A DNA stretch of 64,000 bases from Chrysemys picta bellii. Its lineage: Eukaryota. The position numbers and the translations under genes are program-made. Each line of letters starts with the position of its first letter. Positions within the stretch are counted from its first letter, which is position 1. Below, one piece after another: positions 1 through 64,000 of this stretch. The stretch covers positions 18,662,001-18,726,000 of the forward strand of contig NC_088810.1 of NCBI RefSeq assembly GCF_011386835.1, given 5' to 3'. The notes under the pieces are model-generated. The model was not told the origin of the DNA. It searched no databases and saw nothing but the letters and a program-made list of their open reading frames with translations.

Positions 1-498
1 TTGTGTCCTTCCGATATGCAAGCAACTTTTACATTTTGATCATCTGAGCATCTCTTAATTAACATGGGGGCCTCGCCTTCTCGTCTCCTGTACCACTGAA
101 CTGTCACACCTCCTTCTAAAAATTGTTCTTTGGAAGAGCACTGGATCTTCGCCGTATCATTAATGTTCACAAACAGGAACGGCTGAGGTTGGTGCAGATA
201 TCCCTGCACTCGTACCACTGCAGGAAGAAAAGAGGTTGCGTTATTAGAGTCAATTTTCAGCAGGTCACAGTCTGCCCTAAATAAACTGGATTGTTCAGAA
301 TTAAACCAAATGCAATCAGATTCCATTGTGCAAGAGTAAATGGAAGAGCATCTAAACTGCAGCAGAACTGTCCTAAGCTACCAGACATCGTGAAAGCCTT
401 ATTGAAAAGGCTCCTTTTTCAATTCTAAAGCTTAAGGATACGACTACAGCAAAAGCTTTACCCATGAAAGACCAAAGCAGATATTTGGTGACCAGCAT
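1..498 (-). CDS. PRARP: B0: type-B VJ-C1 receptor gene, 5' part only (leader plus most of the V exon; runs off the window edge)
   Basis: Leader 498-462 (MLVTKYLLWSFM+G, GT donor). V exon from acceptor ttcctgcag at 217 down to 1 is open: VRVQGYLHQPQPFLFVNINDTAKIQCSSKEQFLEGGVTVQWYRRREGEAPMLIKRCSDDQNVKVACISEGH. Close paralog of B3. Family name is from recall, not from a search. Confidence 0.8.
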
Positions 499-1112
499 GA
501 TCGTTACAAACAAGATCCTGAAAGATGAAATCTAAAGCATCTGTCTGGCAAGCTGCTCGAATGCAAAGGGTTCAACCTCCTGATCGGAACTGCTGAGGGG
601 GCTGTGCTGTGGTGATAGGTGCTTTTCACCGAGGCTTCTTAAAGAACCCTTTGGGGACAATTTATTTCTTGTCGGCTGTTGCTGCATTTGAATCAAATAT
701 GGACGTATTAGAACAATTCAGAATAACAAAATAACTATTAGGATGTGGCACAATGTAGAATATGCCTGAGATAGTTCAACACAGAAGAATGTCTAGTGCA
801 GAGACAGCAGGTACCAGGGCTTTCCGACGGGTCAGACTGCTGCAGATCACACTGGCTAAAGGTGCGATTGTGTAGACAGCATTGCACCCTGCTGCCTATT
901 GCAAATGATTTTCCCAAGGGATCAGCACCCACCATTGGGCCAGATTTTTAAAGAGCCCAGCTCCCATTAAGGCACTGAACGAATGGCACGATTTTCAACT
1001 GTGCTCAGCCCCCACTGGCACACTTACGGCTGGATTCCCAAGAGTTCAGGAGCCAATGGGCATCTAATGAGCCGAGCACTTGTACAAATCTGGCCCTTAT
1101 TGAGGTGCCTAA

Positions 1113-1388
1113 GGGTACGTCCGCACTGCAGCTGGCAGGGTAGTTCCCAGCCCAGGTAGACAGACATGCGTCAGCTCTGCTCGAGCTAGTGTGGTGAAAA
1201 TAGCAGTGTGGCCACAGGGACATGGGCGGTAGCTCGGCCCAGCTGTGCAAGTACATGTCCAGGATTTCGGGCAGAATTGTACTTGGGACGTCAGCCCAAG
1301 CTGCCACCTGTGTCGCCGTGGCCACACTGCTATTTTTCAGGGCACTGCATTGAGCAGTGACCCTCCTGGCTGCTTTGTAGACGTATCC
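1113..1388. mobile_element. PIF/Harbinger-like MITE
   Basis: Imperfect TIRs gggtacgtccgcac / ttgtagacgtatcc flanked by TAA and TGA. A related copy lies at about 32175-32395. Confidence 0.55.
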
Positions 1389-2696
1389 TGAATGGGAGCT
1401 GGGCTCTTCTGGAAGTGTGGCCCCTGCTGTGGGTGATGAACAGCTGAGAAACGGGCTTCTCCCTGCGGCCTCAGTATTTTGCCCACCGCTGCACCTTATT
1501 GCTTGACAACATGATACTGAACAGTAATTTGGGACCAGATCCTCAGCTGCTGTGAATCAGCATCGCTCCACTGATGCCAATGAACTGACACTGATTTACC
1601 CTAGTTGAGGATCTGGCCCTTGGAGGTCTTTAAGGGAATCCTGAACGCTCACAGTGCGGCTCGCTTGAGAAATGAGACCAGGAAATCCCTGTGGCTGAAT
1701 TTCCAGACTCTAGAACAGCTCAAGCTGCCTCCAAACTGGGCTGTTTCTGATCCCACATTTTAGTACACCCCAACTTCCCATTGATTCGAGTGGAATGGTG
1801 CTGGATGCACCAGGAACACAGGGTCTGGCCTTGTTAGCCCAGAGTTTGTGGGGCTGTAAGGTGCATTGTGGGTGCACTGCAAACACTTCATGCAGCACAA
1901 TACACCATGATTAATCCCCTTATTGGGGTAGCTTTGTTACTTGTGCCTGGAATTATTATCATAAAAGGGAGCCAAAGAATGTGCACATCATGAGTAGATC
2001 CCAAAGCACTTTACCAAGGAAGTCAGTAATCTTATATCCATTTTACAGATGTGGAAACTGAGGCACAGAGCAGGGAAGTGACTTACCTAAAATAACCCAG
2101 CAGAAGAGCTGGGAATAGAACCCACGTCTCTGTCCAGTGCTCTATCCACTAGGCAACACTGCACAGTGGATAATTAGTGACTGATCTATTTTCTCAATGT
2201 CTCTGGTTTGTGCTGTAACATTTACTTTGTTTCACACTGCTGAATGGTAAATCCCGGTTTCTGCAGTAATTTCATGGACTGTTCTGCTTCACCTTTGCTC
2301 TAACCGTCCCCTGGCTGCAGATGAACTGGGGGGAGCTGTTTACACTTCCTTGGTAACCGAACAACAAACAAAAGAAAAGTGGCAAAAGACGTGGGCTGAA
2401 ACTGACCACAGCAGCAAGTGCAACTTTCCGAGCAGCCAGTTCTGATCTATTTTTAAAGGATTGGCCCTTTGCAGCAAACACGGCTGTTTGTCCTGTAGCC
2501 TGTGGTTTTCTAACCTTGGTTTCAATTTGTTTTTATAAAACATAACGTAGAAATAAAATCAAAACTATGACAGTCACTTTGTCTTTGTCTTGGCTTTTAA
2601 TAGACTTGTACAGAAGAAGATTAAGTATAAAAGGAATTTGTATCAGTTAAGTGTGACTGGGGGCAGTAATCTTAAGGTATGTTTGAAAATTTCTTT

Positions 2697-3031
2697 CGGC
2701 CTTCCTTCATAGGTCATGTTCTCAAGACCTTTAATCATTCTTGTTGCTCTTCTCTGGACCCTCTCCAATTTCTCCACATCTTTCTTGAAATGCGGCGCCC
2801 AGAACTGGACACAATACTCCAGCTGAGGCCTAACAGAGCAGAGTAGAGCGGAAGAATGACTTCTCGTGTCTTGCTCACAACACACCTGTTAATGCATCCC
2901 AGAATCATGTTTGCTTTTTTTGCAACAGCATCACACTGTTGACTCATATTTAGCTTGTGGTCCACTATAACCCCTAGATCCCTTTCTGCCGTACTCCTTC
3001 CTAGACAGTCTCTTCCCATTCTGTATGTGTT
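2697..3031 (-). mobile_element. CR1 LINE ORF2 3' fragment
   Basis: Minus-strand translation gives [37 protein letters not shown] and LNMSQQCDAVAKKANMILGCI, characteristic of the CR1 ORF2 C-terminal region. Confidence 0.9.
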
Positions 3032-4611
3032 GCATACATTTGCATGGGATGATGCCAATACACCTGTACAAAGCACATCTATGGCACTAGGCCCCCAGTT
3101 CAGCAAACCTCTGTTAATCTCGCTGTGTACTTTTTTATCCTCACCACCCTGCTGCAGAGTAGGGAGGAATTATCCCCATTTTACAGCTGGGGAGTGGAGG
3201 CCCAGAGAGACTTGGGGTAACATGTTCAAAAGCCCGTAAGTGATTGGGAGGCAAAGTCCCACTTTCAACAGGGACTAAGGCTTGAAAGTCATTGGGATGT
3301 AAGTGACCAGCCCTCGGTCACACATGGAGCCTGTGGCAGAGCAGGGATTGGACCCTGAGTGCCTGGCTAGCACCTTGACAACCGCATGTATGGCCTGAAG
3401 ATCAACTTGGGATAACAGGAGAGTGGGTTCAGCAGAGGATCTGGCCCTGATTTGCAGTAGGATTTTATTGGGGCTGAGGTTTAAAAGGGCAATTTGGATG
3501 CTCAATGTACCCGAGGAACCAAATTCCTGATGGAGGTTTGCAACTCTCAGCCTTAATTTCCAGGTAAAGACAAGCTGCAGAGAGAACCGTATTCCAGATT
3601 ACGTGGGTGAAAACTGTTTAGAAGGGATGGATTTAGAATCTCTTAGGGGGCATTTCACTTTGTTCTCTCTGTAAGCAATTTTACACATTACACTATGGAA
3701 CATGCATTATGCACATATCTGAAATAAGTGTCCTAAAAGGAGATTTTGCTCCAAATTTTCCCAAGTGGGATGACTCCATCATACTTTCATATTTTAACCC
3801 CATCAATTCCTTCGTCAGTGGGCCCACACCTCCAGGCCTTTCCTTAATCTACAGTAATAACTAAACATAAAAGCCAAGTTTTATGTTTGCTCATTTCCCC
3901 ACTTCCAGGGTGCCCAATGAACCTGTTTGTTGGTTTACGCCATCCTTTGCTTAAATCATGTAATATACCTCTTGGTGACTTATGTTCACAGCGTACAAAT
4001 AGAAACACCAAATACTCATGCTGGAAGGTTGCAATTTAACATGACTTTTATTCTTCAAATCCAGAATGATAAGAAAAAGTAACCAAAACCAGAGAGAGAC
4101 AAAGCAGGCTGCTCCTTAAACGACTGTTGCACAACTCACCACACCTTGTTCTAGACTGGCTCTTTCCAGACTGACTGCTGCTAGGCCCAGATTGCACACT
4201 TCCCCACAGACAGCAAGCAGGACCAGGAAACCCCCCTGAAATTTAAAGTTATAAATCACAATTTTAACACAGTTTTCATACACCACAATGAGAGAGTTTA
4301 CTGCCATTTTATTGATGCTAATACCATCTGACCTTATAAATCCCTGAAGCACAGAAAACATTCCACCTGAATTGCAGTAAAAATAACTGGATGCCTATAA
4401 GAAGACTAACATAAATATTCCACCTGAGACACACACCATGCTGTTATCCAATCTAAGCTTGAATTTCTTCTCTAACAGATTTTAGGGGCAAAGGAATATT
4501 CCCCACCCCGTGCGTTTTGCTCTGCTGGCACTAAGAGTAAGATTTTCAAAGGGGTTATCAATATATCTTGGCCCTCTTGTTTTTTCATGCATGTTGCCCC
4601 ACAGATCTTTA

Positions 4612-4680
4612 AGAGGAAACAGAACATTTTCCTCTCCACGTGACAAAGTCTTTCATCAAGAGATCCATTCGCTAGCAGGC
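4612..4680 (+). promoter_or_regulatory. Conserved proximal promoter block of type-A genes (GAGGAA ETS-like site plus CACGTG E-box)
   Basis: aacattttcctctccacgtgacaaagtctttcatcaagagatccatt is identical upstream of A1, A2 (about 36845) and A3 (about 57365); E-box at 4637-42. Confidence 0.4.
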
Positions 4681-4730
4681 GCTGTGAGACAGACAGACAT
4701 CACCTATTCATTTCTGTAGAAAGGCACAAG

Positions 4731-7700
4731 ATGTCCCACCAGATAGTTGGGATGATGCTAGTCTGTCTGCACAGTAAGTATTTTAGCCTGATTTATTTCA
4801 TGCTTATTTTCCACCATACTAAAAACTATTAACTTTCTGCACAAGGACCTTTTGCAATTCAAAAAAGTGCTAATATCTACCTGCTGAGAGAGGAATTCAC
4901 ATCTTTTAGTTCATCAGTTGAAATCTGAAGAGAGGTGATGAAATATTTTACATTAAAACAACCTGAATGCCAGATACTAACACCCTGACAATAGTTTCTG
5001 GTTAATATTCTGGATTGGGGTGAAAAATCTACTTTTCCTTCATGCTGCTGCATTACATTCTACATTTCTGCAGAATGATCAAAAGGAGAATTTGAAATAC
5101 AAGTTGCTAAAAGACTCTCCCATGTACAATTTAGTTAAAAGTTTGTTACCATTGATTTGGTTAAGCTTGAGTGGGAATGCGCAGCCTGGTGAATAGGGCA
5201 GGGAGCTGGAAGTCTGTACCCCTCGGTTCTAAACGCTGAGGTTTGTTTTTGTAGTTACTTTACATTAATTCCAGCACAGGCTACATGAAACCTAACAAAA
5301 ATATTGGCTAGCAATGGAGAAAAGTTAAAATGAATCTTTAACAGAGAAATACCTTTTTGTTATTCTTTGATCACCTGCTCTGTGTAGTGTATTGCAAAAG
5401 CCCAGGCTAGTCCAGTGCTCACTGTATTAACCGACTCCTTTCTTCCCCTGTATAGTGGCTGTCTCGGAAGAAGGGATACAAATCCTGCAAAGCCCAGCCC
5501 AGGTGTGGCTGACATCTGGACAGACCGCACAGCTGGACTGTAGCCCTTCACGAAAAGTATGGAGAGTTCAGTGGTACAAGGAACATCTGAGTTTACAATG
5601 GATTTACGAGAGTTCTTCACTTCAACCTTCAAATGGAAAATACTCGAGTAAAGTGAACATTCCGGCAAACACATTTTCTCTGACTATAAGTAACGTACAA
5701 AGAAATGACTCCGGGGTGTATTACTGTGGCCTTGCTATATATCTACATCCCAACTTCGGGAATGGGACCAGGCTGAGTGTCACAGGTGAGTTTCCAATGG
5801 GCCAAAATAATGATATCGCAATGCTAGGTCGTGAGTGATTGCCATTTCAGCGTTAAGCCTTAGGTATTTGTGGGAAAAGGCATGTCCCAGGCAGTGACCC
5901 AGGACATGGGGTGGGGAATTAGGAGACCTGGGTTTTGTCCCTGAATCAGTGGGCACTTAGGGTGAGATTTGCAAAACACCCGGATCCAACAGCTCCCATT
6001 TAGATGTTTACAGAAATGGCAGATTTTAAAAATGCTCCAACCAAAAACCAGCTTTTGAACATCTGGAATATTTGGAAAATCGAACCTTTTATTTCTCTGC
6101 CTCTCCATTTCCTCATCTCTATAGCGGGGATAATGACTCTCCTGTGTGACAGCACTTTGAGATCTATGGAAGAAAAGCACCGTGTCAGTGCTAGGTGTTA
6201 TTTCCCTGCCTTCTAGTTGGTATGTTACATTAGAAATCCGATTTGATAGTCTGAAACTGCCTGAGCCTAGAACATGGGGTATGTTCCACCTGCCCTGCTA
6301 TCCTATTAAGACTTTAATATTAATCAGGTTCTTTTCCAGGCATTCACCAAGCCTCATGAAATGATTCCACACACGTGTTCATACAGGGGGATATTCATTG
6401 TCTCAAGCAGCACAGTATGAACTGCACGTAATAATTCAATGTACGACTAGTGATATCTATATATTTTTGATCCACACATGTTGCAATTATTCCAAAGAGT
6501 GCACATAAAAAGGAAGGCAAGGAATTATTTCAGGCACTACTAGAAGTTGTAACTCAGACTAATGAGATGAACGTAATAGGAAAATTTAGCCCGACGGTTA
6601 TGTCTAAGTAAGAATGGTTCCTCTATCAGGCTTTTTATAGGTAGATCTCAAAGCGCCTTGCAAAGGTGACTAAATATCATATGTAAGTAAGTATCATTTC
6701 CCTAATTTTACGGTTGGAGAAACTGAGGCACAGCCAGGGGGAAGTGAACTTGTCTCCAAGGTCACATAGCAAGGCAGGGCTGGGCATAGATCTCAGGACT
6801 CCTGACTCCCGGTCTGGTGTCCTCACCACCAGACTGACCAGCTCTTCCATTGCATTTTGTGCTGAACCGAATGGGGTGTTGACACTCAGCAAATAATCCA
6901 GGATGGTCATATCAGGACAACCATCGGAGCAGTGACAGATCAGGGGAGTCCTCAAAAGTGGATACCCCAGCGTGTAAAACACTGACAACTGGAACAGACA
7001 AAGCATTAGGCATTTAAAACATTCTGCACTGGCTGGGAAAGGGGTAGGAACTGGGTATGGACTAGCTCAGCTACCGGTAAACTCTCTTTCCGATCTCTCT
7101 TGTGACTCAACTCTCTTTTAGATGCCTCCGAGCCGAGACTTTCCATCCTGGTGCCCTCTGCCCCGGAGGATGCTGAGTTTCTCCCCGTCATTCCTCTGCT
7201 CTGCCTGCTCTCGGATTTCACTCCTGCCTGGAGTGCTGTTCTCTGGGACACTGGTGAGCAGGCGTCTGAAGGTCAGACGGATGCTGGAGCCATAGACGGG
7301 AACGGGGTCTTTAGTGTTTGGAGCCTAATGACAATCCCTTCTGAGACGTGGAACCAGGAGACGACCTGCACTTGTACAGCCAAGGAGAACAGCACGGGGA
7401 GAAGCATCAATGCTACAGTCTCCAGGGAAACAGGTCCAGTATTGTATCATCCAATCTAACCTGCCTACCTGGGTATTTATGCCTCCAGGGGCGGCTCCAG
7501 GCACCAGCGCTCCAAGCGCGTGCCTGGGGCGGCAAGCTGCGGGGGGCGGCCTGCGGGTCGCCGCGAGGGCAGCAGTCAGGCTGTCTTTGGCGACATGCCT
7601 GAGGGAGGTCCACCAGTCCCGCGGCTTCGGTGGCAATTCGGCAGCGGGTACGCCAAAGGCGCAGGACTGGCAGCCCTCCCGCAGGCAAGCTGCCAAAGGC

Positions 7701-9390
7701 TGCCTCACTGCCGTGCTTGGGGCGGCAAAATACATAGAGCTGCCCCTGTATGCCTCATCCCTCACCGTGGGTCAGTGGCAAAAATTGTGTGTAGACAAAC
7801 CCTTGAAAAACAAAGCAAATTCCAGGTGGCACAGACGGGCATGTCCAGCCTTCCCAAAGGCCTTTTAATTTCCTAATCGCCCGGCACTTGCAGCAAACCT
7901 GTGCTGGGAAAAAAGGAACCACCTAAAATCTGACTGCAAAATACAATAATCTACACATTAGAGGAGTTACGGAGGGTGGGAGGGAGAGAGAAGAGAGACA
8001 GAATACCCACGACAGATCATTTTGCAAGGTCCCTCTCCCTTGTCTTCGCACGTCCCGCTCCCTCCATATACTGCAGGGCAGCAGACCACAGAGCAGCGAC
8101 TCTCAACCTTTCCAGACCACTGTACCCCTCTCAGGAGCCTGATTTGTCTCGTGTACCCCCGAGCTACACCTCACTTAAAAGCTACTTGCTTACACAATCA
8201 GACATAAACATACAATAGTGTCACAGCTCACTATTACTGAACAATTGCTGACTTGCTCACTTTTATCATATAATGATAAAATAAATCAATCGGAATATAA
8301 ATATTGTACTTACATTTCAGTGTGTGGCATAGAGAGCAGTATGAACAAGTTATTTTCTGTATGAAATTTTAGTTTGTACGGACTTTGCTGGTGTTTTTTA
8401 TGTAGCCTGTTGGAAAACTAGGCAAATATCTAGATGAGTTGATGTAATGCCTGGAATACCTCTGCGTACCCCCAGGGGTATGTGTACCCCTGGTTGAGAA
8501 CCACCTGCACAGAGCACAGAACAACGGGTGCGGAGCTTCCAGGAAAACACCTCCCTTTGCCCATGGCATTGCATGGGACGCAGAGATCGGCAGCCCATGG
8601 TTTGATAGGTGTTTTCTATACTCAGCGTCTCTTCTCTCTGCAGGAGACTGTGGGATTGTGCTCTATGCTGGGCTGCCCTGTATTTTCATCCTTCTCCTGA
8701 TCCAGCTATTGATCTTGCTCTGGAGAAAGTGCCCCGTCAGAGGTAACTCAGTCATATCTCTGTCTGCTATAAAGCAGCCACTTATCACACATCCCTATAA
8801 CCGTCCCTTTGCCTGTTTCATCCATCAGGGAGAGCTGTGCAAAGAGGGAATCCAATACCTATGAGGCAGATCCCACAGGTAAACTGGTTTTTCAGCATTT
8901 GGCACATCAGAAAGATACAGTGTATTAACAACAGGGGATTAGAACCAGTGTCCTGGCCAATGTCCAACCCTAGGGTCTATACATTGCCTCCTGAATTCTC
9001 TGAGGTTTCATGTGAATTTATTCTTCTCTGCTCTTCTAGTGGAAGTGTTGTGTAGGGTTGTTGGTATAAAAGAACTGCTGGGTTCCACCCCAGAGGTGGC
9101 TGCAGGTCAGGGATGGTGAAATACTACAGTGTATATGTCACCGTGCCTCAGTGGGCACAACTGAGAATACCAAATACAGGACAAACTGCTGAGAAATAGG
9201 GCAGAGACATCCCAAAACTGGTGGTTATCCCCCATAAGATAGTAGATAATGTTTTCACCCCTCAGCTCATTCTTATAATGCAAAAGCTGCTCTAATACAA
9301 AGAATTAATTATAATACCAGATTTTTCCTTTTTCTATTTCAGACTGAATATGCAACTCTGACGTACAAGAACAGAAACGCTCCTCTGTGA
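4731..9390 (+). CDS. PRARP: A1: intact type-A non-rearranging V(J)-C1-TM receptor with ITSM-like tail, about 293 aa
   Basis: Exons: 4731-4773 (MSHQIVGMMLVCLH); 5456-5785 (V: C..WY..DSGVYYC..FGNGTRLSV); 7122-7433 (C1: LLCLLSDFTP..W..CTC); 8644-8742 (GDCGIVLYAGLPCIFILLLIQLLILLWRK); 8829-8878; 9343-9390 (TEYATLTYKNRNAPL*). All GT/AG, phases 1-1-1-1-0 consistent, 882 nt. Confidence 0.88.
7486..7748. mobile_element. hAT-type non-autonomous element in the A1 C1-TM intron
   Basis: TIRs caggggcggctc / gagctgcccctg; 8-bp TSD tatgcctc (7478-85, 7749-56). Absent from A2 and A3. Confidence 0.85.
8094..8507. mobile_element. hAT-type non-autonomous element
   Basis: Ends cagcgactctcaacc / ggttgagaaccacctg, flanked by a cacagag duplication. 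Confidence 0.7.
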
Positions 9391-10956
9391 CTGATGCAGT
9401 CTCACTAAAGTGGTCTATATTTGTTAAAACAAGAGATGCAAAAAGAAAGAACGAAAGAGAAAGCGAGAGAAATGCAGAAAGTCTCATGTTTGTAATGTGC
9501 TATGATGTGATGGGAGTTTGCTTGAAATACAACCACTTCCATGGTCATTTCTCTGACCCATAGTCTGGGCTGACACCTCCCTTCTTGCAAAAAGCCACGT
9601 GGGGTCATTTGTGAATTGCCTGCAGGCTGGTCAGGCATTGGCTAGACCTCCCATCTCAAACATGGCACTGCCCGCACCATGGCACCTGTCACAGAATTCA
9701 CTCACCGCTAGGGCGCCTCCTTCTGGCTGCTCATGGGATTAGCTCCTTCCAGCTCCGACATCCCCTTCCATCATCTCGTTCTCACTGCTGCCCCACACGC
9801 TCTCTGGGACTCTGCACTTTCTTCTTCCTGGCTTGACTGCTCCCTTGTCAGGCCTTGGCCCTCTGGCCAGGTCACGGGGTGTTTTTCCCCTGCCAGGCTA
9901 TCAAAGTGCCACAGGACAAACTGTCCCAGGTCATCACCACACCCACTGCCCTGACTGTGCCACTTCCCCAGTGGCTGGGAGGGGAACCTGGGCCTGTCCT
10001 CGACTCCTGGTTCCAGTTCAGGGACTCTTGAATCAGCAGCTAAGGTCTGCAATGTCCTGCCTTGCTGGGGCTTCCTCGAGTCTTTTCCTCCTCCACCTCT
10101 CTCAGGCTTTCGCTCCACCATCCTCCTAGGTAAATCCTTCCTTCAGGGCCTGGGCCCCCAGGGTTTCTCCTCTGCCCCGGGCTTCCTCCTTTCCCCCTCT
10201 CCTGCCCAGAGAGTGACTGTAACCTTCCTCACTGCAGCCCTTCTCTGCTGCCAGGTTCCTGGTGTTATACCAGCCCGCCTGTTCCTGCTCAGCTGGGCTC
10301 CATCAGCGTTCAGGGGTTACTTAATCCACCTAGTTCCCCCCAGCTGGAGCCTATCCCTTTAATTGGCCCCTTCTCAGCCTCATTAACCCCTTCTAGTCTA
10401 GTGGCGGTGAACACCCCATCACAGCCCCATCACCAGGACGGGCATTTGCTGCTGATTGAGGGTGATGGAGTCACCTGCTCAGTTTGTTAAGCTGTGTCCT
10501 GCACGGGAGGAGGTTTCCCATCCAAGCACTGACCCTCTGCAGAGGGAGCCCAGCCCAAGGCCGGTCGCGCTGTGGCTTTGGGGTCAGTACTTAGATCAGA
10601 ATCAGGCCTGTGTTTTCACTTGTGGTGAGCCACAGGGCTGGTTTAACAGCCAGTAACAGAACATGGATGTTAAGGGTCAGACTGTAACACCTGTACCCAC
10701 ACGGGTGAGACGTTACAGATGTGAGCAGTCCCTAGAACTTCAGTGGCACTCCTGCTGTGACTAACGTCTCCCCAATGGGAGTGAGAGGTTCATCGCCTGG
10801 CCCCAAATGAAATACAAAGTGCCACCTACTCCTCTCAGTGACCCCTGTAAAACCAGAGGAACACCACTGCCATCAGCAGAGTTCCTGTGGCTGTGCACCC
10901 GTGTCAGGGAGAGCAGAATCTGGCCCAAAGACTGTCAGAATGAGTCTGGAGTAGAG

Positions 10957-11681
10957 CAGAGGTTCTCAAACTGTGGTTCGTGGACCATCAGTGGTCCGCG
11001 AGCTCCATTCAGGGGGTCCACGGATAGGTCTTTCTAAGGTGCGCGCCTGGGTGGCTGCACACAAGAATGAAGGGCTACTAATTAGGTGCCTGGACCCTGG
11101 GGAAGACACACATGTAAGGTGAGGTGGTGGCCTTGGGGGAAATAGGGGGTAGGTGGGAGGGGGCAGTGGGCACTGGGGTGAGAAGAGGGGGTGGGGGAAT
11201 TTGGAATGCACGGGGCTGTGGCGGCTAGAGAAAGAGGCGACTTTTCCCAGCTCCTGGGCTGCGGCTGCCAGGGAGGTTCGGCCCTGCTTCCCTGCCCCAG
11301 CTCTGTGGCTGCTGTGGCAGGGAGAGACCCCCCCACACTCCTTCCCAGCCCCAGCTCGGGGGCTGCTGTGGTGGGGGAGAAACCCCCCCTCCTTCCCAGC
11401 CCCAGCTCGGGGGCTGCCGTGGCAGTGGAGAGAGGGCACATCCATCGCATTAGAAAGGTAAGACTACGGATATTAAAATAGGAGTTGTGTGCTTTTATTT
11501 GTAGAACAAAAAACGTTAATTATTATTAAGGTTTTTTTTATATATAGCGCTTTTATCCAAAGCGCTTTACAATAGTTAGCTAACGGTACAAACAACATTT
11601 GGAAAGATCATTAAGTGGGCCGCCGAGACCCTCAGCAATTTTCAAGTGGTACACGGAAAAGAAAAAGTTTGAGACCCACTG
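10957..11681. mobile_element. hAT (Charlie-like) non-autonomous element
   Basis: TIRs cagaggttctcaaac / gtttgagacccactg; 8-bp TSD gagtagag (10949-56, 11682-89); internal cccagctcggggg repeats. Confidence 0.85.
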
Positions 11682-13112
11682 GAGTAGAGTACGCTGAGCT
11701 TCATGCATCTCAGCTGCTAGAGAAAGGAACGGAAACATGCGGGAGGAGGTGGCGTATTTTTTAATGAGCAACATTTAGAATTACAGCTTCAAAGCGAGGA
11801 GTTAGTATCAAACCAGGCGGCATGTGCAGGCTCCATGGCTGGGGGAGCCCCTCCCATTGATAAAACATTGTTACTGAGAGAATACAGACGGGTGTTGGCC
11901 CAAGACCCTGTGGATCGAGCCCTTTAGGAAAAGCAGCAGTCTCCCTCCAGGACTGGGATGCGGAGAGAGCCTGACCTCACACAGCTCCGTCCAGACACAG
12001 TTTCCCAAGATCTCTCTCACCATCAAGGGTCTGGTTCGTTTTGTGACTTCCTGCTCTGTATAGGCCGGATGGACGAGCGGGTTAATTTTCAGTTACATTT
12101 TGGAACGGAGCCACATGCAGCAGCAGTGAAGAGCAGTAAGAAGCAGTAAAACCGACCCACAGCTTTTACAGAAAGTCAACACCTTACAGGATGGTCCTGT
12201 CATTGAGCTCGGCAGTGAAACAGCTGTGAGTGTCCAGGCTTGGATCCCCGTGTGGGCTACGATTTCCCCCTTTTCCCTTTCACTGGTCGTTGCTCCCTGC
12301 TCTGGTTGGGATTCCTTGAATCAAACTCCAGTTGGGCATGAACTGTTTGACCCTGTTTGACAACATTTAGCAACATTAGACATCTCCCTGCAAGGTTAAT
12401 TAGTAAAACTTCGATGGATTTGGACACAACAGTCAGTTACATTTACAAACTGATTGTTAAACTGTAATTAAAATTCCTCTGTCCAAACAGTGCACGTCAT
12501 TAGCACTGAAACCATCATGGGAATCTTGCTTTAAAAGTTCAACACGTGGCTGAAAAAGGCGTTTAGGATTGAGACAGTTTTTCATCTGCCCATGAACTCC
12601 TCTAAGTCTGCTGCTTTCACTCTTTGACTGAATTTCCAAAACTGACGGAAAAGGCCAAATCCAGGCTTAGCAGAATTACAGGGGTATTAGAACTGCCTGA
12701 ATCCTAAATTCACTTGTTTTGAAGCCTCCGTTTTTCTTCACCATTTACAGCTGTTTTCTGACCAATTTATACCCCAGCCCAGATTATCCTCCCACTTCAA
12801 TGGGAGTTGTGCAGTTACAACTGAATGGCTAACCAGGCCTCTGCTGTGTAATTTACATCACTGGTTACATCCCAATGGAATTTGCCCAGAGATTCCCATG
12901 GGAGTTTCACCTGCTTATTTCAGGCAGAAGTTTGCCCTGTGTGATAACGCAAATGATGAGTGATAGAAATTGTGTGTCAGCCATCAGATGCACTGGCGGT
13001 TCCAAGCACCGAGCCTGGCTGAATACAGCACTCGTCTCTACAGAAGAGCTGCTGCGTTACATGAGTGTAGGAAGGAATAAATGTTCAATAGGGACGAACA
13101 GAAAGAACTGAG

Positions 13113-13959
13113 TAGGGTTACCATACGTCCGGATTTTCCCGGACATGTCCGGCTTTTGGGGGCTCAAATCCCCGTCCGGGGGGATATCCCCAAAAGCCGG
13201 GCATGTCCGGGAAAATCCGGAGGGAGGGAGGGATTGGCCGGGGCCTCTTTGGCCGGGGCCGGTGCGGGGCTGGGCCGGGGTCGCGGGGCCGGGGGCATGG
13301 TGCCGGGCCGGGAGCCGGGCCGGGCGCGCGGTGCCGGGGTCGCAGTGCCGGGCCGGGCTGGGCTGGGCGCGGGGCCGGGCGGGGAGCAGGGGGCGCGGTG
13401 CCGGGAGCCGGTCCTGGCCTGCGGGGCCGGGCCGCTGGGGGGTGCACTGGGCTGCGGAGCCGGTCCGGGGTCGCGCCGGGCCGCGGAGCCGGGCCGCTGG
13501 GCGGTGCGCCGGGCCGGGCCGCTGGGGGGTGCGCGGGGCCGGGGGGGTGCGCCGGGCCGCAGGGCCGGGGGGGTGCGCCGGGCCGGGAGCCGCGGGGTGC
13601 GCTGAGCCGGGGGGCCGGTCCGGGAGCCGGTCCGGGGTCGCGGGGCCGGGGGGTGCGCCGGGCCGCCGGGGGCCGGCCGGCAGTGCTGGGCGGGCCGGGG
13701 GTGGTCGGCCGGGGCCGGCACCCCAGGGCCCGAGCCGACCCAGGCTGGAGCCGCCGGGGGGGCCAGCCTGGGCCGCACCTCCTCCTCCCCCCGCCCCTTA
13801 CCTGCTTCAGGCTTCCAGCGAATTAAATGTTCGCGGGAAGCAGGGGAGGGGGCGGAGACTTTGGGGAGGGGGCGGAGTTGGGGCGGGGGCGTGGGCGGGG
13901 CTGGGGGCGGGGCCCCGTGGAGTGTCCTCCATTTGGAGGCACAAAATATGGTAACCCTA
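13113..13959. mobile_element. hAT-type element with extremely GC-rich internal tandem repeats
   Basis: Perfect TIR tagggttaccata / tatggtaacccta; 8-bp TSD gaactgag (13105-12, 13960-67). Confidence 0.9.
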
Positions 13960-14065
13960 GAACTGAGAGAACTGTTTTCAATTATTTTGTGAGAAATCAG
14001 CCCCACTATTAATAGGGCTGCTGCTACCTCTCCACACCTGGGGCGGACTGTAGTGTGTTGATTAC

Positions 14066-16887
14066 CTGGAGTAGAACAGCAGTGACTCCAGGCCAGGCTC
14101 AGGGACACCATCAACACCACCAGGGAAATCACCACTGCATAGCGCAGCGTCTGCGCCACACACCCGCTGGGATGGGCTGTGGAGGAAGCGGACACCAGTG
14201 GACCATCAGGAGGTGAAAGAATCTTTTTTGAAACTTTTCATTAAACCCTTTGGTTTTAACTTCCAATCCCAGCTCTGTATTCACCTCTCCCCAGTAGTTA
14301 TTATTTAATTCTTTACAGTGCTTTATAGGTACAATCTGGGTGAAAGCTGCTCTAGAAATCCGAGCTACATTGTCTTGGGGTCTCTCTAATGTCTCAGTTT
14401 AGCTTTCCCCAAATTCTCTGCAAATCTGCCTACTTTTAATTATGACATAAAATATTCCAGCTTTCTGGGATGGAAAGTTACGTAGAAGCAACTCGGATTG
14501 TGGCCACTTGACACCTATTTCACATCTGAATCTCCATTAGCCTCAAATATCATATCACTCACCTGCAGGATACCTGGTACTTTTCTTCACACTGCTGCCA
14601 GAAGAGTTGAATTTGACTTCACAGGTGAAATTCTTCCCACTGGTCCAGGTGTCCATGGGGACGCTGATGTGATTTATGAGGGTTAAAGATCCATCTCTTG
14701 CTTTCAATGAGCGCGTCAGCCCCAGTTCCTGCAGCTCCCCAGAAACACTCCAGGAAACACGGACTGGGCTGGACACTCCATGGATCACACAGGCCAGATT
14801 CGCTGTCCCAGTGACTTGAATATCATGTGGAAATGGGACCAGAAGCATCACCCAGCTGCTGTTGGTATAACTGTCTGAGCAGAAGGAGGTGGAGAATTCA
14901 GTGTGATGATCAGATGAGCTGCAGACTGATTAAAGATGTTAATCTTTCACTAAGACATTAATTCAAAGAAAAAAAGCTATTGAAGAAGAAGGAACTATGA
15001 AATCACCACACCAAGACTAAACTATAATATAGCACAATACATATTTACATTAGCCAGAATGGAAATTGTGTGCTCTTTTATCAAGAGATGCTCTCTTGAG
15101 AACATTTCATTAAATTGAAATATAGTTTCATGCAGTCATGGCTCTTAGGGTGGAAATATTCCCCTCCTGGGTGCCCTGAATAGTCACAGATTAACTTCAA
15201 TAGTTTTTTGCTGGCACTTTCAAGTTGTAACCTTTTTGATATAAAATATATCTGTATGATATTCCTTCTGTACTCATCGCATTTAATGTTTAGCTGATCT
15301 TTTTGGTTTAAAGTATGCTTTCCCTTTAGCCCTTCATCACTAGTTATGGTATCTAATTACATTTTACTGGAAACATGCAGGGCTAGCCCTAGACCAGAGC
15401 TAGGCAACCTATGGCACGCGTGCCAAAGGCGGCACACGAGCTGATTTTCAGTGGCACTCACACTGCCCGGGTCCTGGCCACCGGTCTGGGGGGCTCTGCG
15501 TTTTAATTTCATTTTAAATGAAACTTCTTAAACATTTTAAAAACCTTATTTACTTTACATACAACAATAGTTTAGTTATATATTAAAGACGTACAGAAAG
15601 AGACCTTGTAAAAACGTTAAAATGTATGACTGGCATGGAAAACGTTAAATCAGAGTGAATAAATGAAGACTCGGCACACCACTTCTGAAAGGCTGCCAAC
15701 CCCTGCCCTAGACCAAAGGGTGCCCCAGGCGAGGCGCGCCCCACCTCTCCATTTGTTAAACTTTTGAATACCTTATTTTTTATTGCATTTGTAGCGCATT
15801 TCACGACTTTGCATGCATGATTTATCCCTGTCATATAAGCCGATAAATTTGCATGCTAGGATCTGTAAATCTGTATTGATTCATGCTCTGTATAAGCAAA
15901 ATAAAAAATACGTTTCCTCTGAGCTAATAGAAACTTTTAAATTTAACTTTTAAATGTACTTACATCAAGAAATGGAACTGTGCACCAACACTGGGTGACC
16001 AGTGTTAAATAGTGTTACAGTCGGTGACAGCCTTAGAATGTTAACCCTGGTCCTTTAGTTCAAAGGGTTGCTTTTCTCGCCTTTGCCCTCGCAAACTGGA
16101 AAAACAGCACCTGAACCTGGCACACTCCAAGCCCAACACCCCAAGGGGTCACTGGGATCACCTGCCCCTAAATCCGGCTCTGGGAACATGAAATATGCTT
16201 TGTCAATCAGTTATTAATGTCCTCCAACAAGCTATTGTTCCTTACCTCCAACAATCAGTGTGGATCCATTCCCGAAAAGCAGGTAGCTGCTGTCTATATA
16301 TGCACAATAGTAAATGCCAGACTCAGTCTTTTGGACGTTGCTGATTTCCAGTGTCGAGCTGTGTGTCTCGTGTTTGCAAGCAAATTTACTTACATTTTGA
16401 TCATCCAAACAGCACTTAATGCAGGTGGGTGTCTCGCCTTCTCGTCTCAAATACCAAAACATTCTACTTCCTTCCAATTTCTCTTTGGAAGAACAGTGGA
16501 TCTTTGCGGTGTCACTAACTTCAACAAACTGGATCCGCTGAGTCTGGTACAGAAATAACTGCACTCCTAGCACTGGAGAAATAAAATATCGTTATAGTCA
16601 GTGTCCGTCAGGTCTCCAAGTGACACAGATGGACTGGATAGCTCAGCCATAGAAATTACTTAATCTGATAACATCTACGCTCTGCAGCCTAAATGCTAAA
16701 AAAAATGGCTATAACTTTGTACAAGTGAATGGAAATGCAATTACAATCCAGCAAAAGTCTCCAAACTATCATAGATATTCAACACTGATGTCCTATTAAA
16801 GGAGGCTGTTTTCTCAATTCCAAATTTTAATACAAACGTTTTACCTAAGGAAGATAAAACAAGATATTCGGCAAAGATCATTTTCAT
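14066..16887 (-). CDS. PRARP: B1: type-B V(J)-C1-TM receptor with divergent Arg-containing TM; cytoplasmic exon(s) not identified
   Basis: Exons: 16887-16845 (MKMIFAEYLVLSSL); 16572-16246 (V, YYCAYIDSSYLLFGNGSTLIV); 14874-14563 (C1, NLACVIHG..VSW..FTCEV); 14176-14066 (AHPSGCVAQTLRYAVVISLVVLMVSLSLAWSHCCSTPG). All open with canonical splice sites. Confidence 0.82.
15395..15705. mobile_element. hAT-type element in the B1 V-C intron
   Basis: Ends cagagctaggcaacc / ggctgccaacccctg; 8-bp TSD ccctagac (15387-94, 15706-13). Confidence 0.85.
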
Positions 16888-17009
16888 AAAAAAAGTAAAA
16901 TAAAATCCTGACACACTGGCCCAAAGGCTGATACCTAGTGCACTGCTGCAGTGACTGGGTTCAGTGTCTCGGTTATGTCCAGTGAGGAACGCCTCCGAGG
17001 AGGATGTGC

Positions 17010-17020
17010 TGTGGTGATAG
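17010..17020 (+). promoter_or_regulatory. Candidate RUNX+GATA motif about 120 bp upstream of the B-type ATG
   Basis: TGTGGTGATAG; TGTGGT also at 608-613, 32076-81 and 50190-95; mutated to TCTGGT in B2. Confidence 0.35.
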
Positions 17021-18620
17021 ATACTAGAGGGGTGGGTTAAAGACTCTACAAAGGGTACAGCATTTCTTGTAGAATTTCTCTGCATTCGAATGGCACAGGG
17101 GTGTACTATAATGATTTAGAATAATTTTAACATCCAGAACATGGATGATCTATGTAAACAAACCCACCTGATTTCGGAGCACAAGTCCCATTGACTTTCA
17201 AAGGAGAATGCTCCTAAATCACTTAGTTCTTTTGATGGCCCCAACCTAAGTCTCTTCCCAGCCTTCCATGTTTGGTCCATTATTGTATCATATTTCTTGG
17301 TGCTACAACACTGACCTGTAATGAACATTTGGAGTCTCGTCTTGGAGGACTTAAATTGCACCTTTAATCATCAATCTGAAAGCTCCGCCATGTTTGAGAA
17401 ATAAGACAGTGAAGGATACAATTTTCAAAAGTGACTTAGGGCCAGATTTTCAAAGGTATTTAGTTGCCTAAGGATGCAGAGAGGCACCTAGTGGGATTTA
17501 CAAACATGGCTAAGCGGGTCAGGGGGCCTCACTCTTACCAAAGTCAATGGAAGCTAAACACCTCACTTGCCTCCATTTGGATCTAGCAATGGACTGGCTA
17601 AAAATGAACGGAACGTGGCTGGTTAGAGAGCTGCATCTGGCTCTACAGCGTATACAGAGAATTAAAGCGTATCTGTCAGTGACCCTTCTGAAACAGTGGG
17701 CAATGGAGGGCAACACGGGCTAGCGAGTACAGCCATTGGCTCAGAAAAGACGAGATTCCCTAGGTGCTTTGATAGCATCTTCTTAGCCCACACCCCATTT
17801 TTTAGGCTGCACTGACTGGCTGAAACTCCCTTAGCAAAGTGGGGATCGTTATATCACAAACCCCTTCCAGGCAACGCTCTAATGCTGGGGACCATCTTCC
17901 TTCCCTTCCTTTCCCCTCTCCCACTCTCATGCTTGGGAAGCCACCTGGGCTAAATTCTGCAGTCCCTGACTGAGGCAACGTTAAGTGGAAGCAGGAGTTT
18001 GGCCTGACGAAGGACGACTGGACAGGCCAAGATTCTGCCTGATTTCTAGCCCAAGGGCATTACTGACAATGACACAGCTTCCCCTTTGCACCAATGTAAA
18101 GAGGAGTTTAGAGGAGCATAAATTACACTCACCCCCACTTCCAGGCCCCTGGGCGTTACCATGATGGACAGGGGCTTAGTGCAAATGAGAATCCGGTCCC
18201 CAGGCTCGCTGTTAAGGGGCTGAAGATTGTCAGTGGTCATACAGATAAGACCATAGAAATCATAACGCTATTCGAGCAAAATTTCTCCCCAGCCCAGTTC
18301 CTGTAAGGGCCTGTTATCACCCTCCCAGTAACACTGATTGACAATGGCACAAAGCCCTATTTACTGCTCTAAGGTTCCCAGCAAAAATACTTTACAATGT
18401 GCAGTGCTTTAAGGAGCTGATCCTAACAGCAGCTGAGCACCCACCACTCCCCTTGACTTTGCTGAGTGTGGCGGGTGCCCAGCATATCACAGCAGGTGTC
18501 TCAGCACCGTGCAGGATTGGGCCCTTACAGTGTATACAGAAATCCCTTCATGCACGGTGGGGGTGGAGCGGGGCAGCTGTCTGACAGCCCCACAGCAGCA
18601 CGGCGCAGTGCCTTAGGGCA

Positions 18621-18630
18621 GGAAGTGAAA
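18621..18630 (+). promoter_or_regulatory. Candidate ETS-IRF composite element (EICE) upstream of B1
   Basis: GGAAGTGAAA matches GGAAnnGAAA; identical at 26306-15 (upstream of B2) and 52487-96 (upstream of B4). Confidence 0.45.
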
Positions 18631-19277
18631 AGGAGGAAAGTAGCCAAGTGTAGCTACAGGAGCAATTTTACACTCATGTAATTACCAGGGCTGGGGCAGA
18701 AAATGGATTTTGCATCTCACACCAATGTTAAGATATCGAAAAATGTTCCCATCTCAAATTGGGATGAAAAGTCAAAATCTCAATAATTTTCTTGAACCAA
18801 ATATTCAAAAATAATTTTTGGTTTGGATGAGTGGAGGCATTTTCTCTTCACAGTTTTGCAATGTTTCCTTTCAATTTTGAGCATATTAATTTTTTTTTTA
18901 AATGCAACTCTAATTAGCTTAAATTTCGAAGCAAGACGTCATTGCGAACTGGGAAAACTGGAATTTTTCATTTTGTAAAATATCAAAATGAAAAATTTCA
19001 ACCATTTGGAAAAACCTTTTTTTCAAATAAAAAAATCTTTATCAAAACCAACCCACAAACATTTCCCAAATGGGAAGGTGGCCAAGGCACCAGAGCCAGC
19101 TGCTCTCGTCTTGCACAAAGCATCATGGGATTGCCAGGGAGTTCAAGTCACCATTTATTCCAGCCCTCGGGTTTAAGTTTCAGTGGAAATCTGGGCCCTC
19201 CTGTAGCCCTGGTTCAGTTCTCAGGGCAACATGGGACCAGGTTCAGACCGTTAGTCATTCATTTTTTATTGGCGCTC

Positions 19278-19600
19278 ATAGAAACATAGAAATATCAGAT
19301 TGGACGGGACCTCAAAACATCCTCAAGTCCAGCCCATTATGGTGAGGCAGGGCCAAGTTAACCTGGACCATCCTTGACAGGTGTTTGTCCAACCTGTTCT
19401 TAAAACCTCCAGTGACGGGGATTCCACAACCTCCCTCGGACGCCTGTTCCAGAGCTGAACTAACCTTAGAGTTGGAAAGATTTTCCTAGTATCTAACCTA
19501 AATCTCCCTTGCTACAGATTAATCCCATTACTTTTTGCCCTTCCTCTGGTGGGCATGGAGAACAATTGATCACCGTCCTCTTTGAAACAGCCCTTAACAT
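19278..19600 (-). mobile_element. CR1 3'-end fragment (paralogous copies at about 26740-27040 and 44744-45040)
   Basis: catagaaacatagaa start is the reverse of the CR1 ttctatg terminal repeat, followed by typical CR1 3' sequence (ggggattccacaacctccc..cctgttccag). Confidence 0.7.
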
Positions 19601-20632
19601 ATGTGTAGAGGTGTGTGTAGTAAGGGAGATAGAAAGGGCCGGATTCTGCTCTCAGAGTCACCAATGTAAATCCAGAGTAACGCCACTGACTGCAACAGAG
19701 CTCCTCCAGATTTACACTGCTGCAAACCAGAGCAGAATCGGGCCCAAAGAATTTAAGACGTCACCTTTCTTATTACACAATATGCTGAGATTGATGCATT
19801 GAACGGGTAAAAGAGGCAACACAAACATCACTAGTGGGATTGCCGTCTCTTTTTAATGAGTGACAGAACGACAGCTTGAAGAACAAGAAGTTGTGATGTG
19901 CAGGCTCAGGCACCAGGAGAGCTCTAGTCATTGACAAGGTGTTTTCATTGTTAGATGGTGCAGAGGGGAGATGCACATGGGGCCCTGTGGATCTCGCCCG
20001 TGGGGAAAAGCAGCAGTCTCTAGAATGGACATTGTATTAGCAGCTCCCGCACTGGTCTGGGGAGAGATTCTCATCCCTCAGAGCTTCTCCTGCATCCATC
20101 CTTCCCCTTCAGAATCCCATTGCACGTCCATGTAACGTGAGCATGAACCTGCTGAAGATCAGGGGAGCTGGGAGCTGTGGCGTATACAGGGGCTGCATGT
20201 CCCCTCTGCAGCCTCCTGCCGTCCAGCCTCACTCTATGCAGGAAAGTTATAGTTGTTCAGCTGTGTCCGGGTCCCTCTGCACATGGCGGGAGGATGATGA
20301 TTGTGTTACCATAGCACGCAGGAGCCCCAGTTATGGATCAGGCCCCCTGGTGCTCAGCGCTGCACAAACACAGTACAAAGACAGTCCCTGCCCCAAAGAG
20401 CTTCCAATCTAATACACAAGTGATGTGTAAAGTCATCTACACCATGATGCCTTTATAACCCAAAAGGAGATTCTCTTTGGGGATCTTCTGACCTTTATTT
20501 TTTAAACAGAAGTGGAGAAAATAAAAAACAAAATAGACTGAGACAGCCAGCTGGAAGGAGGCTCTGTCTACTTCCAATCAGCAGAGAACCAATCATCAGT
20601 TCCTGCTTGTGGATTCCCCTGCACTAGACAGT

Positions 20633-23600
20633 TCAGGGTTTTACATGTTTCCCTCTGGCCGGTCGCTGCATCTTCTGCCTGTTGCGATTCCGCGAATCAA
20701 AATCCAGATGAGCGTATAAGATCCCACCCTGTTTGGCGACAGTTAGAAAAATTAGCCACCTCCTTGTAAAATGAAGGGATACAAGCTGAGACAGAATCAG
20801 ACATCCAAGTGAGTTTAGCCTGATGAAAAATTCCCTCATCTCTGATTCTCCTGCTTGTCCTATAAATGGTGCGTGTTATCGGAATGGAAACCAGCGCTGG
20901 ATTCTGACTTTAAGAATCAGCTACTGACAATATTTGGCCAGATCCAAACCCCATGTCAAAGGACAGTCTCCTACTGAGGTCCAGTGAGCTTTGGATCAGG
21001 CCCGTAGAACCTGTCACTGGAAAATCTTCATGTGCTTTACAAATATAATTTCTTACAGCTCTTTATCTTATAAGTGCCAGAAATGTTCCCAGCTGTACAA
21101 AAACCCTGTAAAGGGCACAGTCAGAACCAATAAAACATCATAAGTCTTGTTATCCACTATTTATGTAGGGGGAAACTGAGTCACAGAGCACTAAGTGACT
21201 TGCCCACTATCCTACATTAACTTAGGAGCAAAGTTAGCAGTAAAACTCTGTGCTCTCCTTCAGCTACTTCAAAAGCTAGATCTCACTTTCACTTCCTCCT
21301 TCCAGAACAATCAATTTAAGTGCCAAATATATGAAGTTGATGGATTAGAAATGCCTGAGACAAACACATTGATTTAGACAGAGATAGTTTGCAAAGAGCC
21401 GTACCTGGTGCTCCTCTGAAGATGGAGATGCTGAGATCCTGGGCTGGAATCCTGGAACAAACAAAGACAACAGTAAAAGTTCCTCTTCCACAGTCACTCC
21501 CCCAGCTGTAGTTCATTGACTAATGGTGCATCCGAGCTGTGGGTGCGCAGGGCACCACCATGCATGGCACATGGAGAGAGGCTACTGCTCTTTGTGAACT
21601 ATACACAAGGTGTCTGGGCCATGGGCGGTAGAAGTATTTTCTACATCGCTCCCTTTGTCACGGAGAACAAAGCCGTTCTCCCGACACAGGAAATTCAAGT
21701 TTCAGAAAACAAACATTCTGAGATCAGTGCTGGCAGTTGTGACATTTGCAGCATGTTCATGTGTTGGACGGGACAGTTACAAGCAGGGGAGTGGGATTTC
21801 TCTCTGCGGGAGAGTGTCTGGGCTGGGCTGTGTTTATTACCTAGAGTAGAAGGGCAGAGGGTCCAGACGAGGCTCAGAGACACCACCAGCAGCAGCAGAC
21901 CAGCACCAGCCGCAAGGGGCACAATGTAATGTGAGCACTCGCTCGCAGGGGCTGTGGAGGAAGCAAAAAAAACAGACAAAAATGCCTGACTTGAGCAAAG
22001 GGGGTCGTGATGCCACCACATCCAGCTCTTCTCTACTGACCCCACTTCACCCCGGGCCTTAACCCCTGAGAAGCGAGGATACAGGAGACTTCAGCACCTT
22101 TCAGTCTCTCTGCTGTGCCCTTGGCATTAGGCCGATGATTTCTCCTGTAATCAGAATCTTCTCTGCACCTCTGCCACCTACAAAATCCTCCCTGTAGGTC
22201 TCTCCTCACCTCATCGCCTCTCCACATCTCACCAGAAAACAGCTCTCTGTGCCCTCAAGTGCCTCTGTTCCCTTCTCCCTCTGACACTGGCTGTCATTTA
22301 ACTCGGTAGGGTGCTTTACAGATACAGCTGGTGTGAAAGTTTCAATAGGAAGTTACTGTCTTGTGAATATTGCAATTCCTCTTGTCTCCTTTCCCAAAAT
22401 TCTCTGCACATCTACGAAATCCTCTCTGGAGGTCTCTCTTCATCTCATTGCCTCTCCATCACTTTGCATCTCTCATTGGAGAGCACGTCTTCTCAAATGT
22501 CTCTTAATTTCCCTTTATTTATTATTTAACTCTCAACAGGGATTCATATGTACAATCTGGGTGAAAGCTGCCCTAAAGATCACAACCAAATTGTCTAGTG
22601 ATCCCTGTAATGTAAAGTTACCTTTCCCCAAATTCTCTAGAGAAATTCTAACTAATAAGACATAGACTATTCCAGCTTTCTGTGATGGAAAGTTACGTAG
22701 AAGCTGCTCTGAGTGTGGCCACTTGACACCCATTTCACATCTGAGTCTCCCTTAGCCTCAAATATCATATCACTCACCTGCAGGATACCTGGTACTTTTC
22801 TTCACACTGTTGCCAGAAGAGTTGAATTTGACTTCACAGGTGAAATTCTTCCCACTGGTCCAGGTGTCCATGGGGACGCTGATGTGATTTAGGAGTGTTA
22901 AAGATCCATCCTTTGCTTTCAATGAGCGCGTCAGCCCCTGTTCCTGCAGCTCCCCAGAAACACTCCAGGAAACATGGACTGGGCTGGACACTCCATGGAT
23001 CACACAGGCCAGATTTGCTGTCCCAGTGACTTGACTGCCATGTGGAAATGGGACCAGAAGCATCACCCAGCTGCTGTTGGTATAACTGTCTGAGCAGAAG
23101 GAGGTGGAGAATTTAGTGTGATAGTCAGATGAGCTGCAGTCTGATTAAAGATGTTAACCTTTCACTCAGACACAAGGTGGGTGAGGTAAAATCTTTTATT
23201 GGACCAACTTCTGTTGGTGAAAGAGACAAGCTTTGAAGCTTACACAGAGCTCTTCTCCAGGTCTGGGAAATAAATTCAGAGTGTAATTTCCCGGATCTAC
23301 AGGCGAGCTCTGTGTAAGTTCAAAAGCTTGTCTCTCGCACCAACAGAGCTTGGTCCAATAAAATATTTGATCTCACCCACCTTGTCTCCCTTATATCTTA
23401 GGGCCAACACAGCTACAACAACACTGCACAAATCTTTCATTAAGACATTAATTAAAAAAAAAATCTGTTGAAAAAGGAAGTATTAAATAACCACGCCAAC
23501 ACCAACTAGGATATAACGCAATAAATATCCACAGTTGCTAGAAGGAAAATTGTGTGCAATTTTATAAAGAGATGCACTCTTAAGAATATTTCATTAACCC

Positions 23601-24538
23601 AAAATATTGTTGTATGCAGTCATGGCTCTTAGGCTAGGAATATTGCCAACCTACGTGGCTTGAACGGTCACAGAGAAACTGCAAAGGTTTACTTTCAACA
23701 TTTTCAAATGTGAAGTTTTCTAGTTATGAAATATACACCTATTATATTTCTTCTCTGCCCATAGCATTTAATGTTCAGCTGATCTTTTTGATCTACAGTA
23801 TGCTTTTCTTTTAACTGTTTCTCAGTAGCTAAGGTATAGTGTTACATTTTAATAGGAACATGAAATATGCTTTGTCAATCAATTATGAGTCTCCTTAAAC
23901 AAGCTGTGGTTCCTTACCTCCAACAATCAGTGTGGTTCCATTTCCAAAAAGCAGGTAGCTGCTATATATAAATGCACAGTAGTAAACGCCAGTCTCATTC
24001 TTTTGGATATTGCTGATTTCCAGTATTGAGAGGTGTGTCTCATGTTTGCAAGCAAATTTACTTACATTTAGATTATCCAAACAGTACTTAATGCAGGTGG
24101 GTGTCTCACCTTCTCTTCTCAAATACCAAAACACGTCTCCTCCTTCCATTTTTTCTTTGGAAGAACAGTAGATCTTTGCAGTGCCATTAACTTCAACGAA
24201 CAGAATCCGCTGTGTCTGGTACAGAAATAACTGCACTCCTAGCACTGGAGAAATAAAATATGTTTAGTCACTTTCCATCATCAAGTCTCCAACAGCCATA
24301 TATAAACTGGCTCGTTCAGAATATACTTGGTCTGATAATATTTATGCTCCGCTAAAAAAAACCTGCTTTAACTTTGTACAACTAAATGGAAATGCAATTT
24401 ATATCCAGCAAAAGTTTCCAAACATATCATAGATATTCATCACTCATGTCCTACTGAAAAGGCTGTTTTCCCAATTCCAAAGCTTAACGCAGACGTTTTA
24501 CCTAAAGAAGATAAAACCAGATACGCGGCAAAGATCAT
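20633..24538 (-). CDS. PRARP: B2: intact type-B V(J)-C1-TM receptor with ITIM, about 309 aa
   Basis: Exons: 24538-24502 (MIFAAYLVLSSL); 24244-23918 (V); 23089-22778 (C1); 21951-21841 (APASECSHYIVPLAAGAGLLLLVVSLSLVW..); 21451-21405 (GFQPRISASPSSEEHQ); 20728-20633 (GGILYAHLDFDS..KP*). 930 nt in frame. Confidence 0.88.
23172..23430. mobile_element. Palindromic Penelope-like insertion in the B2 V-C intron (shared with B4 at about 48693-48940; related copy at about 63865-64000)
   Basis: Long inverted arms (aaggtgggtgag..ttttattggaccaac..agagctc / gagctct..ttggtccaataaaa..ctcacccacctt), flanked by a degenerate ~16-bp duplication of aatctttcactaagac. B1 has the empty site. Family assignment is inferred. 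Confidence 0.6.
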
Positions 24539-27500
24539 TTTTGTAAAAAAAAGGAAAAGAAAATCCTGACACACTGGCCCAAAGGCTGATACCTAGTGCA
24601 CTGCTGCAGTGACTGGGTTCAGTGTCTCGGTTATGTCCAGTGAGGAACGCCTCCGAGGAGGATGTGCTCTGGTGATAGATACTAAAGGGGTGGGTTAAAG
24701 AATCTACAGAGGGGACAGAATTTCTTGAATAATTTCTCTGCATTCCAATGGCACAGGGGTGTATATAATGATTGAGAATAATTTTAAACATCCAGAACAT
24801 AGCACAGTGTCTTCAGTGGATGAGCTATATAAACCAACTCACATGACTTCAGAGAACAAGTCCCACTGACTTTCAAAGGAAAATGCTTCTAAATTACTTA
24901 CAGTTTTTGACAGTCCCAATCTAAGTCTCTCCCCAGCTATCCAAGATTGGTCCATAATTGTCCATCTTTCTTGGTGGTACAATGCTGACCTGTAACAATC
25001 ATGTGGAGTCTTGTCTTGGAGGACTTAAATTGCATTTTAAATCATCAAACTGAAAGTTCTGACGTGAGAAAAATAAGATAATGAAGGATACGATTTTCAA
25101 AAGTGCCCAAGTCCCTTTTTCAAGAGACTTAGGGCCAGATTTTCAGAAGTATTTGGGTGCTTATAGATGCCGAGAGGCACCTAGTGGGATTTTCAAACAT
25201 GGCTAAGAGGGTTAGGGGCCTCACATCTACTGAAGTGAAGGGAAGTTAAGGGCCTCATCTTGGATCTAGCAATGAACTGGCTAAAATGAGCTGAAGGGGC
25301 TGGTTAGAAAGCTGCATCTGGCTGCACAAAGCAGGGAGAGAGAAGTAAAATGTATCTATCACTGACCCTTCTGAAACAGCTGACAATAGAGGGCAACATG
25401 GTCTAGTGATTAGAACAATTGGCTCAGAAAAGACCCGATTCCCTAGGTGCCTTGGCCACTTCTCCTTAGCCTGCTGCACCCCATTTTTAAGGCTACATTG
25501 ACTGGCTGCAGTTCCCCTGGCAAGGTGGGGATCGTTATGACACAAACCCCTTCCAGGCAGCTCTCTAATGCTGGGGACCATCTTCCTTTCCCTCCCGACC
25601 CTCTGCCCTCTCCTTCTTAGGGAGCTACTTGAGCAGAATCTCGCAGTCCCTGACTGAGGCAATGTTAAGTGGAAGCAGGAGTTTGGCCTGACGAAGGACG
25701 ACTGGACTGGCCACGATTCTGCCTGATTTCTAGCCCAAGGGCATTACTCACAATGACACAGCTTCCCCTTTGCACCAATGTAAAGAGGAGTTTAGAGGAG
25801 CATAAATTACACTGACATCCACTTCCAGGCCCCGGTGTGTTACCAGGGTGGAAAGGGGCTTAATGCAGATGAGAATCAGGTCCCCAGGCTCGCTATTAAA
25901 GGGCTAAATGTGGTCAGTGGTAATACAGACAAGACGACAGAAATCATAACGCTATTCGAGAACAATGTCTGCCCAGCCCAGTTCCTGCAAGTATGACCCT
26001 CAGAATAACACTGATCGACAATGGCATAAAGCCCTATTTACTGCCATTCCCAGCGAGAATGCGTTACAATGTCAATTGCTTTAAGGAACGGAAGGTAGGC
26101 GCTGATCCTAACAGCCGCTGAGCACCCACCACTCCCCTTGACTTTAATCAGTGTTGTGGGTGCCCAGCACGTCACAGGAAGTGCCTCAGCACCATTCAGG
26201 ATTGGGCCCTTTTGCTGAGTATAGAAATGTCTTCATGCACGGTGGGGGTGGAGTGGGGCAGCTGTCTGACAGCCCCACAGCAGCACTGCGCAGTGCCTTA
26301 GGGCAGGAAGTGAAATGCTCAATGTAGCCAACTGCAGCTACAGGAGCAATTTTACACTCATGGAATTACCAGGGCTGGGCAGAAAATGCATTTCCCACCC
26401 CACACAAATTTTCAAGATATTGAAAAATTTTCCTGTGTCAAATTGGGATGAAAAGTCAAAATCTCAAAAATTTTCTTGATCCAAAAATCATTTTCTAGCC
26501 AACCAGCCCTCGTAATTACCCAAATGGGAAGGTGGCCAAGTCACCAGAGCCAGCTGCTCTCATCTTGCAGAAAGAGTCATGGGATTGCCAGGGAGTTCAA
26601 GTCACCGTTCAGCCCAGCCCTCGGGTTTCAGGTTCAATTGAAATATGGGCCCCCTTGCAGCCCCATTGACTTCAGTTCTCAGGTAATGTGGGACCAGATT
26701 CAAGCCCTTATTCGTTCATTTTTTATTTGCATTCACAGAAATGTCAGGAAGGGACCTCGAAAAGTCGTCAAGTCCAGCCCCCAGTGCTGAGCCAGGACCA
26801 AGTAAACCTAGACCCTCCCCAACAGGTATTTGTCCAGCCTGTTCTTAAAAACTTCCAGTGACGGGGATTCCGCAACCTCCCTTGGACGCCAGTTCCAGAC
26901 CTGAACTCCCCTTAGAGTTAGATAGATTCTCCTAACATCTCACCTAAATCTCCCTGGCTACAGATTAAACCCATAACTTCTTGTCCTGCCTTTAGCAGAC
27001 ATTTGATCACCATTCTCTTTGAAACAGCCCTTACCACATGTGAAGAGGTGTGTGTGTGTGTAACAAGGGGTGTGTAACACATCGGTTGTAGCATCCTTCA
27101 AAAGAAGGCTACTAAATGGGAGAGAAAGGGCTGGATTCTGCTCTCAGACATACTGGTGTAAAACTGGAGTAACTCCACTGACTGCAACAGAGCTCCTCCA
27201 GATTTACACTGCTGGAAACCAGAGCAGAATCTGGCCCAAAGGATTGAAGAGGGCACCTTTCTTATTACACAATGAGCTGAACTTGATGCATTGAACAGGT
27301 AAAAAGGCCACGTAAACACCACCAATGGGGTTGCCGTTTCTTTTTAATGAGTGACAGTTCGAATGACAGCTTGATTAACAAGTTGTGATGTAAACAGGCA
27401 GCGCGTGCAGGCTCAGGGCCCAGGAGAGCTCCAGGCATTGATAACGTGCTGTTACCGTTAGATGGTGCAGAGGGGCTGGAACACGGGGGCCTGTGGATCT

Positions 27501-28177
27501 CGCCCGTGTGGGGGAAGCAGCCACCTGTGGAGGTAGCACTGGAGTAGCAGCTCCAGCCCTGGCCTGGGGAGAGATTCTCATCCCTCCCAGCTCCTCCCGC
27601 ATCCATCCTCCCCCTTCACAATCCCATTGCACGTCCATGTAACGTTACTGCAAAGGGAGCACGAGCCTGCTGAGGAAAGAGATTAGGGAAGCTGGGAGCT
27701 GTGGCATATACTGGGGCTGCACGTCCCCTCTGCAGGCTCCTGTCATCCGGCCTCATTCTGTGCAGGGAAGCTGCAACCATTCAGCTGTGTCTGGGTCCCT
27801 ATACAGATGCAGGGAGGATGATGATTGTGTTACTATAGCACCCAGGAGCCCCGGTTATGGACCAGGCCTTGTTGTGCTAGGCGCTGCACAAACACAGAAC
27901 AAAGAGACAGCCCCTGCCCCAAAGAGATTCCAATCTAGTACACAAGTGACGTGTAAAGTCATCTACACCGCGATGCCTTTATATCCCAAAAGGAGATTTC
28001 CCACCTCATGAGGCTGGACTCTGTGGGGATCTTCTGACTTTTTATTTCTAGACAGAGAAGGGGAGAAAATAAATAAAAAAGGCAACAGAGAGACAGAGCC
28101 TTCTTCCAGCTGCTATGTCCGATCAGCAGAGAACCAGTCATCAGTTCACATGTGTGGATTCCCCTGCACTAGACAGT

Positions 28178-31100
28178 TCAGGGGTTTATGCTTTTCCCTC
28201 TGGCCGGTCGCTGCATCGTGCGCCCGTTGCGATTCCGCGAATTGAAATCCAGATGAGTGTATAAGATCCCACCCTGTTTGGTGACAATTAGTAAAATTAG
28301 CCCCTCCTTGTAAAATGAAGGGATACATGTTGAGACAGAACTGAACATCCAAGTGAGTTTAGCCTGATGAAAAATCCCCTCTCATCTCTTATTCTCCTGC
28401 TTCTCTTATAAATTGTGTGTTATCGGAATGGAAACCAGCGCTGGATTCTGACTTTAAGAATCAACTACTGACAATATTTTGTCAGATCCAAACCCCAAGT
28501 CAATGGACAGTCTCCTACTGAGGTCAGTGAGCTTTGGATCAGGTCCCTAGCACCTTCCACAGGAAAATCTTCATGTGCTTTACAAATATAATTTTTTATA
28601 GCTCTTTATCTTTTAAGTGGCAAAAATATTCCCTTGTACACAAAAACCCTGTAAAGGGCACAGTCAGAACCAATAAAACATCAAACTTCCCATCATCCTT
28701 ACACAGTAAGTTTTGTTATCCTCTTTTTACATACCGGGAAACTGAGTCACAGAGCAATAAGTGCTTTACCTACTATCCCATAGTTAATTACCAGCAAAGC
28801 TAGCAATAAGACTCTTTGGTCCTCTTCTGCTACGCCAACAGCTAAACCTCATTTTCACCTTCTCCTTCCAGAATGATCAGTTTAAGCACCAAATATATGA
28901 ATATATGAAGTTGATGGCAGACACATTGATTTAGACAGAGACAGTTTGCAAAGAGCCGTACCTGGTGCTCCTCTGAAGCTGGGGGTGCTGAGATCCTGGG
29001 CTGGAATCCTGGAACAAATAAATATAACAGTAAAAGTTCCTCTTCCACAGTCACTCCCCCAGCTGTAGTTCATTGACTAATGGTGCATCTGAGCTGTGGG
29101 TACGCAGGGCACCACCATGCATGGCACATGGAAAGAAGCTCATCAGAAAGGCTAGTGCTCTTTCTGAACTATACACAAGGTGCCTGGGCCATGGGCAGTA
29201 GAAGCCTTTCTACATCGCTCCCTTTGTCACGGAGAACAAAGCCGTTCTCCCGACACAGGAAATTCAAGTTTCAGAAAACAAACAAACGTTCTGAGATCAG
29301 TGCTGGCAGTTGTGACATTTGCAGCGTCTTTATTACCTAGAGTGGAAGGGCAGAAGGGTTCAGACGAGGCTCAGAGACATTAACAGCAGCAGCAGACCAG
29401 CACCAGTCACAAGGGGCATGATGTAATGTGTGCACTCCCTGGCAGGGGCTGTGGAGGAAGCAAAAAAAAAAAAAAAAACAGACATACATGTCTGACTTGA
29501 GTAAAAAGGGTCAGGTTACCCAGTGGTGGATTAGCCACTGGGCTGATGGAGCCCATGCCTAGGGGCCCCGGCCAATTGGGGGCCCCCAGAAAAATGGGCA
29601 CCCCATGCCCTGACCCCTGGTAGGAGCGCTGGGCAGGTGGATGGGGCGGGGCAAGCCCCCATGTCCCAACCCTGCTCCCAAGCAGTAGCGCCAGACCAGG
29701 CAGAGTGGAACAGACTGTGGGTGGAATCAGGTGGACTGCGGTGGAAGGGGCAGAATTCGGGGGGGACAGGCAGAAGGGGCAGCATGGGGGTGGGTCTGCA
29801 GGCAGAAGGGATGGGGAGGGCCCCCCCTTGCTCTGGCCCAGGGCCCCATGAAACATTAATCCACCTCTGGTACAGATGCCACCACATCCAGCTCTTCTCT
29901 CCTGATCCTCATTTCATCCCAGGCCTTAACCCCTGAGGAGTGAGGCTGCAGGAGCCTTCAGCATCTTTTAGCTTCTCTCTGTTGTGCCCTTGGCATTAGG
30001 CCGATGATTTCTCCAGTAATCAGAATCTTCTCTGCACCTCCTGCCACCTACAAAATCCTCCCTGTAGGTCTCTCCTCACCTCATCGCCTCTCCACATCTC
30101 ACCAGGAAACAGCTCTCTGCGCCCTCAAGCACCTCTGTTCCCTTCTCCCTCTGACACTGGCTGTCATTTAACTCGGTAGGGTGCTATACAGCTACAGTGG
30201 GTGTGAAAGTTTCCACAGGAAATCACTGTCTGTGAGCACTGCAATTCCCCTTTCCTCCTTCCCCAAAGTTCTCTGCAGCTCTGCCGGCTCCTACATATTA
30301 CCCGACATTTCACAACTTTCTCTAATTGCAAATTGCATTAAAATCACTCTGACCATGGACACTTTACATGTCTAATTACCGTCATAATTATCATAGCGCC
30401 TCGGAGTCCCAGCCATGGACCAGGCCCTGACTGGGCTATCGATCTGACTCCCCTCTACTCCCAGACCCTAATATAAAATCACTCACCTTCAATATACCTG
30501 GCAATTTTCTTAACACTCTTGCCAGATGAGTTGAATTTAACATCACAGGTGAAATTCTTCCCACTTGTCCAGGTGGCCACAGGGACGCTGATGTGATTTA
30601 TGAACACCAAGGAGCCATCCTTTGCTTTCAGCGAACGCGTCAGCCCCTGTTCCTGCAGATCCCCAGAAATACTCCAGGAAATTTGGACTGGGTTGGACAC
30701 TCCATGGACCACACAAGCCAGATCAGCCGTCCCGGGGGAGAGGAGGCTGTGGGGAGATGGAGCCAGAGGCAGCACCCAACTGCTGGTGGTGTAACTGTCT
30801 GAGCAGAATAAAGCAGAGAGTTCAGTGTGACGCTCAACTGAGCTGCAGTTTGATTCAGGGGGTTACTCGTACAAGATGAAAGTAGCTCAAAGGATAAATG
30901 TGTTGTATAAATAAGAAAATATTAAGAAACTGAAAAATCAAATCCACCCAAACTAACCACATATTTGCACTTGGCAGAAGGGAAACTTGGTGCTATCTTA
31001 GAAACTGATGCAGTCCTAAGAACATTTCCTAATTTCAAGACATTCTTTCATTTAAACATGGCTCTTAGGTTAAAAATATTCCCAGCGTGTGCCCTGACTA

Positions 31101-31953
31101 GCAATAAGACAGAACATTTTCAAGAGTTCATTTTCCCTATTTTTCTAGTTTTAATTTTTTCTCTTCTTTCAGCAATTACTGTTGACTTGCTCTTTTTCGG
31201 TTTCAAACAGTCTGTCTTTGAACAATGGAATCTTTGATAAGCAGTCAAACCAGCTTTTTACATTTTAACGTGCACATGAGCTACATTAGCATTATCATTC
31301 CATTTCTTTCCTAATCATCCAGTTGTTTCCTTACCTCCTACAATCAGGGTGGATCCGTTGTCGAAAGTCAAGAAGCTCATGTATGAATCAGTACAGTAAT
31401 AAACCCCCGAGTCATTCCGTTGGGCATTATAGATTTCCAGTGTCAAGTTGTGTCCTTCCAATATGCAAGCAACTTTACTGACTCTGTGGTTATCGGAGCA
31501 TCTTTTAATTAACATGGGGGCCTCCCCTTCCCGTCTCCTGTACCACTGAGCTGTCATACCTCTGGATACAAACTGTTTTTTGGAAGAGCACCGGAGCTTC
31601 GCTGTATCATTAATGTTCACAAACAGGAACGGCCGTAGTTGGTGCAGAAATAACTGCCCTTGTACCACTGTAGGAATAAAAGAGGGTGTGTTATTAGAGT
31701 CAATATTCAGCAGGTCACAATCTGCCCTAAATAATCAGGATAATTCAGAATTTAACCAAATGCAATCAGATTCCATTGTGCAAAAGTAAATGGAAGCGCA
31801 TCTAAACTGCAGCAGAATTGTCCTAAGCTACCAGATAACATGAAAGCCGATGTCCAAGTGAAAAGACTCCTTTCTCAATTCCAAACTTAATGGTACCACT
31901 AATACAAAAGCGTTACCCATGAAAGACAAGAGCAGGTATTTGGAGAACAGCAT
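28178..31953 (-). pseudogene. PRARP: B3: type-B receptor with premature TGA at the end of the TM exon (pseudogene or tailless 256-aa product)
   Basis: Exons: 31953-31917; 31667-31335 (V, FDNGS); 30798-30487 (C1); 29448-29337 (TM; TGG>TGA at 29362-29360 plus a 1-nt insertion, 112 vs 111 nt); 29008-28962; 28273-28178 (GGILYTHL..). Ectodomain exons are open. Confidence 0.75.
29521..29869. mobile_element. TIR element (hAT-like) in the B3 C-TM intron
   Basis: Ends cagtggtggatta / taatccacctctg; absent in B2 and B4; TSD not clear. Confidence 0.55.
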
Positions 31954-33997
31954 GATTGTAACAAGCAATATTCGGAACGATGAAATTTAAAAGCACCCGT
32001 CTGGTACGCTGCTCAAGTGCAAAGGGTCCAACACCCTGGTCAGTTCTGCTGAGGAACGCCTCCTGGGGGAAGTGCTGTGGTGACAGATACTTTTCACAGG
32101 GGCTTCTTGTCGGCTGCGGTTGCATTTGACTCAAACATGGATATATTATCATGATTCAGAATAATGAAATGACCACCAGGACGTGGCACAATGTACAATA
32201 TGCAAGAAATAATGGCAGTGTGGCTACAGCGGCATGGGCGGTGGCTCAGGCTAGCCGTACTTGTCCAGAAGGTCGGGCACGATTGCATTGGAGAGGGTAG
32301 CCCGGGTTGCCACCTGTGCCGCCGTGGCCACACCGCTCTCTCTCAGTGCGCTACATTGAGCGGCTTCCCTCCCTGCTGCAGGGTAGACGTGCCCTAAATG
32401 GGAGCTGGGCTCTTCTGGAAGTGCGGCCCCAGCTGTGGGTGATGAACAGCTGAGAAACGGGCTCCTCCCTGCGGCCTCAGTATTTTACCCACCGCTGCGC
32501 CTTATTGCTTGACAACATGATACTGACCAGTAATTTGGGACCAGATTCTCAGCTGCTATAAAACAGCATCACTCAGCTGAAGCCAATGAACTGATGCTGA
32601 TTTACCCTAGTTGAGGATCTGGCCCTCGGAGGACTTTAAGGGAATCCTGAACGCTCACCGTGCGGCTCGCTTGAGAAACGAGACCAGGAAATCCCTGTGG
32701 CTGAATTTCCGGAGTCCAGAACAGCTCACGCTTTGTCACCTGCCTCCAAACTCTGCAGTTTCTGACTCTGAATTTTTCCACACCCCAAACTCCCATTGAT
32801 TCGAGTGGAATAGTGCTGGGTGCACCAGGAACGCAGGGTCTGGCCTTGTTAGCCCAGAGTTTGTGGGGCTACAAGGGGCATCGTGGGTGCCCTGCAAACA
32901 CTTCATGCAGCAAGTTGTTCTGCTTCATATTTATAATCATAATGATTCCGATCTTGTCAGGAGTAGATCCCAACGTGCTTTACAAAAGGAGGTCAGTATC
33001 ATCATCATCATCATCCCCATTGTACAGATGGGGAAACTGAGGCACAGAGAGGGCCATTGACCTGCCCGGGATCACCTCACAGGAGAGACAGGAATAGAAC
33101 CCAACTCTCCCAAGCCTCAGTCCAAAACTGCCTAGTGGATAGAACTAATTATTAACATGGTCTTGTTGATAATTAGCGATTGACCTATTTTCTCAATGTC
33201 TCTGTGTTTGTGCCATGAAATTTCATTTGTTTCACGCTGCTGAAAGGTAAATTCCAGTTTTTGTGGTTAGTTCAACTGTTCTGCTTCACCTTTACTCTAA
33301 CCATCCACTGGCTACAGAGGAATAGAGGGGAGCAGTTTATACTTTCTTGGTAACCAAAAGCAGGGGGATAGAACTGAAAAGAAGAAATCCGCCCCAGCTC
33401 TTTGCTCGGTGAACAAACAAAACAAAAGCGTCAAAATAAGTGGGTAGAAACTGACCACAAAAGCAAGTGCAATTATCCGAGCAAACAGGTTTTGATCTTT
33501 TTTTAAACCATTGCTCCTTTGCAGCAAACATGCCTCTATGTCCTGTAGCCTGCGGTTTTCTTAAGATCGGTTTCAATTTGCTTTCTTATCAAACATAATG
33601 TAGAAATAAAAATCAACCAAAACAAGTTACAGTTGCTTTCTCTGTGTCTCGGATTTTAATAGACTTGCAAAATGAACGTCTATCAGTTGTGTGTGACTGG
33701 GGGCAAAAGTCTTTAGGGTACATTTTCAAACATGCCTAAATGACTTACGTGCCTAACTCCCATTGGTTCTGAAAACGCTGCTAGTCACCTACCTGGATCT
33801 TTAAGCACCTAAATACCGTTGAAACTCTAGTTCTGAGGGCCCTAGATACCACTGAAAAATAAATCAATGGTACTTAGTCTTCCAAGTGCCTAAATCACTG
33901 TTGAGAGCAAGACGGGTTCCTAAGTGATTTAGGTGCCTCTACTGCAATTTGGCTAAATTTCTGTAACAATTAGTGTTAGGATTATAATTTTATCATT

Positions 33998-34445
33998 AAA
34001 ACAACGAGGAGTCCGGTGGCACCTTAAAGACTAACAGATTTATTTGGGCATAAGCTTTCATGGGTAAAAAACCCACTTCATCAGATGCATGGAGTGAAAA
34101 TTACAGATATAGGCATAAATATATATTGGCATATGAAGAGAAGGGAATTACCTTACAAGTGGAGAACCAGTGTTGAAGGCCAATTCAGTCAGGGTGGATG
34201 TGGTCCACTCCCAATAATTGAGGAGGAGGTGTCAATACTAAAAAAGGGAAAATTGCTTTTGTAGCAAGCCAGCCACTCCCAATCCCTATTCAAGCCCAAA
34301 TTGATGGTGTTAAGTTTGCAAATGAATTGTAGCTTTGCAGTTTCTCTTTGAAGTCTCTTTTTGAAGTTTTTTGTTGAAGGATGGCTACTTTTAAATCTGT
34401 CATTCAGTGTCCAGGGAGATTGAAGTGTTCTCCTACTGGCTTTTC
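33998..34445 (-). mobile_element. Penelope-like (GIY-YIG) retroelement 3' fragment
   Basis: Minus strand encodes PVGEHFNLPGH..DLKVAILQQ..LQRETAKLQFICKLNTINLGLNRDWEWLA, followed by the ggtggcaccttaaagactaac terminal sequence. Confidence 0.8.
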
Positions 34446-36118
34446 TAGGTTACCATTCCTGATGTCTGATCTGTGTCCATTATGTCCAAGTAGAGCTGTG
34501 ACCACGTGGGTTGCAAGGCCCGTAGCTAGGAGCTGGGCCCAGCCTCACTGGCCAGGAGCCGTCCCCACAGGAGTTATGGACTTTCCTCAGATTCATGGTT
34601 TCCGTGAACACCACGCCAAAATCACAGTCTGAATTCTAGCTAAGCTGATGTGCCTGATCCAAGGACCTTTGTATGGGACGATGCCAGTGTCCCTGTTTGA
34701 AGCACATCTATGGCACTAGGCCCCAAGTTAAGCAAAGGTCTTTTAATCTAGCTCTTTACTTATTTATCCTCACCCCCCATCCCCACTGCAGTGTCGGGAG
34801 GAATTTATCCCCATTTTACAGCTGGGGAGTGGAGGCCCAGAGAGACTTGGGGTAACATGTTCAAAAGCCCCTAAGTGATTGCGAGGCAAAGTCCCACTTT
34901 CAACAGGGACTAAGGCTTGAAAGTCATTGGGATGTAAGTCATTGGCCCTCGGTCACACACGGAGCCTGTGGCAGAGCAGGGGTTTGAACGGAGAGCCCCT
35001 AAGTCCCTGCCCAGCACCTTGACAACCGCACCGTCCTTCCTCTCTTCAAGCATGTGCTGAAGTCCCAGTGAACCAGTTAGGCCAGGAGAGGTGTTTGCAC
35101 CACATTCAACTTTCCCTGGAGCTAGGTATGAATGAGACACGGGTCAGACCTTGGCCCACATCCTGGTCCCTTGGTGCTGCTCCTGTGACACCAAGGGAGC
35201 AGGAACTGACTGAACCTGCCAGGGGTGTAAAGGCAGCAGAGCCAGCCCTTGCAGCCAACAGCCCTTGCAGCCAACAGCCCTTGGCATGTGAGGTGTGACC
35301 GGAGCAGTCTGCACTCGGGGTCTCCCCAGTTGGCAAATGGCTCTTTGGGAGTCATGACCTGCTGGTGCAGTTTAGAGCAGCCTCCAGGCTGGGCCAGCTC
35401 ATAAATGGCCAGAAGATCAACTTGGGATAACAGGAGAGTGAGCGCACAGAGGCTCTGGCCCTGATTTGCAGTACGATTTTATTGAGGCTGAGGTTTGAAA
35501 GGGCAAATTCGATGCTCAATTGATCTGGCCAATCAAATCCCCGATGGAGCTTTGCAACTCTCCGCCTTAATGTTCAAGTCAAGACAAGCCGCAGAGATGA
35601 CCGTATTCCAAACTGCATGTGTGACAACTGGCTAGAGGGGATGGATTTGGAATCTCTTAGGGGGCATTTCACTTTGTTCTCTCTATAATGCATCTTGCAC
35701 ATTACGTTAAGGAACATGCATTATGCACATATCTGAAATAAGTGTCCTAAAAGTAGGTTTTGCCCCAAACTTTCCAGAGTGGGGTGACTCCACCACACTT
35801 CCATATTCTAGCCCCATCCATTGCTTTCCCAGAGGGCCCCACCCCAAGTCGTTTTCTTAATCTATCATAATAACTGAACACACAAGCTAAGGTGTATTTT
35901 TGCTAATATTACCCCTTCCATGCTGCACAATGAGCCTGTTTGTTGGTTTCCTCCATCCTTTGCTAAAATCATGGTATATGCATCTTGGTGATTATTACAT
36001 TCGCCACATACAATAGAGAAGTTCGATAAAAATATCAAATACTCACGCTGGAAGATTGCAAGCTGACTCGACTTTTATTCTTAGAATCCAGAACAACAAA
36101 GAGTAACAAAAAACAAAG

Positions 36119-36322
36119 ACAACAAGGAGTCCGGTGGCACCTTAAAGAGTAACAGATTTATTGGGGCATAAGCTTTCGTGGGTAAAAACCTCACTTGTGC
36201 ATCTGAAGAAATGAGGTTTTTACCCACGAAAGCTTATGCCCAAATAAATCTGTTAGTCTTTAAGGTGCCACCAGACTCCTTGTTGTTTTTGTAGATACAG
36301 ACTAACACGGCTACCCCCTGAT
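36119..36322. mobile_element. Penelope-derived hairpin insertion
   Basis: ~75-bp inverted arms (about 36119-36193 vs 36212-36286) of the same terminal sequence; absent at the A1 paralogous site (about 4080). Confidence 0.7.
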
Positions 36323-36953
36323 AAAAAACAGAGAGAGACAAAGCAGGCTGCTCCCTAAGGCAGAGAGGAAAAATTCACCTACCTTGTTCTAGGCTGGCTC
36401 TTTCCAGACTGACTGCTGCTAGGCACAGATTGCACACTTCTCCACAGACAGCAAGCAAGACCAGGAAACCCCCTGAAATGTAGAGGGATAAATCACAATT
36501 TTAACACAGCCTTCATGAACCACACTAGAGTGTATTGCCTTTTTATTGATGCTAAAACCATCTGACCTTATAAATCCCTAAAGCACAGAAAATATTCTAC
36601 CTGAACTGCAGTCAGAAGAATATCTTGTTATGGGCATCCAATTATAACACAAATATTCCATCTGAGACACACACCATGCTGATACCCACTCTGAGCTTGA
36701 ATTTGATTTTGGAGGCAAAGGAATATTTTCTCCCAGGTTTGCTCTGCTGGTTCTCAGAGCAGGTTTTGAATGGGGTTATTAATGTCTCCTGACCCTGTTT
36801 TTTTTTGTCATGCATGTTGCCCCACAGATCTATAAGAGGAAGCAGAACATTTTCCTCTCCACGTGACAAAGTCTTTCATCAAGAGATCCATTAGCTAGCA
36901 GGCGTCTGTCTGTCTCACAGCATCACCTATTCATTACTGAAGAAAGGCACAAG

Positions 36954-39900
36954 ATGTCCCACCACGTAGTTGGGATGATTCTAGTCTACTGCGGAGTAAG
37001 TATTTTAGCCTGATTTATTTCATGCTTGTTCTCTACCAGGCTAAAAACAATTAACTTTATACAGACCATCCTTCTGCAATTCCAAGAGGTTTTAACATCA
37101 ACCTGATCAGAGAGAAATTCACATCTTTTAGTCCATCAACTGAAATATTAAGAGAGGTGAATATATAACAAAGATGTGCTATTATTCTTGGATTTTCTGC
37201 TCTATATAGTATATTGCAAAAGCCCAGCTTTTTCCAGTGCTCACTATATTAACACACTCCTTTCTTCCTCTGTATAGTGGCTGCCTCTGAGGAAGCAATA
37301 CAAATCCTGCAAAGCCCAGCACAGCTGTGGCTGACCTCTGGACAGACCGCACAGCTGTATTGTAGAATATCAGAAGAAGAATGGCGAGTTCGGTGGTACA
37401 AGGAACAACAGAATGGAAGTTTACATGGGATTCATCAGAGTTCTGAGTCTGAACTTCAGATGGAAAATACTCGAGTAAAGTGACCACTGCGGCAAATACG
37501 TTTTCTCTACTTATCAGTAACGTACAAAGGGATGACTGAGGGGTTTATTACTGTGGCCTCTCTGCCTCTGTGGATCTACAGCCCAATTTTGGGAATGGGA
37601 CCAGACTCATTGTCACAGGTGAGTTTTCAGTGTCTCGGAACAATGACATTGCAACGCCAGGAGGTGCTGTGAAAAAATCATCCTTTTTGGCTAGGTTTGT
37701 GCATAGGGGCAGCATGGTCCAGGCAGTGACCCAGGGCATAGGGTTGGGAATTAGGAGACCTGGGTTCTGTTTCTGAAACACTGGGCAGAGAAGGTGAGAT
37801 TTTTAAGAGAAATCAGCTTTCAATAGCTCTCATGTAGGTGCCCAAATAAATGACCAGATTTTTAAAGTGCTCTGATCAAAACTTAGCTTTTGAAAATCTG
37901 GGACATTTTGGAAAATCTGACCTTTAATTTCTCTGCATCTCAGATTCCTCATCTGTATAATGGGGATAATGAGTCTCCTGTGTAAAAGCACTTTGAGATC
38001 TATGGATAAAAAGCACCATATCATTGCTATGTGTTAGTACTTCCCTGCCTCCTGGGTGGTATGTTAAATTAGCAATCAGATTTGATATTCACACTTGTGA
38101 TGATTCCTACTGAAACTGCCTGAGCCTAGGATGTATGTTCACCTGCCCTGCTACCCTATTAATACTTTAATATTAATCAGGTTCTTTTCCAGGCATTCAC
38201 CAAACCTCATGAAATGATTCCACCCATGTGTTTGTACAGGGGAATATTCATTGTCTCAATCAGCACAGCATGAATTGAACATAAAAACAATATATGAGTA
38301 GTGATATCTATGTATTTTTGATCTACATTCTGCAAATATTCCAAGGAGTGTAGCTAAGAGGCTGTAACTCAGACAAATGGGATGTATGTAGGAATAGGAA
38401 ATTTTAGATTGACTATAATATTTAAGCAAGAATGGTTCCTCTATCAGGCTTTTCACCCAGAGATCGCAAAGCACCTTGCACAAGTGACTAAGTAGAGTTT
38501 CCTTAATTTTTCAGTTGGAGAAACTGAGGCACAGATGCAAAGTGAACTTGTCTCTAAAGTCACACAGCAAGGCAGAGACAGGGCTGGGAATGGATCTCGG
38601 GCCTCCTGGTCTGGTGTCCTCACCATCAGACTGACCAGTCCCTCCTATGCATTTCGTACTGAACCGAACATGGTGTCGGCACTCAGCAAATAATCCAGGA
38701 TGGTTATGTCAGGACAAATTTCCAAGCAGCAACGGATCGGGGGAGTCTCCGAAAGTGGATACCCCAGAGTGTAAATCATTGAGAAGTGGAACAGACAAAG
38801 CATTAGACATTGAAAACACCCTGCACTGGCTGTGGCAGGGGTAGGAGCTGGGTAGGGACTAGCAGTGCTACCGGTAACAGATCTTTCCAATCTCTAGTTT
38901 CTGTGACTCTCCTTTAGATGCCTCTGAGCCGAGTCCTTCCATCCTGGTTCCCTTCACCCCGGAGGATGCTGAGCTTCCCCCCGTCATTCCTCTGCTCTGC
39001 CTGCTCTCAGATTTCACTCCTGCCTGGAGTGCTGTTCTCTAGGACACTGGTGAGCAGGTGTCTGAGGGTCAGACGGATGCTGGAGCCGTAGATGGGAACG
39101 GGGTCTTTAGTGTTTGGAGCCTAATGACAATCCCTTCTGAGACATGGAACCACAAGACGATCTGCACTTGTACGGCCAAAGAGAACAGCACGGGGAGAAG
39201 CATCAATGCTACAGTCTCCAAGGAAACAGGTCCAGTATCGTATCATCCAATCTAACCTGCCTACCTGGGTATTTATGCTACGTCCCTCACCGTGGTATCT
39301 GGGCACCAAGAGTCAGAGACATCTACTCCAGGCTAGAGAAATAGACAGAATCAGATGGGATGGCTCAGGGGAATGATAACTAATGGGAATGAGGAGAGGT
39401 TTTGGAAACCACCGAGAGGATGCTTGACGTGTGGGGCAGACAGTTACGGTCACTCCCTTGTCACCCACATTTCCCACCCTCAGCCCTTCTGAAAACCTTC
39501 ATTTTTCCACCCTCGGGATGAGAAATGGGTTTCTGGTCAAGTAACCCAAGCCTTTTCCTCCATGTGATCACAGCAAGGACACAGAAGGGTCACTTGAGGT
39601 GAGCCAAAGGGGAAGAACTAGGAGCATTGGGAAGGAAATTGACAGAGGCAATAGCAGGATGAATGTCAGGAATGACTTCTTGACAGCGAGATCTAACAGA
39701 TAGTAGAAGAGATGCTGAGGGGCAGGGCGGGAAGCCCCTGTCAAGGGGTGTGGACAAAGCACTAGTGAATATAGCAGAGGGAACAATCCTGCAGTGCCTG
39801 GGGGCGGGGGAGCTAGAGGGCACCCAGTGTTACAGGGTCATCTCTAGCTCTGAATTTTTGCCAATATGGCTATGCCGGTAGAAGCCTTAGTGTGGACACA

Positions 39901-41574
39901 GTTGTACCGGGATAAAGGTGCCTTACACCAGCACAACTTGTTTCTGTTCCTGAGCCAGGAGAAGTTGTGCCAGCAATGTTATAGAGGCAACACTTTTAAG
40001 TTTAGTCAATCCCTTCACCAACCAAACAAATTCCAGGTGACACAGACAGGCGTGTCCAGCCTGCCGAATGGCCATTTCCTTTCCTGATTGCCTCGGCATT
40101 TGCCGCAACTTTTCCTGGGAAAGAAAGAACCAGCTAGAATCTGACCACCACAACGCTTAATGATCCACACATTGGAGGACTTGGGGGGGAGGGGAGAGAG
40201 CGAATACACACAGCAGATCCCCTCTCCCCTGTCCTTTTGGGCAAATCTACATTACAAAATTAAGTCGACCTAAGTTATGTCGACATGCAGCTACGGCAGT
40301 AATTGAATTGATTTTACACAGACACACTATGCTCCTTGTGTCGGGGGTCCTCACCAGGAGTTCTTGCACCGATTTAACGGCCAACACTGAGGGACGGTTT
40401 CTGAAAGGCAGCAACAGTTGTGTAAGCTTCGCGGTGTCTACTCTGACACTGTGTCAACCTAACTACATGGACATGACCGCTCCGCCTCTCACGGAGGTGA
40501 AGTTATCAAGTCGGTGTAGTCGTGAGTTACATTGGTGGGAGCTACACATTTTAGTGTAGATGCTTATAGAGATAGGTCAACCTAACTCTGTAGTATAGAC
40601 CAGGCCTCGCACATCCTACTGCAGTCACATAAAGGAGGGCAGAACGTTGCAGAGCATGAAGTAACGGCTGCGGAGGTCTGGGGAAAAAGAGCTCCCTTTG
40701 TCCCTGGGACGTAAAGATCAGGGGACATCCATTTTGACAGGAGTTTTCTATACTCAGCATCTCTTCTCTCTGCAGGAGACTGTGGGATTGTGCTCTACGC
40801 TGGGCTGCCCTGTATTTTCATCCTTCTCCTGATCCAGCTATTGATCTGCTCTGGTGAAAGTGCCCCATAGGAGGTAACTCAGTCATATCTCCGTCTGCAG
40901 TAAAGCAGCCACTCATCACACATCCCTATAACTGTCCTTTTGTCTGTTTCATCCATCAGGGAGAGCTGTGCAAAGAGGGACTCCAATACCTATGAGACAG
41001 ATCCCACAGGTAAACTGCTTTTTCCATCGTTGGTACATCAGAAAGATACAGTATATTAACAACAAGGGGTTAGAACCAATATCCTAGCTGATTTCCTACC
41101 CTACTATCTACTCATTGCCTCCTTAATTTTCATTTGCATTGATTATTCTCTGCCCTTCCAGCGTAAGTGTTGTGTAGGGTTACTGGTACAGAAGAACTGT
41201 TGGATTCCACCCTAGAGGTGGCTGCAAATCAGGGATGGTGAAATAGCATGGTGTATATTTCTGTAAAGGACCACCAGATCATCTAGTGTGACCTCATGTG
41301 TATCACAAGCCACCAACACCACCCAGCCACCACACACTAACCTCAGTACCCAGGATAAAAGACAACAGCCGAGGACAGAAGAGAAATCTGCACCATTGAA
41401 ATATATTCTTCACATTCTTATAACAGAACCCCAATCCACTGATGCCTTTTGAACTTTCTAAATAAAATTTATAATATCGTCTCTTTCCTTTTTCTCTTTC
41501 GGACTGAATATGAGACTCTGATATGCAGGAACAGAAACACTCCTGTAAACCAGACATATAAACCATTTTTGTGA
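36954..41574 (+). pseudogene. PRARP: A2: type-A receptor pseudogene
   Basis: Leader 36954-36995 is 42 nt (-1 vs paralogs). V 37278-37618 has a frameshift and TGA at 37537-39. C1 38918-39229 has TAG at 39040-42. TM 40776-40873 is 98 nt (-1). Cyt1 40960-41009. The last-exon acceptor is AG>GG at 41501-02, before TEYETL (41503-41574). Confidence 0.9.
40240..40606. mobile_element. PIF/Harbinger-like MITE
   Basis: Ends ggcaaatctacatta / tagtatagaccaggcc; internal gtcgac palindromes. Confidence 0.55.
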
Positions 41575-42355
41575 GACAATTGTTTTAAAACGAGCGATGC
41601 AGAAAGACAGAACGAAAGAGAAAGCGAGAGAAATACGGAAAGTCTCATGTTTGTAATGAGCTATGATGTGATGCGAGTTTGCTTGAAATATAACCACTTC
41701 CATGGTCATTTCTCTGACCCATAGTCTGGGCTGACACCTCCCTTCTTGCAAAAAGCCACAGGGGGTCATTAGTGAATTGCCTCCAGGTGGGTGGCATGTT
41801 GGATTTACCTCTCATTACAAACATGCCACTTCCCACACCGTAGTGCCTGGTCGCAGAGTTCACTCACCCCTCGGGCACCTGCTCCCGGCTGCTCATTGGA
41901 GTCTCTCCGTCCAGCTCCAACATCCCTTCCGTCCTCTCACTCTCGCCACAGCCACACTTGCTCTCTGGGACTCTGCACTTTGCTCTTCCTGGCTTGATTT
42001 CTCCGTCTTCAGGCCTTGGCCCTCTGGCTGGGTCACTGGGTATCTTCCCCCTGCCAGGGTATCAATGTCCCAGGCAGTCTCCAAACCCACTGCCCTGACT
42101 GTGCCACTTCACCACTGGCTGGTAGGTGGAACCCAGGCCCACCCTCTGCTCCTGGTTCCAGTTTAGGGACCTTCCAATCAGCGGCTAAGGTCTGCAATGC
42201 CCCACCTGGGGCTCCTACTCTGCCCCTGGGTTTCCTTCTTTCCCTGTCTAATGCAGCCTTCCTCACTGCAGCCCTCTGCTGCCAGCGTCCTGGCTTTGTA
42301 CCAGCCCCGCCTGCCCCTGCTCCGCTGGGCTCCATCATCAGTCAGGGGTTCCTTA

Positions 42356-42647
42356 GGCTATAGCTACACTAACGCTTTACAGCGCTGCAAATTTCTCGCT
42401 CGGGGTGTGAAAAAACACCCCTGAGTACAGCAAGTTACAGCGCTGTAAAACGTCAGTGTAAACAGCGCCCCAGCGCTGGGAGCCGCACTCCCAGCGCTGG
42501 GAGCTAATCCCCTCATGGAGATGGAGTACCTGCAGCGCTGGGAGAGCTCTCTCCCAGCGCTGGCGCGCGACCACACTTGCACTTCAAAGCGCTGACGCCG
42601 GAGCGCTCCCACGGCAGCGCTTTGAAGTTTTGAGTGTAGCCACGGTC
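42356..42647. mobile_element. PIF/Harbinger-like MITE
   Basis: TIRs ggctatagctacact / agtgtagccacggtc with TTA TSD; internal cagcgctg palindromes; empty site at about 10320. Confidence 0.7.
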
Positions 42648-45600
42648 TTAGGCCCTCTAATTCCTCTCAGCAAGGGCCTATCCCCTTAACTGGCCCCTTT
42701 CAGCCTCATTAACCCCTTCTAGGCTAGCGTGGGGTCAGACCTCTATCATCATGATGGGCAATTGGTGCTGATTGCGTAAGCTACTGAATTTGTGAAGCTA
42801 TTTCCTACACTAGATGAGGTTTCCCTTCAGAGCACTGACCCCAGCCCAAGGGAGCAATCTAAAGGGATCCCAGCCCAAGGCCAGTCGTGCTGTGGTGTTG
42901 GGGTCTGTACTTAGATCAGAATCAGTCCTGAATTGTCACATTTGTACTGTCACTTGTGGTGAACGACAGGGCTGGTTTAGCAGCCAGTAACAGAACATGG
43001 ATGTTAAGGGTCAGACTGTAACACCTTTACCCACACGGGTGAGACGTTACGGATGTGAACAGTCTCTGGAACTTCAGTGGGACCCCTGCTGTGACTAACG
43101 TCTCCCCAATGGGAGTGAGAGGTTCATCGCCTGGCCCCAAATGAAATACAAAGGGCACATACTGCTCTCAGTGACCCCTGTAAACCCAGAGTAACTCCAC
43201 TGCCTTCAGCAGAGTTCTCCTGGGTGTACACCAAGTCAAAGAGAGCAAAATCTGTCCCAAAGAATGTACGATGTCACCTGTCATATACAATATGCTGAGC
43301 TTCATGCATCTCAGCTGCTAGAGAAAGGAAAGGAAACATGAGGGAGGAGAGGGGTGTCTTTTGTCATAAGCAACATTTAGAATTACAGCTTCAAAACGAG
43401 GAGTTAGTATCAAACCAGGCGACATGTGCAGGCTCCGTGGCTGGGGGAGCCCCTCCCATTGATAAAGCATTGTTACTGAGAGAAGACAGATGGAAAAGCA
43501 GCAGTCTCCCAAGGAATTCGTTGGAGTAGCTGCTCCAGGACAAGGATGCGGAGAGAGCCTGACCTCACACAGCTCCGTTCAGACACAGTTTCCCATTCAT
43601 AATCTCCCCTCACACCATGGAACAATACTGCTGGCCAGACGGCACGGTCCTGCTGATGGCAGCTCCTAGGAAGCAGTCTCCACCCAACTGGAAAGTGTCA
43701 CTTCAGTCTGGTTCTGCCCCTTCCATCTGCTGTGCGGGTCAGAGGGCCAAGGCTGGTTCTGCATCTAGGTTTTTCTGGTCCCTCTTCTGCCACCAGTAAC
43801 ACACCTGAGTATCACCCAGTCAGGTGGATGTTCAGGTTCTTGTGGGTACAACTTCCCACCTCTCCTTTCAAAACCACTAAGGGCTCGGCTTAGACATGAG
43901 AGTAGCTGAGTTCACTGCGACGGCCTGTGTGAGTAAGGCAGGCCCTGAGCCCCAGCTCCTGTTACCAGCCTGAGTAACTGAGCTCGGGATCTCTAGGGGG
44001 GAAGAGGGGAGGAATCGTCTCCTTCACGGGTCACAGAACAGTGGGGGAGCCACTGGAGCAGGCTCTGTAGCCCTAGTGCCCCAGCTCCACAGGGGCTGTT
44101 GTCGAGAGGATTGGTGTAGAGGCAGATTCACTCCCTGCCAACCCCATCCCTCTCCCTGGGGTCACACTGAGCAGCACTGATAGCCCTACAAGATATCAAA
44201 AAAATGTTCCCATCTCAAATTGGGATGAAAAGTCAAAATCTCAATAACTTTCTTGAACCAAATATCCAAAAATAATCTTTGGTTTGGATGAGTGGAGGCA
44301 TTTTCTTTTCACAATTATGAAATTTTTCCTTTCAACTCTGAGCATATTAAATTTAAAAAATAATTCAACTATAATTAGAAATTTAAGCTAAGCAAGAAGT
44401 CATTGCAAACTGGTAAAACTGGAATTTTTCATTTTGTAAAATATCAAAACGAAAAATTTTAACCATTCGGAAAAACCTTTTGTTCAGGTAAAAAAAACCT
44501 TTATCAAAACCAACCCACAAAAGTTTCCCAAATGGGAAGGTGGCCAAGGCACCAGAGCCAGCTGCTCTCGTCTTGCACAAAGCATCATGGGATTGCCAGG
44601 GAGTTCGAGTCACCATTTATTCCAGCCCTCGGGTTTAAGTTTCAATGGAACTCTGGGCCCTCCTGTAGCCCCGGTGGGTTCAGTTCTCAGGGTAACACGG
44701 GACCAGGTTCAGACCGTTAGTCATTCATTTTTTATTGGCGCTCATAGAATCATAGAAATGTCAGGTTGGACGGGACCTCAAAAAGCCTTCAAGTCCAGCC
44801 CCTTGTGCTGAGGCAGGGCCAAGTTAACCTGGACCATCCCTGACAGGTGTTTGTCCAGCCTGTTCTTAAAACCTCCAGTGACGGGGATTCCACAACCTCC
44901 CTTGGACGCCTGTTCTAGAGCTGAACTACCCTTGGAGTTGGAAATCTCCCATTACTTTTTGCCCTTCCTCTGGTGGGCATGGAGAACAATTGATCACCGT
45001 CCTCTTTGAAACAGCCCTTAACATATGTGAAGATGTGTCTGTAACAAGTGGTGTGTTGCACATTTGCTGTATCGTCCTTCAAAAGAAACACAGCTGCTAA
45101 GTGGGACAGAAAAGGCTGGATTCTGCTCTCAGACATACTGGTGTAAAACTGGAGTAACTCCACTGACTGCAACAGAGCTCCTCCAGTTTTACACTGCTGC
45201 AAACCAGAGCAGAATTGGGCCCAAAGGATTGAAGAGATCACCTTTCTTATTAAACAATAAACAGATTGATGCATTGACCAGGTAAAAAGGCAACACACAC
45301 ATCACTAATGGGGTTCATGTCTCTTTTTAATGAGTGACAGAATGACAGCTTGAATAACAAGTTGTGATGTAAACAGGCAGCGCGTGCAGGCTCAGGCACC
45401 AGGAGAGCTCCAGTCATTGATAACGTGTTGTTATTGTTAGATGGTGCAGAGGGGCTGGCACATGGAGGTCTGTGGATCTCGCCCTTGGGGAAAAGCAGCA
45501 GTCTCTAGAATTAACACTGTTAGCAGCTCCGGCCCTGGCCTGGGGAGAGACTCTCATCCCTTCCAGCTTCTCCTGTATCCATCTTGCCAGTTCCAAATCC

Positions 45601-46145
45601 CATTGCATGTCCACATAACGTTACTGCAAAGGGAGCATGCGCCTCCGATGATCAGGGGAGCTAGGAGCTGTGGCATATACAGGGGCTGCACGTCCTCTCT
45701 GCAGGCTTCTGCCATCCGGCCTCACTCTTTGTGCAGGGAAGCTGCAGGCGTTCAGCTGTGTCCGGGTCCCTCTGCAGATGGATGATGATGGTATTGCCCA
45801 ACCTTCCATGAGCTCCAGATATGGACCAGGGCCCCATGGTGCTAGGTGCTGCACAAACACAGAACAAAGAGACAGTCCCTGCCCCAAAGAGCGTCCAATC
45901 GAATACACAAGTGATATGTAAAGTCATCTATACCGTGATGCCTTTATATCCCAAAAGGAGATTTCCCACCTGATAAGGCTGGACCCTGTGGGGATCTTCT
46001 GACCTTTATATTCTAAACAGAGAATTGGAGAAAACAAAAAAAGAAAGGAGACAGAGACGGACAGAGCCTTCTTCCAGCTGCTACGTCCGATCAGCAGAGA
46101 ACCAGCCATCAGTTCCCATGTGTGGATTCCCCTGCACTAGACAGT

Positions 46146-49100
46146 TCAGGGTTTTACATGTTCCCCTTTAGCCGATCGCTGCATCGTGCGCCCGTTGCGA
46201 TTCCGCGAATCGAAATCCAGATGAGCGTATAAGATCCCACCCTGTTTGGCAACAGTGAGTAAAATTAGCCCCTCTTTGTAAAATGAAGGGACAAGCTGAG
46301 ACAGAACCGAACCTCCAAGTGAATTTAGCCAGATGAAAAATTCCCTCATCTCTGATTCTCCTGCTTGTCCTGTAAATGGTGCATGTTATCAGAATGGAAA
46401 CCAGCGCTGGATTCTGACTTTAAGAACTCAGCTACTGACAACATTTTGCCAGATCCAAACCCCATGTCAATGGACAGACTCCTACTGAGGTCACCAAGCT
46501 TTGGATCAGGCCCCTAGAACCTGTCACTGGAAAATCTTCATGTGCCTTACAAATATAATTTCTTACAGCTCTTTATCTTATAAGTGCCAGAAATGTTCCC
46601 AGCTGTACAAAAAACCCTGTTAAGGGCACAGTCAGAACCAATAAAACATCATAAGTCTTGTTATCCACTATTTATGTAGGGGAAACTGAGTCACAGAGCA
46701 CTAAGTGACTTGCCCACTATCCTACATTAACTTAGTAGCAAAGTTAGCAGTAAAACTCTGTGCTCCCCTTCTGCTACTCCAAAAGCTAGATCTCACTTTC
46801 ACCTCCTCCTTCCGGAACAATCAATTTAAGTGCCAAATATATGAAGTTGATGGATTAGAAAAGCCTGAGACAGACACATTGATTTAGACAGAGATAGTTT
46901 GCAAAGAGCCGTACCTGGTGCTCCTCTGAAGCTGGGGGTGCTGAGACCCTGGGCTGGAATCCTGGAACAAACAAAGACAACAGTAAAAGTTCCTCTTCCA
47001 CGGTCACTCTCCCAGCTGTAGTTCATTGACTAATGGTGCATCCGAGCTGTGGGTGCGCAGGGCACCACCATGCATGGTACATGGAGAGAGGCTCATCAGA
47101 AAGGCTACTGCTCTTTGTGAACTATAGACCAGGTGTCTGGGCCATGGGCAGTAGAAGCCTTTCTACATCGCTCCCTTTGTCACGGAGAACAAAGCCGTTC
47201 TCCCGACACAGGAAATTCAAGTTTCAGAAAACAAACATTCTGAGATCAGTGCTGGCAGTTGTGACATTTGCAGCATGTTCATGTGTTGGACAGGACAGTT
47301 ACAAGCAGGGGAGTAGGATTTCTCTCTGTGGGAGAGTGTCTGGGCTGGGCTGTGTTTCTTACCTAGAGTAGAAGGGCAGAGGGTCCAGACGAGGCTCAGA
47401 GACACCAATAGCAGCAGCAGACCAGCACCAGCCGCAAGGGGCATGATGTAATATGAGCACCCCCTGGGAAGGGCTGTGGAGGAAGCAAAAAAGAGGCACG
47501 CGTGCCTGACTTCAGCCAAGAGGGTCGTGATGCCACCACATCCAGCTTTTCCCTCCTGATCCCCATTTCACCACGGGCCTTAACCCCTAAGGAGCGAGGC
47601 TATAGGAGCCTTCAGCACCTTTCAGTCTCTGTGTTTTGTCCTTTTCGTTAGGCTGATGTTTTCTCCTGCAATCAGAATCTTCTCTGCACCTCCTGCTATC
47701 TACAAAATCCTCCCTGTAGCTCTCTCCTCACCTCTCCACATCTCACCAGAAAAGAGCTCTCTTCTCCCTCAAGTGCCTCTGTTCCCTTCTCCCTCTGACA
47801 CTGCTCATCATTTAACTCTGTAGGGTGTTTTACAGATACAGCTTGTGTGAAAGTTTCCATAGAAAATTACTGTCTTGTGAATATTGCAATTCCTTGTTTC
47901 CTTTCCCAAAATTCTCTGCACATCTATAAAATCCTCCCTGTAGGTCTCTCCTCATGTCATCACCTCTCCATCACTTTGCATATCTCATTGGAGAGCATGT
48001 CTTCTCAAATGTCTCAATTCCCGTTTACTTCTGATATTGATTATTATTTAGCTCTTTACAGGGATTCATATGTACAATCTGAGTGAAAGTTGCCCTAGAA
48101 ATCAGAGCTATGTTGTCTTGTGATCCCTGTATCGTCTCACGTTACCTTTAACCAAATTCTCTAGAGAAATTCTAACTAAGACATAGACTATTCCAGCTTT
48201 CTGTGATGGAAAGTTACGTAGAAGCAGCTCTGATTGTGGCCAATTCACACGTATTTCACATCTGAGTCTCCTTTAGCCTCAAATATAATATTACTCACCT
48301 GCAGGATACCTGGTACTTTTCTTCACACTCTTGCCAGAAGAGTTGAATTTCACTTCACACGTGAAAATCTTCCCACTGGTCCAGGTGTCCATGGGGACGC
48401 TGATGTGATTTATGAGCATTAAAGATCCATTCTTTGCATTCAGTGAGCGCGTCAGCCCCTGTTCCTGCAGCTCCCCAGAAACACTCCAGGAAACATGGAC
48501 TGGGCTGGACACTCCATGGATCACACAAGCCAGATTCACTGTCCCAGTGACTTGAGTGCCACGTGGAAATGGGACCAGAAGCATCACCCAGCTGCTGTTG
48601 GTATAACTGTCTGAGCAGAAGGAGGTGGAGAATTCAGTGTGATGATCAAATAAGCTGAAGTCTGATTAAAGATGTTAATCTTTCACTAAGACAAGGTGGG
48701 TGAGGTAAAATCTTTTATTGGACCAACTTCTGCTGGTGAGAGAGACAAGTTTGAAGGTTACACAAAGCTCCTCGTCAGGTCTGGCAAATATATTCAGTGT
48801 CATTTTCCAGATCTGAAGAAGAGCTCTGTGTGAGCTCAAAAGCTTGTCCCTCTCACCAACAGAAATTGGTCCAATAAAAGATATTATCTCACCCACCCTG
48901 TCTCTCATATCTTAGGACCAACATGGTACAACAACACTGCAGACAATTTGTCACTAAGTCATGAATTCAAAAATACAAATCTATTGAAGAAGGAAATAGT
49001 AAATCATCACACTACCACTAATTAGGATACATATATATATATATTATCTGCACTAGCCACGAGGAAAATTGTGTGCACTTTTATAAACATTTCATTAATT

Positions 49101-50067
49101 CAAAATATAGTTTCATGCAGTCATGGCTCTTAGGTTAGAAATATTCCCAACCTGGGTGCCCTGAACAGTCTCCAAGAAACTTCAATAGTTTATTTTTGGC
49201 ATTTCCAACTTTTGACATTTTTAATTATAAAATGTGTGTGTATTATATCCCTTCTGTACCCATAGCATTTAATGTTTAGCTGATCTGTTTCGCTTAAAGC
49301 ATGCTTTCCTTTGAACCATTCATCAGTAGCTGTGGTATCTTGTCACATTTTAATAAGAACATGAAATATGCTTTGTCAATCGGTTATTAGTCTCCTTAAA
49401 CAAGCTATATGGTTCCTTACCTCCAACAATCAGTGTGGATCCATTCCCGAAAAGCAGGTAGCTGCTGTCTATATATGCACAGTAGTAAATGCCAGAGTCA
49501 GTCTTGTGGACGTTGCTGATTTCCAGCGTCGAGCTGTGTGTCTCGTGTTTGCAAGCAAATTTACTTACATTTTGATTTTGATAATCCAAACAGCTCTTAA
49601 TGCATGTTATGGTCTCACCTTCTCTTCTCAAATACCAAAACATTTTACTTCCTCCTTCCAATTTCTCTTTGGAAGAACAGTGGATCTTTGCGGTGTCACT
49701 AACTTCAACAAACTGGATCCGCTGAGTCTGGTACAGAAATAACTGCACTCCTAGCACTGGAGAAGTAAAATATTGTTAGAGTAGGTTTCCATCAGGTCTC
49801 CAACTGCCACAGATGGACTGGATAGCTCAGCCATAGAAATTACTTAATCTGATAACATCTACGCTCTGCAGCCTAAATGCTAAAAAAAATGGCTATAACT
49901 TTGTACAAGTGAATGGAAATGCAATTACAATCCAGCTAAAGTTTCCAAACATATGATATTCAATTCTGATGCCCTATTGAAGAGGCTGATTTCTCAATTC
50001 CAAAGCTTAATGCAGAAGTTTTACCTAAGGAAGATAAAACCAGATACTCGGCAAAGATCATTTTCAT
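46146..50067 (-). CDS. PRARP: B4: intact type-B V(J)-C1-TM receptor with ITIM, about 314 aa
   Basis: Exons: 50067-50025; 49756-49421 (V); 48610-48299 (C1); 47473-47363 (ALPRGCSYYIMPLAAGAGLLLLLVSLSLVW..); 46961-46915; 46241-46146 (GGILYAHLDF..KP*). 945 nt in frame. Confidence 0.88.
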
Positions 50068-51564
50068 AAAAAAAGTAGAACAAAATCCTGACACACTGGC
50101 CCAAAGGCTGATGCCTAGTGCACTGCTGCAGTGACTGGGTTCAGTGTCTCGGTTATGTCCAGTGAGGAACGCCTCCAAGGAGGATGTGCTGTGGTGATAG
50201 ATATTAGATGGGTGGGGTAAAGAATCTACAGAGGAGACAGAATTTCTTGTAGAATTTTTCTGCATTCCCATGGAACAGGGGTGTACTGTAATGATTCAAA
50301 AACAATTTTTAAACAGATAGGATATGGCACAGTGTCTCTATGGATGAGCTGTATAAACAAAGCCACATGACTTTGGAGCACAAGTCCCACTGGCTTTCAA
50401 AGGAATTCACTTAGCTGGGATAGTCATAAGAACTAAGTTTCTCCCCAACCTTCCATGTTTGGGCCATTATTGTACCATATTTCTTGGTGCTACAACACTG
50501 ACCTGTAACAAAATTTGGAGTCTAGGTTTGGAGGACTTTAACTGCACCTTTAATCATCAAACTGAAAGCTCTGACATGTTGGAGAAATAAGACAATGAAC
50601 AATACAATTTTTAAAAGTGACTTAGGGCCAGTTTTCATAGGTATTTAGGTGCCTATAAATGCAGAGAGGCACCTAGAGGGATTTTCAAACATCGCTAAGT
50701 GGAATCAGTGGAAGTTAAGCGCCTCACCTCCATACCCTTGGATCTAGCAATAAACGGACTGAAAATGAACTGAATGGGGCTGGTTAGAGAGCTGTTAGGG
50801 CCACACAAAGTTGGGAGAGAAAATTAAAGGTACATCGGTTAATGTTCTTTCTGAAACAGCTGATCATAGTGGGAGACATGGGATAGTGATTATCAGAGCA
50901 GTTGACTGAAGAAAGACCAGATTCCCTAGGTACCTTGGCCATGTCTCCTTAGACTGCATTTTGAGGCTGCACTGACTGACTGCAAGTCCCCTGGCAGAGT
51001 GAGGCTCAATCTGTCACGAACTCCTTGCAGGCAGCTCTCGAAGGCCGGGGTCCATCTTCCTTCTTCCTGTCCCTCCCCTGCCTCCCATGGTTGGGGAGTG
51101 ACCTGGGCTAAATCCTGCAGTCCCTGACTGAGGCAATGTTAAGTGGAAGCAGGAGTTTGACCTAACGAAGGATGACTGGACTGGCCAAGATTCTGCCTGA
51201 TTTCTAGCCCAAGGGCATTACTCACATTGACACAGCTTCCCCTTTGCACCAATGTAAAGAGGAGTTTAGAGGAGCAGAAATTACACTCACACCCACTTCC
51301 AGGCCCCTGGGCATTACCATGGTGGAAAGAGGCTTAATGCAGATGAGAATCAGGTCCCCAGGCTCGCTGTTAAGAGGCTGAATGTTGTCAGTGGTTGTAC
51401 AGATAAGACCATAGAAATCATACCGCTATTCGAGTACAATGTCTGCCCAGCCCAGTTCCTGTAAGGGCCTGCTATAAACCTCACAGTAACACTGATTGAC
51501 AACGGCACAAAGCCCTATTTACTGATCTAAGGTTCCCAGCGAAAATAAGGAACTGAACTTAGAT

Positions 51565-52269
51565 GAACAGGAGTACTTGTGGCACCTTAGAGACTAACAA
51601 ATTTATTAGAGCATAAGCTTTCGTGGACTACAGCCCACTTCTTCGGATGCATATAGAATGGAACATATATTGAGGAGATATATATACACACATACAGAGA
51701 GCATAAACAGGTGGGAGTTGTCTTACCAACTCTGAGAGGCCAATTAATTAAGAGAAAAAAAACTTTTGAAGTGATAATCAAGATAGCCCAGTACAGACAG
51801 TTTGATAAGAAGTGTGAGAATACTTACAAGGGGAGATAGATTCAATGTTTGTAATGGCTCAGCCATTCCCAGTCCTTATTCAAACCGGAGTTGATTGTAT
51901 CTAGTTTGCATATCAATTCTAGCTCAGCAGTCTCTCGTTGGAGTCTGTTTTTGAAGTTTTTCTGTAAGTATTCTCACACTTCTTATCAAACTGTCTGTAC
52001 TGGGCTAGCTTGATTATCACTTCAAAAGTTTTTTTTCTCTTAATTAATTGGCCTCTCAGAGTTGGTAAGACAACTCCCACCTGTTTATGCTCTCTGTATG
52101 TGTGTATATATATCTCCTCAATATATGTTCCATTCTATATGAATCTGAAGAAGTGGGCTGTAGTCCACGAAAGCTTATGCTCTAATAAATTTGTTAGTCT
52201 CTAAGGTGCCACAAGTACTCCTGTTCTTCTTTTTGCGGATACAGACTAACACGGCTGCTACTCTGAAAC
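51565..52269. mobile_element. Young Penelope insertion with ~260-bp inverted repeat
   Basis: Arms 51565-~51827 and ~51967-52227. The spacer encodes the GIY-YIG C-terminus on the minus strand (KNFKNRLQRETAELELICKLDTINSGLNKDWEWLSHYKH*). 12-bp TSD ctgaacttagat (51553-64, 52270-81). Confidence 0.88.
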
Positions 52270-53000
52270 CTGAACTTAGATGCTGACTCTAACAGCGTCT
52301 AAGCACCCACCATTCTCCTTGACTTTGCTGAGTGTGGCAGGTGCCCAGCACATCACAGCAGGTGCCTCAGCACCAGGCAGGATTGGGCTCTTACAGTGTA
52401 TCTACAAATCTCTTTAGACACTGTGGGGGTGGAGCGGGACAGCTGTCTGACAGCCCCACAGCAGCACTGCGCAGTGCCTTAGGGCAGGAAGTGAAAAGGA
52501 GCCATGTAGCCAACGGCAGCTACAGGAGCAATTTTACACTCATGTAATTACCAGGGCTGGGCAGAAAATGGATTTCCCACCCCACACACATTTTCAAGAT
52601 ATCGAAAAATGTTACTGTCTCGAACTAGAATGAAAAGTGACAATCTCAAAAATTTTCTTGAACCGAAAATTATTTTTGGTTTGGGCGAACGGAATTTTGA
52701 CCATACAACTATAATTACCGTAAACTTCTAATCAGGACGTCATTTTGAACTGGGGAGCTGGAATTTTTCCTTTTGCAATTTTTGAAAAACGTTTTTTTCC
52801 ACGTCAAGAAATTCATCAGAACCGACTCTTTTTCCATGAAAAAAAAAAATCTGCATTTGAACAAATGGGCATTTTCTGACAAAGAAATGTTTCTTCTAGA
52901 GACTCCTGACCAGCTCTAGTGATCACCCAAACGGGACAGTGGCCAAGGAGCTCTGTGGCTGAATTTCCAGAGTTCAGAACAGCTCAAGCTTTGTCACCTG

Positions 53001-53449
53001 CAGGGCCAGCTCTGGTTTTCTGGCCGCCCCAAGCGAAAAAAAAAAAAAACAACCTACGGTGTGGCCGGAGCCAGGGTGCAGGGGGATTCCCTGCCCTGCA
53101 GATGTGCCCCGGCTAGCGGGCCTAAGGGGAGGGAGCGGAGGAGAGAGAGAAGGGGGGCAGCCAGGGTTTTAGCGGGGCGCTGCCACGGGGACCCTCCCGC
53201 CGTGCCCCCTACCAGGAGGGCTCCACACCGCTCCAGTCGGCTGGGAGGGAAGGACGCGGGCTGCCCTGCCGGGCTTGCTGCAGGGCGCTCCCGTCCTCCA
53301 TGCCGCTGCCCCCTATAGGGCGGCCAGAGTGGAACAACAACAACAACAAAAAAGCGGCCGTGTCGCCCTAGGATTGGATGGAATGCCACCTCCTACAAGC
53401 TGCCGCTCCAAGCACCAGCTTGCTCGGCTGGTGCCTGGAGCCGGCCCTG
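53001..53449. mobile_element. hAT-type non-autonomous element
   Basis: Ends cagggccagctc / gagccggccctg; 8-bp TSD gtcacctg (52993-53000, 53450-57); empty site at about 32735. Confidence 0.85.
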
Positions 53450-56258
53450 GTCACCTGCCTCCAAATTGTGCAGTTCAGATCCCGCATTTTTGTGCACCCA
53501 AACTCCCATTGATTTGAGTGGAACAGTGCTGGGTGCACCAGGAACACAGGATCTGGCCTTGTAGCCCACAAACTCTGGGCTAACAAGAGGCATCGTGGGT
53601 ATACTGCAAACACTTCATGCAGCACAATACATCATGATTAATTCCTGATTGTGGTCGTTTTGACACCTGCGCATGTTTGGCTCCTCATTTATTATAATAA
53701 TAATAATAATTCCAGGCTTATCATGAGTAGATCTCAAAGTGCTTTACAAAGGAGGTCAGTATCGTTATCCCCATTTTACAGATGGAGAAACTGAGGCACA
53801 GAGAGGGAGACTGACAGCCCAGGATCACCCCACAGCAGAGACAGGAATAGAACCCAACTCTCCTGAGTCTCAGTCCAAAACTGCCTAGTGGATACAGCTA
53901 ATTATCCACATTACCTTATTGATAATTAGCTACAGATAAATTGGGGGAGCAATTTACACTTCCTCGGTAACCAAAAGCAGGGGGATAGAACTGAAAAGAA
54001 GAAATCCGCCCCAGCTCTTTGCTCCGCGAACAAACAAAACAAAAGCATCAAAATAAGTGGGTAGAAACTGACCACAAAAGCAAGTGCAATTATCCGAGCA
54101 AACAGGTTTTGATCTTTTTTTAAAACCATTGCTCCTTTGCAGCAAACATGGCTCTATGTCCTGTAGCCTGCGGTTTTCTTAAGATCAGCTTCAATTTGCT
54201 TTCTTAGAAAACAATGTAGAAATAAAAATCAATCAAAACAATGACAGTAGCTTTCTCTTTGTCCTGGATTTTAATAGACTTGCGTTGGAGAAGATTAAAT
54301 GCAAAATGAACGTATATCAGTTAAGTGTGACTGGGGGCAATAGTCTTTAGGGTAAATTTTCAAACATGCCTAAATGACTTAGGTGCCTTATTTCCAATTG
54401 GTTCTATAAACGCTGCTAGTTGGCTACCTGGAACTTTAAGCACCTAAATACCTTTGAAAATCTAGTTCTGAGGGCCCTAGATACCACTGAAAAATAAATC
54501 AATGGTATTTAGTCTTCCAAGTGCCTAAATCACTTTTGAAAACAAGATTTAGGCTCCTATGTGATTTAGGTGCTTCCACCACAATTTGGCTAAATTTCTG
54601 TAACAATTACAGTTAGGGCTATGATTTTATCATGAAAATTTGTAATAAATTTCAGGCAGAGAGATACAAGAAAACAGCTATAAGAAAGCGGGAGCAGGGG
54701 AAAGATGGGGGGTTGGAGGGCGAGACCCCCGTACCCTCATCCTGCAGTGGCACCTCCTGTCCCGGGGGGCTGGGTCCAGCTCGGGGCATTGTGATCTGGC
54801 CCATATGGGCACAATGCCACTTAGGTTTGGTGTGTTCCCTCCCCAACCCCGTAGAAGCAAATGGAGGGGCAGAAGTGCCAAAGATGAGTGACACCGAGAC
54901 CATGTGGGCCAGGTCACAATGTCCATTCCTAGGAGCCAGGCCCAGCCTCGCTGGCCAGGAGCCGCTGCTGCACGGGGTCATGGAGTTTCCTCAGATTTGT
55001 GGCTCCCATGAACACCACGCCAAAATCGTAGCCTGAATTCTAGCTGAGTTGATTGGCCTGATATACAGGACCTTGATATCGGGGATGCACATTTATGGCA
55101 CTAGGCCCCCAGTTCAGCAGAGCTCTTTTAATCTAGCTCTGTACTTATGTATCCTGATCACCCCATTGTGAGGTACGAAGAATTATCCCCATTTTACAGC
55201 TGGGGAGTGGAGGCCCAGAGAGACTTGGGGTAACGTGTTCAAAAGCCCCAAGTGACTTGGGAGGCAAAGCCCCACTTTGGACTAAGGCTCTTAAATCCTT
55301 TGAAAGTCACTGGGATGTAAGTGACCAGCCCTAAGTCACACACGGAGCCTGTGGCAGAGCAGGGATTTAACGGAGAGCCCCATAGTCCCTGGCTAACACC
55401 TTGACAACCGCACCGTCCTTCCTCTCTTCAAGCAAGTGCTGAAGTCCCAGTGAACCAGTTAGGCCAGGAGAGGTGTTTGCACCACATTCAACTTCCCCTG
55501 GAGCTAGGTATCACTGAGATACGGGTCAAACCCTGGCCCCCACCCTGGTCCCTTTGTGCTGCTCCCATGACACCAAGGGAGCAGAAACTGGCTACACGTG
55601 CCGGGGGTGTAAAGGCAGCAGAGCCAGCCCTTGCAGCCAACAACCCTTGGCATGTAGGGTGTGGCCGGCGCATGCTGCACTTGGGATCTCCCCAGCTGGC
55701 AAATGGATCCTTGGGAGTCATTACTGCCTGGTGTAGTTTAGAGCAGCCTCCAGGCTGGGCCAGTTTAGATACGTCTGGAAGATCAACTTGGGATAACAGG
55801 AGAGTGGGCCCAGCAAAGGCTCTGGCCCTGATTTGCAGTAAGGTTTTATTGAGGCTGAGGTTTGAAACGGCAATTTGGATGCTCAGTTAATGTGAGTTTG
55901 GCAACCTAATCCCTGATGGGGCTTTGTAACTCTCAGCCTTAATATCCAAGTACGGTCATCTCTGCGGATCGGCTGTTTTCCAGACTGCGTCAGTCTTCTT
56001 AGCACATGTGCAACATGCCTCAGGTGGCACGTGACCAGGATTCACCACCAAATTTGGTCCATTGGTTGATGAAAACTGTTTAGAGGGGATGGATTTGGAA
56101 TCTTAGTGGGCATTTCACTTTGCTCCCTTCGCAAACAATTTTGCACATTACGCGAGGGAACATGCATTCTGCGTATATCTGAAGTAAGTGTCCTAAACCA
56201 CTTTTTGCCCTGAATTGTCCCACATGGTGTCACTTCACCACACTCATATACTCTAGCC

Positions 56259-56546
56259 TAGTGGTCCCCAACCTTTTCCGTGGGGCGGGCGCCAGACGAC
56301 TACCCGCCGAGGACCGTGGCTGCTGGACAAGCAGCCGCCGAAATGCCGCCGTGAAGTGGCAACATCAAGAGGCGTCGCCACCGAAATGCTGCCGAAATTT
56401 GGCAGCATTTCGGCGGTAGCGCTTCTTGACGTTGCCGCTTCACGGAGGCATTTTGGCGGCTGCTTGTCTGGCGGCCAGCAGGCAGGCGCACATGGATGCC
56501 CCGGCGGGTGCCATGGAGCTCGTGGGCACCGCGTTGGGGACCCCTG
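56259..56546. mobile_element. hAT-type non-autonomous element
   Basis: Ends tagtggtccccaac / gttggggacccctg; TSD ctctagcc / ctctagct (7 of 8 match). Confidence 0.75.
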
Positions 56547-57468
56547 CTCTAGCTCCATCCATTGCTTTCCCAGTAGGCCCCATTCCCAGCCCTTTCCTTT
56601 AGCTATAGTTATAACTAAAAACTCATACAACGTTTTATTTTTGCTAATTTTCCCACTTCCATGGTCCCCAATGAGCCTGTTTGCTGGTTTCTTCCATCCT
56701 TTGCTAAAATCTTGGGGAAACCTTGACTTCCATGTGAAATGCCTCTTGGCGATTGTTATGTTCACATCATACAAACAGAGATGTTAAATTAACATGAAAT
56801 ACTCTTGCTGGAGGGTTGCAGCTTAACACGACTTTTATTCTTAGATAACACACAGTAAAACCAAAACCAGAGAGAGACGAAGCAGGCTGCTCCGCAAGGC
56901 AGAGAGGCAAAACTCACCTCATCTTTTTCTAGGCTGGCTCTTTCCAGACTGAGAGTTGTTAGGCCCAGATTACACACTTCCCTACGGACAGGGAGCAGGA
57001 CCAGGAAACCCTCTGAAATTTAAAGGGATAAATCACAAGATTAACAATTTTCATTCACCACTGTGATATTGATGCTAATCCCATCTGACCTTAATCATCT
57101 GTGAAGCAGAATTGCAGTCAGAAGAGGGTCTTATTATGGGCATCCAATTAGAACACAGCAGACTGCACAATACACACACACATCACGCTGTTACCCAGTC
57201 TGAACTTGAATTTCTTCTCTAATAGATTTTAGAGGCAAAGAAACATTCTTCTCCCAGTTTGCTCTGCTGGCTCTCAGAGTAAGATTTTGAATGGGGTTCT
57301 CAGTACCTCCTGGTCCTCCTTTTCTGTCATGCATGTTGCCCCACAGATCTACGAGAGGAAATAGAACATTTTCCTCTCCACGTGACAAAGTCTTTCATCA
57401 AGAGATCCATTCGCTAGCAGGCGTCTGTCTCACAGCATCACCTATTCATTACTGAAGAAAGGCACAAG

Positions 57469-60400
57469 ATGTCCCACCAGATAGTTGGGGTGATTCTAAT
57501 CTATCTGCAAAGTAAGTATTTGAGCCTGATTTATTTCACGCTTGTTTTCTACCACATTAAAAACAATTAATTTTCTGCACAAGGGTCTTCTGCAATTCCA
57601 AGAGGTGCTAACATCGACTTGGGAGAGAGATATTCACATCTTTCAGTTGATTCAGTTCATCAACTGAAATCTTGAGAGGTGATGAAATATTCTGTTTTAA
57701 AACAATCGGAATGCCAGGCACGAACCCCTTGAAAATCGTTTCTGGTTCTGGATAATGTCCTGGATGTACATTTTTTCTATGCTGATGTATTACACACAGG
57801 CTGACAGATTTTTCTGCAGAATGATCAAAAATAGAATTTGAAACACAAATGGCTAAGTTAAACGACTCTCATGTAAAACTTAGTGAAAAGGAAGGTTTTT
57901 TTATCATTGATTTGGGTAAGCATGAGTGGGCATTTGTAATCTGGGGTTTAGGGCAGGGCACTGGAAGTCTGAACTCTGAGGTTGATTTTTGTTGTTAAAT
58001 TACATTAATTCTACATGAATCCTAACAAAGTAAATGGCTAGAAATAGAGAAAATTAAAATGAATCTTTAACAAAAAGGTGCATCTTGTTTATTCTTGGAT
58101 CCTCTGCTCTATATAGTGGGTATTGCAAAAACTCAACCTTTTCCAGTGCTCGCTGTATTAACACACTCCTTTCTTCCCCTGTCTAGTGACTGCCTCAGGA
58201 AAAGAGATACAGATCCTGCAAAGCCCAGCACAGCTGCGGCTGAAATCTGGGGACACTGCACAGCTGCACTGCAAAACATTAGAAGACGAAGTGACCACAA
58301 TGTGGTACAAGGAACAGAGTGGAAGTTTACGGTGGATTTACCGGAGTTCTGAGTTTGCATCGCCAGATGGAAAATACTCGAGTGAAGCGAACACTGCGAC
58401 AAACACGTTTTCTCTAATTATCAGTAATGTACAAAGAGAGGACTCGGGGATTTATTACTGTGGCCTCTTTTCCTTTATGTATCTACAGCCCAACTTCGGG
58501 AATGGGACCAGACTAATTGTCACAGGTGAGTTTCCAATGGCTCAGAACAATGATATCCCAATGCTAGGAGATGTTGTGAAAAAAATCACCCTCTTTTTTG
58601 GCAAGATAGTGACCGATCCCCCCTGTTTCAGCTCTAAGCTATTGGTATTTGTGCAAAGAGGCAATACGGTCCAGGCAGTAAGCCAGGGCATTGAGTTGGA
58701 AATCAGGAAACCTGGGTTATATCCCTTAATCACTGGGCACCGAGGCAAGATTTTCAAAAGAAGTCAGCACCCAATAGCTCCCGTTTAGGTGACCAAAGAA
58801 ATGACCGGATTTTTAAAATGCTCCAATCCAAACCTAGCTTTTGAAAATCAGGGACATTTTTGAAAATCTGACCTTTAATTTCTTTGCATCTCAGATTCCT
58901 CATTTGTATAATGGGGATAATGACTCTCCTATGTAAAAGCACTTTGAGATCTATGGATAAAAAGCACCATATCAGTGCTATGTGTTAGTACTTCCCTGCC
59001 TTCTGGGGTGGGATGTTACATTAGTATTCAGATTTGATATTCATACTTGTGATGATTCCTACTGAAACTGCCTGAGGCTAGGACATGGGGTATGTTCCAC
59101 CTGCCCTGCTTTCCTTATACGACTTGAATATTACTCAAGTTCTTTTCCAGCATTCACCAAACTTTATTATATGATTGCACCCACCTGTTCATACAGGGGA
59201 ATATTCATTGTCTCATTAGCACAGCATGAATTGCACAGAATAATTCAATTACAACTAATAATATCTATATATTTTTGATGCACACTATGTGCAAATAGAC
59301 CAAAGCGTGCACATAACAAGGAAGGCAAGGAATTATTACAGGCACCAACAGAGGCTGTAAGTCACACTAATGGGATGAACGTAATAGGAAAGTTTAGCCT
59401 GACTGGTTTCAGAGTAGCAGCCGTGTTAGTCTGTATCCGCAAAAAGAACAGGAGTACTCGTGGCACCTTAGAGACTAACAAATTTATTAGAGCATAAGCT
59501 TTCGTGGACTACAGCCCACTTCTTCGGATGCATATAGAGTGGAACATATATTGAGGAGATATATATACACACATACAGAGAGCATGAACAGGTGGGAATT
59601 GTCTTACCAACTCTGAGAGGCCAATTAAGTAAGAGAAAAAAACTTTTGAAGTGATAATCAAGATATCTCCCACCTGTTCATGCTCTCTGTATGTGTGTGT
59701 GTGTATATATATCTCCTCAATATATGTTCCACTCTATATGCATCCGAAGAAGTGGGCAGTAGCCCACGAAAGCTTATGCTCTAATAAATTTGTTAGTCTC
59801 TAAGGTGCCACAAGTACTCCTGTTCTTTTAGCCTGACTGTTATGTCTAAGTAAGAATGGTTCCCCTATCAGGCTTTTCACAGCTAGATCGCAAAACACCT
59901 TGCAAAGGTGACTAAGTGTTGTTTAGCTAAGTTTACAGTTGGGGAAACTGAGGCAGTGAGTCGGGACGTGAACTCATCTTCAAGGTCACACAGCAAGTCA
60001 GAGACGGAGCTGGGAAGGGATCTCAGGCCTCCAGACTCCCAGTCTGGTGTCTTTACCACCCAACTGACCAGCTCTTCCTTTGAATTCCATACTGAACCGA
60101 ACACGCTGTCACCACTCAGTAAATAATCTACAAAGATCATATCAGGACAAACTTCCGAGCAGCGACGGATCAGTGGCGTCTCCCAACGTGGATGTCCCAG
60201 AGTGTAAGACATTGAAAAGTGGAGCAGACAAAGCATTAGACATTTAAAACATTCTGCACTGGCTGGGGCAGGGGCAGGAGCTGGCTAGGGACTAGCTGAG
60301 CTACCGCTAACAGGTCTTTCCGATCTCTGTTTTCGGTGACTCAACTCTCTTTTAGATGCCGCCGAGCCGAGACTTTCCATCCTGGTGCCCTCTGCCCCAG

Positions 60401-63170
60401 AGGATGCCGAGCTTCCCCCCGTCATTCCTCTGCTCTGCCTGCTCTCGGATTTCACTCCTCCCTGGAGTGCTGTTCTCTGGGACACTGGTGAGGAGGTGTC
60501 TGAGGGTCAGACAGATGCTGGAGCCATAGACGGGAACGGGGTCTTTAGTGTTTGGAGCCTAACGACAATCCCTTCTGAGACGTGGAACCAGAAAACGATC
60601 TGCACTTGTACGGCCAAGGAGAGCAGCATGGGGAGAAGCATCAGTGCTACAGTCTCCAAGGAAACAGGTCCAGTATCGTATCATCCAATCTAACCTGCCT
60701 ACCTGGGTATTTATCCTACGCCCCTCACCGTGGTATCTGGGCACCAAGAGTCAGCGACATCTACTCCACGCTGGAGGAATAGACAGAATCAGTCGGGATG
60801 GCTCAGGGGAATGATAACTAATGGGAGTGAGGAGAGGTTTTGGAAACCACTGAGAGGTTGCTTGAGCTGTGGGGCGAGTTACAGTCGCTTCCCCCGTCAC
60901 CCACCTTTCCCACCCCCAGCCCTTCTGAAAACCTTCATTTTTCGATGCTCAGTGGTAAGAAATGGGTTTCTGGTTTAGCTGTCAAGTGATTAAAAAAATT
61001 AATCGCAATTAAATGCGCAATTAAAAAAATCAATCATGATTAATTGTGTTGCTAAACAATAATAGAACATCATTTATTTAAATGTGTTTGAATGTTTTCT
61101 ACATTTTCAAATATATTGATTTCAATTACAGCACAGACTGTAAAGTGTACAGTGCTCACTTAATATTTATTTTTGATTACAAATATTTGCACTGTAAAAA
61201 AAACAAAAGAAACAGGATATTTCAATTCCCCTAATACAAGTACTGTAGCGCAATCTCTTTATCATGAAAGTTGAATTTACAAATGTAGAATTATGTACAA
61301 AAAACAACTCTATTCAAAAACCAAACAATGAAAAACTTTAGAGCCTACAAGCCCACTCAGTCCTATTTCTTGTTCAGTCAATCGTCCAGACAAACAAGTT
61401 TGTTTACATTTACAGGAGATAATGTGGCCGTTATCAAGCAGAACCCGCATCAGCATGGACGCATGTCCTCAGGAATTATGGTTGAAGCATGAAGGGACAT
61501 ATGAATCTGCGACATAAATATCTTGCAACGCCAGCTACAGCAGCGCCATGCGAACGCCTGTTCTCACTTTCAGGTGACATTGTAAACAAAAAACGGACCA
61601 CATTATTTCCTGTAAATGTAAACAAACATGTTTGTCTTAGCAATTGGCTGAACAAGAAGTAGGACTGAGTGGACTTGTAGGCTCTAAAGTTTTACATTGT
61701 TTTGTTTTTGAGTACAGTTATTTAACAAAAAAATTCTACATTTGCAAGTTGCACTTTCACAATAAAGAGATTGCACTACAGTACTTGTATGAGATGAATT
61801 GAAAAATACTGTTTCTTTGATCATTTTTACACTGCAAATATTTGTAATAAAAATAATAATATAAAGTGAGCATTGTACACTTTGTATTGAGTTGTAATTG
61901 AAATTAATATATTTGAAAATATAGAAAAAATATTTAAAAATATGTAATACATTCCAATTGGTATTCTATTGTTTAACCGTGCAATTAAAACTGCGATTAA
62001 TCATGATTAATTTTTTAATTGGAATTGTTTTGAGTTAATCGCGTGAGTAAATTGTGATGAATCAACAGCCCTAGTTTCTGGTCAAGTAGCCCGAGCCTTT
62101 CCCTCCATGTGATCACAGCAAGGACACAGACGGGTCACATGGGGTGAGCCAAAGGGGAATAATTAGGAGCATCAGGACAGAAATCAACAAAGGAAACAGT
62201 AGGATGAATGTCAGGAATAGCTTCCTGACAGCGAGATCTAACAAGTAATGGAACAGATGCCCGGGGGCAGGGCAGGAAGCCCCAGTGAACAGGACTGGAC
62301 AAAGCACTAGTGAATATAACATAGGGAACAATCCTGGAGTGGCCAGGGGGGGAGCTGGAGGGCACCCAATGTAACAGGGTCTCATGCTGACACGGCTATG
62401 CCGGTAAAAGCCTTAGTGTGGACACAGTTATACCGGGATAAAGGTGCCTTACACCAGCACAGCTTATTTCTGTTCTGAGCCAGGAGGAGTTATGCCAGAA
62501 ATGTTACAGTGGCAAAGCTTTTAAGTGTAGTCGAGCCCTTCACCAACCAACCAAATTCCAGCTGGCACAGACGGGTGTGTCCAGCCTGCCGAACGGCCAT
62601 TTCATTTCCTAACTGCCTCGGCATTTGCCACAAACTTGGAATCTGACCAGGAAGCTCAAAGAGCCACCCATTAGAGCAATTATTGAGGGAGGAAGGGAGA
62701 GAAGAGAAACACAATACCCCTGGCAAATCATTTTGCACAGCCCCTGTCCCCCGTCCTTTCACATCCCACGGCCTCCGCATACAGGAGGGCAGCATGCTAC
62801 AGAACACAGAGTAATGGGTGTGGAGCGTTGGGGAAAGGACCTCCCTTTGCCCATGATCTTATCTGGGAGGTACAGATCAGGGGCCCTTCTGTTTTGATGG
62901 GAGTTTTCTATACTCTGCAGAGAGAAGGGACGCTGGAGACTGTGAGATTGTGCTCTACGCTGGGCTGCCCTGTATTTTCATCCTTCTCTTCATCCAGTTG
63001 TTGATCTTGCTCTGGAGAAAGTGCCCCGTCAGAGGTAACTCAGTCATATCTCTGTCTGCAGACATGCAGCCACTCATCACTCATCCCTATAATTGTCCCT
63101 TTGTCTGTTTCATCCACCAGGGAGAGCTGTGCGAAGAGGGAATCCAATACCTATGAGGCAGATCCCACAG
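57469..63170 (+). CDS. PRARP: A3: type-A V(J)-C1-TM receptor; final ITSM exon not within the window
   Basis: Exons: 57469-57511 (MSHQIVGVILIYLQ); 58187-58525 (V, YYCGLFSFMYLQPNFGNGTRLIV); 60356-60667 (C1); 62921-63034 (ERRDAGDCEIVLYAGLPCIF..; shifted acceptor); 63121-63170 (GRAVRRGNPIPMRQIPQ). All open. Confidence 0.82.
59406..59826. mobile_element. Young Penelope insertion with inverted arms in the A3 V-C intron
   Basis: Nearly identical to the 51565 element; 13-bp TSD tttagcctgactg (59393-405, 59827-39); empty site in A1 at about 6585. Confidence 0.85.
60974..62073. mobile_element. AT-rich hAT-type element (about 1.1 kb) in the A3 C-TM intron
   Basis: Ends ..gctgtcaagtgattaa / ..atcaacagcccta; 8-bp TSD gtttctgg (60966-73, 62074-81); empty site in A2 at about 39527. 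Confidence 0.85.
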
Positions 63171-64000
63171 GTAAACTGTTTTATTTAGCTTTTGGCACAT
63201 CAGAAAGATACAGTGTATTAAAAACAGGGGCCTAGAGTCAGTCTCCTGGCCAATTTCCTACCCTAGCATCTACACATTGCCTCCTGAAGTCACATTTGAA
63301 TTTATTCTTCTCCGCCCCACTAGTGGAAGTGTTGTGTAGGTTTATTGGTAAGGAACAACTGCTGGGTTCCACCCCAGAGGTGGCTGCAGGTCAGGGATGG
63401 TGAAATAGTGCAGCGTATATTTCTGTAAAGGATCACCAGATCATCTAGTGTGACCTCATGTGTATCACAAGCCACCAACACCACCCAGCCACCACACACT
63501 AAACCCAGCACCCAGGACAAAAGACAACAACCGAGGACAGAAGAGAAATCTGCACTACTGAAATATGTTCTTCACATTCTTACAACACAAAAGCCAACCA
63601 GCTGATTCCCTTTAAACTTTCCAAATAAAATTCTTTGTTGGGATAAGCTGGGCATGAAACAATCCAGGCCGGTGAGGAATTTCGGTGAGGAAGTCAGAAG
63701 GATTTGGAATGGAAATTGGGACTTAATGAGAGGGGATCAAATCCTTAGTACACCAAAACAATCCCAGTGCCACCATATGCACTGAGGTGACAGAGATGAG
63801 AATGTGGCCCAGGGTTGCTGACCTGATCCTAGTCTGTAAAACACCCTGTCTAGTTACGTAGTGTTGTTGGAGCCAGGTTGGTCCCAGGATATCAGCGAGA
63901 GAAGGTGGGTGAGGTAATATCTTTTATTGAACCAACTTCTGTTGGGGAGAGAGAAGGACAATCTTTTCAGCTTACACAGAAAGCTTCTCTCTTTCACCAA

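Follow-up and report, generated by a model that had tools for sequence, protein, structure and literature searches.

A short intronic segment of the receptor gene B1 of Chrysemys picta bellii was very probably copied from the gene B4 by non-allelic, non-crossover gene conversion in the Chrysemys lineage, as judged from comparisons of the two genes with their orthologues in other turtles. The segment lies in the intron between the leader and V exons, where 129 consecutive bases of B1 are identical to B4, and it is bounded by sequence in which B1 follows its own orthologues instead. Further V-exon patches were probably transferred as well; however, the segment of the V exon that encodes the CDR1-like and CDR2-like loops remained of the B1 type, and the event would have had no demonstrable effect on the protein.

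Receptor Genes and Comparative Material

The window, that is, the whole stretch of 64,000 nucleotides (64 kb) that was analysed, is occupied by a cluster of non-rearranging V(J-like)-C1-TM receptor genes, the models of which have been automatically annotated as "immunoglobulin kappa light chain-like". Further Chrysemys B-type genes (P0161, P0293, and P0294) are found beyond it. The exons, introns, and tracts described here all lie on the minus (-) strand; the exons of the window were searched singly, without being joined into spliced models, and full-length comparisons were made with database proteins. In B1, the coding part of the leader exon (16845-16887; MKMIFAEYLVLSSL) is followed by the leader-V intron (16573-16844), by a V exon with phase-1 boundaries at 16246..16572, which is supported by its open frame, its splice sites, and a Pfam V-set match (E = 8.6e-9), and by a C1-set exon inside an open frame at 14558..14929 (Pfam C1-set, E = 3.2e-10). 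The V exon of B4 (49421..49756) agrees exactly with the Chrysemys picta bellii RefSeq model P0215, and the comparator paralogue B2 is represented by the in-frame core of its V exon (23919..24239), which is identical to RefSeq model P0205. In what follows, B1 and B4 are abbreviated as cB1 and cB4 in Chrysemys and as eB1 and eB4 in Emys, together with mB1 for Mauremys and kB4 for Malaclemys. Two family names from the literature, UrIg and CD28, were considered and rejected, as neither is the B-gene family.

At the protein level, the identity of B1 and B4 is 90.9% for the V exon and 89.8% for the C exon, and the B1 V is 95% identical to that of Trachemys P0177. In the C exon, dS among B1, B2, and B4 amounts to 0.06-0.08, with just 5 orthology-pattern sites in 400 columns. 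An earlier note on this DNA had called the V domains of B1 and B4 near-identical, which overstates a similarity of 90.9% at the protein level that is interrupted by 14 nucleotide substitutions and by two in-frame indels (3 and 6 bp), which cluster at 16402-16468; the V peptides that it quoted are indeed common to both genes, B2 having AFIYSSYLLFGNGT instead. It had also placed B4 with B2 in the distal part of the gene, and this assignment holds: downstream of the C exon, B4 and B2 have a common TM/tail region of 86-97% identity, as against at most 50% for B1, and the V-C intron of both contains a palindromic insert (23172-23388 and 48689-48903) that B1 does not have. The C-terminus of the B4 model P0215 (...GGILYAHLDFDSRNRNGRTMQRSAKGEHVKP) holds an I-x-Y-x-x-L motif, the ITIM ILYAHL. 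The TM exon of B1 reads ...CVAQTLRYAVVISLVVLMVSLSLAW..., with an arginine in the TM segment, and no ITIM exons accompany it. Arg-TM genes with short tails also occur in Emys (P0208), Mauremys, Gopherus, and sea turtles, the only groups in which a search with the B1-type TM segment returned Arg-TM models, none being returned for Trachemys, Malaclemys, or Chrysemys. Similar ectodomains in neighbouring genes, an ITIM in B4, and a charged TM segment in B1 correspond to a paired-receptor arrangement, in which B1 would be the activating-type and B4 the inhibitory member, with opposite signalling. The stretch occurred in none of the RNA runs.

The Identical Intron Tract

Conversion tract 1 occupies 16624..16752 in B1, the acceptor, and 49808..49936 in B4, the donor; all 129/129 bases match, a mismatch stands directly at either side, and the minimal converted span is 16648-16744. 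Next to the tract, cB1 and cB4 match at 75/93 positions in the intron part 5' of it and at 34/43 positions 3' of it. B2 matches B1 at 87/129 tract positions (~67%) and has two indels, so the earlier description of an intron stretch of 129 bp that is identical in B1 and B4, with B2 differing, is accurate. Among the variable sites of the B1/B2/B4 alignment, 26 consecutive sites have B1 equal to B4 and B2 different, a run that was reached in 0 of 20,000 site shuffles (p < 5e-5), while the longest runs of the other two pairs comprise 5-6 sites (p ~0.3-0.4 by site shuffles). The folding of 16600-16780 as single-stranded DNA gave z = 0.05, and no hairpin or structure that could account for a hotspot was found in that interval.

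Direction and Timing of the Conversion

Positional orthologues of B1 were identified in Emys (L008, 95.6% over 3.4 kb) and Mauremys (L009, 92% over 4.3 kb), and those of B4 in Emys (L006, 95.3% over 4.9 kb) and Malaclemys (L010, 96%), the last of which stops 1.3 kb short of the B1 leader. Emys L005 (P0208) was considered as the B1 orthologue, with B1 as a hybrid gene, and was ruled out, L008 being a full-length collinear orthologue of B1.

In the 5' flank, over 170 bp, cB1 and eB1 are 100% identical, as are cB4 and eB4, and cB1 has no B4-type state. In the tract, cB1 matches cB4 at 129/129, kB4 at 128/129, and eB4 at 127/129 positions, compared with 118/130 for eB1 and 118/132 for mB1. B4-specific derived states are present in cB1 at 16744, 16707, 16706, 16678, and 16648; at the first four of these, eB1 and mB1 have the state of B2, P0187, and P0177, and the alternative is confined to the B4 orthologues and cB1, with the exception of scattered matches to the B4-type state in other paralogues at 16744 and 16678. 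When strict diagnostic sites are defined as those at which eB1 equals mB1 and differs from cB4 and eB4, which agree, cB1 has the B1-type state at 14 flank sites and the B4-type state at none, as against 0 and 4 in the tract (Fisher p = 3e-4); if eB1 alone represents B1, the ratios of B1-type to B4-type states are 22:0 and 0:11, respectively. The flank sites all fall in the unconverted leader exon and 5' part of the leader-V intron (16753..16887), where cB1 equals Emys B1 at 100%. Correspondingly, the trees unite cB1 with eB1 in the flank and recover a clade of cB1, cB4, and eB4 in the tract (support 96/93); congruent trees, which the earlier note had named as the outcome that would speak against conversion, were not obtained. 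An AU test of clade constraints on the 130-column tract gave p-AU 0.23-0.24, a value that carries no information here, as the rows of cB1 and cB4 are identical and were left free.

The direction of transfer can be read from both partners. In the tract, cB4 matches its own orthologues, at 127/129 positions in Emys and 128/129 in Malaclemys, and the donor copy therefore appears unchanged. Moreover, a G at 16648 is found only in cB1, in the B4 of Chrysemys and Malaclemys, and, among other paralogues, in Trachemys P0177, Emys B4 having T; because of this pattern, the donor would be the B4 type of Chrysemys and Malaclemys. A crossover is ruled out because B1 orthology returns three times behind the tract: in a 43-bp patch, halfway through the V exon, and immediately past its end. 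The excess identity is thus bounded, the phylogeny incongruent, the transfer non-reciprocal and without crossover, and no artefact is apparent. The earlier note had left a recent conversion and a crossover side by side: the conversion stands, as an event that is recent relative to the Chrysemys-Emys split, and the crossover does not. With Emys and Mauremys as the B1 references, the event can be placed at any time after the Emys split; the perfect identity alone dates it loosely, because local substitution rates are low, with 0 differences between orthologues in ~170 bp of flank.

Mosaic Structure of the V-Exon Region

The unconverted 43-bp patch (16581..16623) comprises the polypyrimidine tract and the 3' splice region, and cB1 and cB4 differ there at 9/43 positions. 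At 16607, 16603, and 16600, cB1 keeps the Mauremys-B1 states, and the states at 16599, 16595, and 16581 that are common to Chrysemys and Malaclemys B4, and not in Emys B4, are absent from cB1. A second identical block follows at 16469..16580 (112/112 against 49653-49764 of B4) and spans the final 8 bp of the intron, which contain the splice acceptor, before continuing into the V exon through FR1 to the start of CDR1. It holds no orthology-pattern sites and a single B4-specific synonymous state in cB1 (16481, GAG as against GAA elsewhere); with this one diagnostic site behind it, the block is probably a second conversion patch. Its identity could also be retained ancestry, B1, B4, and P0187/P0177 all being at least 98% alike there.

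The middle of the V exon (16402..16468), which covers the CDR1-like segment, FR2, and the CDR2-like segment, is distinct between B1 and B4 and contains 15-16 orthology-pattern sites. The 3-bp indel of the CDR1-like segment and the 6-bp indel of the CDR2-like segment are common to the B4 of Chrysemys, Emys, and Malaclemys; slippage after the conversion was considered for both and ruled out, as Emys and Malaclemys B4 have them too. The 3' part of the V exon (16246..16401), with FR3, the CDR3-like AYIDSSYLL, and the J-like FGNGSTLIVG, is an exchange zone in which cB1 and cB4 match at 151/155 positions. B1 and B4 have no fixed differences in it, orthology-pattern sites are absent, and at two sites (16337 and 16326) the shared state is species-specific; at 16307, the T of cB1 is otherwise found in Malaclemys B4 alone. 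Immediately beyond, 16246-16178 contains 8 orthology-pattern sites, with complete identity (100%) between the orthologues.

The course of events that best explains this mosaic begins after the split of Chrysemys and Emys, when ~100-129 bp of the B4 leader-V intron was very probably copied into B1, 33 kb away, and shorter V-exon patches on each side of the CDR1/CDR2-like segment were probably transferred too. The transfer was patchy: B1 sequence persisted in the 43 bp around the splice acceptor and in the CDR1/FR2/CDR2-like segment. We infer that the event is one footprint of a recurrent short-tract exchange, which is limited to the V exon and ~180 bp of the preceding intron. It is much less certain that this exchange keeps the framework and the CDR3-like loop alike in activating-type and inhibitory members while selection or chance keeps the CDR1/CDR2-like loops apart. 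Exchange has been seen at the same intron segment twice, from B4 to B1 in Chrysemys and between B1 and P0208 in Emys. The concentration of visible events in the leader-V intron segment may be a detection bias, because this segment is the most divergent among the paralogues and conversions are therefore easiest to see there.

Alternative Explanations

A donor other than B4, namely another B4-like or P0187-like Chrysemys paralogue outside the 64-kb window, is improbable. Candidates are at hand in the additional B-type genes mentioned above (P0161, P0293, and P0294), the cB1 V exon, taken as a whole, most resembles the P0177/P0187 type, and the states at 16620, 16607, and 16603 of the 43-bp patch are common to cB1 and Emys P0187; in the tract, however, the 129/129 matches with cB4 contrast with 109/129 for Emys P0187 and 104/129 for Trachemys P0177, and the B4-specific states occur in all three B4 orthologues. 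We give even less credence to the view that the similarity is ancestral and that no conversion took place in Chrysemys, the B1 genes of Emys and Mauremys having been overwritten by other paralogues. Exchange did occur in Emys, since Emys B1 matches the second Emys Arg-TM gene, P0208, at 127/129 positions of the tract, and Emys-specific states exist at 16737, 16727, and 16659, where Emys B1 alone differs. Yet eB1 and mB1 agree at 16744, 16707, 16706, and 16678, which would take two independent replacements with the same states, and the G at 16648, restricted among B1 and B4 copies to cB1 and the B4 of Chrysemys and Malaclemys, would be left unexplained.

An assembly artefact, whether a collapse or a misjoining of paralogues, is very improbable, although paralogous families do break short-read graphs and the read evidence consists of Logan unitigs of only ~100-300 bp. 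The main source is the independent run X4, which carries the same organism label and comes from a different sample and study, with a single-copy depth of ~33. A unitig of X4 over 16641-16752 ends exactly at 16752 and has a depth of 75, about twice the single-copy value; another, over 16723-16931, shows 0 differences from the window at a depth of 34 and continues across 16752/16753 into B1-specific sequence, for which the unitigs have a depth of ~33. The same junction unitig is present in run X2, which has a second organism label, and the flanks of the tract match Emys B1 at 100% and 88%, as a real B1 would; the collapse that the earlier note had raised as a concern is thus argued against by these short unitigs. 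Variants at 16737 were also recorded in runs X2, X9, and X14, in unitigs that do not distinguish the gene copy. Least credible of all, and in fact already refuted, is an unequal crossover that produced a B1/B4 hybrid gene with the similarity at its breakpoint. Rearrangement of this kind has a parallel in Malaclemys, where the B4 tail is joined directly to the orthologue of window positions 28941-18188 and the A2 and B3 V/C segment is missing; but B1-type orthology flanks each block (16753-16920, 16581-16623 in part, 16402-16468, and 16178-16246), and B1 is collinear from promoter to TM with Emys and Mauremys B1 at 92-96%. Conversion from B4 to B1 accordingly remains the preferred reading.

Effect on the Protein and Comparison with Known Systems

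The demonstrably converted bases are intronic, apart from one synonymous site (16481). The B1/B4 differences in the CDR1-like and CDR2-like segments are older than the Chrysemys-Emys split and escaped conversion, and the CDR3-like AYIDSSYLL is old as well, since Emys B1, Emys B4, and the inhibitory P0187/P0177 all have it. For the V exon as a whole, the best match of B1 is this other inhibitory gene (98% to Trachemys P0177), which is located beyond A1, outside the window. The event therefore had no demonstrable effect on the protein and left the likely ligand-contact loops unchanged. The proposal that conversion gave B1 and B4 similar specificity is not supported: the demonstrably converted bases are silent, and at 16402-16468 the orthologues of B1 and those of B4 have each retained their own states.

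Among paired receptors, conversion of the ligand-binding region is an established process in Siglec-11/16 (PMC5701461), CEACAMs (PMC2832619, PMC5112662), KIR2DS4 (PMC2768862), NKG2 (PMC3210942), and CD300A/C (PMC12447643). SIGLEC11 and SIGLEC16 resemble the turtle pair in that an inhibitory and an activating-type gene lie in one cluster, the 5' part with the ligand-binding Ig domain is converted while TM and tail stay distinct, and conversions recur in different lineages (PMC5701461). However, their tracts extend over kilobases and alter protein and expression, whereas the turtle tract is at most 129 bp, intronic, and silent, in a V(J-like)-C1 family rather than a sialic-acid-binding lectin. 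Similarly, the CEACAM1-related receptors of mammals and Xenopus have an N-terminal IgV exon that is homogenised within species between activating and inhibitory members, but there the whole ligand-binding domain co-evolves, while the CDR1/CDR2-like segment of turtle B1 and B4 stays orthologously distinct (PMC2832619, PMC5112662). The conversion with KIR3DL2 that produced KIR2DS4 (PMC2768862) and the homogenisation of the NKG2/KLRC ligand-binding domains (PMC3210942) are likewise short, non-allelic inhibitory-to-activating conversions in a tandem cluster of immune receptors, although that of KIR2DS4 altered ligand specificity and the turtle event has no attributable coding change. The best PDB sequence matches to the V-J-like and C1-set ectodomain are antibody light and heavy chains, TCR chains, and shark UrIg2 (PDB 9dmx; PMC12227049). 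This likeness is one of sequence similarity only, the turtle genes being germline-joined and membrane-bound, with an ITIM tail or an Arg-TM segment, in contrast to UrIg, which is secreted, has several C domains, and belongs to elasmobranchs.

Conclusions

The conversion from B4 to B1 adds a further case to a process that is well known, here in a V-C1 receptor family that has not been described before. A bolder reading, which we consider unlikely, is that exchange is confined to a V-exon cassette, which starts ~180 bp within the leader intron and ends at the donor site of the V exon, and recurs across genera while sparing the CDR1/CDR2-like loops, so that selection makes affinity-tuned pairs of a kind not described before in an antigen-receptor-like family; if this were true, framework and CDR3 would be matched, and CDR1 and CDR2 held apart, between receptors of opposing function. 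For annotation and tree building, the locus calls for caution, as exon-level trees blend orthology with concerted evolution. More broadly, this little-studied V(J-like)-C1 family of turtles evolves like the KIR, Siglec, CEACAM, and CD300 paired-receptor clusters, with short conversions between ITIM and Arg-TM members and with unequal crossovers that alter the gene content between genera.

Receptor Genes and Orthologous Loci

The minus strand carries the B genes, which consist of a leader exon and a V-set exon ending in the J-like FGNGSTLIVG, followed by C1-set and TM exons; B2, B3 and B4 have tail exons as well. B2 and B4 match exactly the Chrysemys picta bellii RefSeq models P0205 and P0215, respectively, which identifies the window as painted turtle. 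B4 ends with the ITIM ILYAHL; B1 lacks ITIM exons, and its different TM exon contains an arginine (…AQTLRYAVVISLVV…). As the earlier note had observed, B4 shares its TM and tail exons and the palindromic V-C intron insert with B2, not with B1. The V-C intron of B1 carries a private insert of ~750 bp (15427-16177) that is present in Emys and Mauremys B1 and absent from B2 and B4; within it, very high unitig depth at 15950-16100 in 4/4 sequencing runs indicates a dispersed repeat. Positions 12000-14000, in the interval separating the 3' ends of A1 and B1, are GC-rich (0.55-0.59) and of low complexity, with long, chance open frames rich in Pro/Ala/Gly/Arg; read-through from the B1 TM exon enters this stretch.

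Relatives of the family occur in turtles, alligators, one amphisbaenian and one caecilian, their annotation going no further than "immunoglobulin kappa light chain-like" or similar; in the PDB, antibody chains and shark UrIg2 match best by sequence, and a literature search for a description of the receptor family found none. Window exons were searched one by one, not as exon-joined queries, and orthologous turtle loci were found via full-length database proteins. These comprise Emys orbicularis B4 (L006; 95.3% identity to the window over 4.9 kb, situated between orthologues of A3 and A2), Emys B3-B2-B1 (L008; B1 at 95.6% over 3.4 kb, the match taking in both the Arg-TM exon and the private intron insert of 750 bp), Mauremys reevesii B1 (L009; 92% over 4.3 kb) and Malaclemys terrapin B4 (L010; 96%).

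The Identical Intron Tract

The identical intron stretch that the earlier note reported holds: 16624-16752 in B1 matches 49808-49936 in B4 at 129/129 positions, with mismatches at the immediate neighbours on both sides, whereas B2 matches B1 at only 87/129 with two indels. The tract lies entirely inside the B1 leader-V intron (16573-16844, 272 bp). When B1, B2 and B4 are aligned together, it comprises 26 consecutive informative sites with B1 and B4 in agreement against B2; a run of this length appeared in 0 of 20,000 shuffles, and the longest runs in the other pairs were 5-6.

Collapse of two copies during assembly, which would also leave an identical tract, was examined with Logan unitigs, which are short sequences, chiefly from run X4 (same organism label, other sample and study). 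A unitig over 16641-16752 has a depth of 75 and ends exactly at 16752, the B1/B4 divergence point; a 30-base (k-1) overlap links it to a unitig over 16723-16931 that shows zero differences, has a depth of 34 and extends into B1-specific sequence, other B1-specific unitigs having depths of 32-33. In run X2, which carries a second organism label, the identical junction unitig recurs. This pattern is expected from two real copies sharing the tract, and collapse is thus unlikely. At 16737, which is G in Chrysemys, Malaclemys and Emys B4, unitigs of other organism labels carry G>A, on contigs of otherwise B4-type (X2, X14) or B1-type (X9) appearance.

Direction and age are read from the orthologues. 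Upstream, at 16920-16753, Chrysemys B1 and Emys B1 are 100% identical, as are Chrysemys B4 and Emys B4, and Chrysemys B1 is B1-type at 14/14 strict diagnostic sites (22 with Emys B1 as sole B1 reference). Across 16752-16624, it matches Chrysemys B4 at 129/129, Malaclemys B4 at 128/129 and Emys B4 at 127/129, versus 118/130 for Emys B1 and 118/132 for Mauremys B1. At 16744, 16707, 16706 and 16678, Emys B1, Mauremys B1 and most other paralogues share one state, and Chrysemys B1 has the alternative state together with the three B4 orthologues (strict sites, flank 14:0 vs tract 0:4; Fisher p = 3e-4). Trees are likewise incongruent, placing Chrysemys B1 with Emys B1 in the flank and in a clade with Chrysemys and Emys B4 in the tract (support 96/93). 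Since the donor copy B4 is unchanged, the transfer ran from B4 to B1. Moreover, 16648G is shared by Chrysemys B1, Chrysemys and Malaclemys B4 and Trachemys P0177, and Emys B4 has T, so that the donor had the B4 form of Chrysemys/Malaclemys and the transfer took place after Emys had split off. With a local orthologue divergence of ~2%, ~4.8 differences would be expected in the 241 bp that show 0 B1/B4 differences if the event were as old as that split (chance of none ~0.008); with Emys and Mauremys as the B1 comparators, this argues for a clearly younger event. Of the "recent conversion or crossover" proposed earlier, conversion stands and crossover is excluded by B1-type sequence on both sides of the exchange zone. 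On this comparative evidence, the tract is best read as gene conversion of B4 into B1, with its direction and bounds established.

Extent of the Exchange Zone

A second block of B1/B4 identity spans 112 bp (16469-16580), takes in the splice acceptor together with the 5' portion of the V exon, and is separated from the tract by a 43-bp patch with 9 B1/B4 differences. In this patch, Chrysemys B1 retains B1 states, equal to Mauremys B1, at 16607, 16603 and 16600, and the states common to Chrysemys and Malaclemys B4 at 16599, 16595 and 16581 are absent from Chrysemys B1 and Emys B4. The 112-bp block has 0 orthology-pattern sites, that is, sites tracking gene identity across species; it is a probable but weakly supported second conversion patch, a grading set by the one B4-specific synonymous state in Chrysemys B1 (16481). 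The V exon middle (16402-16468) holds ~12 B1/B4 substitutions and two in-frame indels; its 15-16 orthology-pattern sites, both indels among them, imply that the CDR1-/CDR2-like B1/B4 differences predate the Chrysemys-Emys split and are unconverted. The final 155 bp of the exon contain 4 B1/B4 differences, none fixed, and two species-specific shared sites; the rare 16307T, found in Chrysemys B1 and Malaclemys B4 alone, suggests further exchange. Just beyond the V exon, 16246-16178 shows fully restored orthology (8 orthology-pattern sites). The zone of exchange accordingly comprises the V exon and ~180 bp of the preceding intron, with islands of retained B1 sequence.

Further Signs of Exchange among the Genes

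A second Arg-TM gene of Emys, P0208, lies 48 kb from the inhibitory P0172, and the two have almost identical V and C exons (L005:9962-10690 and L007:9962-10680). Of the 25 differences between them in the leader-V region, 20 sit at positions equivalent to 16737-16655, and there P0208 has the sequence of Emys B1. This is a second, independent exchange at that segment of the intron. Since the paralogues also diverge most from one another here, detection bias is possible; folding of the segment revealed no special structure. The C1 exon (14558-14957) seems to be homogenised among B1, B2 and B4, with dS of 0.06-0.08 vs 0.12-0.27 in the V exon, flanking introns ~15-20% divergent and 5 orthology-pattern sites in 400 columns.

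Malaclemys (L010:11887-15722 vs window 28941-46892) lacks A2 along with the V and C exons of B3, and its B4 tail region joins directly to the orthologue of window 28941-18188. The probable cause is an unequal crossover, in one lineage, in which the homologous tails of B4 and B3 recombined. The Malaclemys B4 gene also contains a 2.4-kb insert. A four-base cluster at 16427-16430 gives ETITC in Chrysemys and Emys B4 and the general-paralogue ETPTC in Malaclemys B4, probably a micro-conversion into the latter. Upstream of the leader exons of B1 and B4, at a distance of some 1.1-1.8 kb, 18001-18700 and 51100-51550 show 90% B1-B4 identity vs 82% in the next downstream segment, and few of the variable sites (21/90) are of orthology pattern; this is a further zone of exchange or else a regulatory block that has been conserved.

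Functional Reading

The earlier note also held that the B1 and B4 V domains are near-identical and that the event gave both receptors similar specificity. The peptides it quoted as common to both are correct; the domains, however, share only 90.9% identity (V-exon dS 0.116, vs 0.26-0.27 for pairs with B2). Because every base shown to have been converted is either intronic or synonymous, and the CDR1-/CDR2-like differences are older and unconverted, the event did not bring similar specificity. The CDR3-like AYIDSSYLL is common to B1, B4 and the inhibitory gene P0187/P0177 of Emys and Trachemys. Over the whole V exon, Chrysemys B1 is nearest to Trachemys P0177 (L003:10305-10625; 98% nucleotide identity) and Emys P0187 (L004:10308-10628), and the B4 V exon forms its own clade (support 97/98). 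P0177/P0187 has the CDR1/CDR2 indel states and the C-domain start HDIQVT of B1. Judged by sequence relationship, this inhibitory gene may be the real counterpart of B1. Emys P0187 is located beyond a duplicated A1-like block (P0208 locus, L005), so its equivalent in Chrysemys should lie beyond the start of the window and not within it.

The B1-type TM is also found in Emys, Mauremys, Gopherus and sea turtles, which, together with the V exon relations, marks B1 as a long-standing Arg-TM lineage whose V exon appears to trade short patches with several inhibitory neighbours. Conversion between paired receptors is documented for Siglec-11/16 (PMC5701461), CEACAMs (PMC2832619, PMC5112662), KIR2DS4 (PMC2768862), NKG2 (PMC3210942) and CD300A/C (PMC12447643). 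The exchange between these putatively paired turtle receptors fits this general picture and, for an undescribed receptor family, adds a new case of an evolutionary process that is already well known.
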